The translations under genes were made by a program, and so were the position numbers. From assembly GCA_019057375.1 (NCBI GenBank), contig DXJF01000089.1, positions 1 through 40,323 on the forward strand: a stretch of 40,323 nt of DNA. The letters run 5' to 3'. Each line of letters begins with the position of its first letter. Positions within the stretch are counted from its first letter, which is position 1. This document shows, piece after piece, positions 1 to 40,323 of this stretch. The notes under the pieces are model-generated. The model did not search any database, had not been told where the DNA came from, and worked only from the letters and a program-made list of their open reading frames with translations. This DNA is from Candidatus Heimdallarchaeota archaeon. GTDB lineage: Archaea > Asgardarchaeota > Heimdallarchaeia > Heimdallarchaeales > Heimdallarchaeaceae.

Positions 1-2
1 CA

Positions 3-158
3 GAAACTATTAAGAACAAAGATGTTGATTTCTGTATAGCTTTCGGAATGGCTCTAGCCTCTGAAAAGGTTCAATATAGCAAAATTCGCACTTTATCTTC
101 TAAAAATTATAGCCAGATTGCAGAGGAAATTCTTAGTACTAAAGAACTTATTAAATAG
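3..158 (+). CDS. 3' end of a CDS running in from the left edge (ETIKNKDVDFCIAFGMALASEKVQYSKIRTLSSKNYSQIAEEILSTKELIK*), product unknown
   Basis: Open frame from base 3 to TAG at 156-158, ending 3 nt from the stop of the convergent gene at 162; not in the ORF track because it is partial. Confidence 0.55.
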   Translation, partial: ETIKNKDVDFCIAFGMALASEKVQYSKIRTLSSKNYSQIAEEILSTKELIK

Positions 159-161
159 AAA

Positions 162-800
162 TCATTTTGTTAAATCAATTATACGTAAATTTTCAAGAGA
201 TTTTGAGACTATATTCAATTCTTGAATCTTCATTTCTTCATTTAATACATGTTCAAGAGTAGCATTAATAATTGGATGTTTAGGACCTAGAAGATCACAT
301 ATTTCTGGACCAGATGATATATCAAATGTTTCGATTACTCTAGTCATAGAAACTATTTTGTCTTTATCAAATGTTATGAGAGGCTTAAGTACTCGAAAAC
401 CTGCTGCTTGCTCAATCACAGAGATATTTGCTAGTGTTTGACTTGAAACCTGACCAAGACTTTCGCCTGTTCCAATATACTCTGCATTTTCTATTTTAGC
501 TATTTCTCCTGCAATTTGAAGCATGCATCTTTTCATCAATACAAAATAGTAAGAATGCTTACAATTATCAACAAATGACTGCAATGCGTCAGCTATATCA
601 ATAACATAAAATTTAGCCCAACCAAATTTTTTAGATAGTTGAATACTCTTTTCTATTGATTCTTCTCCTGCAAAATCAACATTGGAGAGATGTAATGGTA
701 TAATTTCATATCCAGCCTTTTGTAATAAGTATCCAGCAAGACCACTATCAAAACCTCCGCTAAGAAGTAAAATGACCTTTTTGGATTTCATATTAAACAC
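162..800 (-). CDS. thiI: ThiI-like PP-loop tRNA thiolation enzyme, catalytic domain only (no THUMP domain)
   Basis: PP-loop LLSGGFDS, ThiI signature TGESLGQVSSQTLANI, and C-terminal PEICDLLGPKHP resembling the ThiI Cys/PKHP motif. Only 212 aa; the true start may be the ATG at 791. Confidence 0.75.
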   Translation of the reverse strand: MFNMKSKKVILLLSGGFDSGLAGYLLQKAGYEIIPLHLSNVDFAGEESIEKSIQLSKKFGWAKFYVIDIADALQSFVDNCKHSYYFVLMKRCMLQIAGEIAKIENAEYIGTGESLGQVSSQTLANISVIEQAAGFRVLKPLITFDKDKIVSMTRVIETFDISSGPEICDLLGPKHPIINATLEHVLNEEMKIQELNIVSKSLENLRIIDLTK

Positions 801-868
801 TAAAGATTTAGGTCTTTTATAATGTTTAGATAGGAAAAATATTTTAGCAGATAAAGGAATTTTACTTA

Positions 869-1285
869 ATGAAAATTGAACAATTCACTATGGAAATGTA
901 TCAAGAAGTGAAACAGTTATGGGAAAAAACAGGACTCACTTTGGGGAAGTCTGATACAGAAGAAGAAGTTGAAAGAGCGTTAAGTTATGCTCAAGATCTA
1001 TTTATAATTGGTAAAAAACAAGATAAAATTGTTGCAGTAGTTATGGGGGCGTTTGATGGAAGAAGAGGATATGTTCACCATTTAGCTATAAATCCTGAAT
1101 ACCAGAGATTTGGATTAGGAAAAGAAATGATGGAAGAACTTCATAATCGATTTAGGAAGAAAAAAATAGTGAAGGTTCATCTATTTATTGAAGTTGACAA
1201 TGAAGGTGTAATTGATTTTTACAAGAAAGTAGGATGGCACTCTCGAGAAGATTTAGCTATGATGAGTTTTGTGCCCAATCCTTAA
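869..1285 (+). CDS. GNAT family N-acetyltransferase
   Basis: GYVHHLAINPEYQRFGLGKEMM (acetyl-CoA binding motif A) and NEGVIDFYKKVGW (motif B). Confidence 0.9.
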   Translation: MKIEQFTMEMYQEVKQLWEKTGLTLGKSDTEEEVERALSYAQDLFIIGKKQDKIVAVVMGAFDGRRGYVHHLAINPEYQRFGLGKEMMEELHNRFRKKKIVKVHLFIEVDNEGVIDFYKKVGWHSREDLAMMSFVPNP

Positions 1286-1328
1286 CTTATATCCTCGTGC
1301 CAATTGAGCATTATGAAAAAGAAAAGGA

Positions 1329-2099
1329 TTAAACAGGAGCTATTTCTATATTTAAAATTTCAAGAATCCTTACCATTTCCTTAACATCTTCTATGGTATT
1401 TATTCTCATAGAGCTTCTGAACATGCTTGAGTTAAGTTCTGAAGCAACCTTGAAGATATCTCTTCTTCTCCAGACATCCATTGATGGGTTATATAATAAA
1501 ATATACATTATTTTCTTATCTAAATCACAGAGTAGATAAGTATCAGCATATTCCAATCTTTTACCAATCATTTCTTTAAGAGAATTATCAGCATTAATAG
1601 CGTAAATTCGAGGTATTTTTCCAGAGAACATATCTATCATTCTTGTGTAGAGCTGCTTAATTGAAGTAGGATTGATGTCAGATTCTTTTTGCAGACTTCT
1701 ACCAATGAGAGTGAAGTATGGTTCTATTAGTCCATAGCTATCTAAAACATCTCTAACAGCACTTCCTTCAAAAAGGAAGTAAGCTACACACAGACGATAC
1801 CCTGCTGCTGCAATTCTTTCATCTGTTGAGGATGTTATCTCTGTTTCAAAAGGAATGGCTATTGCTTTCAAGTTTTCATTTTCAGGAACTGGAAGAGGTC
1901 CAAGCATCTTTGGATTCTTAGTTCCATCCACTCTTCCAATTGAACCTTTATCCATTTCAACTAAAGTCATTCCTTGCATTACCAGAGTAAGAGCTGCATT
2001 TTCTTCAAGGGTAGAATTATTAAACAAAATTTCAGGCCCATAGTCTTTGAAGATACTAAATACCAAAACTGGCTCTTTACTTACATTTGGATTTATCAT
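1329..2099 (-). CDS. Putative uDENN/longin-like N-terminal domain fused to a gelsolin-like C-terminal domain
   Basis: N-terminal LVFSIFKDYGPEIL and GPLPVP...DER pattern resemble NPRL2/uDENN-type longins. C-terminal LEYADTYLLCDLDKKIMYIL...RRRDIFKVASELNS..RINTIED follows the gelsolin-repeat pattern. Recognised by eye only. Confidence 0.5.
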   Translation of the reverse strand: MINPNVSKEPVLVFSIFKDYGPEILFNNSTLEENAALTLVMQGMTLVEMDKGSIGRVDGTKNPKMLGPLPVPENENLKAIAIPFETEITSSTDERIAAAGYRLCVAYFLFEGSAVRDVLDSYGLIEPYFTLIGRSLQKESDINPTSIKQLYTRMIDMFSGKIPRIYAINADNSLKEMIGKRLEYADTYLLCDLDKKIMYILLYNPSMDVWRRRDIFKVASELNSSMFRSSMRINTIEDVKEMVRILEILNIEIAPV

Positions 2100-2108
2100 T
2101 TTTTTTCC

Positions 2109-3104
2109 TCAATATTCATCTTCTTTTGATGGTTGTTGATCTAGCAATATTGCTATTTCAGGGATTTTAGACAAAAATTCATATTTGATTTGTCTAGGCA
2201 TTTCTTTCGTTGGATCACGTTCTTTATCTTCAATGAAAGCATTAAGAATCTCTTCAGCTAGAGATTGAGCTTTTGATTCACTATCATCTCGATCAACGAA
2301 TAAAACAATACTCCAAGACTCCATCTTTCGAATTACCATTTTGATCACACCAAGTTTGACAACATCCATCACCGATTCACTTTCAAAAATAGTAGAAGCC
2401 ATGATGTTTAGAGCACTAATTAAACCACCCAATAGAGTACTGTCATGCTCCTCAATTGATTTATCAAAAGTATGATCAAATGCGGGTACACCACCTTCTT
2501 GAAGAATAATAACTCTTTTAGGATTTACTTCTTCTCTCAATGGTGTCCTACCTGTCATCCTGGAAATAATCCAGTCAAATGCTGTATAGAAATTTTCGCC
2601 TGTTTTAATACTTACAGGATAAATGGAAACTGAACGATTAATATCATCCATGATTACTTGAAATGCTGGATCCTGAAGTAAATCTGGGAAAGGTACTGAA
2701 TCTGGTAAATCTGTTTTATTTGCCAAAAATAATATAGAGGTTGATTGTGGAATTTTATCAAACAGACTAAATATATATTCAAATGATGCTTCAATGTGAC
2801 GGGTGGATTGCCCATCAATAACAAAGACAATTCCATCAATTTTACTCAAAATATCTTGGAAATATGGGCTTTCTCTAGCAGTTTCTTCATCTGCTTCAAG
2901 AAGAGTAATGACAGATTTACCATAAGTAACATTAATGTAACAAGTTAATTGAGGAGGTTGTCCATCAGAAATGGTTCCATATAACAAACGGCTAACAACA
3001 CTGGATTTTCCTGACCCTTCAAGTCCCAATATAACAAGTTGGGGAATCTTCTGTTCTTGAGAAGAAATCAGCTTATCTCGGATAAAGGAAAGGTAGTTGC
3101 TCAA
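2109..3104 (-). CDS. Arf-like small GTPase with degenerate G3 motif, fused to a C-terminal longin-like domain
   Basis: G1 GLEGSGKSS, IVFVIDG strand, G4 NKTD, G5 SIKTG; G3 position reads LLEADEE. C-terminal VIILQEGGVPAF...LLGGLISALNIMASTIF...IVLFVD is a typical longin pattern. Confidence 0.75.
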   Translation of the reverse strand: MSNYLSFIRDKLISSQEQKIPQLVILGLEGSGKSSVVSRLLYGTISDGQPPQLTCYINVTYGKSVITLLEADEETARESPYFQDILSKIDGIVFVIDGQSTRHIEASFEYIFSLFDKIPQSTSILFLANKTDLPDSVPFPDLLQDPAFQVIMDDINRSVSIYPVSIKTGENFYTAFDWIISRMTGRTPLREEVNPKRVIILQEGGVPAFDHTFDKSIEEHDSTLLGGLISALNIMASTIFESESVMDVVKLGVIKMVIRKMESWSIVLFVDRDDSESKAQSLAEEILNAFIEDKERDPTKEMPRQIKYEFLSKIPEIAILLDQQPSKEDEY

Positions 3105-4115
3105 TTAACGTCTTCCTCCTTCAACTTCTAGAGGAAACTTACTCTCAAACACTTCATTGAGATTCTTTTTAACTTCCGTAGGATTTCGACTAAAGTTCTC
3201 TAGAATTCTAAGTTGTATTTGTTGAGCTCTTGTGACAGGATCAATAGGATCAATCATAACGGATAAACAGTAAGCTCCTCTCTTAACGTGACTTACATGT
3301 TTCTTAAACAAACTTTCCAATTTAACAGATTGTATGCTCTCTTTAGATTCAACAGCAAACATTCTAGTTAATTCTTTTAATTTCTTAAAATCATTAGCAA
3401 TTTCAGCTTGTTCAGTAGGTCTGCCAAAGATAGCTTCAGAGAGGATATTCCCACTTATATCTGCTAATACAGCTGCACCAATCTTAACTTTCCATTGTTG
3501 CGCGCCGCACAAAACATCGACTACCCAGTCCCATGCCTCATATACTCCCTGACCAGTTAGTGCTGATACTTTCTTTATGTTAAATGGTCTAAGATTTCTC
3601 AAAAACTTATCTAATTCGAAAGCTTCGTTAATCTCAGTTAGTTCTTTTGAATTTGGTAAATCACTTTTGTTTGCTAGAAATAGAACAGGAGCACTTTGTT
3701 TTGCAAAGTTTATGTAATGCCAAAAAGTTTGTTTTGATTCCTCAAATCTTACATGATCAGCTGAATCAACTAGATATATTACTGAATCAGCTCTTTCAAT
3801 AAACTTCTTCCATAAACTTAATCTGAAAGGTTGATGTCCACCTAGATCAAAACATGTGAAATTCAAATCACGATATTGATAGTTTTCTAGATTAATTCCA
3901 TATGTGGGTCTAACCACAATATCTTCCTGTTTTAGTAATTTCTTAACTAGAGATGTTTTACCTGCTCTTTCTAGACCTAATAATGCGACACTAAACTTGT
4001 TTCTCCCTACTACTGATTCTTGATATGTTCCCCCTGTCCGCTCTTGTTTACGTTGTTGTTTTTCTCGTTTTTGCTTCTCCTCTAAAATACGCTTTCGGAA
4101 CTCATAGAAGGACAT
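3105..4115 (-). CDS. Arf/Sar1-like small GTPase fused to a C-terminal longin/roadblock-like domain
   Basis: G1 GLERAGKTS, switch I PTYGIN, G3 FDLGGHQ, VIYLVDSAD, G4 NKSD, G5 SALTG. C-terminal ~130 aa has the AAVLADISGNIL...LSVMID strand-helix pattern. Confidence 0.85.
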   Translation of the reverse strand: MSFYEFRKRILEEKQKREKQQRKQERTGGTYQESVVGRNKFSVALLGLERAGKTSLVKKLLKQEDIVVRPTYGINLENYQYRDLNFTCFDLGGHQPFRLSLWKKFIERADSVIYLVDSADHVRFEESKQTFWHYINFAKQSAPVLFLANKSDLPNSKELTEINEAFELDKFLRNLRPFNIKKVSALTGQGVYEAWDWVVDVLCGAQQWKVKIGAAVLADISGNILSEAIFGRPTEQAEIANDFKKLKELTRMFAVESKESIQSVKLESLFKKHVSHVKRGAYCLSVMIDPIDPVTRAQQIQLRILENFSRNPTEVKKNLNEVFESKFPLEVEGGRR

Positions 4116-4119
4116 TCAT

Positions 4120-4125
4120 TCACCT
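4120..4125 (-). promoter_or_regulatory. Shine-Dalgarno-like AGGTGA upstream of the GTPase operon
   Basis: TCACCT on + at 4120-4125, 4 nt from the ATG at 4115; the same hexamer occurs at 5151-5156 before the uppP ATGs. Confidence 0.6.
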
Positions 4126-4317
4126 TTTTCTTTCAAATTTGGGAACTGGAATAGTACTGTTTTGAACAATTCTAATATAGTTTTTTCTATTTTAATGTTT
4201 TCGCTAACTGTAACATCTAGTAACTATTAATTAACGCTTATTCAATCAGAGTTATTTAAACATTCACATAGTAAAACCAGCCTAAAGCACATTAGATGGT
4301 ATTTGGGGAAAATTATA

Positions 4318-5154
4318 TTATGGGATAGTTATGAATTTTAGAGAGAACAAAATTAGAGTAATTATACCTAGGACCATGCAAATTAAAGCAAAGTTATACT
4401 TTCTTGCAATGAAAATAAAAAGCTCCATGGTAAGATAACCAATAATTGCGGTTAATATTACTGCGATAAGTAATAACCACCATTCAATTGGAAAAATGTT
4501 TCCTCCTTCTATAGCAACCACGATAAGATTCAAAATAAATCCACCTAAAACAGCTGGAATACTCATTAGAAAACTCCCTTTCACAGTATCTTCCTTTTTA
4601 GTGGACATTAATAACAATCCACTCATGGTTATTCCTGATCTGCTTATTCCCGGGATAATGGAAAATCCTTGTAGAAGGCCACTTGAAGTCATTTGTAGTT
4701 TGTTTAGCTCTTCGATTGTTTTTCCAGTTCGCTTTTGTTTTCCTGAATAATAGAGTAAGAATGCTGTAATAATTAAAGCCAGTCCAATCACCAGCATTAC
4801 ATATTCACCTATATTGGGACTTGTAATGAAGTATCTAACTAAGAAAAAGCAAGGAACTCCTGTAATTACAGTTCCTAGGGTACTATAAAATAGAAACCAT
4901 CTCCACTGAATTACAGACTCTTCTCTATTCTTATAATTGAGATATTGAAGAATTTCCTTCCTATATTTAACCAGAACAGCAATTAATGTTCCTAGATGTA
5001 ACCATATAGAAATTTCGAGAGCTAATTGGGGTTCTAAACCAGTAATGTATACTAAAAGTGAAACTGTTTGTCCTTCTGAACTGACTGGTAACCATTCTAA
5101 TATTCCTTGAATTAAAGCAAATAATAAAATGAACCAGCTGGACATCATTGTCAC
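4318..5154 (-). CDS. uppP: Undecaprenyl/polyprenyl-diphosphate phosphatase (BacA/UppP family)
   Basis: QGILEWLPVSSEG, LHLGTLIAV, QGFSIIPGISRSGIT and SFLMSIPAV motifs with multiple TM helices. The true start is probably the ATG at 5148 or 5145, after AGGTGA. Confidence 0.9.
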   Translation of the reverse strand: MTMMSSWFILLFALIQGILEWLPVSSEGQTVSLLVYITGLEPQLALEISIWLHLGTLIAVLVKYRKEILQYLNYKNREESVIQWRWFLFYSTLGTVITGVPCFFLVRYFITSPNIGEYVMLVIGLALIITAFLLYYSGKQKRTGKTIEELNKLQMTSSGLLQGFSIIPGISRSGITMSGLLLMSTKKEDTVKGSFLMSIPAVLGGFILNLIVVAIEGGNIFPIEWWLLLIAVILTAIIGYLTMELFIFIARKYNFALICMVLGIITLILFSLKFITIP

Positions 5155-5187
5155 CTATTTTTCTTAACGGTAAATCTAACTTACAAG

Positions 5188-5625
5188 TTATTCTTGACTT
5201 ATTCTCCATTGAATATATTCTTCTAATTGTTCTCCTGTAGAGACAATTTTTTCATCCCCATCTAGCTGAGAATCAATAGCTTTTCCTTCTATGATTAACA
5301 CCCATCCTTCTCCGTAGGGATCTGAATTTATCAATTCAGGTTGATTCTGATGTGCAGCATTCTTCTCTAGAATAGTACCATCAATTGGAGATTTGATTTG
5401 ACCAACCCATTTTCCACTTTCATATGTTCCTACTACTTGATTTTTCTTAACTCGTTTATCGACTTTCATCGTGCGAACAAATTCAATCGTACCAGCTCTT
5501 GAAGAAGCATAACTATCTATACCTATTTTTATGCTAGTTTCGTTTATTTTTCTGATCCACATATGGCCTGGTTCTCCCAGAACATAGAACAAATCGTCAG
5601 GGAATTCATAATCATTTATTTTCAT
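5188..5625 (-). CDS. gcvH: Glycine cleavage system H-like lipoyl carrier protein
   Basis: HMWIR, IGIDSYA, lipoyl-lysine motif YESGKWVGQIKSPIDG, and PELINSDPYGEGWV. Confidence 0.88.
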   Translation of the reverse strand: MKINDYEFPDDLFYVLGEPGHMWIRKINETSIKIGIDSYASSRAGTIEFVRTMKVDKRVKKNQVVGTYESGKWVGQIKSPIDGTILEKNAAHQNQPELINSDPYGEGWVLIIEGKAIDSQLDGDEKIVSTGEQLEEYIQWRISQE

Positions 5626-7034
5626 ATAATCAACCTACTTGCTATTTTCACAATTGCTTTTAATCTTACCAGTGGAAAGAACCTTATTCTTGGTGATATA
5701 ACTTTTCCTGGATTACTAATATTCTTGGGGTCTACTTTCTTTTTAAATTCCTGGTATCTTCTGTATTGCTCTTTTCCATAGATTGAGTTATAATAGCCAG
5801 AAAACCATAGTCCAGTTGAATAGGGGAATCCTTTTGCTCTACTTTTCTTTGTTGTGATTTTGTAAAGCTTCAAATTCAGAATTGTCTTTTTTATTTCTGA
5901 AAGTTTCTCTTCAAAGAGGAGATAAATTAGCAAAGAATAATGGGTTGGAGATATCATTTCGCCTTCTAAGTGAAGCTCTCCTTTGAATTTTGAGATTATT
6001 TTTCTGAAGAATCTTTCACTAGTTTCTACAGGTAAAATAACTTCGGTGACAAGATAATCAGTACATTCGCCTAGTAGTGAAAAACCTTTGAATCGGAAAT
6101 CCCAAATGTCTTTAATATATCGTCTATCTAGGATTTGCCCTCCAGAAACTCTGATTGCATTGTTAAAAAGGTTATTAAATTCCTTCTCCTCTTCCTCAAA
6201 ACTTACTTCTTTGGATATTATAGCCACATAGCTTCTAGGTAAATTGAAGCCGAATACCTCATTGAATGACGTAACATGATCAGGATTAAGAAACCATATA
6301 GAGAAGGGATTAATTTTTGATAATTGTTCTAATCCCTTAAGCATTTCTGAAGGTGAATCAAAAGTACATCCTTGGTGTTTTAACGGAATATCAAATTTAA
6401 TTTTTAATACAACTTCAGTAATTGTACCAAGGGTTCCATGTGATCCAACAAATAATGAAATATCATCTAACTCTGTATATCTTTTTCTTTCTCCATTTGG
6501 AAGTACTACTTCTAAAGCTGCAATCTGTTCTTTAGCTCCACCATATTGAATGCTGCCTATACCATAGCCACCATGAGCTATCCAACCACCTACAGTAGCA
6601 GAGTGAAAACTTGAAGGATAAGAACATAGAGAAAAACCTTCGAGATTCAATTGACGCTGAAGATCAGAAAATACTATGGATGGAGCAGTAGTAACTGTCA
6701 GTTCTAGAGGGTCAACAAGGAAGTGACTTTCTAGACCTTTTGTATCAACAACAACTCCTTTTTTGTACGGCACACTACCACCAAAACCTGCAGTTCCACC
6801 ACCTCTCTGAGTAATCGGAATACGAGTTTCATTAGCTAGTTCATAGATCTTCTGCATATCTTCTGTATTTCTCACTTGGATAACTCCATCTGGAAGATTC
6901 CCTATGAATAGCTTTACAACTTTGGGTAAATCTGACATATCTCTTGAATATATTTGCAATGTTGTTTTATTATCTCTGAAATTTTTACCTAAATATCGAG
7001 TGAAACGAGTACGAGTTGCTTTCTTTAGAGTCAT
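5622..7034 (-). CDS. FAD-binding oxidoreductase, GlcD/D-lactate dehydrogenase (VAO/PCMH) family
   Basis: QRGGGTAGFGGSVP, YPSSFHSATVGGWIA, FVGSHGTLGTITEV, and C-terminal DPKNISNPGK; ATGA overlaps with both neighbours. Confidence 0.85.
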   Translation of the reverse strand: MTLKKATRTRFTRYLGKNFRDNKTTLQIYSRDMSDLPKVVKLFIGNLPDGVIQVRNTEDMQKIYELANETRIPITQRGGGTAGFGGSVPYKKGVVVDTKGLESHFLVDPLELTVTTAPSIVFSDLQRQLNLEGFSLCSYPSSFHSATVGGWIAHGGYGIGSIQYGGAKEQIAALEVVLPNGERKRYTELDDISLFVGSHGTLGTITEVVLKIKFDIPLKHQGCTFDSPSEMLKGLEQLSKINPFSIWFLNPDHVTSFNEVFGFNLPRSYVAIISKEVSFEEEEKEFNNLFNNAIRVSGGQILDRRYIKDIWDFRFKGFSLLGECTDYLVTEVILPVETSERFFRKIISKFKGELHLEGEMISPTHYSLLIYLLFEEKLSEIKKTILNLKLYKITTKKSRAKGFPYSTGLWFSGYYNSIYGKEQYRRYQEFKKKVDPKNISNPGKVISPRIRFFPLVRLKAIVKIASRLII

Positions 7035-8224
7035 TGTTCTCCCTCCATTGCTCTTAAAAGTAATTCTGAGATATCTAAAACCTCAACATTCAAGCCATTC
7101 TTCTTTACTCCCGCTAGTATTGTGTCTATGCAAGTTGGACAACCATTAGCTACAATTTCTGCTTCTGAATATTCTATTTCTGAGATTAAGTGAGAATTCA
7201 CTTGACTTACTAAATCAGAATCATTTAGTTTGAGTAATCCTCCACCTCCACAACAAAGAGCATCATTTTTATTTGAAGGAAGCTCCTCAAATCTGACATT
7301 TGGTATTTGTTTGATTACTTCTCTTGGAGCTTCAACTAAACCACAGTGTCTAACTAACTCACAAGGATCTTTGAATGTTATCTTCTCTTTGATTGCATGC
7401 TTGAGTTTGAGTTTACCTTTTTTGATTAGCTCATCTGCTAATTCAGTGATATGTAGGACTTCGATATCCCATTTATCTCCAAGAACTCTAGGATAACCGA
7501 TTTTAAAAGCTCTATAGCATCCTGAACATGCGGTAACAATCCTCGTAATTCCTAATTCCTTTAGTTGGTCAAGATTATGTTTTGCAAAGTTTTTACCAAC
7601 AGAATAACCTCCAGCAAGAAATATAGGGGATCCACAACACCATTCATCTAAACCTAATATGGTGAAATTTACTCTAGTTTTACGGAGAATTTTGACAACA
7701 CTTGGAGCTATATTACCCATTTTACCTGAATATGAAGCTTGACAGCCTACAAAATAAGCTATTGAAGCCTTCCTCTTCGTTCTTTTACTCATATTTAACC
7801 CAGCTAAATCCGCCCAAACTAGCCTTTCTTCTGTAGGTAAACCATAGATATTTTGAGTTGTTTTGACTTTGTTGTACAATGATAGTAATAATGGACTCCA
7901 TCTACCTTTTCTGAAAGCTTCTTGTCTGACTTGCTCCCAAACCTTGAGCAGAGGAAGATCAACAAGACAAATGTTTTCACATGCTTTGCACATGGTACAA
8001 GCAAATATTGCTTCAAAGAGAGTTTTTGATACCTCTATCTTATTCTCTTCCTTTACACCTTCGGAAAAATACATCCTAATTTGTTCTAGAATCCCTCTAG
8101 GATGATTTGTTTCCCATTTGAGTTCTTTGAAAGTTGGACACAAAGAACAGTAACCACAATAAACGCATTTCTGAGCTATTTCTAGTAAATCTACATGCCA
8201 ATCAGTTGTAGTACTCATGAACAA
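7031..8224 (-). CDS. GlcF/HdrD-like Fe-S protein (2x[4Fe-4S] plus two CCG domains)
   Basis: CVYCGYCSLCP, CTMCKACENIC, YFVGC, WCCG, TACSGC, DPCEL, CCGGGG, NGCPTC. Confidence 0.88.
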   Translation of the reverse strand: MFMSTTTDWHVDLLEIAQKCVYCGYCSLCPTFKELKWETNHPRGILEQIRMYFSEGVKEENKIEVSKTLFEAIFACTMCKACENICLVDLPLLKVWEQVRQEAFRKGRWSPLLLSLYNKVKTTQNIYGLPTEERLVWADLAGLNMSKRTKRKASIAYFVGCQASYSGKMGNIAPSVVKILRKTRVNFTILGLDEWCCGSPIFLAGGYSVGKNFAKHNLDQLKELGITRIVTACSGCYRAFKIGYPRVLGDKWDIEVLHITELADELIKKGKLKLKHAIKEKITFKDPCELVRHCGLVEAPREVIKQIPNVRFEELPSNKNDALCCGGGGLLKLNDSDLVSQVNSHLISEIEYSEAEIVANGCPTCIDTILAGVKKNGLNVEVLDISELLLRAMEGEQ

Positions 8225-8296
8225 TAAAAGAATATTTTTTTTCCTTTAATCTTTTGTGGTGATGATAGAGCGTTATTGGAAATATATGAAAAATTT

Positions 8297-8848
8297 CTAA
8301 GGTTTATATCTGTTAAAAACAAAAAAGTGTAATTTCTTCTTTATCATAGAAACTAAAACAAAATTCTTTCTAACAGTTGTTGCTAATCTTCCAGCTCGAA
8401 CTAGCTCGATAGGGTCAATCTTTCCATCTTTCTCAATTATTTGAATCATGTATGGACTATGTTCTAAACCTGGTCCTTTCGTGTATACAGCGAAGTCCAC
8501 CCCAAATTTCAATCCTGGTCTAACAATATATCCTAGATTACGCAGGTAACGATATACATTCATCTTGTTCTCAAAATTCATATAAAATACATGACATTTC
8601 ATAATAAAATCTGCTTTGAGAACTTTCCCTCCTTCTTCATCAACAACTGATAGTTTCCTTTTTTCTAGAAGATACAAAGCTTCAAAGGAGGAGAGTTCAG
8701 ATGGATCTCTAAATTCATCTCCTAAATTTGGTTTTCTAACACCCATAGGTTTGCCATAAAAACCATTAGAATATAGCTCCGTCCCCTGTTCAATATCCCA
8801 AATAATAATCCTTCTCCCTATCATTTGAGCATTATATTTCGGAGCCAT
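8297..8848 (-). CDS. endA: tRNA-splicing endonuclease, catalytic subunit
   Basis: LSSFEALYLL, VYRYLRNLGYIVRPGLKFGVDFAVY, EHS and VRKN; the Tyr-His-Lys triad positions are occupied. Confidence 0.92.
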   Translation of the reverse strand: MAPKYNAQMIGRRIIIWDIEQGTELYSNGFYGKPMGVRKPNLGDEFRDPSELSSFEALYLLEKRKLSVVDEEGGKVLKADFIMKCHVFYMNFENKMNVYRYLRNLGYIVRPGLKFGVDFAVYTKGPGLEHSPYMIQIIEKDGKIDPIELVRAGRLATTVRKNFVLVSMIKKKLHFFVFNRYKP

Positions 8849-8883
8849 TATAGTTCTGAAATTTCATAATAATATAAATAGAT

Positions 8884-8985
8884 TGAGATTAATTAGAAGA
8901 AGAAACATTAATCTCAGTTAAGACACTTCTTCCATCTACAACTTTCAATATCGTTTTATAGAAGTTTGTTAAAATTCTTAACTGA
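8884..8985. repeat. Two overlapping perfect 10-bp inverted repeats in the divergent endA / KaiC-like intergenic region
   Basis: TGAGATTAAT 8884-8893 with ATTAATCTCA 8907-8916; TCAGTTAAGA 8914-8923 with TCTTAACTGA 8976-8985. Confidence 0.7.
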
Positions 8986-8990
8986 AGAGT

Positions 8991-10397
8991 ATGATTGTCT
9001 CAACTGGGATTGAAGAACTCGACAACATGATTGACGGTGGTTTGAGAACTGGTTCTTGTTATGCTATTAAAGGATCAGCAGGTTCAGGTAAAACAGTTCT
9101 TTCACTATATTTGGCACTTGGAGCTCTTAAGAAGGATATTCCTGTATTGTTTATATCAACAGAAGTTGATCCTGAAAAATTGATAATTTATGGAGATTCA
9201 TTTAATATGAATCTTAAATCATATATTAACAAAGGGCTTTTAAGCTTCGAAAAAATGTCTTTAAAACCAAAAGGTACAAGTTTAGTTCAAACAGACAAAT
9301 TTGATCTCTCAGGGATTATAGCTAGAACTCAAAGCAAGATGAAGTCACTAAATGCAAAGCTTGTAATCTTTGATTCCATTTCAGCATTTTTTGCTGAATT
9401 TGCTTATGAAAAAACAGCTAGAAGCAACTTTATGGATTTTATTAGAGAAATCACTGATAAAGAAGCAGTTCTTGTACTAACTTCTGAAACTCAAATGAGT
9501 GATGAGTATTCAACAGTAGAAGAATTCCTTGTTGATGGAGTAATTAAGATTCGAACAGAATTGAAAAACAATCAGATGATAAAGAGAATTTCAGTGCCAA
9601 AACTAAGATCTGCTAAACCAATCAAGTTCGAAAACAGATTTATTATTGACAGAGATGGAGTATCAATTTTACGCTCTGAACAACCTCCAGTGTCTATAAT
9701 AGATGCTGAAAAGATAGGAGTTGAAAAATTAGATCAAATGCTTGGAGGGGGTATTCATGCAGGAAGCGTTGTTCTAATTGAGACAGATGGGGAAACAGAT
9801 TATTTTCCATTATTCCTACAGATTATGTGTTGCAATCTTGACAGGGGTATAGGAGTAATTATTCATTCTAATGTCCATATGTATTCAGCTAGAATAGTAG
9901 AAGAATTCAAGAAAGCTGAATGCGACATTAGCTCCCATCTAAATGAAGGTAATATAGTTTTTATTGATAAATATAATAGATCTGTAACTGCTGTTGAGGC
10001 AAGAGAGATGAGTCAACTGATGACTACAGATGATATGATTTCGGTAACAGTTGAATTAATGGAAGCATTTCAGAAATCAGACCAAAAGGTTATTCTCTTT
10101 GGAGATCTCACTGATGATACAAACATACTCACAGAACCTAATTTCCTGAGATATTTTGCCCTACAATCATTCAATATTAAAGAACAGAATGCAATAGCTT
10201 ATTCTTTTATCAATTTTAATGCCATAAGCAGAGAAATGTTAGCAAGATTACGGAATACAGCTGATACCATCATACGTTTCTCGAGATCTGAGTATACAAC
10301 CTATATTGAATGTCTAAAGAGTTCATCGGGTGCAACATTCTTACCTAAAGTAGTTAAATTTAATGAGAAATGTCCTTTAATTGAAATTCTAGATTAA
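8991..10397 (+). CDS. KaiC/RAD55-like double-domain RecA-superfamily ATPase (second domain lacks Walker A)
   Basis: STGIEELDNMIDGG, Walker A GSAGSGKT, LVIFDSIS, VEEFLVDGVI, KLRS. A second repeat begins IGVEKLDQMLGGGIHAGS but has ETDGETDY at the P-loop position. Confidence 0.85.
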   Translation: MIVSTGIEELDNMIDGGLRTGSCYAIKGSAGSGKTVLSLYLALGALKKDIPVLFISTEVDPEKLIIYGDSFNMNLKSYINKGLLSFEKMSLKPKGTSLVQTDKFDLSGIIARTQSKMKSLNAKLVIFDSISAFFAEFAYEKTARSNFMDFIREITDKEAVLVLTSETQMSDEYSTVEEFLVDGVIKIRTELKNNQMIKRISVPKLRSAKPIKFENRFIIDRDGVSILRSEQPPVSIIDAEKIGVEKLDQMLGGGIHAGSVVLIETDGETDYFPLFLQIMCCNLDRGIGVIIHSNVHMYSARIVEEFKKAECDISSHLNEGNIVFIDKYNRSVTAVEAREMSQLMTTDDMISVTVELMEAFQKSDQKVILFGDLTDDTNILTEPNFLRYFALQSFNIKEQNAIAYSFINFNAISREMLARLRNTADTIIRFSRSEYTTYIECLKSSSGATFLPKVVKFNEKCPLIEILD

Positions 10398-10407
10398 GTG
10401 ATGAGAA

Positions 10408-10671
10408 ATGAGTTTACAAATAATATTCTTCACAAGCCCAACATGCAGCTGGTGTCCTTATCTTGAAGGGATTCTGAGAAATATTATTTCTAATTCTAAA
10501 CAATTATCTTTAGAAGTGATTGATGTAACAGAAAATGTGGAGAAAGCTGCAGAATACCATATTGTTGCAATTCCAACTATTATCTTACCAAACAATCAAA
10601 GAATTATAGGAAGCGTTGACGAAGCGTTCTTACGGAAACAGATGGATCAATTTTTGATTATGATGAGTTAA
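10408..10671 (+). CDS. Small thioredoxin/glutaredoxin-fold protein
   Basis: FTSPTCSWCP (CxxC) and AEYHIVAIPT (cis-Pro loop); 87 aa. Confidence 0.88.
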   Translation: MSLQIIFFTSPTCSWCPYLEGILRNIISNSKQLSLEVIDVTENVEKAAEYHIVAIPTIILPNNQRIIGSVDEAFLRKQMDQFLIMMS

Positions 10672-10702
10672 GATTAAAAACTCTTCATTTATATTCTATA
10701 TT

Positions 10703-12061
10703 ATGAATGAAGCTCTAGAGTTAAAAGAGAGAATTCTTGGAAAGATTTTTTCTGAAGACGCTATTTATGAGATGATTAAAGATTTATGCCTAATGGGAAG
10801 CAGATTTTCTGGAACAGAAAGTGAAAAAGAAGCTCAACAATATATGTTGAATTTCTTAAAATCCCAAGGTATTGATGCTTTTACTCATGAATTTGAGTAT
10901 CAGGGATGGATTAGAGGAGAATGTTCATTTGATATCGAAAGTAGCAAGTTTAAGAAGGAATTTTCAGCAATTTCCTTAGTTTTAGCTCCTTCTACATATG
11001 GTGAAACTGTTGAAGGAAACATAATTGACGGAAAAGGTGGCTCTGAAACCGAGCTAAACCGAATCAAAGATTCAATTTCTGGAAAAATTCTGATGATCAA
11101 TTCAGGTGACACTCTGGAAGGATGGTTGCATAGGAGAATAAAATATGCCAATGCAGTCGACTTTGGAGCTAAAGTGTTTGTCTTTGCCAATCATAATCCT
11201 GGGCAATTGTTTCCAACAGGTTCAGTTAGGTCTAACAGAATAGGAGAGATTCCAGCAATTGGTATTTCGAAGGAAACCTATGAATTGGTCAAGGAAATTA
11301 TAGCTAAAGAAGATTTTGTAAATTGTAAAGTAGAAGTATCGAATGAAACCCCAAGATTAACTTCAAAACATATCATTTGGGAAATCCCTGGTGAAATAAA
11401 AGATGAAGTTATTGTGATTGGTGGGCATTACGATGGTCATGATATCGGGCAAGGAGCTGTTGATAATGCTGCATCCATAGCTGCAATCCTAGAGCTTGCT
11501 CGTTTGTATAAAAGATTTAATTATGTTCCTAAGAGAACTTTGAGATTCATTGCATTTGCTGTTGAAGAATTCGGTGTTGTAGGTTCAACTATTTATGTGA
11601 ATGATACAGATTTATCTGATGTTTTTGCGATGATCAATCTAGATGGACTTGTTGGTCATATACCTAAACACATCACTTGTAGTGGAATTGAAGATTTATA
11701 TGTTAAAATAAATAATTTGAAAGATCAACTGCTGTATGATTCCAAAGTATCAAAGAACATTGTTACAGCAAGTGACAACTATCCCTTCTTTCTGAAAGGA
11801 ATTCCCAATGTTTGTATATTTGGTGAAAAACCTGATCCTCGAGTTGGTAGAGGATATGGTCACACTTCAGCTGATACTTTTGATAAGATAACACGTTTGG
11901 ATGCAAAACTTTCTCTTGCTTTTGCATTTGTTTTCATCGATGTTTTTAGTCGAATAGAAAAATTCCCAAAAAGGTTAAGCGAAAATGAAATTATCAAAAT
12001 ATTGAGAGATGCTAAATTAGAAGATCAATTGAAACTTCTGGAAAAATGGCCATTTAAATAG
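10703..12061 (+). CDS. M28 family metallopeptidase with PA domain
   Basis: GGHYDGHD, GAVDNAAS, FAVEEFG, INLDG, SDNYPF and GHTSADT, with an inserted PA domain; no obvious signal peptide. Confidence 0.88.
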   Translation: MNEALELKERILGKIFSEDAIYEMIKDLCLMGSRFSGTESEKEAQQYMLNFLKSQGIDAFTHEFEYQGWIRGECSFDIESSKFKKEFSAISLVLAPSTYGETVEGNIIDGKGGSETELNRIKDSISGKILMINSGDTLEGWLHRRIKYANAVDFGAKVFVFANHNPGQLFPTGSVRSNRIGEIPAIGISKETYELVKEIIAKEDFVNCKVEVSNETPRLTSKHIIWEIPGEIKDEVIVIGGHYDGHDIGQGAVDNAASIAAILELARLYKRFNYVPKRTLRFIAFAVEEFGVVGSTIYVNDTDLSDVFAMINLDGLVGHIPKHITCSGIEDLYVKINNLKDQLLYDSKVSKNIVTASDNYPFFLKGIPNVCIFGEKPDPRVGRGYGHTSADTFDKITRLDAKLSLAFAFVFIDVFSRIEKFPKRLSENEIIKILRDAKLEDQLKLLEKWPFK

Positions 12062-12062
12062 A

Positions 12063-12704
12063 CTATTTCTCTTTTCTTATTTTTAAAAATAATCTTCCTA
12101 CTTTTTTCATATATGTTTTATATTCTTCACCAAATTTTTCTACTAGAGCTTCTTCCTCATGTCTGGATGTCAAAATGTATCCTGGTATTCCTAACAAGAG
12201 AACAAAGAGATATGGTGAAAAAGCTGCAAAAGATAAACCAATGAAACCAGTAATATACAAGAAGTAAGAGGGGTGTCGAACAATAGTATGACCCCAAGTT
12301 GTGGAGAGTTTTGCTTCTTGTCTAGCTAAATATGCTCCTCTTCCTATTCTCCCTAAACACCCTATTATTAACCCGATTGACATTATTAGAATTCCAAATA
12401 AAATAAAAGGATACTTAATTGTATCAGAAACCTGTTCAATTACAAAAACATTCTTGCCTGAGCTAAGTACAACTATTGGACTGAACAACAAATAGAACCA
12501 GAAAAGAAAAGTAGGTAAAACAACTAATAAACCTTCTAAAGTAGACTTGAAATTAGGTGTTGGGTATGAAGCTTTATCCTTTTTTATCAACATATAAATG
12601 TCAAAAGGAAAATGAGTTAGAATATAGATAGAGATGTAAGTAAGGAAAAAGTAATTTGTAAGTTCTGCTAACTCTATCATCGAATATAGATACAGTATTA
12701 CCAT
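12063..12704 (-). CDS. ICMT/PEMT-family membrane methyltransferase
   Basis: Multiple TM helices, IVRHPSY, and EEEALVEKFGEEYKTYMKKVGRLF. Confidence 0.82.
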   Translation of the reverse strand: MVILYLYSMIELAELTNYFFLTYISIYILTHFPFDIYMLIKKDKASYPTPNFKSTLEGLLVVLPTFLFWFYLLFSPIVVLSSGKNVFVIEQVSDTIKYPFILFGILIMSIGLIIGCLGRIGRGAYLARQEAKLSTTWGHTIVRHPSYFLYITGFIGLSFAAFSPYLFVLLLGIPGYILTSRHEEEALVEKFGEEYKTYMKKVGRLFLKIRKEK

Positions 12705-12722
12705 ATTTGAGTTTATTCAAAT

Positions 12723-14552
12723 TTAATGCATTCTTCTTAGCTTTAATATTATCAATGGTGTAATACTTACTAAACCGATTAGAGCTAGTAGTGTAACTAT
12801 AAAAATCTCCATGTTTGCCTGATTTATTAACTTTCCACCAACTCGATACAAATATGGATCAAAATATGAAAAACCCGCTTCATCCATATATTGAATTGCT
12901 AGATCTAAATCATAAGCATAGGGTTCAAAAGTTGTATCAAACCCATAGCATTTATCAGGCATTGGTAAAATACCTTCAGCAGCTATTCCTTCATAAATTT
13001 GATCAACAATTACTTGTCTTGGGATCGCATGACTTATAGCTTTCCGTATTGCTTTAGCTGCTTGAGAAGATCCAACTGGAGTAAGTTCTCCTGTTCCAAA
13101 CACTGGATGTTTCATATTTATCGCTAATTCTTGATATTGAAGAGTCTTAACCAATTCTCCATATAATGGACCTATATCTTCAAATGTAGCTTTTACATAT
13201 CTAAAATTGGCATCTAGAATATCTGCTGATCCATTAATAAGTGCTGCAATAGCTTGATCTTTAGAAGAACTAAAGAATAGATTCAACTTATCAAGAAATG
13301 GATCTATTGCATTAGAGCAGTTTAGGTCACTCCAATACTGATTCCGTACAAGATTTACTTCAGCATTGTTGTACTTATCTAATTTAAAAGGTCCACAAGA
13401 TTTTACTAAAACATCTTGAACATTTCCTGTTAGAGGGATTTCATTAAAAATTGAATATCCATAAGATGAAATAACAGGCTCTACACTACTCTTGTCAATT
13501 ATTCCAATAGATAATAGCTTTTGAGAGAAAACCCAAAACTCCGACATGTTGAAATTTAATGTATGAGAATCAACTATTTCTATAGATTCATTTGAATCAA
13601 ACCACTTGGTGAGCAAATCAAACTTTCTGGAATTTACTTCTGGAGTCATATGTAGATCATAGGTGTATTTCACGTCCTCTGCTAATACTGGAGAACCATC
13701 ATTAAATTTCGCATTTGGATCTAGATGAACTGTATAATTCTTACCATCAGTACTTAAGCTATAATTCAGTGCAATTGCTGGCTCCCATTCGTGAGTATTT
13801 TGTTTTCTTTGTAATAGAGATCCATACACTGCATTCATCCATTGGTTATCAAAATAAGAGCATCTCTTGAAGTTATTAGGTGCATTCATTTTTTCAGGTA
13901 TTGTATAGTTAATTACATGATCAGAAAGGTCATCCCAATGTTCCGATCTGAATTGTGAAAGAGAAAGCAAGAGACTATCAACACCAATTACATCGTCTCT
14001 AAATGCATATAGCAATCTGGGATAGACTATGCAAATTGAAGGTAAATCTTCATACAGTATTGCTTGCAAATCATGTGCATATTCTATTCGGGTAGAAGAA
14101 TTCATTTCTGTTCTATATTCATATAATATTGTATCAAATGTTGGATTGTAATATTGGTAAAAATTCTTCCCAGATGGTATTTGTCCTTCTATATCAAAAT
14201 AGAGTGTTGGATCCCAATCAAAATCCCAAATATGACTATTGAAAAGGATATCATAACCACCTTCAGCGTAAGTTGGAATATAGTCGAAATCAATTAATGG
14301 ATATTCCCATGTTCGAGGAGCAATGTTATCCATAGTAGTTGATTCAAGGAAGTCAACACCAATACCAAATTTTGGTAATTGGTTTTCTATTAAAAGAGTT
14401 ATTTGATTACTACTTGCATCTCCAAGAGGTGATAACAAGTTGATTGAAAATATCTGTTGAATCTCAGTTTCTTGAGCTTCCATTTCAATGATAGAATATG
14501 GAACAAAAGCTGTAAAGATCAAAAGAAGTATTAGAGCAATTCTTTTCTTCAT
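12723..14552 (-). CDS. ABC-type peptide/nickel solute-binding protein (family 5), apparently circularly permuted, with N-terminal signal and C-terminal TM anchor
   Basis: EPAIALNYSLSTDGKNYTVHL...KFNDGSPVLAEDVKYTY, GPFKL, LVRNQYW, IRKAISHAIPR, YDLDLAIQYMDEAG; the block that is normally C-terminal (GIGV...GYDI...DP...YNPTFD...LYEDLPSI) lies at the N-terminus. Confidence 0.8.
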   Translation of the reverse strand: MKKRIALILLLIFTAFVPYSIIEMEAQETEIQQIFSINLLSPLGDASSNQITLLIENQLPKFGIGVDFLESTTMDNIAPRTWEYPLIDFDYIPTYAEGGYDILFNSHIWDFDWDPTLYFDIEGQIPSGKNFYQYYNPTFDTILYEYRTEMNSSTRIEYAHDLQAILYEDLPSICIVYPRLLYAFRDDVIGVDSLLLSLSQFRSEHWDDLSDHVINYTIPEKMNAPNNFKRCSYFDNQWMNAVYGSLLQRKQNTHEWEPAIALNYSLSTDGKNYTVHLDPNAKFNDGSPVLAEDVKYTYDLHMTPEVNSRKFDLLTKWFDSNESIEIVDSHTLNFNMSEFWVFSQKLLSIGIIDKSSVEPVISSYGYSIFNEIPLTGNVQDVLVKSCGPFKLDKYNNAEVNLVRNQYWSDLNCSNAIDPFLDKLNLFFSSSKDQAIAALINGSADILDANFRYVKATFEDIGPLYGELVKTLQYQELAINMKHPVFGTGELTPVGSSQAAKAIRKAISHAIPRQVIVDQIYEGIAAEGILPMPDKCYGFDTTFEPYAYDLDLAIQYMDEAGFSYFDPYLYRVGGKLINQANMEIFIVTLLALIGLVSITPLIILKLRRMH

Positions 14553-15436
14553 ATGTATGCACCTCTCAATCTCTTCTTTCTAATTATAAATCGAATAAAT
14601 AACACTAAATTAACAGGCAAAAGAAAATATATACAATAACTAAAAATAAAACTTGCAGCAGTTCTTTTTAGATCATCAACTTTGAATATCAACCCAACTT
14701 CATTTGCATTTAGGAATTCAAGTTCCCAATTCCAAATATAGAGTTTATAGAATGTCTTTTTCATAATTTCTAATCTATCGTATTCAAAATTGCTAGTTAC
14801 TCTATCTGGTTGAGTTCCTCTGACCTTAAATTCTATTCTCTCATTTAGTGTATTAGACCATGCTTTTGCAGTACCTACATCATACTTTACTGCAGTAAAA
14901 TCATCTGTAGTTTTGAATGTGGAAGACCAACGATACTCAATTTTTGTTGTTGTATCTTCTTCAAATGATATATTTGAAATAATAAAAATCCTCATTTCTT
15001 CGTCAAGGTAATCCTCCCATTCTGTTGGTTCTAGATAACCTGTTTCATAAAGATTATATGAAGCTTCTATTCCGTTGACTTCAACTTCTATAGTTTCTTC
15101 AAGACCATCGAAAACAGAAGAAAAAGGATTAGCAATCGTATAATAAGCTGTTGCTTCGTTATTATGGACATAATAGATGCCATTAAAATCGACTTTCAGA
15201 TTTGCTGTATATCCTGTTTGGATTTCGAAATTTACAATTGCTTGATCCATCCTAAGAGTATTAGAGACGTTTTCAGGTAAAATTCCACCTGCTAGATAAT
15301 TAGTCCAAGTATCAGGGTCAATAATAACAGGATTAGAGTATGTTGGTTGACAAATCTGTTGAAATGCAATCAGCATGAATAAACTAACAAATAAAATCAA
15401 TAGATACTTTTTCTTTGTTGAAGCAAATACAAGCAC
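14549..15436 (-). CDS. Membrane-anchored exported hypothetical protein, possibly DUF4424-like
   Basis: N-terminal signal/TM and C-terminal TM plus basic tail; YDVGTAKAW loosely resembles the DUF4424 motif; ATGA overlap with the solute-binding protein gene. Confidence 0.6.
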   Translation of the reverse strand: MLVFASTKKKYLLILFVSLFMLIAFQQICQPTYSNPVIIDPDTWTNYLAGGILPENVSNTLRMDQAIVNFEIQTGYTANLKVDFNGIYYVHNNEATAYYTIANPFSSVFDGLEETIEVEVNGIEASYNLYETGYLEPTEWEDYLDEEMRIFIISNISFEEDTTTKIEYRWSSTFKTTDDFTAVKYDVGTAKAWSNTLNERIEFKVRGTQPDRVTSNFEYDRLEIMKKTFYKLYIWNWELEFLNANEVGLIFKVDDLKRTAASFIFSYCIYFLLPVNLVLFIRFIIRKKRLRGAYI

Positions 15437-15613
15437 CTTTAATCTTACTACGATACTCTTCTCTCTTTAAAACGTTTGTTGCGGCATTTTAATCATTAGA
15501 ATTAGAGTAAAGAGAACTGATTTTTCCATCTAAAATTGCTTAATAGGAAAATCTAGTATATTTTAAAATTAAGAATGATTTTTTCTGTAGAATATAGGTC
15601 AATGCTTAGTAAT

Positions 15614-16711
15614 CTAGAATATTTTGAATATATTCACTTTTCTTGAAAAAGCTCTTCTAAGCATCCAAGTGATTATATTTTTTGGTGGTTTTTTCACTTC
15701 CTTAGGTTTTCGATCTATCAGTTTGAGAGCACCTTTTGGACAGACTAAAGAACATATTCCACAGCTAATACATTTCTTATTTACAGCAATTTTCTTATTA
15801 ACTAGCTCCAATGCATTGAATTGGCATCTATCAATACATTTTCCACAGCCTATGCAAGCTTCTTCTTCTACATGCATTACATAATCGGATTTTACAAATG
15901 CTTGAGGTTGTCCCCATTCTACTAAACCTCTTAGTACTCCACAACAACAGGTACAACAATTACAGATATAAGAATGTCCACTTCCCACATTCATTGAAGA
16001 ATGAATTAGTCCAGCTTCTTCTGTTTCTTTCAAAATTTTAAGAGATTCTTCCATGGTTATTGTAGTTGTCTGAAGACTCCCTTCGTATCTATTCTCACCT
16101 TTTGAAAAAACTAGACAAACCTTATCGGGAAATTTACATGAATCACCAATCAATTCCTGCTGTTTCTTACATATACAATCACGTATTCCCCAACTTTTAG
16201 CACTTCTAATCATTTGTTCAGCTTGATTGTAAGGGTGTATTTCCAGTTCTGTTTTGATTACACTATTCACGGGAACGATTCTTTGTATGGCTGGCTTAGT
16301 TGTGAATAAGACTCTTCCTTGAATTTTTTGAATGTAATCTTCAAATAACTCTGCGAATTCAGTGTCCATTCTATGGATTTGTTCCTCATAAATTCCTACC
16401 ACAAAGGGAAGCAGTCCGTATTTCTTTGCTTCACTAGATCTACTGACACGAAGTTGACCTTTGGATTCCATTCTTTCAAGTTTAGATGCAAGCTCATCCT
16501 CAGGAATCTTGAGTCTTTTTGCCATCTTTTCAACTGATTCAGCTTTCACTTTTAGTTTACTTGCTAATTCCGCTTCTTCAGGCTCATAGATCCACTCTAG
16601 AACTCGCAAATGAGAACCATCTGCTACTTCTGGAAAACCATTGGGGATTATATTTAGTACTTTGGAGAGTCTTTGATATGGAGAAACTTGTTTCTTAACT
16701 GCTTTTGTCAA
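15614..16711 (-). CDS. Multi-Cys 4Fe-4S binding protein with N-terminal HTH-like region and C-terminal ferredoxin domain
   Basis: DCICKK...SC...VC, ICNCCTCCCGVL, CIGCGKCIDRCQF, CISCGICSLVCP. Confidence 0.82.
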   Translation of the reverse strand: MTKAVKKQVSPYQRLSKVLNIIPNGFPEVADGSHLRVLEWIYEPEEAELASKLKVKAESVEKMAKRLKIPEDELASKLERMESKGQLRVSRSSEAKKYGLLPFVVGIYEEQIHRMDTEFAELFEDYIQKIQGRVLFTTKPAIQRIVPVNSVIKTELEIHPYNQAEQMIRSAKSWGIRDCICKKQQELIGDSCKFPDKVCLVFSKGENRYEGSLQTTTITMEESLKILKETEEAGLIHSSMNVGSGHSYICNCCTCCCGVLRGLVEWGQPQAFVKSDYVMHVEEEACIGCGKCIDRCQFNALELVNKKIAVNKKCISCGICSLVCPKGALKLIDRKPKEVKKPPKNIITWMLRRAFSRKVNIFKIF

Positions 16712-16912
16712 CCCTCTAGCACCTTGTAGAGTTGAAGAAAATCAACTTATTTAAAAAGAATTACACGACACATGATTAAATATTCAAATGCTGGAATCCT
16801 CCCTTTTGTAATTTAAGAGAGTTTGTAACCTCAATTTATATGTCTTCTTAGTAACTAAAAGAATATATACAAAATACTACTTAATAATTTCAGAAACAAG
16901 TGGGGATTCAAC

Positions 16913-17908
16913 TTGAGTAGTGAGAGTGGCATAAAAAAAATAGAATATCAATGCAATAAATGCCAGAAGCAACGAAACTTAAACATCCCTTCCAGATTAT
17001 TACAAACGGATACACTATCAGCTATCTTAGAATTTGTTGATGTTCACAAATGTGATCAAGATAATCTATCAGCTGTTAAATGTTTTATAGACAGTTCTCT
17101 AACCGTTAGATCACAAGCTCACATAAAATCGACACATTATGGATATGAGACTGACCGAGATTTTTCATCGGTTCCTGATGAAAATGAAATGTATAAATCC
17201 CTTGGCATACCTATCCCCCAAAAAGTTGCTATGACAAAGAAAGTATTTGAAGCTCCTAACTTTGAAAGAATTAATATTACCGGTCTTGAGATAAAAGATA
17301 AAATTCGAAATACTACTTATGTTTTTGAGAAGAGCGAAGAGGGCAAGAAATTTACCATTAAATCAATCTTAGGATTCATTGAATTTCAAGTTTTTATTTC
17401 TGAAAAGGTTACAAATAGAATATTTAGGGAGTGGAAACAACAGTTAAAATCTACCCATGATTCGAGAAAGAAATCTTTTCCATTTACTGGAACTAGAAAG
17501 TGGATTCAACATGCTACAAACATCCTTGAAACCTCAGTTTTTCTCGACGAAGTTGTTTTGAAATTAATTGCTGAATTCATTGATGAAAATATCATTGAGG
17601 AACCTACAGAGAGAAATTTAGTAGAATTGGATCTGTTAGTTAATTCTACAATAGCCTTCCCTAAATCTTCATCTGATGAGTTTAGAAGATTTAATACTGA
17701 ACAAGCTATTCTTTTTAGTGAAATGAGCCCTAATCTAAGAATTCTCTGTAAAGATCTTATGGCATATTTCCTAACTAATCATGAAAAATCAATACTATAT
17801 TCATATAAAGAAATGAATCCAAATCAAAGTTTTAACAAATTTCTTTTTGTGATGAGTCATTTGGTTTATGAACGATTTTTAAAAATCAATAAATTAGAAT
17901 TTGTTTAG
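16913..17908 (+). CDS. Hypothetical protein with N-terminal CxxC...HxC putative Zn-binding domain
   Basis: YQCNKCQ...DVHKCD...CFIDSSLTVR; the same pattern ends the GTPase at 23848-25098. TTG start. Confidence 0.65.
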   Translation: MSSESGIKKIEYQCNKCQKQRNLNIPSRLLQTDTLSAILEFVDVHKCDQDNLSAVKCFIDSSLTVRSQAHIKSTHYGYETDRDFSSVPDENEMYKSLGIPIPQKVAMTKKVFEAPNFERINITGLEIKDKIRNTTYVFEKSEEGKKFTIKSILGFIEFQVFISEKVTNRIFREWKQQLKSTHDSRKKSFPFTGTRKWIQHATNILETSVFLDEVVLKLIAEFIDENIIEEPTERNLVELDLLVNSTIAFPKSSSDEFRRFNTEQAILFSEMSPNLRILCKDLMAYFLTNHEKSILYSYKEMNPNQSFNKFLFVMSHLVYERFLKINKLEFV

Positions 17909-17914
17909 TGATTT

Positions 17915-19360
17915 TTATCTTCTCTTCTTTAGAATTGAACAAGCAACTCTCCAACTTGCATCTATTATTGATGTAAATCCTCCTCCTGGTACAGACCAAG
18001 CAGAAGCAAAATATAGATTCTTAATTGGAGAAATCAAAGGATACTTTCTTACCTGTAAAGGATTCCTAGTGAATCCTATAATAGAACCTTTTGGATTTCT
18101 AGTATATCTTTCCATAGTTTTTGGTGTTGCAACACTAATATACTCAATATGATCTTTTACACCAGGAATCAACATCTCAAGTTTATCAATGAAAATTCCT
18201 TCAATCTCCTTTTTCTTTGTATAATAATCCTCGTTACTCAAATTTTCCCAATTATGCATGTAATCTACTATACTAATAACACCAGTACTCTTTCCGAAAG
18301 GAGCCATACCAGTATCTGTCTGCCCATAGTCTACAAAAATGAAATTCTTCTGAGAATGCTTACTATTATTGTTTTCATAGATGTCTTTCAAACCATATAC
18401 ACTTTTATGATTAACAACTGTAAGATAATTCTTATGACCTAATTTATCTAAAGTGGTATCAAAGCCGAAATAAATGTTCACTGCTGAATGTCCAACTTTA
18501 AGATGATTCATCATTTCTTGAAGTTTTACAGCATTCTCACTTTCAGAAGATAGTAATTTCGCAGCTACAGGGAGAGGAGCATTAACAATTACATTTTTAG
18601 CTATAACTTTGATTGGTTCTGCGTCATCATCAGATGTTGATCTATACATAATTCCTTCAGCTGCGTCTTTGTCTGGATTAATCAATATTTTTGTTACTTC
18701 ATTTCCTAAGAGAATTTTACCTTCATGCTCTTTGATATAATTTGCTAGGTAATCAGTTAGTTTTACAGATCCTCCTTTGATATAGTGATTTCCTCCCTTG
18801 TAATTTCGTGCTAATGCTGCTCCAAATGATAAAGCAGACAAAGTATAAGGATCATCTCCATAATATTGGATAGTTCCTATCAAAGCGAGTTTGAGATCAT
18901 TACTTTTGATCAATGAATCTAACATTTCACCAGCTGTTTTATTTTTCCATTCAGAAGAGAAAATATCTTCAATTATTCTAAAAAACTCGACAATTCCTTT
19001 TTTCTCTTTAGGGAAATTTTCAGTAAGTACTTCAATAGCTTCATATGTTGTGTGAGGGATTGAGAAATCAAATCTGTTATTTACATATCTATAATACTCT
19101 GATGGTAGAGCAACAAATTCAAGATTAAAATAAACATCCAAATCCTCAAAGACTTTGATTTTTGGATCTTGAATATAAAGACCGTCCATTGAATGAAATC
19201 CAACATCAATTGTAAAGTTATTTTGAGTGAAACAAGTAGCAAATCCACCTATACTGGTGTGTTGTTCAACAATTAGGATTTTTCTTCCTTCCTTTGCTAG
19301 CTTTGCACCAGCTATTAACCCACCTAAGCCAGAACCAATGATAGCAACATCATAACTCAT
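17915..19360 (-). CDS. Phytoene desaturase (CrtI)/retinol saturase-like FAD-dependent oxidoreductase, paralog 1
   Basis: IIGSGLGGL, EQHTSIGG, YIKGGS, TPKTMERYTRNPKGSIIG, LYFASAWSVPGGG. Confidence 0.85.
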   Translation of the reverse strand: MSYDVAIIGSGLGGLIAGAKLAKEGRKILIVEQHTSIGGFATCFTQNNFTIDVGFHSMDGLYIQDPKIKVFEDLDVYFNLEFVALPSEYYRYVNNRFDFSIPHTTYEAIEVLTENFPKEKKGIVEFFRIIEDIFSSEWKNKTAGEMLDSLIKSNDLKLALIGTIQYYGDDPYTLSALSFGAALARNYKGGNHYIKGGSVKLTDYLANYIKEHEGKILLGNEVTKILINPDKDAAEGIMYRSTSDDDAEPIKVIAKNVIVNAPLPVAAKLLSSESENAVKLQEMMNHLKVGHSAVNIYFGFDTTLDKLGHKNYLTVVNHKSVYGLKDIYENNNSKHSQKNFIFVDYGQTDTGMAPFGKSTGVISIVDYMHNWENLSNEDYYTKKKEIEGIFIDKLEMLIPGVKDHIEYISVATPKTMERYTRNPKGSIIGFTRNPLQVRKYPLISPIKNLYFASAWSVPGGGFTSIIDASWRVACSILKKRR

Positions 19361-19476
19361 TGTTATCTTGTGATAGGCATTGTTTATTATTTTTGTGTTA
19401 GAATTACTAAAAATATTTGCAAATCCATAATTATTTCATCTCGTATTGCTAATTTTCTGAAAGATTTAAATTAATC

Positions 19477-20583
19477 ATGTTTAAATGGGTTATTATGAAA
19501 ATTACTTTTCTTCCATCTGATTATTTGATAAATGTTTTAAGAAATCTAGAAGATATACAGAGAGTAGAGTCGAGTTTCTTCTTAAGAGCTGTTAAGATTA
19601 AAAATCATTCATCTAAAAAGATTCAATTAATTAAGTATCAATTTGATATTCAGAGAGATTCTAAAATTCTGAAAACAATAAGCTATGATAAAGAAATGAT
19701 TAAAAAGAAAGCAGAAGACGTAAGTGGTTTAATTGATGCACTGACACATCCAGATTTAGCAAAGCTTATTCTAGGAACAGCTGAATTCTGGAATAAAGAG
19801 AATCTTTCAATCAATGAACTTGAGCAGAATCAAGAAACAGGTTTGAGATTAGAACATTTCGTATATATGGACAAAGAACCAGTAGATCAGTTAACATTCA
19901 CGGTATTTTACACTGAGAACAGTGAAGAGAAGAAAGAAGAAATAATAATACCTTTGAAGCAATACACGTGTAAAAATCATTATATTTTTCCACTTAAAGG
20001 AGCATGGATACCTGTCAATACATTCGATAATCCTTATCAACATAGAAGAATGCATTCACAGGAATTTGGTTTTGATTTAGTAAAAGTAGATAAAGATATG
20101 AATTTGAGCACTAACTCTGGAAAGAAAAATGAGATGTTCTCATTTTATGGTGAAGAAGTTATTGCAATTGCTGATGGGGTTGTTGTAGACTCTTTTGATC
20201 AATTACCTGATAATCCTGCAGCTGGAGAGTTGTTACCTGAAGAAGATTTAGGGAAAATAATCATGGAATTAGGATATCTGCCAATTGCAGCTGGAAATTA
20301 CGTTGTTATTGAACACCCAGATAAAGAATATTCATTTTATGCTCATTTGATTCCAAATAGTCTCAAAGTAAAAAACGGCGAGAAAATTAAACAAGGTCAA
20401 GTTATCGGTCTCCTCGGGAATTCTGGTAACTCAACTGCACCTCACCTTCATTTTCAATTGATGCAAGGTCCAAATCCTTTAACTGCCAGAGGATTACCCT
20501 GTAAGTTTACCAATCTTACTGGATTAGAAGGAGAAAAAATTAAAATAATAGATAAAAATTTCTCGATAATTTATGCGAACTGA
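19477..20583 (+). CDS. M23 family metallopeptidase (C-terminal domain) with an unknown N-terminal domain
   Basis: HRRMHSQEFGFD, VIAIADGVV, GNYVVIEH, FYAHL, LGNSGNSTAPHLHFQ. The start may be the ATG at 19495. Confidence 0.85.
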   Translation: MFKWVIMKITFLPSDYLINVLRNLEDIQRVESSFFLRAVKIKNHSSKKIQLIKYQFDIQRDSKILKTISYDKEMIKKKAEDVSGLIDALTHPDLAKLILGTAEFWNKENLSINELEQNQETGLRLEHFVYMDKEPVDQLTFTVFYTENSEEKKEEIIIPLKQYTCKNHYIFPLKGAWIPVNTFDNPYQHRRMHSQEFGFDLVKVDKDMNLSTNSGKKNEMFSFYGEEVIAIADGVVVDSFDQLPDNPAAGELLPEEDLGKIIMELGYLPIAAGNYVVIEHPDKEYSFYAHLIPNSLKVKNGEKIKQGQVIGLLGNSGNSTAPHLHFQLMQGPNPLTARGLPCKFTNLTGLEGEKIKIIDKNFSIIYAN

Positions 20584-20646
20584 TAGGAGTTAAACATCTT
20601 TCTACAAAAGCAGAGTTGTATAAGTAAAAGGTGGTATAGATACTTC

Positions 20647-21090
20647 TCATAATTTTTCATGCTTTTCGAGATTTTGCATAATTCTAATTAATTTCTCTTC
20701 GATTTCCCTAATCTCGTCACTTGAAAAACCTTCAAAATAAATCTTACTCATCTCCATTACAATGTCATAGTAGATTTTGAAATTTTCATGGAATTTATTT
20801 TTTAGTTTTATCAAATACTTTCTTCTATCCTCCCTTGTGTGAATCCGTTCAATAAGATTTTTAGATTCTAATTTATCCAATACAGATGTTAGAGTAGAAT
20901 TGCTTAATGAAGTTCTTTCAGATAATTCTTGTATTGATATTAGATCTTGTTCTTTTAAAGCGAATAATACTCTTCCTTGAGAAGGGTTCAAATCAATGAG
21001 ATTGTGTTCTCTCAATTTCCGAGTAAATAATCTGTCTGAGCTTTGATGAATTTTTGCAATAAATAACCCAACTTTAGATGGAGAATTCAT
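20647..21090 (-). CDS. MarR family transcriptional regulator
   Basis: LNPSQGRVLFAL, ISIQELSERTSLSNSTLTSVLDKLESKNLIER, EDRR. Confidence 0.9.
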   Translation of the reverse strand: MNSPSKVGLFIAKIHQSSDRLFTRKLREHNLIDLNPSQGRVLFALKEQDLISIQELSERTSLSNSTLTSVLDKLESKNLIERIHTREDRRKYLIKLKNKFHENFKIYYDIVMEMSKIYFEGFSSDEIREIEEKLIRIMQNLEKHEKL

Positions 21091-21121
21091 AACAATTCTT
21101 AGTTCATTTGTGCATATAAAT

Positions 21122-21156
21122 ATATTTCGTATACATAAATTTCGAATGCGAAATAT
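21122..21156. promoter_or_regulatory. Putative MarR operator between divergent promoters
   Basis: Palindrome ATTTCG-aatg-CGAAAT at 21139-21154, second ATTTCG half-site at 21124-21129, outer inverted repeat ATATTTCG/CGAAATAT (21122-21129/21149-21156); flanked by TATA-like TTTATATG (- strand, 21113-21120) and TTTTTAAA (+ strand, 21156-21163). Confidence 0.65.
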
Positions 21157-21185
21157 TTTTAAAGTTTATCATTCTTCTTTGGTAG

Positions 21186-22043
21186 GTGAAAACTATTTCT
21201 AAAATTCTAGTAACAGGTGCAACTGGAAATGTGGGGAGAGAAGTTGTTAAATTTCTAAAAGAGAAAAAAACTACAATCTTTGCAGCAGATTTACATAAAG
21301 AATCTGTGAGTTTAATGTTTGGAGAGGGAGTTGGATTTAGAAAACTAGATTTCTACGATGAAAGTACTTTTGAGCAAGCTCTTGATGGAATTGATATTGT
21401 ATTTCTAATGAGACCTCCACAAATAGGTGATGTAAAGACATACATGTTTCCTTTCATAGATCTTATGAAAGAAAAAAAAATCAAATTAGTAGTTACTCTT
21501 TCTATTGCAGATGCTAATCCAATGGTTCCACATTATAAGATTGAAAATTATATCAAAAAGATAGGAATCACATATACACACATTAGAGCAGGATATTTTA
21601 TGCAGAATCTATCTACAACACATAAAGAAGTTATTCAGAAAGAGAAGGATTTATTCATTCCTGCTGGAAATGCAAAATTTAGTTTTACCGATGTTAAAGA
21701 TATTGGAGAAGTAGCAGCATTTATCTTATTTAATGGTGGATATAATAATCAGACCATACACATAACAGGATCCGAAGTTTATGATTTATCTGAAGTTGCT
21801 AAAATGATGTCAGAAATATTAAAACTCTCTTTTACATATAGTAATCCTTCAGGAAAAGCATTTAAGAAAAAAATGAATGATTATGGTATTTCGAAAGAGA
21901 TGATCAGGATTATGAGATTGATTTATTTTGGAGCTAGAGTCAAAAAATCAGACACTATCTATACTGATTTCGAAAGAATAATGAAAAAAAAACCAAGAAC
22001 ATTAGAACAGTACATAGTAGAATATAGTGATTCATGGAAATAA
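21186..22043 (+). CDS. NmrA-like/atypical SDR NAD(P)-binding protein
   Basis: ILVTGATGNVG, ALDGIDIVFL, HYKIENYI, YFMQN, DVKDIG; GTG start. Confidence 0.88.
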   Translation: MKTISKILVTGATGNVGREVVKFLKEKKTTIFAADLHKESVSLMFGEGVGFRKLDFYDESTFEQALDGIDIVFLMRPPQIGDVKTYMFPFIDLMKEKKIKLVVTLSIADANPMVPHYKIENYIKKIGITYTHIRAGYFMQNLSTTHKEVIQKEKDLFIPAGNAKFSFTDVKDIGEVAAFILFNGGYNNQTIHITGSEVYDLSEVAKMMSEILKLSFTYSNPSGKAFKKKMNDYGISKEMIRIMRLIYFGARVKKSDTIYTDFERIMKKKPRTLEQYIVEYSDSWK

Positions 22044-22062
22044 AGAAGAAAAGGATAAATTT

Positions 22063-23580
22063 TTAGAATTCATCTAGCACATTGAGTACGCATTGCCATC
22101 CTGATAAAATTGTAGATGAATAACCACCACCTGGGAAGGTCCAAGCTGATGTGAAATATAAATTCCTGATCGAAGATTTGACTTTAAAGCGTTTCATTCC
22201 AGCTTGACTTCTGGTTTGAGCAAAACCAATGGAGGTTCCGTTAGGATTTAGTGTATTATTCTTTTTAGTAAGAGGAGTAGATATATTTACATACTCAATG
22301 TAATTTTTTACACCAGGAATAAGAGTATCCAAGCGATTCATAAAGATATTTGTTATTTCTTGTTTCTTGTAAGTATATTCATCCTCGGTTAAACCTTCCC
22401 AATTCTCCAAATAATCTATTACACAAATAGTTCCTGTAGTTTTTCCAAGAGGTGTCAATCCTGAATCAATTTGTCCATAATCAATGAAAATATAATTTCT
22501 GTTCGAGTAATCCTGTTTGTTATTAGCTTCAAGATCAGCAAGAGAGTTTATTCCCTCAACATTAACAACTGTAGTATAGCTATTATGTCCTAAATCTTTT
22601 AAAGATTTATTGAAACATAGATAGATATTCAGAGTAGAATGACCAACCTCCAATTTGTTTACTTTATCCTTAAGAGACCGAGCATGTTTATCTGAAATTA
22701 ACTCATTTATCGCATAAGGTACAGCTGCGTTAACAATAACAAATTTCCCAATTACTTGAACTGGTTCCAAATTTTCTCTTTCTTTATTTTCATATTCAAC
22801 ACCGTAAGCTCTATTACCTTTTACAAGAATCTTTGTTACTCTTCTGTTGAATAATATATCTCCACCTTTTTCTTTGATGAAATCTGCTAGATGATTTGAT
22901 AGCCTTACAGATCCCCCTTTTATATAATGCGTTCCTCCTTTGAATCTTGAAGAAAGAGCAAGAGCAAAAATAATTGCAGATAACTTGTATGGATCATCGC
23001 TATAATATTGCAAAGTTCCAGCTAAAGCAAGTTTCAAATCTTCATTCTCAAATATCGAATCTAGAAGGTCTCCTGCCGTCTTTCCCCCCCATTTAGGTAT
23101 ACTTGAGTATAGAATAGGTACTAGGGGACCAATAAGAGCTTGTTTTACTTTAGATGTTGGAATACTATGAGTATCTTCTGTTAAATCAGATAAAGTTTTG
23201 AAGAATTTCTCAAGGTTACTCTTCTCTGTAGGATAAAGCTCGGAAAGTGTAGAAATTGCATCTTCTACTTTGTCTGGTATATTAAAATCAACTCTGCTAT
23301 TCTTATAACGATAGTAGCCTGTTGTAATTTTAACAAACTCGATATTGAAAACAACATCCAATTCTTCAAATATTTTGATTTTTGGATCTAACTCATAAAG
23401 ACCATCCATGGAGTGAAGACTTAAGTCTACTTGGTAATCACCTCTGATATAACCTGCTGCGTAACCGCCAGAGGTAATATGTTGTTCCAAAATCAACACT
23501 TTCTTACTTTCTTTAGCTAATTTAGCACCTGCTACTAAACCAGCTAATCCTGAACCAACAATAATTGCATCATAATCCAT
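22063..23580 (-). CDS. Phytoene desaturase (CrtI)/retinol saturase-like FAD-dependent oxidoreductase, paralog 2
   Basis: IVGSGLAGL, EQHITSGG, YIKGGS, STPLT...NPNGTSIG, LYFTSAWTFPGGG; collinear with 17915-19360. Confidence 0.87.
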   Translation of the reverse strand: MDYDAIIVGSGLAGLVAGAKLAKESKKVLILEQHITSGGYAAGYIRGDYQVDLSLHSMDGLYELDPKIKIFEELDVVFNIEFVKITTGYYRYKNSRVDFNIPDKVEDAISTLSELYPTEKSNLEKFFKTLSDLTEDTHSIPTSKVKQALIGPLVPILYSSIPKWGGKTAGDLLDSIFENEDLKLALAGTLQYYSDDPYKLSAIIFALALSSRFKGGTHYIKGGSVRLSNHLADFIKEKGGDILFNRRVTKILVKGNRAYGVEYENKERENLEPVQVIGKFVIVNAAVPYAINELISDKHARSLKDKVNKLEVGHSTLNIYLCFNKSLKDLGHNSYTTVVNVEGINSLADLEANNKQDYSNRNYIFIDYGQIDSGLTPLGKTTGTICVIDYLENWEGLTEDEYTYKKQEITNIFMNRLDTLIPGVKNYIEYVNISTPLTKKNNTLNPNGTSIGFAQTRSQAGMKRFKVKSSIRNLYFTSAWTFPGGGYSSTILSGWQCVLNVLDEF

Positions 23581-23652
23581 ATCTAACCCGTGTTGTTAGT
23601 TGCTTATTATTCTTTTGTAGTAAAAATTGAATTTCATTTTGCTGCAAACAAG

Positions 23653-23752
23653 CTTACCTTATCAGAATGTGCCCTATTCAATAAGGTAGGGGAGTCAAGT
23701 TTCAGACCTATAATAAACTAACCCCCATCATCCAAGAAGGAGACCTTCAGAC
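23653..23752 (+). other. GC-enriched intergenic stretch with stem-loops (possible ncRNA or IS-end remnant)
   Basis: CTTACCTTAT 23653-23662 pairs with ATAAGGTAGG 23681-23690 (one G-U), inner GAAT/ATTC stem, GAAGG-aga-CCTTC at 23736-23748, and a TTCAGAC direct repeat at 23701 and 23746. Confidence 0.4.
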
Positions 23753-23847
23753 AATATATCTAGAATATTTTTCGGTTTTGGTTCTAACTAAAATTTTAAC
23801 CTAACACTGTTCAAATAGGAATATCACAAATATTTTATAATGAAAAA

Positions 23848-25098
23848 ATGAAAGAAAACGTGAAGCTTATGTATGCAGGAGAGAATAAATTAGAGTCTAA
23901 AATCGTAGTACTAGGGTTATCCCAATCTGGAAAGACTTCCATTCGACAAGTTGTTTTCGAAGGTTTTTCACCTGAAGCAACATCTATGAATCCAGCAACT
24001 GTACGTATCAACAGAAAACTGTTCAACCTTGCAGGGAGTGCCATAAACTTGTTCGATGTTGGTGGTCAATCTAATTATTTGAATGAAGTTTTTGAGCAAT
24101 ATAAAGAAAGAACTTTCAGTGACACCAAAGCTTTCATTTTCGTAGTTGATATATCCGATGCATCCAACATTATGAGATCCAAGTATTATTTCGATCTAAC
24201 TATGGAAAATGCAGTCAAATTAGCTGAAGGATCTAAAATTTATGTTTTTGCACATAAGATGGATGTTGTTGCACCCAATAAACGAGAACCTGTTTTACTA
24301 TCTATTAAGGATATTTTTGAGATAGACGATTTCCCAAATGCAGAATTGTTAGGTACTTCAATCTTTGAAGAAACAATCTGGGATGCAATGCAGCAAGTAT
24401 TAGCCTATGTTTATCCAAAAGATGACAAAAAATCTGTTAAAATAAAAGAAACTTTCAGCAAGCAAGATTTAGCATTTCTTTCTCTTTCAACAGCTCAAGG
24501 ACTAATGTTATATTCTCAACCTGAAAGATATACAGGCTTCAATTTTGTTAAACTTAAGAACGATTTAGCGAAGATGTTTTCTCAAACCTTGGTGCTGGAG
24601 TATGCTACTTTCTCTTTTGATGAAAGCCGAGTTTACATGAGGGAGATTGATGCAGATTTAATTTTAACAACTGTTTTTCCACCTAATTTAGATGTAGATA
24701 GAGAAATAGAGTATTTTAACACACTGGCTTCAGAAATGAAGCAATTATTCCAAACTGATGAACTAATTGGTCGTGCTAGAATCAAGATGAAAGGAGCTTT
24801 AGAAGATTATCTCCTAAAGAATGGAATTGAGAAATCAGATCTACTCGAAAGAAGGATTGAACAAAATATTAATTACAGATGCGATGTTTGTGGAAGAAAC
24901 CTCCAGAAATCCATTATAGATGTAGCTGTAGAGAGTGCTGAACAGTTAGAAAGAGGAATAAAAATCCAAAAAGGTTTTGGAGCGATATCAGTTGAACTAT
25001 TCCCATCACATGAATGCGTTGAAGGGATAAGAGAAGTACCTATCTTCCTTGATGGTCAATTAGAATATCGCCGTTATGATGATAGCAGACCTGTATAA
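23848..25098 (+). CDS. Rag/Gtr-like GTPase with roadblock/longin-like middle domain and C-terminal CxxC...HxC domain
   Basis: GLSQSGKTSIRQVVF, PAT switch I, FDVGGQSNYLNEVF, Rag-type G4 HKMD, G5 TSIF; FLSLSTAQGLMLYS...LILTTVF; CDVC...HEC. Confidence 0.85.
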   Translation: MKENVKLMYAGENKLESKIVVLGLSQSGKTSIRQVVFEGFSPEATSMNPATVRINRKLFNLAGSAINLFDVGGQSNYLNEVFEQYKERTFSDTKAFIFVVDISDASNIMRSKYYFDLTMENAVKLAEGSKIYVFAHKMDVVAPNKREPVLLSIKDIFEIDDFPNAELLGTSIFEETIWDAMQQVLAYVYPKDDKKSVKIKETFSKQDLAFLSLSTAQGLMLYSQPERYTGFNFVKLKNDLAKMFSQTLVLEYATFSFDESRVYMREIDADLILTTVFPPNLDVDREIEYFNTLASEMKQLFQTDELIGRARIKMKGALEDYLLKNGIEKSDLLERRIEQNINYRCDVCGRNLQKSIIDVAVESAEQLERGIKIQKGFGAISVELFPSHECVEGIREVPIFLDGQLEYRRYDDSRPV

Positions 25099-25117
25099 AT
25101 ATAATTTCAAAAGAAGT

Positions 25118-27178
25118 TTAATCAGTAGTTTCTATTTCTTCTTTAATTTCTTCCTTTTTCTTAGCTGATCCACTGAATAGGAAAGCTGACAAGCTCTTAA
25201 TATCGTCCATCTTTATTTCCATATCTTCTAATTTGAAATTTTCATCTAAAATAGTTTCTTTCTTCTGAACTAGAAAACTAGCGAAGTCTTGAATATCAAC
25301 TGCGGAAAAATTTATAGAAGTATCAGTTGCACTAACTTCTTCTTGAACTGGTTCAGGAGAAGATTCTTTCATGACGACTACAGGTTCTGGTTCAGGAACA
25401 GTTTCTTCAGCAACTTCTGTTTCTGAAATAGCGTCTTGAATAATGACTTCTTCGACAACTTTTACAACTTGTGGAACTGGTGGAGCTATTGATTCCGAGG
25501 ATTCTTCGATTTTTACTTCCCTTTCTTCAACTATATCTGAAAATTGTTGTTTTAATTTCATATCTAATGATTCAGGTGAGGGAACAAGTTTTTCTTCTTT
25601 AACGATTTCCACCTTTTCAACTACTGGAGGTTCAGGCAGTTCTATAGCTTCCTCAAGTTTTTCAGGAACAGGAGGATATTCTTCAACATCTTCTTTAATA
25701 GCTTCCATAATTTCAGAGATTGGTTCTGGTTCAGGAACTTCTACAGGAGCAGAAACAATTTCTTCTGGTTCTATGGCAACCTTAGTTATCACAATTTTTT
25801 CCTTCTGGAAGAATGATTCGTCTTCTATTTGAACTGGTTCAGCTTCAACAACTGGAATCTCTTCAAAAACCTCAACGTCTTCTGCTGTGCTGGTTGGTTG
25901 AGAGACAACTTTGTCTACTAAGTCATCTACTTCTAATTCAGTTGATGGAACAACTTCAGTTACTTTTAGTGGTTCTTTCACAACTTCTGTTACAACAGGT
26001 TCAGGTTCAGGAACAATTTCTTCAGCTGGCTCGATAACTACTGTTGTTGTAGGTTCTGTCACTACCTGTTCTGTAGGTTCAGGTGGACTAACTCCTGCTG
26101 ATGATTGAGCAAATTTAAAGATCAACTGAAAGAGAAGCTCTTTTCTTTCCTCAGAAATTGGGGAAAAAGAGGTAATTATGAGATAGTTGTTTGCTAAATC
26201 GAACAACATGGCATGAACTTTACCGCTGTCAGAAGTTAGAATATCACCAGAAGGATCAATTTCTTCAGTATTATCTTTAATTCTAGATTTGAAATCGTGC
26301 AAAGCTACCAGATATTCCATAGAATTATCTGCAGAAACAGATGCATTGGAAGAAGCACCTGTAATAGGGGAATGAGTTTTCTTATCAATAAGAACTATTT
26401 CAATGATATCATAGTCTGTTAAATCAAGTTGAAAATTGAGTTTTCCAAAAGTAGGTAATAGAGGTGTTGGTTCAGGATTTAGATAATCTCTCAAAATTGC
26501 GACTTTTTCATCCTCAGCATGTTCCAAAACATAACTTTGGAATTCTTCGCTCTCTTCGACTTTTTGTCCAACATTGGAAACTAACTCAAATCTTTTTGTA
26601 TTTATTCCAGCTTCTGCCATTATAGTAAAAAGTAGTTCTCTTAAGCTATCTTTATAGTAAATACTAGTATTTTCAAAGTCAACTTCGAATCTTGTATCAG
26701 CAAACATCTCTCGAACGTGCTGGTGAATTACAACCATCTGATCAGGAGTAACTAAATCCACTTTATGGCATAAAACAGTGATATTTCCTTCAGGATTTTC
26801 TTTTTTGAATTGACGTATAGTAAAACTGAAACGCCTTTCAGACTCTTCAAATAATTCAGGTTTAGTGACATCAACAATCCATATTAACAGTTTTACATTG
26901 GAAAAAACAAGATGACGAAAATGAGTAACAGCTTCATTCCAATACGATTCTTGTCCACCAGAATCAATAATCATACTTGTTTGGTCTTCATCTAAGAATT
27001 GTCTTTGATAATGTACAGTAGCCATGTATCCGTAGACTTCCTCTGGTTCTTTATTGAAGAAGACAACATCTTTTATAGCAGTTTTTCCTGCAGCTTGAAG
27101 ACCCATTAGTATAATTTTGTCTTCAACCTCAGTTACACTTCCTTTCTTGCCAGATAATTCGTCGAAGAGATAGGACAC
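25118..27178 (-). CDS. Rag/Gtr-like GTPase with roadblock-like domain and a long acidic E/P/V-rich tail
   Basis: MGLQAAGKTAIKDVVF, MAT, IDSGGQESYW, VFSNVKLLIWIVD, G4 HKVD, TSIY; EIVLIDKKTHSPIT...YLIITSF; then a low-complexity tail. GTG start. Confidence 0.85.
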   Translation of the reverse strand: MSYLFDELSGKKGSVTEVEDKIILMGLQAAGKTAIKDVVFFNKEPEEVYGYMATVHYQRQFLDEDQTSMIIDSGGQESYWNEAVTHFRHLVFSNVKLLIWIVDVTKPELFEESERRFSFTIRQFKKENPEGNITVLCHKVDLVTPDQMVVIHQHVREMFADTRFEVDFENTSIYYKDSLRELLFTIMAEAGINTKRFELVSNVGQKVEESEEFQSYVLEHAEDEKVAILRDYLNPEPTPLLPTFGKLNFQLDLTDYDIIEIVLIDKKTHSPITGASSNASVSADNSMEYLVALHDFKSRIKDNTEEIDPSGDILTSDSGKVHAMLFDLANNYLIITSFSPISEERKELLFQLIFKFAQSSAGVSPPEPTEQVVTEPTTTVVIEPAEEIVPEPEPVVTEVVKEPLKVTEVVPSTELEVDDLVDKVVSQPTSTAEDVEVFEEIPVVEAEPVQIEDESFFQKEKIVITKVAIEPEEIVSAPVEVPEPEPISEIMEAIKEDVEEYPPVPEKLEEAIELPEPPVVEKVEIVKEEKLVPSPESLDMKLKQQFSDIVEEREVKIEESSESIAPPVPQVVKVVEEVIIQDAISETEVAEETVPEPEPVVVMKESSPEPVQEEVSATDTSINFSAVDIQDFASFLVQKKETILDENFKLEDMEIKMDDIKSLSAFLFSGSAKKKEEIKEEIETTD
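25300..26090 (-). repeat. Low-complexity Glu/Pro/Val-rich coding region with recurring EPEPV / EPEEI / PEP motifs
   Basis: Translation such as EPAEEIVPEPEPVVTE, EVPEPEPISE, VPEPEPVVV; on the + strand GGTTC(A/T)GG recurs. Confidence 0.75.
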
Positions 27179-27287
27179 GAGTTTTTTCCCCTTGTTATAA
27201 CTATTAAATAGTATCTATAAGTAATAAACAGAAAAATTGCATATCAACATATCGTTATTGGTCATGGGAAATTAGGAAGAGGAGGGA

Positions 27288-30200
27288 TTAATCTCCATTT
27301 TGTAACTTTTCCATTTCTTGTGCAGCAAGCATAATAATTACAGATTGTTTTCGAATATCAACTATAATATCTTCAACAACTTTGAGATTTTTCTTAGATT
27401 TCAAATCATCAATTAGATCATCAACATTCCCATAAAGATATTCTTGATAGTTAAGTAGTAAATTACCATACTCAGAATCTGCTAGAACAATAAGAGAAAG
27501 ATTTTCGAACCCTCCTCTAGCCATTTTATTTTCTAGCTGAACACCATGAACAAAAGCTACCATCTTCTCTGTTGGAAGAATAATTGACCCTACTCTTCTA
27601 CCTGCATCATGTTCCTCAAAACCAAGTGAGCTATATGCTTGATCAGCTATTTTAAGAAGGAAATTTTCAACGCCAATTCTCATCCTATTGATATATCGCC
27701 CAATATCTAAACTATGGTCAGAAACTAATGGAATCGGTCCTTTTCTCTGATCGAAAATCGTTAGAATGACTCCTGGTGACATAATCGAATAATTTAATGC
27801 TATATCTTCGTCTGTAACTCTTTCCATCAATTCTTCAAATGATTTAGGTCGAGTAACTTTATAAATTATGAAAGATATCAGAGCAGCTACTCCTATGCTT
27901 CCACCAATGATTAGATAAAGTAACCATCGAGGGAATTTTGTTGCTTCAGGTGGTGGAAATGTTATGACTATATCCTCCACATCAAAAGTAATGGAATCCA
28001 TTGTAGGAGTTTCATTGAAACCAGCAGATATTCGTATATAGTCAATATTTGATTCAAGTACATATGAAATTGAAGCTATCCCTTCTTCATTAGTGAAATA
28101 AGAATCAAAGAATGTATCGTTATAATCAGTGAATTGGAACTTAACTAAAGAAGGAGAATCTACACTGTCATTCTTCCAATAGATGAAAATGTAGAAATGA
28201 ATTTCTGCTAAGGAAATTGGTGTTCCATCCGTTAGTGTAAGATTCGCATAAATCGTTACCGCGGTTCCTTCTAGAATCGTAGAATTGGAAACCCAGACAT
28301 TAAAGAGTATTGGAATAGGCTTTATTTCAAAATCAAAAGCTGTTGTAGAAGTTGTATTAGCAAAATAGAATAAAGATTCAACACAAATTATAAGCGAGAA
28401 ATTTCCCTTACTATTTAATGGTATAGAAGAATAAATAAAAGTACAGATTGAAGTAATCGAATCAAAAGTGAAATCAAATGAAGTCTCATTAACAAATAAT
28501 TTAGTAATTGTTGTCTTTTGTCCTAGATTATTTTCAAGATACAAGGATATTTGGAGGTCTTCTCCGTATATGACACTAGAATCACTTTCCTCCAAGATAG
28601 TAGAATTACCTTCTTTCTTCAGAATTGTGAGATAGAGTCTTGTAGATGTTCCTCCACCAGTTGGTCTTGAAAATTGAATAAATACCTGAGTTTCTTTTAT
28701 GAAAGAAACATTTGTTGCATGAACTTCAATCTCATAAATACTAGTAGTGTTAGTTACTTTGACTGTCAAATTTAGTGATACATCTTGTATTACGGTATAG
28801 TAAAGGTCATCTATTTGATATAGGCTTGAGTTCAATACTTCAACTTGGTAAACAAAAGTGTCATTATATGTCAACACATGGTGATAGTCATTTGTGAAAT
28901 TTGCAGGGAATATAAAATTGAGTTTAATATCACTTACCCTGAATATATATATATGAGTTACATTGTTTGTTGAATGACTCCAAGTATTGTCAACGAATGT
29001 TATTGTTAAATTATGATCTCCATCTGTTAGAGGTACAGAGCTAAAATAAAATGGGGGGTCAGAAATAGTGTTTAACTCTCCTGAATCCCAATTATAAGAG
29101 ATATAATCAATATCAGAATCTAAAGTTTTGTTAAACCACAGAGTAGTATTCCCTTGTACATTTATTATTGTATTAGGTTCAATATATTCTAGATGCAGAC
29201 TTGTTTCATTATAGAAGTAAATATCACCAATTGGTGGGGCAAAATCTATTTCAAAAGTGTAATTATACAATGCAAGATTTCCTAGTATATCACTTGCTTC
29301 AATAGTAACTGTGGCAAACTCACCTGTAGCATAGAGTGGTGATAATAATCCAAGATTTGTAACAAAGTCAAAAGAAGGATAAGACCAAAAACCTGGTAGA
29401 GCATCCCAGAAATATCTAATGCTATTAATTGTAGCTTCATTTTCATCGTTTGAATCAAAAGACAATAGTGAATATTCATTAACTTTAGTCAGATTTGTAG
29501 GATCTGTGAGATCAGCATTAGGGGCTAGGCTGTCAATTATTAAGTTGTAAGATATCATTCTTTCATTTCCCAACGTGTCATTAGCATAGATTTTTACAAC
29601 TAATGGTCCATCAGAATCACTCAATATGATACTGTCGGTGAAGGGAATTTTTAGTCCGCCATAGATTCTATAATAACTGTAAGTTGTTTCATCATCATCA
29701 GTTATAGTTACTTGAACCAAAGCATCAGCTGGAACATACAAATTTCCATCAACTAAACTATAATCCACCAATTCAGGAATTGTGATGGTTAGATCTGGTT
29801 CTGTTGTATCTATGGTGAATCTTATGTTCTGATAAGCTATGTTTCCAGCTAAATCTCGAACTCTTAAATCCAAAGTATGAAAACCATCTGCATATGGTAA
29901 AAGAGAGAAAACAAAATCATAAAATAAGTTCTTGAAAATTTTTCCATCAATTGAATATTCAATTACTAGGGTTGTATTATCAGTAATGAAATTATCTTCT
30001 ACACAGATAAAAAAATTCGCATTACTAAGATATCGTGAATTATTGTAACTTTGAAAATTACTTATAACGGGTGCAGTTCTATCAACTATGAATGTGAAAT
30101 TAAAGATATGTTGATCATCTGTTAAATTGAAAGTTCTTATTGTTAACTTATTGGTTCCTTCAATTATAGGTATTGTATCTTCACCACTTAGAACCAGTGA

Positions 30201-32057
30201 GGTAGTAGTTAAAGATTCATAGGTTTCGTCACCAGAATTCCAGCTGTAATAACAGTTAGTATTACTCCTTTGTATTATTAATTCAACATCATTTCCACCT
30301 TGAACATACTGCCCATCATTTAAATTGACTAAATCTACGTTGAAAAAAGTGTCATCTGCCCAAAATTCAAAATAAGAATATGAAATATGATTAAAAACAT
30401 CTTCTACATATACTTTTAATATTCTTTTACCTATACTAATTGGTAAATCAGTTGTGTAAACATTACTTGGTACTTCTGTCCAGCTCTGATTTGCTCCAGA
30501 ATCCCAACTATAGTTTAAATAGCTAAATGTTGAGCTATCAGTAATTTTCAATTCTATATTCTTACCTGGAACATAGAAACTCTCATTTACAACATTATAG
30601 AGAGAGATAATTGGAGTATCTGAATCAAATTCAAAAATATAGAAATAAGATTTAGTCTCATAGAAATCTGATGTTGTTAGATTTAAATCGTGCCATCCAT
30701 TGAACATATCCGTAACTAAATCATAAGGAGATAGTAGTGGAAATTGCGTTCCACTTGAATCCCACTCATACATAACTGTACTAACATTGAAAATGCTGAA
30801 ATCTAGTATAAATCCACCTTCTAACCTATCTGAACTCACCGCATTATTCAGAATAAGATTTTCAGCTGATGCATCATAACCTAGTTTATACATTGTAGTG
30901 TTTGTATTTCCAAAATCTGGATCACTTGCATTGATCTCCAGATAATGCCACCCATGTATATCAGGAATTTGTGTAGTAGTATTATCTGAGAAGGGATTCC
31001 ATGTACCTCCATCCCATCTATACGAACTGACTGACCCTAGAGTCACATCAATTGCTACATTCTGTTGAGTACCATAAACTGTTTCGTTTGTGACACCATA
31101 AACATCAATATCAGGAAATTCTTTCGAACGTAAATATAGTTGAACTCCCGTCATTCTTTGATTATTATCTAAAGTATAAGTATTCCCATAAGTAGGATCA
31201 CTGATAGTCCAAATAAGAGTACCACTGATTCCACCAGCTGGATATCCTGTGTACATTAATAATGAATAACTAGATGGAATTGTGTCGTACATATATTCTA
31301 TGTCATATTTTAATCTATATCCTGCAGGAATTGTATAGGTGCCTGTTATCTCAGAAGAAAATGTTCTCTGTGTTAGAGTTGTATTAACAGGTACGTTAGT
31401 GGTAGTAGAAGTCAATTCAACAGATGATTTATCTGCAGGGTTAAATAAATGCACACTAAATTTCATTGTTATCGCGATGTAATCAGAGAAATATACCCCA
31501 TCATTTGTTCTGATATAAGTTAAATAATACACTCTTCCGCTAATTTCCCAATCTTCAGTAAAGACTGGACTGAACATTTTTGAAGGCTCAGAAGGAAAAT
31601 TTCTCTCCCTTAAGTGATGCCATTCTCCTGCAGAGCTAGGATGAGTAATTGGGTCAGTACTTATAGATCTCCAATAGAGCTCTTTAGGTATGTGTCCTCC
31701 ATCTTTAACTTCATCATAAGTAACCCATTCTATAACATTAGGATAGTAAGCTGTATCATTATTGTCTGGTTCATTTGGATATTCTGGCTCATCTATCAAG
31801 TCGTTTCCTGCTTCCGTTCCTCCCCCGCTGAAGAATGCGAATGTTTGGAAATCTCCTGGAATCAAATCTTTTTTTATCAAAAATGAATCATCTTTCAGAT
31901 AATAATCACTATCGAGATTTGAATCATCTTGTGGAACTAGCTCATTAATTGGATTATTATTACTCAGGTCTACATCCTGGATTTCATAATAAATTATTGA
32001 ATTAAAACATAATACAATTAGAAGGATTGACATTAAAGATGATTCTTTTCTTTTCAT
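27288..32057 (-). CDS. 1589-aa receptor-like surface protein: signal peptide, tandem Ig-like repeats, single TM helix, cytoplasmic uDENN/longin-like domain
   Basis: N-terminal hydrophobic ILLIVLCFNSII; many N-x-S/T sequons; repeats of Y-x-W-D/N...G-x-H-x-L-x-I-x-A-x-D; TM WLLYLIIGGSIGVAALISFIIY (about 27861-27926); cytoplasmic GVILTIFDQRKGPIPL...ARGGFENLSLIVL. Confidence 0.8.
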   Translation of the reverse strand: MKRKESSLMSILLIVLCFNSIIYYEIQDVDLSNNNPINELVPQDDSNLDSDYYLKDDSFLIKKDLIPGDFQTFAFFSGGGTEAGNDLIDEPEYPNEPDNNDTAYYPNVIEWVTYDEVKDGGHIPKELYWRSISTDPITHPSSAGEWHHLRERNFPSEPSKMFSPVFTEDWEISGRVYYLTYIRTNDGVYFSDYIAITMKFSVHLFNPADKSSVELTSTTTNVPVNTTLTQRTFSSEITGTYTIPAGYRLKYDIEYMYDTIPSSYSLLMYTGYPAGGISGTLIWTISDPTYGNTYTLDNNQRMTGVQLYLRSKEFPDIDVYGVTNETVYGTQQNVAIDVTLGSVSSYRWDGGTWNPFSDNTTTQIPDIHGWHYLEINASDPDFGNTNTTMYKLGYDASAENLILNNAVSSDRLEGGFILDFSIFNVSTVMYEWDSSGTQFPLLSPYDLVTDMFNGWHDLNLTTSDFYETKSYFYIFEFDSDTPIISLYNVVNESFYVPGKNIELKITDSSTFSYLNYSWDSGANQSWTEVPSNVYTTDLPISIGKRILKVYVEDVFNHISYSYFEFWADDTFFNVDLVNLNDGQYVQGGNDVELIIQRSNTNCYYSWNSGDETYESLTTTSLVLSGEDTIPIIEGTNKLTIRTFNLTDDQHIFNFTFIVDRTAPVISNFQSYNNSRYLSNANFFICVEDNFITDNTTLVIEYSIDGKIFKNLFYDFVFSLLPYADGFHTLDLRVRDLAGNIAYQNIRFTIDTTEPDLTITIPELVDYSLVDGNLYVPADALVQVTITDDDETTYSYYRIYGGLKIPFTDSIILSDSDGPLVVKIYANDTLGNERMISYNLIIDSLAPNADLTDPTNLTKVNEYSLLSFDSNDENEATINSIRYFWDALPGFWSYPSFDFVTNLGLLSPLYATGEFATVTIEASDILGNLALYNYTFEIDFAPPIGDIYFYNETSLHLEYIEPNTIINVQGNTTLWFNKTLDSDIDYISYNWDSGELNTISDPPFYFSSVPLTDGDHNLTITFVDNTWSHSTNNVTHIYIFRVSDIKLNFIFPANFTNDYHHVLTYNDTFVYQVEVLNSSLYQIDDLYYTVIQDVSLNLTVKVTNTTSIYEIEVHATNVSFIKETQVFIQFSRPTGGGTSTRLYLTILKKEGNSTILEESDSSVIYGEDLQISLYLENNLGQKTTITKLFVNETSFDFTFDSITSICTFIYSSIPLNSKGNFSLIICVESLFYFANTTSTTAFDFEIKPIPILFNVWVSNSTILEGTAVTIYANLTLTDGTPISLAEIHFYIFIYWKNDSVDSPSLVKFQFTDYNDTFFDSYFTNEEGIASISYVLESNIDYIRISAGFNETPTMDSITFDVEDIVITFPPPEATKFPRWLLYLIIGGSIGVAALISFIIYKVTRPKSFEELMERVTDEDIALNYSIMSPGVILTIFDQRKGPIPLVSDHSLDIGRYINRMRIGVENFLLKIADQAYSSLGFEEHDAGRRVGSIILPTEKMVAFVHGVQLENKMARGGFENLSLIVLADSEYGNLLLNYQEYLYGNVDDLIDDLKSKKNLKVVEDIIVDIRKQSVIIMLAAQEMEKLQNGD
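28945..31120 (-). repeat. About eight degenerate tandem Ig-like repeats (~85-95 aa each) in the surface protein
   Basis: Cores: YRWDGG..GWHYLEINASD; YEWDSS..GWHDLNLTTSD; YSWDSG..GKRILKVYVED; YSWNSG..GTNKLTIRTFN; YSIDG..GFHTLDLRVRDLAGN; YRIYGG..GPLVVKIYANDTLGN; YFWDA..VTIEASDILGN; YNWDSG..GDHNLTITFVD. Confidence 0.75.
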
Positions 32058-32059
32058 TT

Positions 32060-32842
32060 CTACTTCCTCAATTCATTTTCTATATTGCTTATTTTTCCTA
32101 AATTTTGAGTTTCTAAACTCAGGTTTTCACTTATTATTTGTCTAATATCAAAGGATCTAAAGAAGCAATCAGTTATTTCTTCTTGGAATTCTGGAATTCC
32201 TTCTTGTGTCATATTTGATATTTTAATTGGAATGATTCTATCTAGATCAATATTAACCCCAATTCTCTCTTCAACATGGTTTGAGATGAATTTTCTACCT
32301 GCTTCTATTTCTTCTTCTTTAACAATTATTGTATCTTCTTGATCTAGATGTGTGCCTAATAAAACAATATTTGTATATTCTTTTATTAGCTCTTGTTCAA
32401 TAGCTCTATTCAGCCAGTATTCAAGATTTTGGAAAGTAGTTATGTTGTTAAGATTATAAGTTAGAACTAACACAATAACCTCATTTATAGACCTAATATC
32501 AAAGTATAAGTCTAAAGCATCTTCAAAAGCTAACCCTGTTCCTTTTTCAGCTTTTCCTTTTTGTCCAGGCATAATGAAAAGTTGAGAACTAATAGTAACC
32601 CTAAATTTTTCAATATTCGAATGAGCAATGAAATATTCAAACTCTAGATTAATAGATTTAGAAATTGTTTGACATCGTGCATTTATAAAACCTCCCTGCC
32701 TAAAACTAGACAAATTCAATGCTGCGTGCGTTTTTCCAGTATGACCATCACCTATGAAAACCACTCCACCTGTACATGTTATATCAGATTCATTACATCG
32801 AATAAGACGTTGAATTTCGTATTTTGGTTTCATAGACAACAA
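32060..32842 (-). CDS. Divergent small GTPase (Rab/Roc-like)
   Basis: G1 GDGHTGKT, G3 position FIMPGQ (no Asp), VLVLTYN, G4 LLGTHLD, G5 ISNMTQEGI. Confidence 0.72.
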   Translation of the reverse strand: MLSMKPKYEIQRLIRCNESDITCTGGVVFIGDGHTGKTHAALNLSSFRQGGFINARCQTISKSINLEFEYFIAHSNIEKFRVTISSQLFIMPGQKGKAEKGTGLAFEDALDLYFDIRSINEVIVLVLTYNLNNITTFQNLEYWLNRAIEQELIKEYTNIVLLGTHLDQEDTIIVKEEEIEAGRKFISNHVEERIGVNIDLDRIIPIKISNMTQEGIPEFQEEITDCFFRSFDIRQIISENLSLETQNLGKISNIENELRK

Positions 32843-32933
32843 CTAAATGATGGTATTGAACTAATCTAAAAATGTGATTTTTCGAATATAATAACTATTC
32901 GTTATTGCAACACACATTTGAGTGATAAGGAGG

Positions 32934-34088
32934 TTACTTTAGTTTTTCAATTTTTCCAAAATCCCTCTCCAAAGAGAGTTCCTCTAGGATTCTATCATCT
33001 GATGGGGATGTTTTTTCCATTACCATCCTTGCAAGTAATTCTCCTAAACCTGGACCTAGCATAAATCCTTGACCACACATCCCTACTGCATTGATATATC
33101 CTTCAAGATAAGTTACTTTGCCTACAATTGGAGAGCCATCAGGTGTCATGGGGTAAAGTCCTCTCCAGGTTCTTCTCATTTTCAAGTGTTTTGTCCTGGG
33201 TATAAGACCAATAAGCCTTTGTGAGACTTGCGGTAGAAAGGCTGATGTTTCATTTTCATTTATTCCAGGTATAATTGGTTCTGGTGTAAGGCATAGAATA
33301 AACTTGCCTTCTATATTTTGGTAGAAATAGAAGTTTTTGGTTCCTTCACCAGGTCTTAAATCTACAACTAGAGGATAAATGAATTTCTGAACAGGCTCAC
33401 TGATACCAGATTCGTGTGAGTCTGGAAATATTGGTAAATTGAGTCCAACCATTTCACCTATTTGTTTAGCTGAAGCTCCAGCTGCATTAATAATAAAATC
33501 TGTTTCATACGCACTCTTATTTGTAATAACTTTCTTAATAGGTCCATTCTTGAGTTCAACATTTGTCACAGATTCCTTAAAGAAATATTCAGCTCCAGTA
33601 GTAAGAGATTGTTTTTGAATGGCATAAAGAGTTTTTAGTGGAGAAGAGTTTCCATCTTCAGGAGAATACGTTCCCCCTAGAAGACCCTCTTTGCTGATTC
33701 CTGGTACTAACTCAATGATTTTCTCTTTATCTACCCAATTAATGTTTAGTCCTGATTCTTTTTGGATGACCAGATTTTCTTTCATGAGTTGTTCATGAGC
33801 TTCATTATATGCAACAAATGTATAACCACCTTGGAACCATTCTATATCATGACCGTGTCTGACCTCCCAATTAGAGAGGATATCTATTGAATCTTGACAT
33901 AAGATTATTTTTGAAGGATTGGTATGAGTGGCTCTTATTCCTCCAATAGCTTTCTTGTTCTGACCTTGGCCTGCTGAAGGAAGTGATTCTATAACTGCAA
34001 CCTTCAACCCTTCTCTAGACATTGCATAAGCTGCTGGAACACCTACACTACCTGCACCAATAATTATGACATCGTATCTCTTAGTCAT
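32934..34088 (-). CDS. DAO-family FAD oxidoreductase (sarcosine oxidase beta / dye-linked proline dehydrogenase beta-like)
   Basis: IIGAGSVG, INAAGA, RTWRGLYPMTPDGSPIVG, GMCGQGFMLGPGLG. Confidence 0.88.
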   Translation of the reverse strand: MTKRYDVIIIGAGSVGVPAAYAMSREGLKVAVIESLPSAGQGQNKKAIGGIRATHTNPSKIILCQDSIDILSNWEVRHGHDIEWFQGGYTFVAYNEAHEQLMKENLVIQKESGLNINWVDKEKIIELVPGISKEGLLGGTYSPEDGNSSPLKTLYAIQKQSLTTGAEYFFKESVTNVELKNGPIKKVITNKSAYETDFIINAAGASAKQIGEMVGLNLPIFPDSHESGISEPVQKFIYPLVVDLRPGEGTKNFYFYQNIEGKFILCLTPEPIIPGINENETSAFLPQVSQRLIGLIPRTKHLKMRRTWRGLYPMTPDGSPIVGKVTYLEGYINAVGMCGQGFMLGPGLGELLARMVMEKTSPSDDRILEELSLERDFGKIEKLK

Positions 34089-34092
34089 ATTA

Positions 34093-36186
34093 CTAATCCT
34101 CCTCCTGAGATCCAGTGAAATACTTCAAAGGTACTTCTATAAATAGAGGTCTTTGCACAAATGGTGTTATTTCATCGTAAGAAATACCTTCTTCTCTGAA
34201 CAGCTTCTCTATTAGTTTTGAACAAGTTTTAGCTCCACAAGCCCCCATTCCAACTTTTGATTTAGCTTTCAGTTCATTTGCATCAGTTATTCCCATTCTG
34301 ATTAAAGCTCTGATTTCTCCAGCTGTAATTCTTTCACATCTACAGATTATTGCTTCATCGGGGATTATATCCTGATACAACTCTATTTCCTTAAGTTCAT
34401 AGGCTTTAGGAATTTTGAATGATACTGCTTCCAAAGCAACTTCTTTGGGTAGTTTTACTGTAATAAGTTGAGTCTTAGAATATTTTTTCAAAATTCTAAC
34501 CATATCAACTTCATGAATTCCCAACTCCTCTCCATCTTCATTAACCACCATAAGTTTATCTCCCTCCTCTACTTTTTCAACAAAGATTTCTGTTGGAATT
34601 GTTACTTTAGGAAAATTTGAATCGTCTCTATAATCTAGAAGAGTAACTGCTAAGCCCGGACAAACTGCAACACATTGAGCACAGCCTATACATTCAACAT
34701 CTTGTTCTTTTTTAAATTCTGGTAAACCTAATATTCCACCTTCAGGAATAATAATGAGTTCTTTGGGACAAACTGAAGTACAGGGATTACAAGGTATTTC
34801 TTGATTACAATGAAAGACAGGATAAATTCCTTCTTCCCTGATAGGTTTCTCTATTTTTACAACTGGACCTGGATGACTTTTGAGAATTTCAGCTTTGTCT
34901 TCCCATTCAATTGGCACATCTTTTTTGGTAAGACTAAGAGATTGACCTATTTTCATACCTGCAATTTTACCACTGAACATTGCAGAGGAAGCTTCAGCAA
35001 TTTCTAGAGCATCTCCTGCTGCCCACACATCCATACCAAATTCCTTTGCTTTCATGTAAAACTCATTTACAGGATCTAAACCAATTGCAATAAGAATTGT
35101 ATCAACTTCGAATGTTCTTTCTGTTCCTTTAATCGGTTGAAATCTCTCATCTATTTGCGATATTGTAACAGCTTCAACATGATTTTTTCCATGTGTAGCT
35201 GTAACTGTATGTTGAGTATAAATTGGAACATCTAACCTTCGTAGCTTATCTTCATGAACTTTGTATCCCCCACACTTTGGAAGAGCTTCAACCAATCCTA
35301 CTACCTCAATACCTGCTTGAATGGCATGATATCCAGCGATAATTCCAACATTCCCTCCACCTATGATGAAAATCTTTTCGCTTGATTTAACTAAATCACG
35401 GTTCACTAATGTCTGAAAAGCTCCAGCTCCATAAACCCCTGGTAAAGTATTACCTGGAAAAGCAAGCATTTTTTCTCTCGCACCAGTTGCAACCAGGAGT
35501 TTCTTCGGATTAATGTGAACATACTTATCGCCCTTAAGTACTCCAACTAATTTATCTGAAAAAACAGCTATACAAGGACTATCTAACCAAACATCTATGT
35601 TTTCAAACTCTTTTATCTGTTCTTCGAGTATCTTAGCAATATCAATTCCTCGGGTCCCAGCGAATGAATCTTTAACAGACCCAAAAAACTTGTGAGTTTG
35701 TAGAAGAAGTTTACCACCAAGTCGATCTTTATCATCAATAAGAATGATTTTAGCTCCAAGTTTAGCTAAAGTCAGAGCTGCTTGCAATCCTGCTGGACCT
35801 GCACCAATTATGAGAACATCTGTATCTATTGTAGGAATTGGTTTGAACTCCACTTCTTCATCATCTTCTGGAAGAGGAGGATAATCTTCAACACTCTCAA
35901 TTTTTTGACTCTCTTTCAGAGGAGTCATACAAGATTTGAGAGCAATACCATCAACTAAAACTGTACACTGAGCACATTGACCATTTGCACAAAAAATTCC
36001 TAAAGGTGCTTTATCTTCAGGATGTTTCCCAAAAATCTGAATTCCGTTGGCAATAAGAGCTGAAGATATCATCTCCCCCTTTTTACCAAACAACTCTTTA
36101 TCATCAAAAGTAAATTTTACAAATACAGATTCTTCTTCTTGTAAAACGGGATGATTCTTGATTCTTTTTTGTTTATTGGAAAACAT
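34093..36186 (-). CDS. Fused sarcosine oxidase / proline dehydrogenase alpha-like subunit (2Fe-2S, FAD/NAD, 2x[4Fe-4S], BFD-like [2Fe-2S])
   Basis: CANGQCAQC, GAGPAG, ATGARE, GGGNVG, CNPCTSVCP, CIGCAQCVAVCP, ICRCE...GMGACGAKTC. Confidence 0.87.
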   Translation of the reverse strand: MFSNKQKRIKNHPVLQEEESVFVKFTFDDKELFGKKGEMISSALIANGIQIFGKHPEDKAPLGIFCANGQCAQCTVLVDGIALKSCMTPLKESQKIESVEDYPPLPEDDEEVEFKPIPTIDTDVLIIGAGPAGLQAALTLAKLGAKIILIDDKDRLGGKLLLQTHKFFGSVKDSFAGTRGIDIAKILEEQIKEFENIDVWLDSPCIAVFSDKLVGVLKGDKYVHINPKKLLVATGAREKMLAFPGNTLPGVYGAGAFQTLVNRDLVKSSEKIFIIGGGNVGIIAGYHAIQAGIEVVGLVEALPKCGGYKVHEDKLRRLDVPIYTQHTVTATHGKNHVEAVTISQIDERFQPIKGTERTFEVDTILIAIGLDPVNEFYMKAKEFGMDVWAAGDALEIAEASSAMFSGKIAGMKIGQSLSLTKKDVPIEWEDKAEILKSHPGPVVKIEKPIREEGIYPVFHCNQEIPCNPCTSVCPKELIIIPEGGILGLPEFKKEQDVECIGCAQCVAVCPGLAVTLLDYRDDSNFPKVTIPTEIFVEKVEEGDKLMVVNEDGEELGIHEVDMVRILKKYSKTQLITVKLPKEVALEAVSFKIPKAYELKEIELYQDIIPDEAIICRCERITAGEIRALIRMGITDANELKAKSKVGMGACGAKTCSKLIEKLFREEGISYDEITPFVQRPLFIEVPLKYFTGSQEED

Positions 36187-36261
36187 AATTCCACCAGTTG
36201 GAGCTTAAGTCAGATTTTTCAGAGTTAATTATAAGTTTTCAGACATGGACTTTATGTTGAG

Positions 36262-39237
36262 CTAATAATAAGACTTTCTCCTACGAATAAAGTATTTATA
36301 CGTTTCAAGCGTTACTAGAGGTATAGTCACAGCAACTAGAATGACTAACCAGTCAAGAATACCTAGGGGGAGAAATTCAGGAAGGAAGGGAAGGATTTTC
36401 TCAGCAAATATCTGTAAAGGTTTGATATACATTAGGAGAATATGCAGTAATGGAACGCTGAAAACAAGAATAAAAACTATCCATTTTCTATCTTCTTTGA
36501 ACGAACGAAAAATGGATTTATTCAATCTTCTTAGACTTAGAACTACGAGACTTTCAGCAATAACTAGTACTGTAACGAACATAGTTCTTGCTTTAGCATG
36601 TGCAAGTGTAACTGGAGAAGAAAGCACAGATCCTGGTTCTCCAAAAAGAATGGGTATTATTCCAGTCTGGTTGAAACTTGAAATCGAAAGTAGATTGAAA
36701 TAACCAAGCAAGTAGACCAATCCACCTGAAAAAGCAAGAGACAAAGCTAAAACAACAAGAGCGAAGATATATCTTTTATTGAAAATTTCTTCATCATCTC
36801 TGGGAGGATAATCCATAATCTCTGCGGTAATACTGTCAAATATGAAAGCTAAAGGAGGGATTAAATGAGCGGTAGAAAAGATGTAAACTCGTTGAAAATC
36901 ATTAACTAAATGGAAACCAGGAATAAAAGAACTAGCAAAATAGATGATAGCTTCAGCAATGTTAAGAGTGATATAAAAGAAAATCATAACACGTATACGA
37001 TCAAATAAACCACGACCTTCACGAATACCAAGAACAGTACTAGTGAAACTGTCATCGGCAATGACAACATCAGAAGCTTGCTTAGCAACTTCAGTTCCAG
37101 CTATACCCATACAGATACCAACATCTGCATTGGTTAAAGCCAAAGCATCGTTAACCCCGTCTCCTGTCATCGAAACTATTTTCCCTTTTCCTTGATATTT
37201 CCCTACTATCACTTGTTTGTGTTGTGGTGATACTCTTGCGAATATTCTTGTATTGAAGAATTCTTCCTCTGTTAATTTCTTTATTTGATTTCCTTCTACT
37301 GCAATCTCTTCTCCCTTTATCATCCCTACTTTTTTTGCTATTGCTTTTGCAGTTATTGGTGAGTCTCCAGTGATCATTATTGGTGTTATTCCAGCTAGGT
37401 AACACTCATCTACAGCATCTTTAACTCCATATCTTGGTGGATCTAGCATACATACGAATCCATTGTATATCAGCTTATTTTCTGCATCATCTCTAATATT
37501 AGGAATAATTGTATCCTTATCCATTGGACGTAGACCTAGAGATATTACTCTATATCCTTGAGCTGCAAATTTACTCACATTTTCCATTATTTTCTCTTTG
37601 TCTTTCTTTTTAATTGCCCTATATTTTTCCGGTTTTCCTATGTGAGTGCATAATGGCAAAACTGTTTCGCTTGCTCCTTTGCAGAATAGTGTATACCCTT
37701 CTTTATCTTGGAATGTTTTACTCATTCTTTTCAATATTGAGTCAAAATTAAATTCTGATAGATATCCATATTGTTTTCTTATCTCTTTTTCCACTATTCC
37801 CGATTTGTTGAATAGAGCCAAAAATGCTCCATCTGTTGGATCTCCTGTTGTTTTCCACGATATTTGGTGATGAGGTTCGAACACTTCTTCTACTATTAAG
37901 TGAGCATTGTTGTTCAATAACCCTCCAACTAGCAGATATTCTAGTGAAGAGTCTTCTGCAAATGGCTTTAATGAATCTGGTAAATGATACTCATCGAATG
38001 ACTCTGGATACTCTTCTCCTAGTGGATATATTGCTCCTTTATTACTATATCCAATACCAGAAACTCCATAAAACTGCTCTGTGTCCCAAATTCTTTGAAT
38101 TGTCATTTGGTTTGAAGTTATTGTTCCTGTTTTATCACTACACAGTATGGAGCTTCTCCCTAATGTTTCTACAGCTGAAAGATTTCTTATTATCACTCTA
38201 TCTTTTGCCATTGACAATACTCCTGTCAGAAGTATTAATGTTGTTAACAGGGGGATGCTAATTGGCATAATTGACATAGATGTAGTAACTGTGATTACAA
38301 TATCTTCTAGGAAAACAATATCACCAAGAGTACCATTGATTGAATGTATAATTGCTTTGTAAATAGCCGAAACCAACAAGAATGCAACAACTGTTAATCC
38401 TAACCACTTCGCTAATCGGTTGACTTTGGATCTGATTGGTATCTCATTTGAACCTATTTCTTGCAGTTCAACAGATAATTTTCCTAATTCTGTAAATATA
38501 CCTGTATTTACCACTAATGCAATTGCTCTTCCAGATTCTAGAAATGTTCCAGTGTAAAGCATATTGATTCTTTGTGAAATTGGAGTATCTTCTTCTAGAC
38601 ATTCTCGGGGAGTATTTGTTTTCTCAACTGCTACTGATTCCCCAGTAAGTGCACTCTCGTTTACTAAGCAATTGCTAGCATAGATAATTCTTGCATCAGC
38701 AGGAATCCTGTCTCCTTGATCCAGTTCAATCAAATCTCCTGGAACTAATAAATCAGCTGTAATGCTTTCAGGGACTCCATCTCTTATTACTGTAGATGAT
38801 GGGGCAGATAGCTTATGAAGTGCATCAAGTTTGAATTGAGCTCTTATTTGTTGGAAAATTGTAAATATGATATTTGCACCAATAATCAACATCCAGAAAC
38901 CTATTTGTCCCCAGACATCTGATGATGATTCTTTGAAAACAAAAGCTTTAATCAATCCTAATATAACCATGATTACTGCAACAATAAGGTAAATATTGAT
39001 GAGCCAATTAAGAAGGGGAGAGATATAAACGTCCCATATCGAACCTTTTACTTTAGGGATAACGTTAGTTCCATATTGTTCCAATCTTTGTTCTACGATT
39101 TCATGCTTGAGACCAAACTTTACATCAGTCTGTAAATCTTCTGTAATTTTCTTTATTGTAGCATTATGAGAACGGAGCTCGATTTGATCATCATAATTTA
39201 GTTTCTTTTTCCCCATCGTTTTCAACCAATATGCCAA
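36262..39237 (-). CDS. P-type ATPase on a P2-like scaffold with non-canonical transport-site residues
   Basis: LVPGD, LTGES, phosphorylation site CSDKTGT, KGASE, DPPR, MITGD, TGDGVNDALAL; M4 reads PISIP instead of PEGLP. Confidence 0.9.
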   Translation of the reverse strand: MAYWLKTMGKKKLNYDDQIELRSHNATIKKITEDLQTDVKFGLKHEIVEQRLEQYGTNVIPKVKGSIWDVYISPLLNWLINIYLIVAVIMVILGLIKAFVFKESSSDVWGQIGFWMLIIGANIIFTIFQQIRAQFKLDALHKLSAPSSTVIRDGVPESITADLLVPGDLIELDQGDRIPADARIIYASNCLVNESALTGESVAVEKTNTPRECLEEDTPISQRINMLYTGTFLESGRAIALVVNTGIFTELGKLSVELQEIGSNEIPIRSKVNRLAKWLGLTVVAFLLVSAIYKAIIHSINGTLGDIVFLEDIVITVTTSMSIMPISIPLLTTLILLTGVLSMAKDRVIIRNLSAVETLGRSSILCSDKTGTITSNQMTIQRIWDTEQFYGVSGIGYSNKGAIYPLGEEYPESFDEYHLPDSLKPFAEDSSLEYLLVGGLLNNNAHLIVEEVFEPHHQISWKTTGDPTDGAFLALFNKSGIVEKEIRKQYGYLSEFNFDSILKRMSKTFQDKEGYTLFCKGASETVLPLCTHIGKPEKYRAIKKKDKEKIMENVSKFAAQGYRVISLGLRPMDKDTIIPNIRDDAENKLIYNGFVCMLDPPRYGVKDAVDECYLAGITPIMITGDSPITAKAIAKKVGMIKGEEIAVEGNQIKKLTEEEFFNTRIFARVSPQHKQVIVGKYQGKGKIVSMTGDGVNDALALTNADVGICMGIAGTEVAKQASDVVIADDSFTSTVLGIREGRGLFDRIRVMIFFYITLNIAEAIIYFASSFIPGFHLVNDFQRVYIFSTAHLIPPLAFIFDSITAEIMDYPPRDDEEIFNKRYIFALVVLALSLAFSGGLVYLLGYFNLLSISSFNQTGIIPILFGEPGSVLSSPVTLAHAKARTMFVTVLVIAESLVVLSLRRLNKSIFRSFKEDRKWIVFILVFSVPLLHILLMYIKPLQIFAEKILPFLPEFLPLGILDWLVILVAVTIPLVTLETYKYFIRRRKSYY

Positions 39238-39387
39238 TTACAGATTACAATTACTTATCGAATTTAAAACTTTAATGGGAATATGATGTAATCGCATTCT
39301 TTATATTTTAAGCAAAGTTTAATAAAACTATCACAAAATGATTATTATAAGATAATCAAAATCAAAAACGCAAAACGAGAGATTACA

Positions 39388-40200
39388 ATGAGTGAACAAC
39401 CTTCAGGTCCCCCAACTGGTCCCCCCGGTGGCCCGCCTAGAGGCCCACCTAGAGGTCCTATGTTTATGAGGGACGAATATCAAAATTTAATAGATGAATT
39501 TACAAAAGATGTTAAAGCTAAATTGAAGAATGATATTGAGAGTCTTATATTGGTTGGTAGTGTTGTTACCAAAGAGCATATTGCTGGAGAATCCGACTGT
39601 GATTTTCTCATTGTTCTTAAGGAAAAAGCTTCTGGAGAAAATCTAGAAAAAACTATGGTCAAGATAAGTGAAGTTGTTGCCAAATATTTAGAAGATCCTC
39701 TATATAGTCCGCTCCTAGATGTCGAAGTTTTAACAAATTCTGAAGTTCCAAAAGAAGGTGAGGGAACAGATTATCCCTGGACTAGAGTTTTAGTAGCTCA
39801 GATGGGTAAAACTCTGATCGGAAAAAATCCTTTTGAAAAAATCAAAATTAAGGAAGAAGATATTAAATCATCAGCAAAAGAAATGGCAGCTATGTTTCTG
39901 GAACAAATGGTGGAAATTCCTAAACTTAATGAAGAGGAAGCTGATGAATATGATAAGCTCTATCTTACTGTAGATGCTATTTTAGGCTGCGGTTGTGCTT
40001 ATCTTTATTACAATGGTGAAAAAGAATTTTACAGAAGTTCTGCAATCATTTTATTTGAAGATAAATATAAAGATAAGATTGACATTGAACCAATTCAAAT
40101 TAGTCACCGATTACGACTAGCTGCAAAGACAGTCAACACAGATAAATTTGCACAGAAAGCTACTAAATTCTGTAAAGAAGTAGTAAAGCAACTTTCCTAA
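39388..40200 (+). CDS. Pol-beta superfamily nucleotidyltransferase with helical C-terminal domain
   Basis: LVGSVV...ESDCDFLIV (GS...DxD) and third Asp in LLDVEV; helical C-terminal region. Confidence 0.78.
   Translation: MSEQPSGPPTGPPGGPPRGPPRGPMFMRDEYQNLIDEFTKDVKAKLKNDIESLILVGSVVTKEHIAGESDCDFLIVLKEKASGENLEKTMVKISEVVAKYLEDPLYSPLLDVEVLTNSEVPKEGEGTDYPWTRVLVAQMGKTLIGKNPFEKIKIKEEDIKSSAKEMAAMFLEQMVEIPKLNEEEADEYDKLYLTVDAILGCGCAYLYYNGEKEFYRSSAIILFEDKYKDKIDIEPIQISHRLRLAAKTVNTDKFAQKATKFCKEVVKQLS
39400..39459 (+). repeat. (x-Gly-Pro-Pro) tetrapeptide repeat at the nucleotidyltransferase N-terminus; local GC-rich island
   Basis: PSGPPTGPPGGPPRGPPRGP; CCTAGAGG repeated in the DNA. Confidence 0.8.
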
Positions 40201-40214
40201 GATGGGGATGAAAG

Positions 40215-40323
40215 ATGTCAGGACAAACCAGAATTGACATACTTGTTGAAAGAGTTGAGAGTTCCTTAATTCTAATGACTGGAGAATCTGGAACTGCAAA
40301 AGAAGACCTTGCGCAAAAATATA
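40215..40323 (+). CDS. 5' end of a CDS running off the right edge, possible P-loop protein (MSGQTRIDILVERVESSLILMTGESGTAKEDLAQKY)
   Basis: ATG at 40215, 14 nt after the previous stop, open to the edge; LILMTGESGTAK resembles a Walker A variant. Confidence 0.6.
   Translation, partial: MSGQTRIDILVERVESSLILMTGESGTAKEDLAQKY

Follow-up and report, generated by a model that had tools for sequence, protein, structure and literature searches.

Rag and Gtr GTPases are heterodimers of two paralogous subunits that both function as GTPases, each consisting of a G domain and a C-terminal domain of the roadblock/longin superfamily. Their GTPase-activating proteins (GAPs) are FLCN-FNIP (Lst7-Lst4) and GATOR1 (NPRL2-NPRL3), and C9orf72-SMCR8(-WDR41) is a longin-DENN GAP for Arf GTPases. 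These eukaryotic longin GAPs are heterodimers of two longin-DENN proteins, and FLCN R164, SMCR8 R147, and NPRL2 R78 are the arginines to which a candidate finger can be compared. It has been reported that a GP motif before longin strand 2, accompanied by an arginine finger, is specific to GAP longins, including those of C9orf72-SMCR8, whereas longins that are not GAPs, for example those of adaptins, TRAPP subunits, and DENND proteins, lack the GP motif; Heimdallarchaeial longins have both features, and their partner GTPases were posed as a question (PMC12290439). Small GTPases and longin/roadblock proteins are encoded by the dozen in Asgard genomes. Their genes have been noted to lie, in general, outside operons, so that the GTPases cannot be matched to their regulators (PMC10933270). 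In Prometheoarchaeum syntrophicum MK-D1, GTPase genes generally lie outside operons with roadblock or longin genes, and one operonic Rag-like GTPase-roadblock pair is predicted to heterodimerise via the roadblock domains like Gtr1/Gtr2 (PMC10933270).

The window analyzed here, a stretch of 40,323 nucleotides from a Candidatus Heimdallarchaeota archaeon, contains three genes on the minus strand that may encode one GTPase switch module: gene A (3105-4115; 336 aa; ATG start), gene B (2109-3104; 331 aa; TTG start), and gene C (1329-2099; 256 aa; ATG start). All features of the operon given below are on the same strand. As read from the sequence, the TAA of A (3105-3107) abuts the TTG of B (3102-3104) with a gap of 0 nt, and 9 nt separate the TGA of B (2109-2111) from the ATG of C (2097-2099), which accords with the three co-oriented genes and the two gaps reported in a preliminary description of this DNA. 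That description had also placed the whole operon behind a single AGGTGA site. Such a Shine-Dalgarno-like sequence is indeed present at 4120-4125, 4 nt upstream of the ATG of A, but B and C each have a Shine-Dalgarno-like site of their own, namely, GGAGG within the 3' end of A and GAGGA overlapping the stop of B. Immediately 3' of the stop of C, we read an oligo-T tract, TCCTTTTCTTTTT (1316-1328); oligo-T is a termination signal for archaeal RNA polymerase, and the tract is the probable end of the A-B-C transcript. The next gene past C (GNAT; 869-1285) is convergent with the operon.

Gene A encodes an Arf/Sar-like GTPase whose orthologues are 65-97% identical to it within Heimdallarchaeaceae and 36-41% identical in a second Heimdallarchaeia family. 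Its top Pfam family was Arf (PF00025; 133.6 bits, cut-off 22.3, E = 6.7e-39, residues 38-200), and the closest solved structures were Arf1, Arl3, and Asgard ArfR. Against Gtr1_RagA (PF04670), A scored 25.2 bits, which narrowly clears the cut-off (22) and is much lower than the Arf score. Elsewhere in the window, ORF 23848-25098 encodes a true Gtr1/RagA-family GTPase (107.8 bits to PF04670). Motifs G1 to G5 of A (GLERAGKT, T71, DLGGH, NKSD, and SAL) are complete and invariant in the alignment of the A family (A2). They comprise the P-loop G47-LERAGKT54 (G1; 3954-3977), in which G47, A51, G52, K53, and T54 are invariant, the switch II D90-LGGHQ95 (G3; 3831-3848), with D90, G92, G93, and H94 invariant, and the G4 motif N149-KSD152 (3660-3671), with N149, K150, and D152 invariant. 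The histidine that replaces the Arf glutamine in switch II is a Sar1-like feature. With this Arf/Sar-type G domain and a catalytic histidine in switch II, A would be the working switch of the module. Besides, residues 1 to 15 of A (MSFYEFRKRILEEKQ; 4071-4115) form a conserved segment of amphipathic character, whose pattern SF[YL]xFR+R[IL] is kept in both families, with hydrophobic moments of 0.42 in this A and 0.63 in that of the second family; a linker rich in Lys/Arg/Glu/Gln (residues 16-37) follows. A has no Gly2 for myristoylation, and the amphipathic segment may tether A to a membrane.

Arf was also the top Pfam family of B (55.6 bits, cut-off 22.3, E = 6e-15), and Arf and Arl proteins were its closest solved structures, while its score against Gtr1_RagA (19.0 bits) fell under the cut-off of 22. 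When the A and B alignments (A2 and A4) were compared by hhalign, they matched with a probability of 99.9 and an E value of 5.8e-33 over 270 columns; judged from these profiles, B is paralogous to A in each of the two domains and has them in the same layout. B retains the P-loop G27-LEGSGKS34 (3003-3026; G27, G32, and K33 invariant in A4) and the G4 motif N129-KTD132 (2709-2720; N129 and K130 invariant and D132 in at least 90% of A4), and because both motifs are intact, this ancient paralogue probably still binds guanine nucleotide. The DxxG[QH] of switch II is replaced by E70-ADEE74 (2883-2897), aligned to D90-LGGH94 of A, meaning that G3 is lost, and the switch I Thr71 of A aligns to a proline of B by hhalign, meaning that G2 is lost. 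At the switch II position, B proteins of the other family carry D[LI]G[QN], likewise not DxxG, and B is without G2 and G3 in both operon-carrying families. Since the switch I threonine and DxxG are lost, B would be unable to switch or to hydrolyse GTP normally. It is nevertheless a gene under constraint rather than a decaying one, because its orthologues are kept at 59-98% identity. The Pfam matches, the motif states, and the hhalign result therefore bear out the earlier view of an active Arf/Sar-like GTPase accompanied by a degenerate paralogue.

Of the A/B pair, B alone was folded, giving an AF2 model with a pLDDT of 74 and a helix at its N-terminus (residues 2-14). Foldseek aligned the model over 294-315 columns to Gtr1 (E = 7e-14), RagA, RagC, Gtr1p-Gtr2p, and LokiRagO, with E values from 7e-14 to 1e-10. 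According to DSSP, the C-terminal domain of B (residues 190-331; 2112-2537) has the order beta-beta-alpha-beta-beta-beta-alpha-alpha, with strands at 195-202 and 207-212, a helix at 222-240, strands at 246-251, 254-261, and 264-271, and helices at 276-296 and 306-322; in the model, this is the order of a longin and not the classic roadblock order. The C-terminal domain of A (residues 206-336; 3108-3500) is assigned to the longin/roadblock superfamily via its homology to the domain of B (HMM E = 4e-5). Sequence profiles linked neither of these two C-terminal domains to any solved longin or roadblock, nor to the longin of C.

The pair resembles the Rag/Gtr heterodimers in that two paralogous GTPases each combine a G domain with a C-terminal domain of the roadblock/longin superfamily, but it differs from them in that the G domains are of the Arf family and in that B, by motif loss, appears to be catalytically dead. 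If the analogy with RagA/RagC and Gtr1/Gtr2 holds, the two proteins would form a constitutive heterodimer via their C-terminal domains. The MK-D1 pair is likewise formed by two adjacent Asgard GTPase genes with roadblock/longin domains, although as described it has neither a degenerate subunit nor a linked longin-gelsolin gene (PMC10933270).

Gene C gave no Pfam or NCBIfam match. Profile searches recovered a C family of 61 representatives, which occurs in all seven Heimdallarchaeia families sampled, with 2-8 matches per genome. All fold matches of C rest on a low-confidence model (pLDDT 60.8), in which VIA-align recognized a longin domain (residues 10-160; 1620-2072) followed by a gelsolin-fold domain (residues 161-256; 1332-1619). 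The longin domain matched the Lst4 longin (Z 10.0), a Lokiarchaeota Roadblock-Longin protein (Z 9.7), C9orf72-SMCR8 (Z 9.5 over 135 residues), chain H of the FLCN-complex entry 6nzd (Z 9.3), and chain N of the FLCN-FNIP2 entry 6ulg (Z 9.0); the longin-GAP group was aligned over 126-135 residues with Z values of 9.0-10.0. Pfam Folliculin did not match C. The anatomy proposed in the preliminary description, in which every product carries a longin/roadblock-type domain and the third is a longin-gelsolin protein, agrees with the fold comparisons of B and of the two halves of C and, for A, with the homology to B.

The most conserved residues of the C family (n = 45) are those of GP, GPxPV, and DxR in the longin half, suggesting that the protein functions chiefly through its longin face. 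The GP motif, G21-P22 (2034-2039), is kept in 45/45 members and directly precedes longin strand 2 (residues 23-27). Between strands 4 and 5 lies an acid-x-Arg motif, D93-E-R95 (1815-1823; D in 43/45 and R in 42/45 members), whose R95 is a candidate arginine finger; R102 (1794-1796), just before strand 5 and Arg in 35 of the 45 members, is the second candidate. C very probably belongs to, or is close to, the Heimdallarchaeial "Folliculin/SMCR8 longin domain-containing" proteins (PMC12290439, Traffic 2025), with which it shares the lineage and, within the longin, both a conserved arginine and a GP that precedes strand 2, although that paper, with its 15 sequences, makes no mention of a gelsolin fusion, an operon, or the gene neighbourhood.

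Most longin/roadblock platforms are exchange factors or scaffolds (PMC10933270). C might be an exchange factor or scaffold as well, its longin assembling with the A and B C-terminal domains into a platform like Ragulator, Mon1-Ccz1, or TRAPP, which would favour nucleotide exchange or localisation rather than hydrolysis, and the Mon1-Ccz1, TRAPP, and AP sigma/mu longins are indeed among the folds matched by C (Z 6.4-7.8). However, these folds score below the longin-GAP group, and the GP motif that is invariant in C is the one that non-GAP longins lack (PMC12290439); we consider this explanation quite unlikely.

In the gelsolin half, residues 162-252 matched Thorarchaeota ProGel (7c2f_D) with a Z of 11.4 (rmsd 2.3, 86/88 residues, 19% identity), followed by adseverin (Z 10.0), gelsolin (Z 9.5), the Loki and Heimdall 2DGel-actin complexes (Z 8.4-8.7, Heimdall 2DGel at 8.4), and the gelsolin-like domains of Sec23/Sec24 (Z 8.1, 6.7, and 6.5, with Sec23 best). 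The profile of the C family also matched the ProGel sequence (E = 8e-4), the D186-x-Y-L-L-x-D192 strand is conserved, and N223 is kept in 44/45 members. C is similar in these respects to the Asgard gelsolins ProGel, 1DGel, and 2DGel (PDB 7c2f, 7c2h, 7whf, and 7whg), but the latter are stand-alone actin regulators, whereas in C a longin precedes the gelsolin domain in the same protein, and the gene stands next to GTPase genes.

Instead of regulating A, C could be an effector or adaptor. It would be recruited by A in the GTP-bound state, B serving as a scaffold, and its gelsolin domain would cap, sever, or nucleate Asgard actin, so that a membrane-bound switch is coupled to the cytoskeleton. That the best single fold match of C is a ProGel crystallised with actin, that the 2DGel-actin complexes and the ProGel profile match follow, that the strand and N223 are conserved, and that the host genome has separate gelsolin-like genes are all consistent with this idea. 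However, neither C nor a single one of the 24 family members examined (0/24) matched Pfam Gelsolin (PF00626) at E<=1, the strongest conservation lies in the longin half, and gelsolin folds, as in Sec23/24, can be plain protein-binding modules. On balance, we regard an effector role as unlikely.

Sec23 leads to a further reading, in which A plays the part of Sar1 and C that of a minimal Sec23-like GAP with a gelsolin arginine finger, together a forerunner of the COPII pre-budding complex; the preliminary description had framed the operon in such vesicle-coat terms. Sar1-Sec23 indeed combines a switch II histidine, as in the DLGGH of A, with a GAP that has a gelsolin-like domain; besides, Sar1 was among the best fold matches of the G domain of B, the paralogue of A (Z 18.9), and Asgard Sec23-like proteins have been reported without exactly that gelsolin domain (PMC11914678). 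However, C shares the gelsolin fold with Sec23 but has none of the other Sec23 domains (trunk, zinc-finger, barrel, and helical), and Asgard gelsolins such as ProGel are closer to it than Sec23. The candidate finger, R244, is Arg in 11/45 members and Asp or Gln in some close orthologues, and Arg conservation nowhere in the gelsolin half exceeds 78%. Because the candidate Sec23-like arginine is not conserved, the COPII analogy is weak, and we find a Sar1-Sec23 system highly improbable; Rag-type paired GTPases with a folliculin/SMCR8/NPRL2-type longin GAP are the better analogy.

The preliminary description had suggested synteny across Asgard genomes as a check, and the gene order was found to be conserved. 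The A-B-C order is kept at 35/35 loci whose contig reaches far enough and at 24/30 loci of another set, in which three of the remaining six end at a contig edge and three are f4 paralogues. The arrangement spans two Heimdallarchaeia families and exceeds chance. In a quick tree of 52 rows, the B proteins of both families formed one starred clade, as did each A group, and thus the trio either existed before these families diverged or has moved as one block. In the same tree, whose backbone is unresolved and whose branches are long, A and B fell outside the cluster of eukaryotic Arf-likes and the small Arf-like proteins of this genome. A orthologues were absent from three families of the same order. 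Other C paralogues and solitary paralogues with a GTPase and a C-terminal domain are mostly unlinked to each other, so that a general GTPase-longin-gelsolin rule does not follow from these data.

Taken together, we favor, with a probability of roughly one half, a reading in which an active Arf-like GTPase and a dead one form a heterodimer in the manner of Rag, and in which C serves as a GAP of the longin type or as a regulator. From the Rag/Gtr analogy and the co-inheritance of the genes, we infer that A and B pair via their C-terminal domains and that a trimer is formed with C. C would dock on the A-B dimer through its folliculin/SMCR8/NPRL2-type longin and stimulate GTP hydrolysis on A by the conserved R95 (or R102) near the invariant GP motif, while actin or some other partner would bind to a second surface, that of the gelsolin domain. 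Like the Rag/Gtr GTPases with FLCN-FNIP and GATOR1, the pair is linked to a longin that is nearest to those of Lst4, FLCN, and FNIP2 and that has a GP motif and a conserved arginine; like C9orf72-SMCR8, the putative GAP is associated with Arf-family G domains. In contrast to all of these heterodimers, C is a single, small, gelsolin-fused protein. The operon has no second longin-DENN gene, C has no DENN-type domain, and no second longin subunit beside C is obvious unless the A and B C-terminal domains take that place. A further parallel is MglA-MglB, in which a roadblock dimer regulates a small GTPase of prokaryotes, although MglB is a separate homodimer of the roadblock type that, unlike C, has neither a GP/Arg longin nor a gelsolin domain.

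The A-B-C unit is one concrete trio in Asgard genomes and provides a candidate partner set for the GP-motif longins, a point left open in PMC12290439. Should biochemistry fail to support the proposed mechanism, A-B-C would still be a well-conserved, lineage-specific operon; as it stands, it offers a testable case of what may be a native archaeal switch encoded together with the enzyme that turns it off. A Rag-style layout built on Arf-type G domains, with one subunit dead, also bears on the divergence of Arf, Rag, and the longin GAPs. A bolder and quite unlikely extension is that the operon survives as a relative of the unit from which the eukaryotic longin-GAP systems arose (Rag with folliculin/GATOR1 and Arf with C9orf72-SMCR8). 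It would then encode a native archaeal small GTPase dimer with the build of Rag but G domains of Arf type, whose GP-longin off-switch is wired by gelsolin to Asgard actin. If this were true, genome context would for the first time have assigned a GTPase to its GAP among the archaea most closely related to eukaryotes, and membrane-switch signalling would have been tied to actin before eukaryogenesis.

The three co-oriented ORFs claimed for this contig are present on the minus strand: gene A (3105-4115; 336 aa) encodes an Arf/Sar-like GTPase with a C-terminal domain, gene B (2109-3104; 331 aa, with a TTG start) its degenerate paralogue, and gene C (1329-2099; 256 aa) a longin-gelsolin protein. 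In the sequence, the TAA of A abuts the TTG of B with a gap of 0 nt, and 9 nt lie between the TGA of B and the ATG of C. AGGTGA stands 4 nt upstream of the ATG of A, sites of their own precede B (GGAGG) and C (GAGGA), and an oligo-T tract follows the stop of C. Because a convergent GNAT gene lies downstream and housekeeping genes (UppP/BacA, GcvH, FAD oxidase, CCG/Fe-S protein, and tRNA-intron endonuclease) lie upstream, the unit comprises only genes A, B, and C. A scan for sigma-70-type promoters and terminators returned fewer sites than in shuffled sequences and is not informative for an archaeon. A run labelled RNA-Seq consists in all probability of DNA contigs from a relative and does not bear on transcription.

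The proposed operon also holds up across genomes, since the order A-B-C on one strand was kept in all 35 public-contig loci that extend far enough, and the three genes are co-inherited. Close homologues carry names that point to Heimdallarchaeaceae, and the best public relatives include Heimdallarchaeota AB_125 and Ca. Heimdallarchaeum endolithica and aukensis. Orthologues of A (E < 1e-140) were found in 30/30 sampled genomes of Heimdallarchaeaceae, the family of the window, and in 12/12 of a second family, which belongs to another order of Heimdallarchaeia. At E ≤ 1e-40, no A orthologue was detected in 16 genomes from three families (f2, f3, and f4) of the window's own order, and a fourth family had only a weaker, solitary paralogue. 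The distribution is patchy, as would follow if the whole unit had been lost or transferred. In the second family, a fourth co-oriented gene for a small GTPase of ~175 aa follows C (loci L089-L098, L039, and L046; e.g., L091:7053-7580), and this GTPase fell apart from both A and B in a quick tree. In one MAG (L085:4001-5010), where B and C are intact, a frameshift or else faulty assembly splits A into ORFs of 216 and 85 aa.

Other paralogues of C and other GTPases with a C-terminal domain are mostly unlinked, and linkage is thus a property of the orthologous A-B-C trio rather than of the families at large. A general rule linking GTPase and longin genes was not borne out in the window's own genome, where a GTPase gene occurred within 4.5 kb of none of seven other related-longin proteins. 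We observed nonorthologous longin-gelsolin paralogues within 1.5 kb of GTPase genes at 3 of 14 loci (L038:6027-11769, L036:5988-8848, and L045:4849-6865), which is suggestive only; one such locus has tandem paralogues of 341 and 345 aa ahead of a 739-aa protein that bears a GTPase domain at its N terminus, and at two the GTPase gene is ≤1 kb away. Elsewhere, six GTPase genes lie within ~7.5 kb at locus L057 (G003:C36:108500-122000, ~2716-10194), together with a 458-aa protein that is hit at its C terminus by the C-type longin profile (E = 1.8e-10). On contig C3 of genome G000 (9179-10416), a gene for a 178-aa small GTPase converges, with a 4-nt overlap, on an ORF that the gelsolin profile hits weakly (E = 0.007).

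Pfam Arf was the best match of both GTPase-like proteins, with 133.6 bits for A and 55.6 bits for B (cutoff, 22.3), and among solved structures they stand closest to Arf, Arl, and Asgard ArfR proteins. In the A orthologues of the two families, all G motifs are kept (GLERAGKT, the switch I residue T71, DLGGH, NKSD, and SAL), and the His after DxxG is the Sar1-type state. A begins with a conserved, modestly amphipathic segment, after which comes a charged linker. Both domains of A and B, G and C-terminal, aligned over 270 columns in a profile-profile comparison (probability, 99.9%; E = 5.8e-33), which makes the two proteins paralogues. In this alignment, B has Pro at the switch I Thr of A and E-A-D-E-E at D-L-G-G-H; B of the second family has D[LI]G[QN] there, likewise not DxxG. 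The P-loop (GLEGSGKS) and NKTD are retained, invariant or nearly so among B orthologues. These motif states, together with an identity of 59 to 98% among B orthologues, bear out the degenerate GTPase of the preliminary description, and B is a conserved pseudo-GTPase, dead as a switch but probably still competent to bind nucleotide. In a quick tree built by maximum likelihood, the B proteins of the two families shared one starred clade, and the A groups were each well supported; a tandem-duplicate origin was not adopted, as the tree leaves the mutual position of the A and B clades unsettled.

The B model (AF2; pLDDT, 74) has five strands after the G domain, with a helix between the second and the third and two to three more helices behind the last, an order that, as modeled, is of the longin type and would place the C-terminal domain in the longin/roadblock superfamily. 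With the whole model, the best Foldseek match was Gtr1 in the GATOR1-Gtr-Lam complex (E = 7e-14, 303 columns), after which came RagA/RagC, Gtr1p-Gtr2p, EGOC, and a RagA-like GTPase of Lokiarchaeal origin, with alignments of ~300 columns each, whereas Arf/Arl matches span only ~170 columns. The architecture is therefore of the Rag/Gtr type, but the G domain is Arf-like, in which the unit differs from Rag/Gtr proteins. The window also encodes a true Rag-type GTPase, as a 416-aa protein (23848-25098, plus strand) is hit by Pfam Gtr1_RagA (E = 7e-31, 107.8 bits). The VIA wide search with the B model covers the G domain, which filled the list (Arf6, 19.5; Sar1, 18.9; RagD, 17.9) and masked the C-terminal domain. 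The longin domains proposed for the GTPases gain full-length matches of B to Rag/Gtr chains, although profiles of the C-terminal domains of A and B gave no or chance-level matches to PDB sequences and link them to no solved relative. That of B also showed no link to the longin of C (hhalign probability, 0.1%), and its best Protein Atlas values (0.85 to 0.87, against ~140-aa Asgard "Roadblock/LAMTOR2" and hypothetical clusters) were under the lead threshold of 0.9. The longin-type assignment accordingly draws on the B model and its topology.

Gene C has no Pfam or NCBIfam match, and Protein Atlas returned only its own unnamed cluster. By profile search, the C family has 61 representatives, mostly of 240 to 280 aa, and occurs in every sampled Heimdallarchaeia family (2 to 8 matches per genome) and weakly outside the class. 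The C model is poor (AF2; pLDDT, 60.8), and both halves nonetheless gave clear and distinct fold matches, in agreement with the claimed longin and gelsolin domains. Residues 162 to 256 superpose on the Thorarchaeota ProGel (Z = 11.4; rmsd, 2.3; 86/88 residues), whose sequence is also matched by the C family profile (E = 8e-4), and on adseverin, gelsolin, villin, and Loki/Heimdall 2DGel; in C, however, this half is fused behind a longin domain. With such matches, C could be an actin-linking effector, which we regard as unlikely. It is far less probable, and the least likely of the readings weighed, that C is a Sec23-like GAP with a gelsolin finger, since the Sec23 gelsolin-like domain scored lower (Z = 8.1) and R244, the candidate finger, is Arg in only 11/45 members. 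Of the preliminary description, what was observed is borne out and the interpretation only in part: the anatomy, the pseudo-GTPase, and the conserved order stand, but the Sec23 analogy is weak.

Residues 10 to 160 of C superpose on the longin of Lst4 (Z = 10.0), a Lokiarchaeal Roadblock-Longin protein (9.7), C9orf72-SMCR8 (9.5), the FLCN-complex entry 6nzd chain H (9.3), and the FLCN-FNIP2 entry 6ulg chain N (9.0); TRAPP, AP sigma/mu, and Mon1-Ccz1 rank below the Lst4/C9orf72-SMCR8/FLCN group. In an alignment of 45 members (20 to 89% identity), the most conserved positions were G21-P22 (45/45), directly preceding the second strand, N223 (44/45), D93 (43/45), and R95 (42/45), along with G67-P68-x-P70 and G100; R102, a second candidate finger, is Arg in 35/45. 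A GP motif spatially beside the arginine finger has been described as a feature peculiar to GAP longins (SMCR8, C9orf72, FLCN, and NPRL2), and both features were noted in Heimdallarchaeial longins, with the question of whether their partners are ArfR or Rag GTPases (PMC12290439). C fits this description at the sequence level, with R95 or R102 as the putative finger. That C is instead a GEF or scaffold seems to us doubtful, somewhat more so than an actin-linking role.

GTPase-longin/roadblock fusions and, in MK-D1, a Rag-like pair sharing one operon (PMC10933270), GP-motif longins of Heimdallarchaeia (PMC12290439), Asgard Sec23-like proteins without a gelsolin domain (PMC11914678), and Asgard gelsolins have already been published. 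In the searchable literature, we found no account of a longin-gelsolin fusion, a dead-subunit pair, or a conserved A-B-C operon.

Complex prediction for A (residues 36 to 336), B, C, and two GTP, with C as the partner, gave a median of 0.50, against 0.00 in both C-replaced controls and 0.58 in the B-replaced control, and counts neither way on binding. The best-supported reading, to which we assign a probability of about 0.5, is that A and B, Arf-like GTPases of which the first is active and the second dead, would pair as a Rag-style heterodimer, with C as a folliculin/SMCR8-type longin regulator, most likely a GAP. C would bind the A-B pair and most likely stimulate GTP hydrolysis, and its gelsolin domain would serve as a second interaction surface; contacts with membrane and actin may also be made.

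Follow-up and report, generated by a model that had tools for sequence, protein, structure and literature searches.

The window, that is, the whole 40,323-nt stretch of DNA analysed here from contig DXJF01000089.1 of Candidatus Heimdallarchaeota archaeon, contains a set of four genes, Ras260, BigTM, Rag686 and Rag416, whose products are publicly annotated as hypothetical. The list of open reading frames agrees exactly with the layout proposed by the first-pass annotation, including its gaps of 2 and 19 nt. Ras260 and BigTM lie on the minus strand, with the Ras260 stop 2 nt before the BigTM ATG and GAGGAAG just upstream; Rag686 follows on the same strand after a 109-nt spacer; and Rag416, on the plus strand, is convergent with Rag686. 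These two genes had been described as meeting head-on, which is correct for the 19-nt distance between their 3' ends if taken to mean a tail-to-tail arrangement. The 109-nt spacer is T-rich and TATA-like, and on this basis Rag686 may have its own promoter. The true start of Ras260 is likely the ATG at 32833. The features of the locus are as follows.

32060..32842, minus strand: Ras260, divergent Ras-superfamily small GTPase, 260 aa (Pfam Ras, orthologue alignment)
27288..32057, minus strand: BigTM, predicted type I surface protein, 1589 aa (hydropathy, sequons, Big_13, repeat motif)
31983..32057, minus strand: BigTM predicted N-terminal leader or signal peptide, residues 1-25 (hydrophobic window at residues 4-25)
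27861..27926, minus strand: BigTM predicted transmembrane helix WLLYLIIGGSIGVAALISFIIY, residues 1378-1399 (hydropathy)
27291..27860, minus strand: BigTM predicted cytoplasmic folliculin-type longin domain, residues 1400-1589, 190 aa (AF2, Foldseek, VIA)
27735..27740, minus strand: GP motif G1440-P1441 (tail G41-P42) where strand b2 begins, in the stretch FDQRKGPIP (conservation)
27510..27521, minus strand: ARGG motif in the b4-b5 loop, with R1514 (tail R115, codon 27516-27518) as candidate arginine finger (conservation)
25118..27178, minus strand: Rag686, Rag-like GTPase, 686 aa (Pfam Gtr1_RagA, PDB profile matches, 15 orthologues)
26081..26611, minus strand: Rag686 predicted roadblock-type C-terminal domain (CTD), residues 190-366 (AF2, Foldseek, VIA)
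25244..25315, minus strand: Rag686 conserved C-terminal motif INFSAVDIQDFASFLVQKKE..., after a low-complexity linker (15 orthologues)
23848..25098, plus strand: Rag416, Rag-like GTPase, 416 aa (Pfam Gtr1_RagA, profile alignment to Gtr1)

The surface protein and the three GTPases

The leader, the single transmembrane helix, the distribution of N-x-S/T sequons (38 before the helix and 2 after it) and the basic stretch KVTRPK directly after the helix together fit a type I topology for BigTM, with a cytoplasmic C-terminal tail that begins at 27860, the boundary given in the first-pass annotation. The predicted ectodomain of ~1350 aa is rich in sequons and carries Ig-like repeats. An Ig array had been claimed here, and it is borne out in part: one Big_13 match lies above the Pfam cut-off (29.7 bits) and a [YF]xW[DN] motif recurs at residues 346, 430, 516 and 604 with a spacing of ~86 aa, but a PKD match falls below its cut-off. 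Relatives reach 10,431 aa. Compared with 14 orthologues, the ectodomain averages 36% identity and the tail 66%, a pattern consistent with a sensor that varies while the signalling part stays constant.

Ras260 combines the P-loop GDGHTGKT, a G3 motif (FIMPGQ) with no Asp, an inserted loop KGKAEKGTGLAFEDA, G4 GTHLD and G5 ISN, all of which are invariant among 15 orthologues (mean column identity 61%). Its neighbours in the protein atlas are Ras, Roc and Arf clusters. The label Roc-like that it had been given is not supported by the Pfam scores, since the Roc model scores 17.8 bits, under the cut-off of 27, and the Ras model scores 28.2 bits, above the cut-off of 21.6; by sequence, Ras260 is thus a divergent member of the Ras superfamily that cannot be shown to be Roc-like.

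The two remaining genes were correctly recognized as encoding Rag-like GTPases, both exceeding the Pfam Gtr1_RagA cut-off of 22 bits (7e-31 and 107.8 bits for Rag416, 7e-26 and 91.5 bits for Rag686) and sharing an HKxD-type G4, a switch II Gln and Gtr1/RagA as best PDB match. Rag686, with the G-domain motifs GLQAAGKT, DSGGQE and CHKVD, matches Gtr1/RagA at 1e-13 and RagC at 1e-11, and its G domain is followed by the predicted roadblock-type CTD, a variable linker of ~250 aa rich in P, E and V, and a C-terminal motif that is kept in 15 orthologues. The AF2 model of its CTD (pLDDT 73.5) is matched by Foldseek to SpGtr1/SpGtr2 (~6e-4) and also to MP1/p14 and RagA/C, and by VIA, with middling values, to LokiRagM (Z 7.8), the RagC CTD (Z 7.5) and the RagA CTD (Z 7.1). 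Rag416, with the motifs GLSQSGKT, DVGGQS and AHKMD, aligns as a profile to Gtr1 at 3.7e-30 through position 231, inside the Gtr1 CTD; its Gtr1-like CTD is followed from 24874 by a Cys/His module with invariant C345, C348, H388 and C390, and mean column identity among 13 orthologues is 71%.

The cytoplasmic longin-type domain and its conserved motifs

The first-pass annotation had taken the cytoplasmic domain for a longin, and structure prediction agrees and specifies the kind. The AF2 model of the tail (pLDDT 92.7, pTM 0.89) has the topology helix-b1-b2-a1-b3-b4-b5-a2-a3. Its closest solved structure is the Loki longin 8yqg (Foldseek 7e-7; VIA Z 13.0, rmsd 3.1, 142 residues aligned), and in both fold searches, which are independent of each other, folliculin, Lst4, SMCR8/C9orf72 and NPRL2/3 rank directly after this archaeal longin: Foldseek matches FLCN 8dhb_J at 1.5e-4 with 25% identity, as well as NPRL and Lst4, and VIA gives Z 11.5 for FLCN 6nzd_H (rmsd 2.7, 136 aligned), 11.5 for Lst4 and 11.4 for C9orf72-SMCR8. 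We conclude from these models that the tail is a longin domain of the folliculin/NPRL2/SMCR8 type. Pfam Folliculin is the sole recurrent family match of the domain, found in 19 of 30 family members, always below threshold (18 bits against a gathering score of 23.3), and the tail-family profiles did not reach folliculin significantly in the PDB; structure and motifs are therefore the main grounds for homology to FLCN. A DENN domain is absent from the tail, and the 40,323-nt window contains no second longin partner. To our knowledge, each of the three eukaryotic longin GAPs functions as a heterodimer of longins.

Two motifs stand out in the tail family. Among 30 members, down to 24% identity, the residues G41, R115, G116 and G117 never vary, and P42 is kept in at least 90%; G41 and A-R-G are also invariant across the transmembrane-anchored, Rag-fused and DENN-fused forms (17 diverse forms for A-R-G). 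ARGG lies within the only stretch of the tail that matches Pfam Folliculin, and in alignment register R1514 is ~2 residues from Arg164 of FLCN, in a profile match that is not significant. Arg164 is the catalytic residue of FLCN (PMC9473554), and the GP motif and the arginine have been reported as the two hallmarks of GAP-type longins, absent from longins of the GEF or adaptor type (PMC12290439). The position of the GP motif in the tail agrees with that definition; 8yqg lacks the arginine.

Linkage of the tail with Rag-type GTPases

Comparison of gene order showed that conservation of the cluster extends far outside the genus. The order Ras260, BigTM (one to three copies), Rag686 and convergent Rag416 recurs in four genera of the family to which the source belongs and in a second family of the class Heimdallarchaeia, where the genes on either side differ; in one genus the order is rearranged with all four genes still together. 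A BigTM paralogue in the same genome (36% identical), and its relatives elsewhere, adjoin a Gtr1_RagA gene of 180-198 aa, and a 2321-aa relative from another family, whose tail is 26-29% identical, is flanked by Gtr1_RagA genes of 319 and 369 aa. In other Asgard families, proteins of ~472 aa fuse a homologous longin (hhalign probability 94%, E 1.3e-7, GP and ARG kept) to a Gtr1_RagA G domain (2e-24). Distant homologues of the tail were recovered both as a longin-DENN protein (L152) and as fusions of longin to Rag (L153-L156). The linkage has exceptions: in the genus where the tail domain is most numerous (up to 13 copies per genome), all 12 sampled loci are without a GTPase neighbour, and several paralogue loci also lack one.

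Binding of the tail to the GTPases had also been proposed, and for Rag416, the partner modelled, co-folding lends this weak support. With the Rag416 G domain and GTP/Mg, the tail gave an ipSAE of 0.34 (runs 0.36, 0.34 and 0.24), against 0.06 for the best of three controls; at least 93% of contacts agreed between runs, and partner pLDDT was at least 86. Of 80 solved complexes, 58 pass the mark for this measure, as do 2 of 110 mismatched pairs, and scores of 0.60 or less hold only 7 of those 80 complexes together with both passing mismatches. Because folliculin-Rag complexes have already been solved, the pass may partly reflect likeness to them.

Known systems and possible roles of the module

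Folliculin-FNIP1/2 (yeast Lst7-Lst4; 8dhb, 6nzd, 6ulg, 4zy8) is a longin-DENN GAP for RagC/D (Gtr2), and the BigTM tail resembles it in its predicted longin fold (VIA Z 11.5, Foldseek 1.5e-4, 18-25% identity), in the GP at strand b2 and the Arg in the b4-b5 loop, and in its association with Rag-family GTPases, here by gene linkage. BigTM differs in that it has no DENN domain, its Pfam Folliculin score is below threshold and its locus holds no FNIP-like partner; moreover, folliculin belongs to a soluble complex recruited to lysosomes, whereas the BigTM longin forms the C-terminal cytoplasmic end of a type I surface protein of 1589 aa. GATOR1 (NPRL2-NPRL3-DEPDC5; yeast SEACIT), which acts on RagA/B (Gtr1), and C9orf72-SMCR8, which acts on Arf/Rab, are also among the top fold matches (9v0j, 8fw5, 8adl, 7o2w, 6lt0) and share the GAP-type longin class with its GP motif and arginine finger, a candidate in BigTM; both are soluble assemblies of several subunits based on longin heterodimers, whereas in BigTM a single longin is tethered by a transmembrane helix. 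Plexins are animal receptors with a large Ig/IPT-type ectodomain, one transmembrane helix and an intrinsic cytoplasmic Rap-GAP domain, a logic that BigTM may share, its GAP domain being a candidate; the plexin GAP fold is RasGAP-like rather than longin, and lineage and target GTPase are also unrelated, so that the likeness is an analogy only.

The cluster had been put forward as an undescribed system, which, within the literature searched, holds for its architecture and its linkage to Rag genes but not for its longin. Longins of the folliculin type that carry both the GP motif and the arginine have already been described from Heimdallarchaeia (PMC12290439), and Asgard archaea have also been reported to encode longin-DENN proteins resembling FLCN, longins resembling NPRL2 (bioRxiv 10.1101/2020.10.19.343400) and longin-Rag GTPase fusions (PMC10933270); the soluble folliculin/SMCR8-type proteins and the fusions have the same longin type and two motifs as the BigTM tail. 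According to PMC10933270, the GTPase genes of MK-D1 do not as a rule share operons with roadblock or longin genes. A membrane-anchored longin form, or its cluster with a Rag pair, was not found in these three reports, and no description of the BigTM architecture and its linkage to Rag genes was found in the literature searched.

With a confidence little above an even balance, we propose that the module is a membrane-anchored receptor-GAP, plexin-like in logic, in which a folliculin-type longin tail acts on neighbouring Rag-type GTPases. Its observed parts are the gene arrangement, the topology, the longin fold, the conservation of the two motifs and of the linkage, and the longin-Rag fusion elsewhere; what we infer is the binding of tail to GTPase, to which the co-fold lends weak support, together with GAP chemistry, heterodimerisation of the Rag proteins, the existence of a ligand and the direction in which signals pass. 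The tail, located on the cytoplasmic side of the cell membrane, would engage the G domain of the adjoining Rag-type GTPases; Rag686 and Rag416 would probably pair via their roadblock CTDs, by analogy with Gtr1-Gtr2 and RagA-RagC; and R1514, beside the invariant GP motif, would stimulate GTP hydrolysis as an arginine finger. BigTM would also give the unlipidated Rag GTPases a membrane address, and Ras260, its gene presumably coupled in translation to that of BigTM, may be a third switch in the circuit.

It is possible, though less likely, that the tail has no GAP role and is instead an anchor or scaffold that brings the Rag-like dimer to the cell membrane, much as Ragulator acts at the lysosome, or an exchange factor, with the conserved Arg and GP serving binding rather than catalysis. 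Domains of the longin and roadblock kinds widely serve as platforms for GTPases (MglB, TRAPP, Mon1-Ccz1, DENN and Ragulator are among the VIA matches), most longin/DENN platforms act as GEFs, and the tail lacks a DENN domain and its locus a second longin; in addition, Asgard small GTPases lack lipidation signals (PMC10933270), which makes a transmembrane anchor a real need. However, the two invariant motifs in combination are reported as specific to the GAP type (PMC12290439), and the top-scoring folds belong to GAP-type longins and not to TRAPP or Mon1. Such catalytic-type motifs also argue that the tail acts on a GTPase, beyond being bound by it, and they count against an inside-out arrangement, in our view unlikely, in which BigTM is mainly an adhesin or envelope component whose clustering, sorting or deployment on protrusions is controlled by the GTPases through the tail. 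That arrangement would suit the large, repeat-rich, sequon-heavy and fast-evolving ectodomain, the longest relatives, which look more adhesin- than receptor-like, the two or three tandem BigTM copies beside one GTPase set and the many tail-bearing genes with no GTPase neighbour.

That the neighbourhood is merely inherited synteny among abundant GTPase genes, with no functional coupling, seems highly improbable. The Gtr1_RagA model finds 22 matches in the genome, most genomes compared are close kin, and a wider synteny that includes FAD/Fe-S oxidoreductase genes is also kept in the genus; yet the four genes stay together between different flanks in the second family and after rearrangement, two further tail-bearing lineages independently have Rag-like genes beside them, and both domain types are fused in other Asgards. 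Chance is an unlikely cause of repeated adjacency where such GTPase genes number ~1 per 158 kb; the estimate is rough, and the lineages are not fully independent. We put the cluster forward as a candidate precursor of the Rag switch of eukaryotes, one that can be tested.

Arrangement and conservation of the four-gene cluster

The first-pass annotation had proposed a transmembrane signalling system composed of a surface receptor ending in a longin, a Roc-like GTPase and a Rag-like pair. The ORF list agrees with the gene layout that it described:

32060-32842, minus strand: Ras260, a divergent Ras-superfamily GTPase of 260 aa
27288-32057, minus strand: BigTM, the receptor, a surface protein of 1589 aa, beginning 2 nt past the Ras260 stop
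25118-27178, minus strand: Rag686, a Rag-like GTPase of 686 aa, preceded by a 109-nt spacer
23848-25098, plus strand: Rag416, a Rag-like GTPase of 416 aa, convergent with Rag686, its stop 19 nt from the Rag686 stop

The sequence GAGGAAG stands immediately upstream of the BigTM ATG at the 2-nt junction with Ras260, an arrangement that would be compatible with translational coupling. T-rich sequence with TATA-like runs fills the 109-nt spacer, so Rag686 may have an additional promoter of its own. On either side, at 32934-36186 and 22063-23580 (both minus strand), are genes for an FAD-dependent oxidoreductase (DAO), a 2Fe-2S/4Fe-4S pyridine-nucleotide-disulphide oxidoreductase and an amine-oxidase-like flavoprotein. 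Such neighbours persist within the genus but are absent around the cluster in a second family, and they are therefore probably unrelated to the four-gene module. The window sequence occurs in a marine sediment metagenome.

At every locus of the genus with sufficient sequence to judge, a Ras-like gene is followed by one to three receptor genes in tandem, then by Rag686 and, convergent with it, Rag416. Because wider synteny is also common to close kin, the comparison was extended beyond the genus. The synteny across Asgard genomes on which the earlier proposal depended was found there: the four genes lie together in three further genera of the family (the complete Candidatus Heimdallarchaeum aukensis genome is one example) and in a second family, where the genes on either side are unrelated, and in one genus they are still adjacent after a rearrangement of their order. 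The window has a single longin copy, and in other genomes two or three receptor copies stand in tandem between one Ras-like and one Rag686 gene (loci L024, L023 and L028, and L022 on contig C160 of a same-genus genome). The tails of such tandem copies are 65-80% identical and the whole proteins 37-51%; one GTPase set may serve several receptors, or their tails may pair.

The surface protein and its longin tail

BigTM has a hydrophobic leader and a single transmembrane (TM) helix (residues 1378-1399) followed by a basic stretch, with 38 sequons before the helix and 2 after it, and from these features together its predicted topology is type I. The Ig-repeat ectodomain of the first-pass annotation stands in part: a motif recurs every ~86 aa, and one Pfam Big_13 match exceeds the cut-off (29.7 bits versus 27), by which single match BigTM counts as an Ig-like (Big_13) repeat protein, and PKD falls below its cut-off. 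Mean identity of 14 orthologues to BigTM is 36% over the ectodomain and 66% over the cytoplasmic tail (residues 1400-1589). Relatives of this tail are few, only 56 having been found among the 1.84 billion representatives searched; matches of near full length fall at the C-terminal end of a large protein, many others are short fragments, and the source databases label them 'hypothetical'.

The AF2 model of the tail, built from a 30-row alignment, is of high quality (pLDDT 92.7, pTM 0.89) and consists of one single longin domain, with elements E30-37, E41-49, H54-79, E90-95, E100-110, E118-128, H132-154 and H159-187. These form the five-stranded antiparallel sheet (b1-b2-a1-b3-b4-b5) and two C-terminal helices of the longin fold, preceded by an additional N-terminal helix (8-27). 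The assignment of the cytoplasmic domain to the longins is borne out by both fold searches, in which longin domains occupy the top ranks. Foldseek places the Lokiarchaeota longin 8yqg first (7e-7) and 8dhb_J, folliculin (FLCN) of the active GAP complex, second (1.5e-4, 25% identity), followed by GATOR1 subunits, FNIP2 and Lst4. VIA gives Z 13.0 for 8yqg (rmsd 3.1, 142 aligned), 11.5 for FLCN (rmsd 2.7, 136 aligned), 11.5 for Lst4, and 11.4 and 10.1 for C9orf72-SMCR8, with SNARE, TRAPP, adaptor and roadblock domains at Z ~8 or less.

Two motifs dominate the tail alignment: the b1-b2 turn reads FDQ..GP.P and the b4-b5 loop ARGG.EN. F36, Q38, G41, P44, R115, G116, G117, E119 and N120 are invariant in the 30 members, and D37 and P42 are kept in at least 90% of them. 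A GP motif in the loop ahead of strand b2 or at its start, together with an arginine finger, marks the GAP-type longins FLCN, NPRL2 and SMCR8, and both marks occur in some soluble Heimdallarchaeia longins (PMC12290439). In the BigTM tail, G41-P42 (G1440-P1441) open strand E41-49, and G41 and the A-R-G triplet are invariant in 17 diverse forms, TM-anchored, Rag-fused and longin-DENN. The catalytic finger for RagC is FLCN Arg164 (PMC9473554), of which R1514 (tail R115) is likely the equivalent: it lies within the stretch that Pfam Folliculin matches, and in a non-significant FLCN profile match (E 0.86) it falls ~2 residues from Arg164 by count. The fold and the presence of the two motifs we hold with high confidence.

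Sequence comparison places the tail less sharply. Pfam Folliculin (PF11704) is the sole recurring family, found in 19 of the 30 tail members and always below threshold (18.0 bits for the window tail against a gathering score of 23.3; best member E 1.3e-4). Against PDB sequences, tail-family profile A1 had no match, the single tail sequence had only a chance match, profile A6 reached FLCN at a non-significant E of 0.86-0.95, and the trimmed profile A7 no longer matched FLCN.

The three GTPases

Ras260 is strongly conserved but atypical for the Ras superfamily: it carries GDGxxGKT, an xxPGQ that lacks the Asp, an inserted loop, and then GTHLD and ISN, and it exceeds the Pfam Ras cut-off. Its earlier designation as 'Roc-like' was rejected, because Pfam Roc scores 17.8 bits (cut-off 27) and Pfam finds no COR or other further domain in the 260 aa that would make it a Roc-COR (ROCO) protein; as a motif, GTHLD in the G4 position is by itself insufficient to class Ras260 as Roc.

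Rag416 and Rag686 both contain a Gtr1_RagA-type G domain (107.8 and 91.5 bits, cut-off 22) with P-loop, DxGGQ and the HKxD form of G4 that is characteristic of Rag/Gtr GTPases (AHKMD in Rag416, CHKVD in Rag686). A roadblock C-terminal domain is seen in Rag686 by model and predicted in Rag416 by profile alignment. The Rag416 profile (13 orthologues) aligns with yeast Gtr1 at 3.7e-30 up to position 231, which falls within the Gtr1 C-terminal domain. For Rag686, an AF2 model of residues 190-366 from an alignment with 15 orthologues (pLDDT 73.5) resembles in fold searches S. pombe Gtr1/Gtr2, the Ragulator roadblocks and the C-terminal domains of RagA/RagC and of two Lokiarchaeota Rag-like proteins of solved structure, with middling yet consistent matches (Z 7-8). 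The nearest PDB relatives of both proteins by sequence are Gtr1/RagA, followed by RagC/Gtr2. A RagA versus RagC assignment was dropped: since both score higher against Gtr1/RagA than against Gtr2/RagC, neither appears clearly A-type or C-type, and we claim no A/C orthology. We infer that Rag416 and Rag686 would pair, since their genes are adjacent and an AF2 heterodimer has been described for a pair in MK-D1 (PMC10933270).

Each has a C-terminal extension of its own. The last part of Rag416 is a conserved Cys/His module (24874-25095, plus strand) that closes with ...LEYRRY..SRP and that no Pfam family recognises; C345, C348, H388 and C390 are invariant in 13 orthologues. A module common to this C-terminus and the N-terminus of the 16913-17908 gene product was considered and not adopted, BLAST having aligned only 16 residues (E 0.16). 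In Rag686, a P/E/V-rich linker of ~250 aa (25316-26080, minus strand), free to vary in length and sequence among 15 orthologues, is closed by the short conserved motif I.FSA.DI..FA.FLVQKKE (25244-25315, minus strand), which has the appearance of a partner-binding peptide or helix on a tether.

Tail relatives and a candidate receptor-Rag axis

Asgard GTPases are rarely paired with regulators in genome layout (PMC10933270). Beyond the window cluster, a Gtr1_RagA gene lies close to tail-bearing genes in several settings. In the same assembly, the paralogue L021 (contig C153, 6194-11512), a 36% identical tail-bearing surface protein, lies immediately downstream of a 180-aa Gtr1_RagA gene lacking a roadblock domain, and in its relatives the Gtr1_RagA gene is upstream, downstream or divergent; at several paralogue loci a GTPase neighbour is absent. 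In a different family, a 2321-aa tail-bearing protein (L157:6967-13932, minus strand; tail 26-29% identical) is encoded between two Gtr1_RagA genes whose lengths are Rag-like, 319 aa (5950-6909, plus strand) and 369 aa (14442-15551, plus strand), with a canonical Ras-family gene nearby (3649-4317, minus strand), a neighbourhood that appears to echo the window cluster. Among weak tail-profile matches from other Asgard families are proteins of ~472 aa with a longin at the N-terminus and a Gtr1_RagA G domain fused to it:

L153:5476-6906, minus strand: longin-Gtr1_RagA fusion
L154:6227-7642, plus strand: longin-Gtr1_RagA fusion
L155:6247-7665, plus strand: longin-Gtr1_RagA fusion
L156:6282-7700, plus strand: longin-Gtr1_RagA fusion

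By hhalign (94%, E 1.3e-7) their longin is a homologue of the tail, with GP and ARG both present, the G domain matches Gtr1_RagA at 2e-24, and possibly there is an extra C-terminal domain; in L153, L155 and L156 a second Rag-like gene (320 aa) lies ~4 kb away. A distant soluble longin-DENN relative, with a weak DENN match, is found at L152.

The tail was then co-folded with the Rag416 G domain (1-200) and GTP/Mg, Rag416 having been chosen for its G domain, the nearest match to the lone G-domain gene next to the paralogue. The ipSAE was 0.34 (runs 0.36, 0.34 and 0.24) against 0.06 for the best control, at least 93% of contacts recurred between the runs, and partner pLDDT was at least 86. Of 80 solved complexes, 58 reach the mark, as do 2 of 110 mismatched pairs; a score of 0.60 or less was seen for just 7 of the 80 solved complexes and for both passing mismatches. 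The tool's verdict is weak support, which is how far this co-fold bears out the predicted binding of the cytoplasmic domain to a neighbouring GTPase; since folliculin-Rag complexes are already solved, the pass may partly reflect likeness to them.

We consider a functional partnership between the tail and the neighbouring Rag-type GTPases probable. In one speculative scheme, which we hold to be less likely than not, ligand binding, cell contact or oligomerisation of the hypervariable giant ectodomain would gate the cytoplasmic longin GAP and, through it, the nucleotide state of a Rag-type heterodimer, and several receptors with different ectodomains would converge on one GTPase module. Arginine-dependent GAP chemistry, which the GP motif and invariant R1514 favour, we put slightly short of an even chance. 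FLCN, NPRL2 and SMCR8 work as heterodimers with a second, non-catalytic longin, whereas the window locus encodes one; in these GAP-type longins a DENN or NPRL-specific domain follows, whereas BigTM stops 190 residues past its TM helix with neither. In addition, the longin of 8yqg, the closest solved structure, belongs to a roadblock-longin protein and retains GP yet lacks an arginine where ARG would stand, so Asgard longins of this shape would not all be GAP-like. A tail that serves as membrane anchor or scaffold, or as a GEF, would suit such departures and would leave the invariant arginine without its catalytic role; we consider it unlikely.

In another genus of the class, a genome may encode as many as 13 copies of the tail domain, and the proteins that carry it reach 10,431 aa (an open frame on contig C193 of one genome). 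They often form a conserved tandem of a giant, a ~1550-aa and a ~1000-aa protein beside a lysyl-tRNA synthetase gene (L074-L085), and BLAST and Pfam detected no GTPase neighbour at 12 sampled loci. Proteins of this size, with an ectodomain so variable, might also be adhesins under inside-out control by the GTPases; the GAP-type motifs of the tail point the other way, and we regard this as improbable.

Folliculin-type longins, Rag-like GTPases and longin-GTPase fusions have already been reported in Asgard archaea (PMC12290439, PMC10933270, bioRxiv 10.1101/2020.10.19.343400), and the target GTPases of the folliculin-type longins were posed as a question (PMC12290439); a membrane-anchored form, or a conserved cluster with a Rag pair, was not found in the literature searched. 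The module described here is a concrete, conserved case in which such a longin is paired with GTPases; its four parts, the tail plus three GTPases, are small and expressible. We speculate, tentatively, that the folliculin/GATOR1-Rag axis is older than eukaryotes and is run at the cell surface in Heimdallarchaeia, the lysosomal nutrient switch having descended from a plasma-membrane receptor-GAP. If the partnership is confirmed, the Rag/longin-GAP relationship would already have been present before eukaryotes and would have been tied to a surface protein of the cell membrane, which would bear on the origin of lysosomal nutrient signalling and of membrane identity.

Follow-up and report, generated by a model that had tools for sequence, protein, structure and literature searches.

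A membrane pocket with His in M6 and no Glu in M4 marks a mostly Asgard archaeal family of P2-type ATPases that probably carries a small cation other than Ca2+

A P-type ATPase encoded in the window (the analysed contig of 40,323 nucleotides from a Candidatus Heimdallarchaeota archaeon) belongs to a family with a remodelled Ca2+ pocket. The reading that we favour, at a probability of about two in three, is a single-site pump for a small cation other than canonical Ca2+, in which site II has been erased and site I rebuilt from Asn, Glu, His and Glu. The class and annotation of a P-type pump rest on its ion ligands in M4, M5 and M6, and here an Asgard-conserved family that databases label 'calcium-transporting ATPase' appears unable to bind Ca2+ in the known way. 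To our knowledge, a pocket with site II erased, site I kept and a His for the bridging Asp occurs in no characterised P2 pump. Naming the ion would correct many annotations, add a new P2 specificity class and shed light on how the archaea most closely related to eukaryotes handle ions or metals; moreover, the analysis gives a clean negative for the P4-like 'PIS' motif as a prokaryotic flippase marker.

Results

The gene and its catalytic motifs

The gene lies on the minus strand, with the following features.

36262..39237, (-): open reading frame from the ORF list, open throughout
39217..39237, (-): stretch of 7 codons in frame with the gene, beginning at a TTG (39237), probably a non-coding 5′ leader; the closest homologues start at the Met equivalent to 39216
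36262..39216, (-): P-type ATPase gene, 984 aa from ATG (ORF list, translation, homologue lengths)
38635..38646, (-): A-domain dephosphorylation motif TGES, residues 191-194; T191, G192, E193 and S194 invariant in the family alignment
38251..38268, (-): M4 motif M-P-I-S-I-P, residues 317-322, on the Ca-pump PEGLP position; P318, I319 and I321 invariant
38122..38136, (-): phosphorylation motif DKTGT, D361; invariant in the family alignment
37666..37680, (-): N-domain nucleotide-binding motif KGASE, K513; K513, G514 and A515 invariant
37135..37167, (-): P-domain hinge TGDGVNDALAL, residues 684-694; G685, D686, G687, N689 and D690 invariant
36952..36966, (-): M5 L-N-I-A-E, with N752 and E755 on SERCA N768 and E771 (site I); both invariant
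36853..36879, (-): M6 F-S-T-A-H-L-I-P-P; H784 and P787 invariant
36550..36564, (-): M8 V-I-A-E-S, with E888 on SERCA E908 (site I); E888 in at least 90% of the family alignment
36262-36264, (-): stop codon of the ATPase gene

A sequence-only reading of this DNA had taken the whole of 36262-39237 as the gene; the frame is indeed open over that span, but the start is moved to the ATG at 39216, most likely the real one to judge from the sequence, because the nearest homologues are 984 aa long. The translation carries ALTGES, SIMPISIPLLTT, CSDKTGT, TGDGVNDALAL, TLNIAEAII and YIFSTAHLIPP, so that the M4 PISIP (exactly at 38251-38265), M5 NIAE, M6 YIFSTAHLIPP and A-domain TGES reported in that reading are all recovered. 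The retained M8 glutamate, E888, had not figured in it.

The features of a P-type ATPase are all present (DKTGT, the TGES-type A-domain motif, the TGDGxND hinge and the N-domain Lys), and these catalytic motifs are invariant throughout the 61 members, with identities as low as 40%, over which invariance was scored. Pfam assigns the domains E1-E2_ATPase, Cation_ATPase_N, Cation_ATPase_C and Hydrolase, and with 258.9 bits the protein passes the cut-off of the superfamily model TIGR01494 (62.3). Among the class-specific NCBIfam models, the scores descend from 402-404 bits for IIA through 390 for IID and 368 for IIB to 232 for P5 and 81 for P4. All equivalog cut-offs lie far above the scores of this protein, including those of the best models (TIGR01522, 404.2 bits against 798.3; TIGR01116, 402.3 against 703.4), and hence no function can be transferred from a characterised family.

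The P2A Ca2+-ATPases are the best matches in both sequence and fold. PDB sequence matches are Listeria LMCA1 (E 6e-107), SERCA, SPCA and Na,K-ATPase, and the AF2 model (pLDDT 83, pTM 0.76) has 10 TM helices, with M4 unwound at 317-319 and M6 at 782-788, i.e. at the motif positions. The best 50 Foldseek matches of this model are all P2 pumps, namely SERCA, SPCA, Na,K-ATPase, H,K-ATPase (the gastric and non-gastric proton pumps) or LMCA1, with E from 1e-53 to 1e-57 and, for the P2A pumps, E of about 1e-57 and TM of 0.72-0.78. LMCA1 (PDB 6zhf/9euq), SERCA1/2 and SPCA1/PMR1 share with the protein the domain order, the 10 TM helices and the catalytic motifs including TGES. The best explanation of the sequence and the predicted model is a catalytically competent P-type ATPase with the P2 (SERCA-like) 10-helix fold, of which the fold match is directly observed.

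Replacement of the canonical ligands

In SERCA-type pumps, the M4 Glu, the M6 Asn and the M6 Asp are needed for Ca2+ binding. In alignments with LMCA1 and canonical P2A pumps, PISI falls on PE(A/G)L and T-A-H on (L/V)-T-D; in the N..TD columns of M6, F780 stands on Asn, A783 on Thr and H784 on Asp. By these alignments the M4 Glu and the M6 Asn and Asp really are replaced: PEGLP/PEALP gives way to PISIP/PINIP in M4 and N..TD to F..AH in M6, and the M4 PEG/AL-P Glu and the M6 N-x-x-T-D are both absent. The M5 N-x-x-E and the M8 Glu are present, as in SERCA. The sequence-only reading had proposed the loss of canonical Ca2+ binding, and this proposal holds, with the two-site pocket gone as a conserved trait of the whole family.

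The family and its distribution

In the tree, the ATPase and its relatives form one monophyletic family (SH-aLRT 98) beside the canonical P2A pumps; by this placement the family is a large sister group, mostly from Asgard archaea, to the prokaryotic P2A Ca2+ pumps. It is present in 33 of the 61 sampled Asgard genomes, with further matches labelled Korarchaeota and Bathyarchaeia. Its signature consists of P-[IVLFW]-[NS]-x-P in M4, an invariant Asn and Glu in M5, an invariant His at the Ca-pump Asp position in M6 and a near-invariant Glu in M8.

The consensus of M4 is PINIP, found also in sequences labelled Hodarchaeota and Kariarchaeaceae; PISIP is the variant at the Heimdall tip, PIAIP occurs in one member, and basal members carry PVNFP, PWNFP or PWSFP within P2A-like flanks. 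The sequence-only reading had proposed to check the conservation of PISI in Asgard homologues: the Glu-less M4 is family-wide, but PISI itself, with Ser for the Asn of PINIP, is a variant of the Heimdall tip. Close homologues with PEGL, which would make the motif a private change, were not what the family contained; a private mutation or sequencing error was discarded, the motif being kept in more than 120 homologues. A related-loci search from the basal member P0155 returned only canonical PEGLP pumps, from Dictyoglomota and one other bacterium.

Conservation of the pocket, like membership of the family, is a direct observation. From Heimdall through basal members, N752, E755 and H784 never change and E888 hardly does, and P318, I319, I321 and P787 are likewise invariant in the 61 members. 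Because buried carboxylates are conserved across sequences of about 40% identity, the ion site appears to be under selection.

Two canonical paralogues with PEGLP, N..E and N..TD are encoded in the same genome and reach 604-635 bits on P2A Ca2+-ATPase equivalog models. These paralogues cover Ca2+ export, and therefore the present copy would be free for another substrate.

A proposed single-site pocket

In the proposed pump, site II would have been erased as hydrophobic residues took over two ligand positions, Ile or another one for the M4 Glu and Phe or another one for the M6 Asn. In the rebuilt site I, the Asn and Glu of M5 and the Glu of M8 would remain, and the invariant His would stand in for the bridging Asp of M6. 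N752, E755, H784 and E888 are presumably adjacent, by homology to the established structure of SERCA site I, and the M4 Asn/Ser together with the carbonyls of unwound M4 possibly assists. The enzyme would most likely run an ordinary E1/E2 phospho-enzyme cycle, with phosphorylation at DKTGT and TGES-driven dephosphorylation, and one small cation per cycle would be carried in the Asn-Glu-His-Glu pocket. That one site is used, which ion it takes and which way the ion moves are our inferences; the ion may be a His-loving divalent metal (Zn2+, Fe2+, Mn2+, Co2+ or Ni2+) or a proton or other monovalent cation.

The single-site P2 pumps that we know of (LMCA1, SPCA and PMCA) keep site II and not site I, and hence a pump with site I only would be without precedent. 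In LMCA1 site II is retained and the M5 Glu is missing; this family shows the reverse. P3A H+-ATPases such as plant AHA2 read PIAMP in M4, which resembles the family in its Pro-Ile-small-hydrophobic-Pro pattern without Glu, and they too have one ionisable residue at the SERCA D800 position. That residue is Asp in P3A pumps and His here, so the M6 Asp proton acceptor is missing, and the score on the IIIA model TIGR01647 is 295.2 bits against a cut-off of 615.5. P3A pumps are without the M5 Glu/M8 Glu pair.

Discussion

An unlikely alternative: an unorthodox Ca2+ pump

The unlikely alternative that survives best is that the family still pumps Ca2+ (or Mg2+) through unorthodox ion binding, as its label in databases suggests. 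Ca2+ pumps are its best profile and PDB matches, and the three site I oxygen ligands N752, E755 and E888 are retained. However, the M4 Glu, the M6 Asn and the M6 Asp are replaced family-wide, His is a poor ligand for Ca2+ and Mg2+ by general coordination chemistry, the Ca-pump equivalog models demand about twice the scores obtained, and the genome already has its two canonical Ca-type paralogues. The Asgard homologues are filed as putative Ca2+-ATPases in a transportome survey (PMC7997004), and beyond that list our literature search returned no paper on PINIP/PISIP pumps or on Asgard P-type ATPases.

A less likely alternative: a lipid flippase

A clearly smaller probability attaches to a lipid flippase or other pump for large substrates, which might be related or ancestral, from the prokaryotic side, to the eukaryotic P4 ATPases; the Ile of PI(S/N)I would then form a hydrophobic gate and the Ser/Asn would touch the head group. 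P4 pumps are regarded as eukaryote-specific, without known prokaryotic relatives (PMC10654040). With the PISL of ATP8A1-type P4 sequences this protein has in common Pro-Ile-Ser at the M4 break (Pro-Ile-Ser/Asn in the family), with Ile replacing the cation-binding Glu, and both lack the M6 Asp; moreover, the host lineage is Asgard, and hhalign scores the family against P4 slightly above P2A against P4 (321 versus 281; 1784 for the family against P2A). In topology tests on a set of 27 rows, with P4 represented by three ATP8A1-type sequences only, a clade of the family with P4 was marginally the best of three deep arrangements (AU p 0.58, versus 0.49 for the family with P2A and 0.34 for P2A with P4), and none was rejected. 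The phylogeny thus gave the family a clade of its own beside P2A and neither backed nor excluded the union of the whole family with P4 (AU p 0.49-0.58).

Against this stand features of cation pumps. After P-I-S, the M4 motif continues with I-P as in cation pumps, PISIP versus PISL-L/V, and PVNFP or PWNFP takes its place in basal members. The fetched P4 sequences have IPISLL, DGET and YKNI(V/C)L and lack the M8 Glu, while all family members have TGES, with LNIAE versus YKN in M5, and the P4-specific insertions after M4 are absent from this ATPase. In comparisons of consensus columns, the family agrees with P2A and not P4 at 91, with P4 and not P2A at 7, which is the same number as P2A with P4 only. 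The P4 model TIGR01652 scores this protein at 81.1 bits, below the 95-100 of the canonical paralogues and far below its cut-off of 431.25; a special affinity to P4 by profile score was accordingly discarded. No protein above that cut-off was found among 151 Asgard genomes. In a family that otherwise reads PIN, PIS is a derived state of the Heimdall tip, joining P4 to the PISIP subclade costs 26 lnL (AU p 0.056, RELL 0.018), and the motif is equally close to the P3A PIAMP, with PIAIP in one member. Hence the lipid reading proposed from the first inspection found no support, and a descent of P4 from within the PISIP subclade is disfavoured. To judge from these comparisons, PIS resembles the flippase motif as a local variant and does not link the protein to eukaryotic lipid flippases.

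The Cdc50 beta subunit belongs to P4A and P4C pumps only. A search for CDC50 (PF03381), run without a positive control, gave no match in this 89%-complete genome.

The unrejected clade of the family with P4 (AU p 0.58) would also allow a broader reading, to which we give very little weight: the eukaryotic large-substrate pumps (P4, perhaps P5) would have their prokaryotic sister lineage in the whole PI(N/S)IP-His family, the ancestral Asgard loss of the M4 Glu would be a first step to lipid transport, and some members might already act on archaeal membrane lipids.

A non-transporting ATPase, e.g. a sensor or scaffold that cycles without substrate, is just as improbable, for although the canonical ligands are lost and a role as scaffold has been considered for certain P4 pumps (PMC10654040), the pocket (P318, I319, I321, N752, E755, H784, P787 and E888) is among the most conserved parts at phylum-level distances, which would be unexpected for a disused site.

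Neighbouring genes

No neighbour was conserved across clades in this window and 18 other Asgard loci, so the neighbouring genes give no hint of the ion carried by the putative single-site pump. A divergent NTP_transf_2 gene is common to Heimdall kin only, subtilase and ketopantoate hydroxymethyltransferase genes are common within one taxonomic family, and a molybdopterin-oxidoreductase-domain gene lies near the ATPase in 4 genomes.

A type II scaffold with a rebuilt ion pocket

The reading frame at 36262..39237 (-) is open and its translation is a P-type ATPase. Because the nearest homologues are 984 aa long and start at the Met encoded at 39216, the pump gene was taken as 36262..39216, and a TTG seven codons upstream of 39216 is probably not its start. 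All motifs quoted in the sequence-only reading were found in this translation, with PISIP at 38251-38265 as it had stated (residues numbered on the 984-aa protein):

38635-38646 (-), TGES, residues 191-194
38251-38268 (-), MPISIP, residues 317-322
38122-38136 (-), DKTGT, residues 361-365
37666-37680 (-), KGASE, residues 513-517
37135-37167 (-), TGDGVNDALAL, residues 684-694
36952-36966 (-), LNIAE of M5, residues 751-755
36853-36879 (-), FSTAHLIPP of M6, residues 780-788
36550-36564 (-), VIAES of M8, residues 885-889

Five Pfam domains were detected (E1-E2_ATPase, Cation_ATPase_N, Cation_ATPase, Hydrolase and Cation_ATPase_C), and the top NCBIfam models were all of type II (PMR1-type 404 bits, SERCA-type 402, IID 390, IIB 368, IIC 335), followed by IIIB (306), IIIA (295), P5 (232), P1B (183) and the phospholipid-flippase model (81); the equivalog cut-off was reached in none of these. 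Sequence matches in the PDB were Listeria LMCA1 (E 6e-107), SERCA2/1, SPCA1 and Na,K-ATPase. The AF2 model (mean pLDDT 83, pTM 0.76), for which 61 family sequences served as input, contains ten membrane helices; the motif positions coincide with unwound stretches of M4 (317-319) and M6 (782-788). The model's best 50 Foldseek matches in the PDB (E 1e-53 to 1e-57, TM up to 0.78) were all SERCA, SPCA, Na,K-ATPase, H,K-ATPase (gastric and non-gastric proton pumps) or LMCA1, with no flippase among them.

The same pocket mapping was obtained from the alignment to LMCA1 and from a MAFFT alignment of the pump with canonical P2A pumps, E. coli MgtA, three ATP8A1-type P4 flippases and one P1B pump.

Pocket motifs in the pump, canonical P2A pumps and P4 flippases
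M4: pump P-I-S-I-P; P2A P-E-G-L-P (Glu to Ile, Gly to Ser in the pump); P4 P-I-S-L-L
M5: pump N-I-A-E; P2A N-x-G/D-E (Asn and Glu kept in the pump); P4 K-N-I-V/C-L
M6: pump F-S-T-A-H; P2A N-L-V/L-T-D (Asn to Phe, Thr to Ala, Asp to His in the pump); P4 N-V-I/L-F-T
M8: pump Glu; P2A Glu (kept in the pump); P4 none

In SERCA, the side-chain ligands of site II are E309, N796 and D800, and the site I positions include N768, E771, D800 and E908. All three site II ligands are replaced in the pump, two of them by hydrophobic residues, and ligand-type side chains stand at four of the five site I positions (SERCA N768, E771, D800 and E908), with His for Asp. Both alignments thus bear out the claim that canonical Ca2+ ligands were replaced in M4 and M6, and NIAE in M5 is indeed kept. 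For the one-Ca2+ pump LMCA1, the alignment to it shows the reverse: LMCA1 retains PEAL and N..D but carries Ala at the M5 Glu position. In the window's genome there are also two closely related canonical P2A paralogues that have the motifs PEGLP, SCNFDE and NLLTD (980 aa on contig C44, L006:1490-4432, and 956 aa on contig C112, L007:3251-6121) and pair with each other as closest relatives in the tree. Two further P-type ATPases of this genome are shorter, and L002, one of the two, has a P1B CPC motif.

The pocket is a family trait

Among the best 120 matches in 5.8 billion proteins, every full-length sequence has M-P-I-x-I-P, with Ser, Thr, Ala or Met at position x in the nearest Heimdall sequences; the others (labelled Odin, Thor, Hod, Kari, Njord, Promethearchaeota and Bathyarchaeia) mostly have Asn there. 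When 1.84 billion cluster representatives were scanned exhaustively with HMMER, the family, including one member labelled Korarchaeota, could be followed down to about 34-37% identity, where members read PINLP, PLNLP, PVSIP, PVNFP, PFNFP, PWNFP or PWSFP, always with N..E in M5 and His in M6; below this level there is an abrupt switch to PEGLP, N.GE and N..TD. Thus close homologues lack PEGL, and the remodelled M4/M5/M6 pocket is no private mutation. P318, I319, I321, N752, E755, Q775, H784 and P787 are invariant in the 61-sequence family alignment, and at least 90% of its sequences retain E888. At E ≤ 1e-150, a family member was present in 33 of 61 sampled Asgard genomes (10 of 20 taxonomic families), and PI[NTS]I, N..E and His were kept in all 23 Asgard copies examined.

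Several genomes of this sample have a second copy, and in most of these genomes the two lie side by side on one contig. Head-to-tail copies on the same strand adjoin at loci L044 (G025:C86), L054 (G040:C32) and L057 (G008:C89), and also in genomes G019, G030, G049 and G057. In the L054 and L057 pairs one copy reads PINIP/PLNIP and the other PINLP/PFNLP, and in L044 both read PINIP. The tandem copies suggest an old duplication with subfunctionalisation.

Our literature search found no paper on this PI(N/S)IP-His family, and an Asgard transportome survey entered the orthologues simply as "putative Ca2+ ATPase" (PMC7997004). What is new is a P2 fold carrying a new pocket.

A putative single-site cation pump

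The sequence shows that the catalytic engine is intact and that the remodelled pocket is strongly conserved. We consider it reasonably probable (about 0.65) that the protein is a single-site small-cation pump with a rebuilt pocket. In an ordinary E1/E2 cycle, a single small cation would be carried, with N752, E755, H784 and E888 as its ligands and perhaps S/N320 and M4 carbonyls as well. A set of one His, two carboxylates and one amide resembles transmembrane transition-metal sites, for instance site A (Asp/His) of CDF Zn2+ transporters. The Glu and His might just as well relay protons; within the small-cation reading, a divalent transition metal seems to us slightly more likely than H+ or a monovalent ion. 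The two conserved buried carboxylates favour a cation or proton and disfavour a lipid head-group groove; the aligned P4 sequences have no carboxylates at these positions.

Relation to P4 flippases

The sequence-only reading had suggested a flippase-like pump, possibly intermediate towards P4. P4 sequences were obtained with a short ATP8A1 seed, and E. coli MgtA was added as a reference. In a 72-row ML tree (LG+C20 PMSF), the family including the window's pump forms one clade (SH-aLRT 98), canonical P2A and MgtA form another (SH-aLRT 91), and the three P4 sequences, whose stem is very long at 6.9 changes per site, belong to a basal trichotomy. With P4 sampled as three animal ATP8A1-type sequences and no P3A, P5 or P2B-D references, the three deep arrangements are statistically equal (27 rows, 889 columns, LG+C20+F+G4): family with P4, ΔlnL 0, AU 0.58; family with P2A, 2.0, 0.49; P2A with P4, 4.4, 0.34. 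Forcing P4 beside the PISIP Heimdall subclade cost 26 lnL units (RELL 0.018, AU 0.056).

The three-taxon character count gives no hint of a special family-P4 kinship: consensus states are shared by family and P2A against P4 at 91 columns (26 in the membrane part), by family and P4 against P2A at 7 (2), and by P2A and P4 against the family at 7 (2). Scores from hhalign were 1784 for family-P2A, 321 for family-P4 and 281 for P2A-P4. The P4 HMM gave the pump 81 bits, less than the canonical paralogues (95 and 100), and found a P4-class match in none of 151 Asgard genomes (best 84 bits, cut-off 431). Basal family members have P-V/W/F-N/S-F-P in P2A-like flanks (LAxAAIP...), the bulk, including Hodarchaeota- and Kariarchaeaceae-labelled sequences, has PINIP, and PISIP occurs only at the Heimdall tip; hence "PIS" is a late, local state. 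The P4 suggestion is therefore not upheld, given the low HMM score, the equal counts of 7, the local "PIS" and the 26-unit cost. P3A proton pumps have PIAMP in M4, which we regard as equally close to PISIP as the P4 motif is, and one family member reads PIAIP. A 2023 review regards P4 and P5 pumps as unique to eukaryotes, with no prokaryotic look-alikes (PMC10654040).

Gene neighbourhood

No neighbour of the pump is conserved across Asgard clades (the window and 18 other Asgard loci), so gene context does not help with its substrate. The nearby genes are:

39388-40200 (+), nucleotidyltransferase-domain (PF01909) gene
32934-36186 (-), oxidoreductase gene pair, directly downstream of the pump
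32060-32842 (-), small-GTPase-like gene
27288-32057 (-), 1589-aa reading frame
25118-27178 (-), small-GTPase-like gene

The pair encodes a 697-aa protein with 2Fe-2S (Fer2_4), FAD/NAD(P) oxidoreductase, 4Fe-4S and BFD-like 2Fe-2S domains, then a 384-aa DAO-family flavoprotein. The pair resembles archaeal proline/opine/sarcosine dehydrogenase alpha/beta pairs and adjoins the pump in none of the other 18 loci. The divergently transcribed PF01909 gene (244-270 aa) also adjoins the pump in two Heimdall-family relatives (L042:6444-7178; L043:10814-11566) and is absent beside it from other Asgard clades among the 18 loci; this is probably just shared synteny. Four genomes from two taxonomic families (L048:5520-6116; L051:6829-7413; L055:3517-4158; L056, in the c4 cluster) have, at most three genes from the pump, a gene of ~200 aa whose product carries a molybdopterin-binding oxidoreductase domain (PF00174, MsrP/sulfite-oxidase-like).

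Both GTPase-like genes, situated downstream of the pump, are typical Asgard 'eukaryotic signature' GTPases. The 686-aa product of 25118-27178 begins with a G domain of the Gtr1/RagA type (PF04670, E 7e-26), followed by ~500 residues matching no Pfam family; the 260-aa product of 32060-32842 matches the Ras family weakly and only in part (E 1.6e-6, residues 121-181). The 1589-aa frame between them, with weak Ig-like (Big_13) and PKD matches only, may encode a large surface protein.
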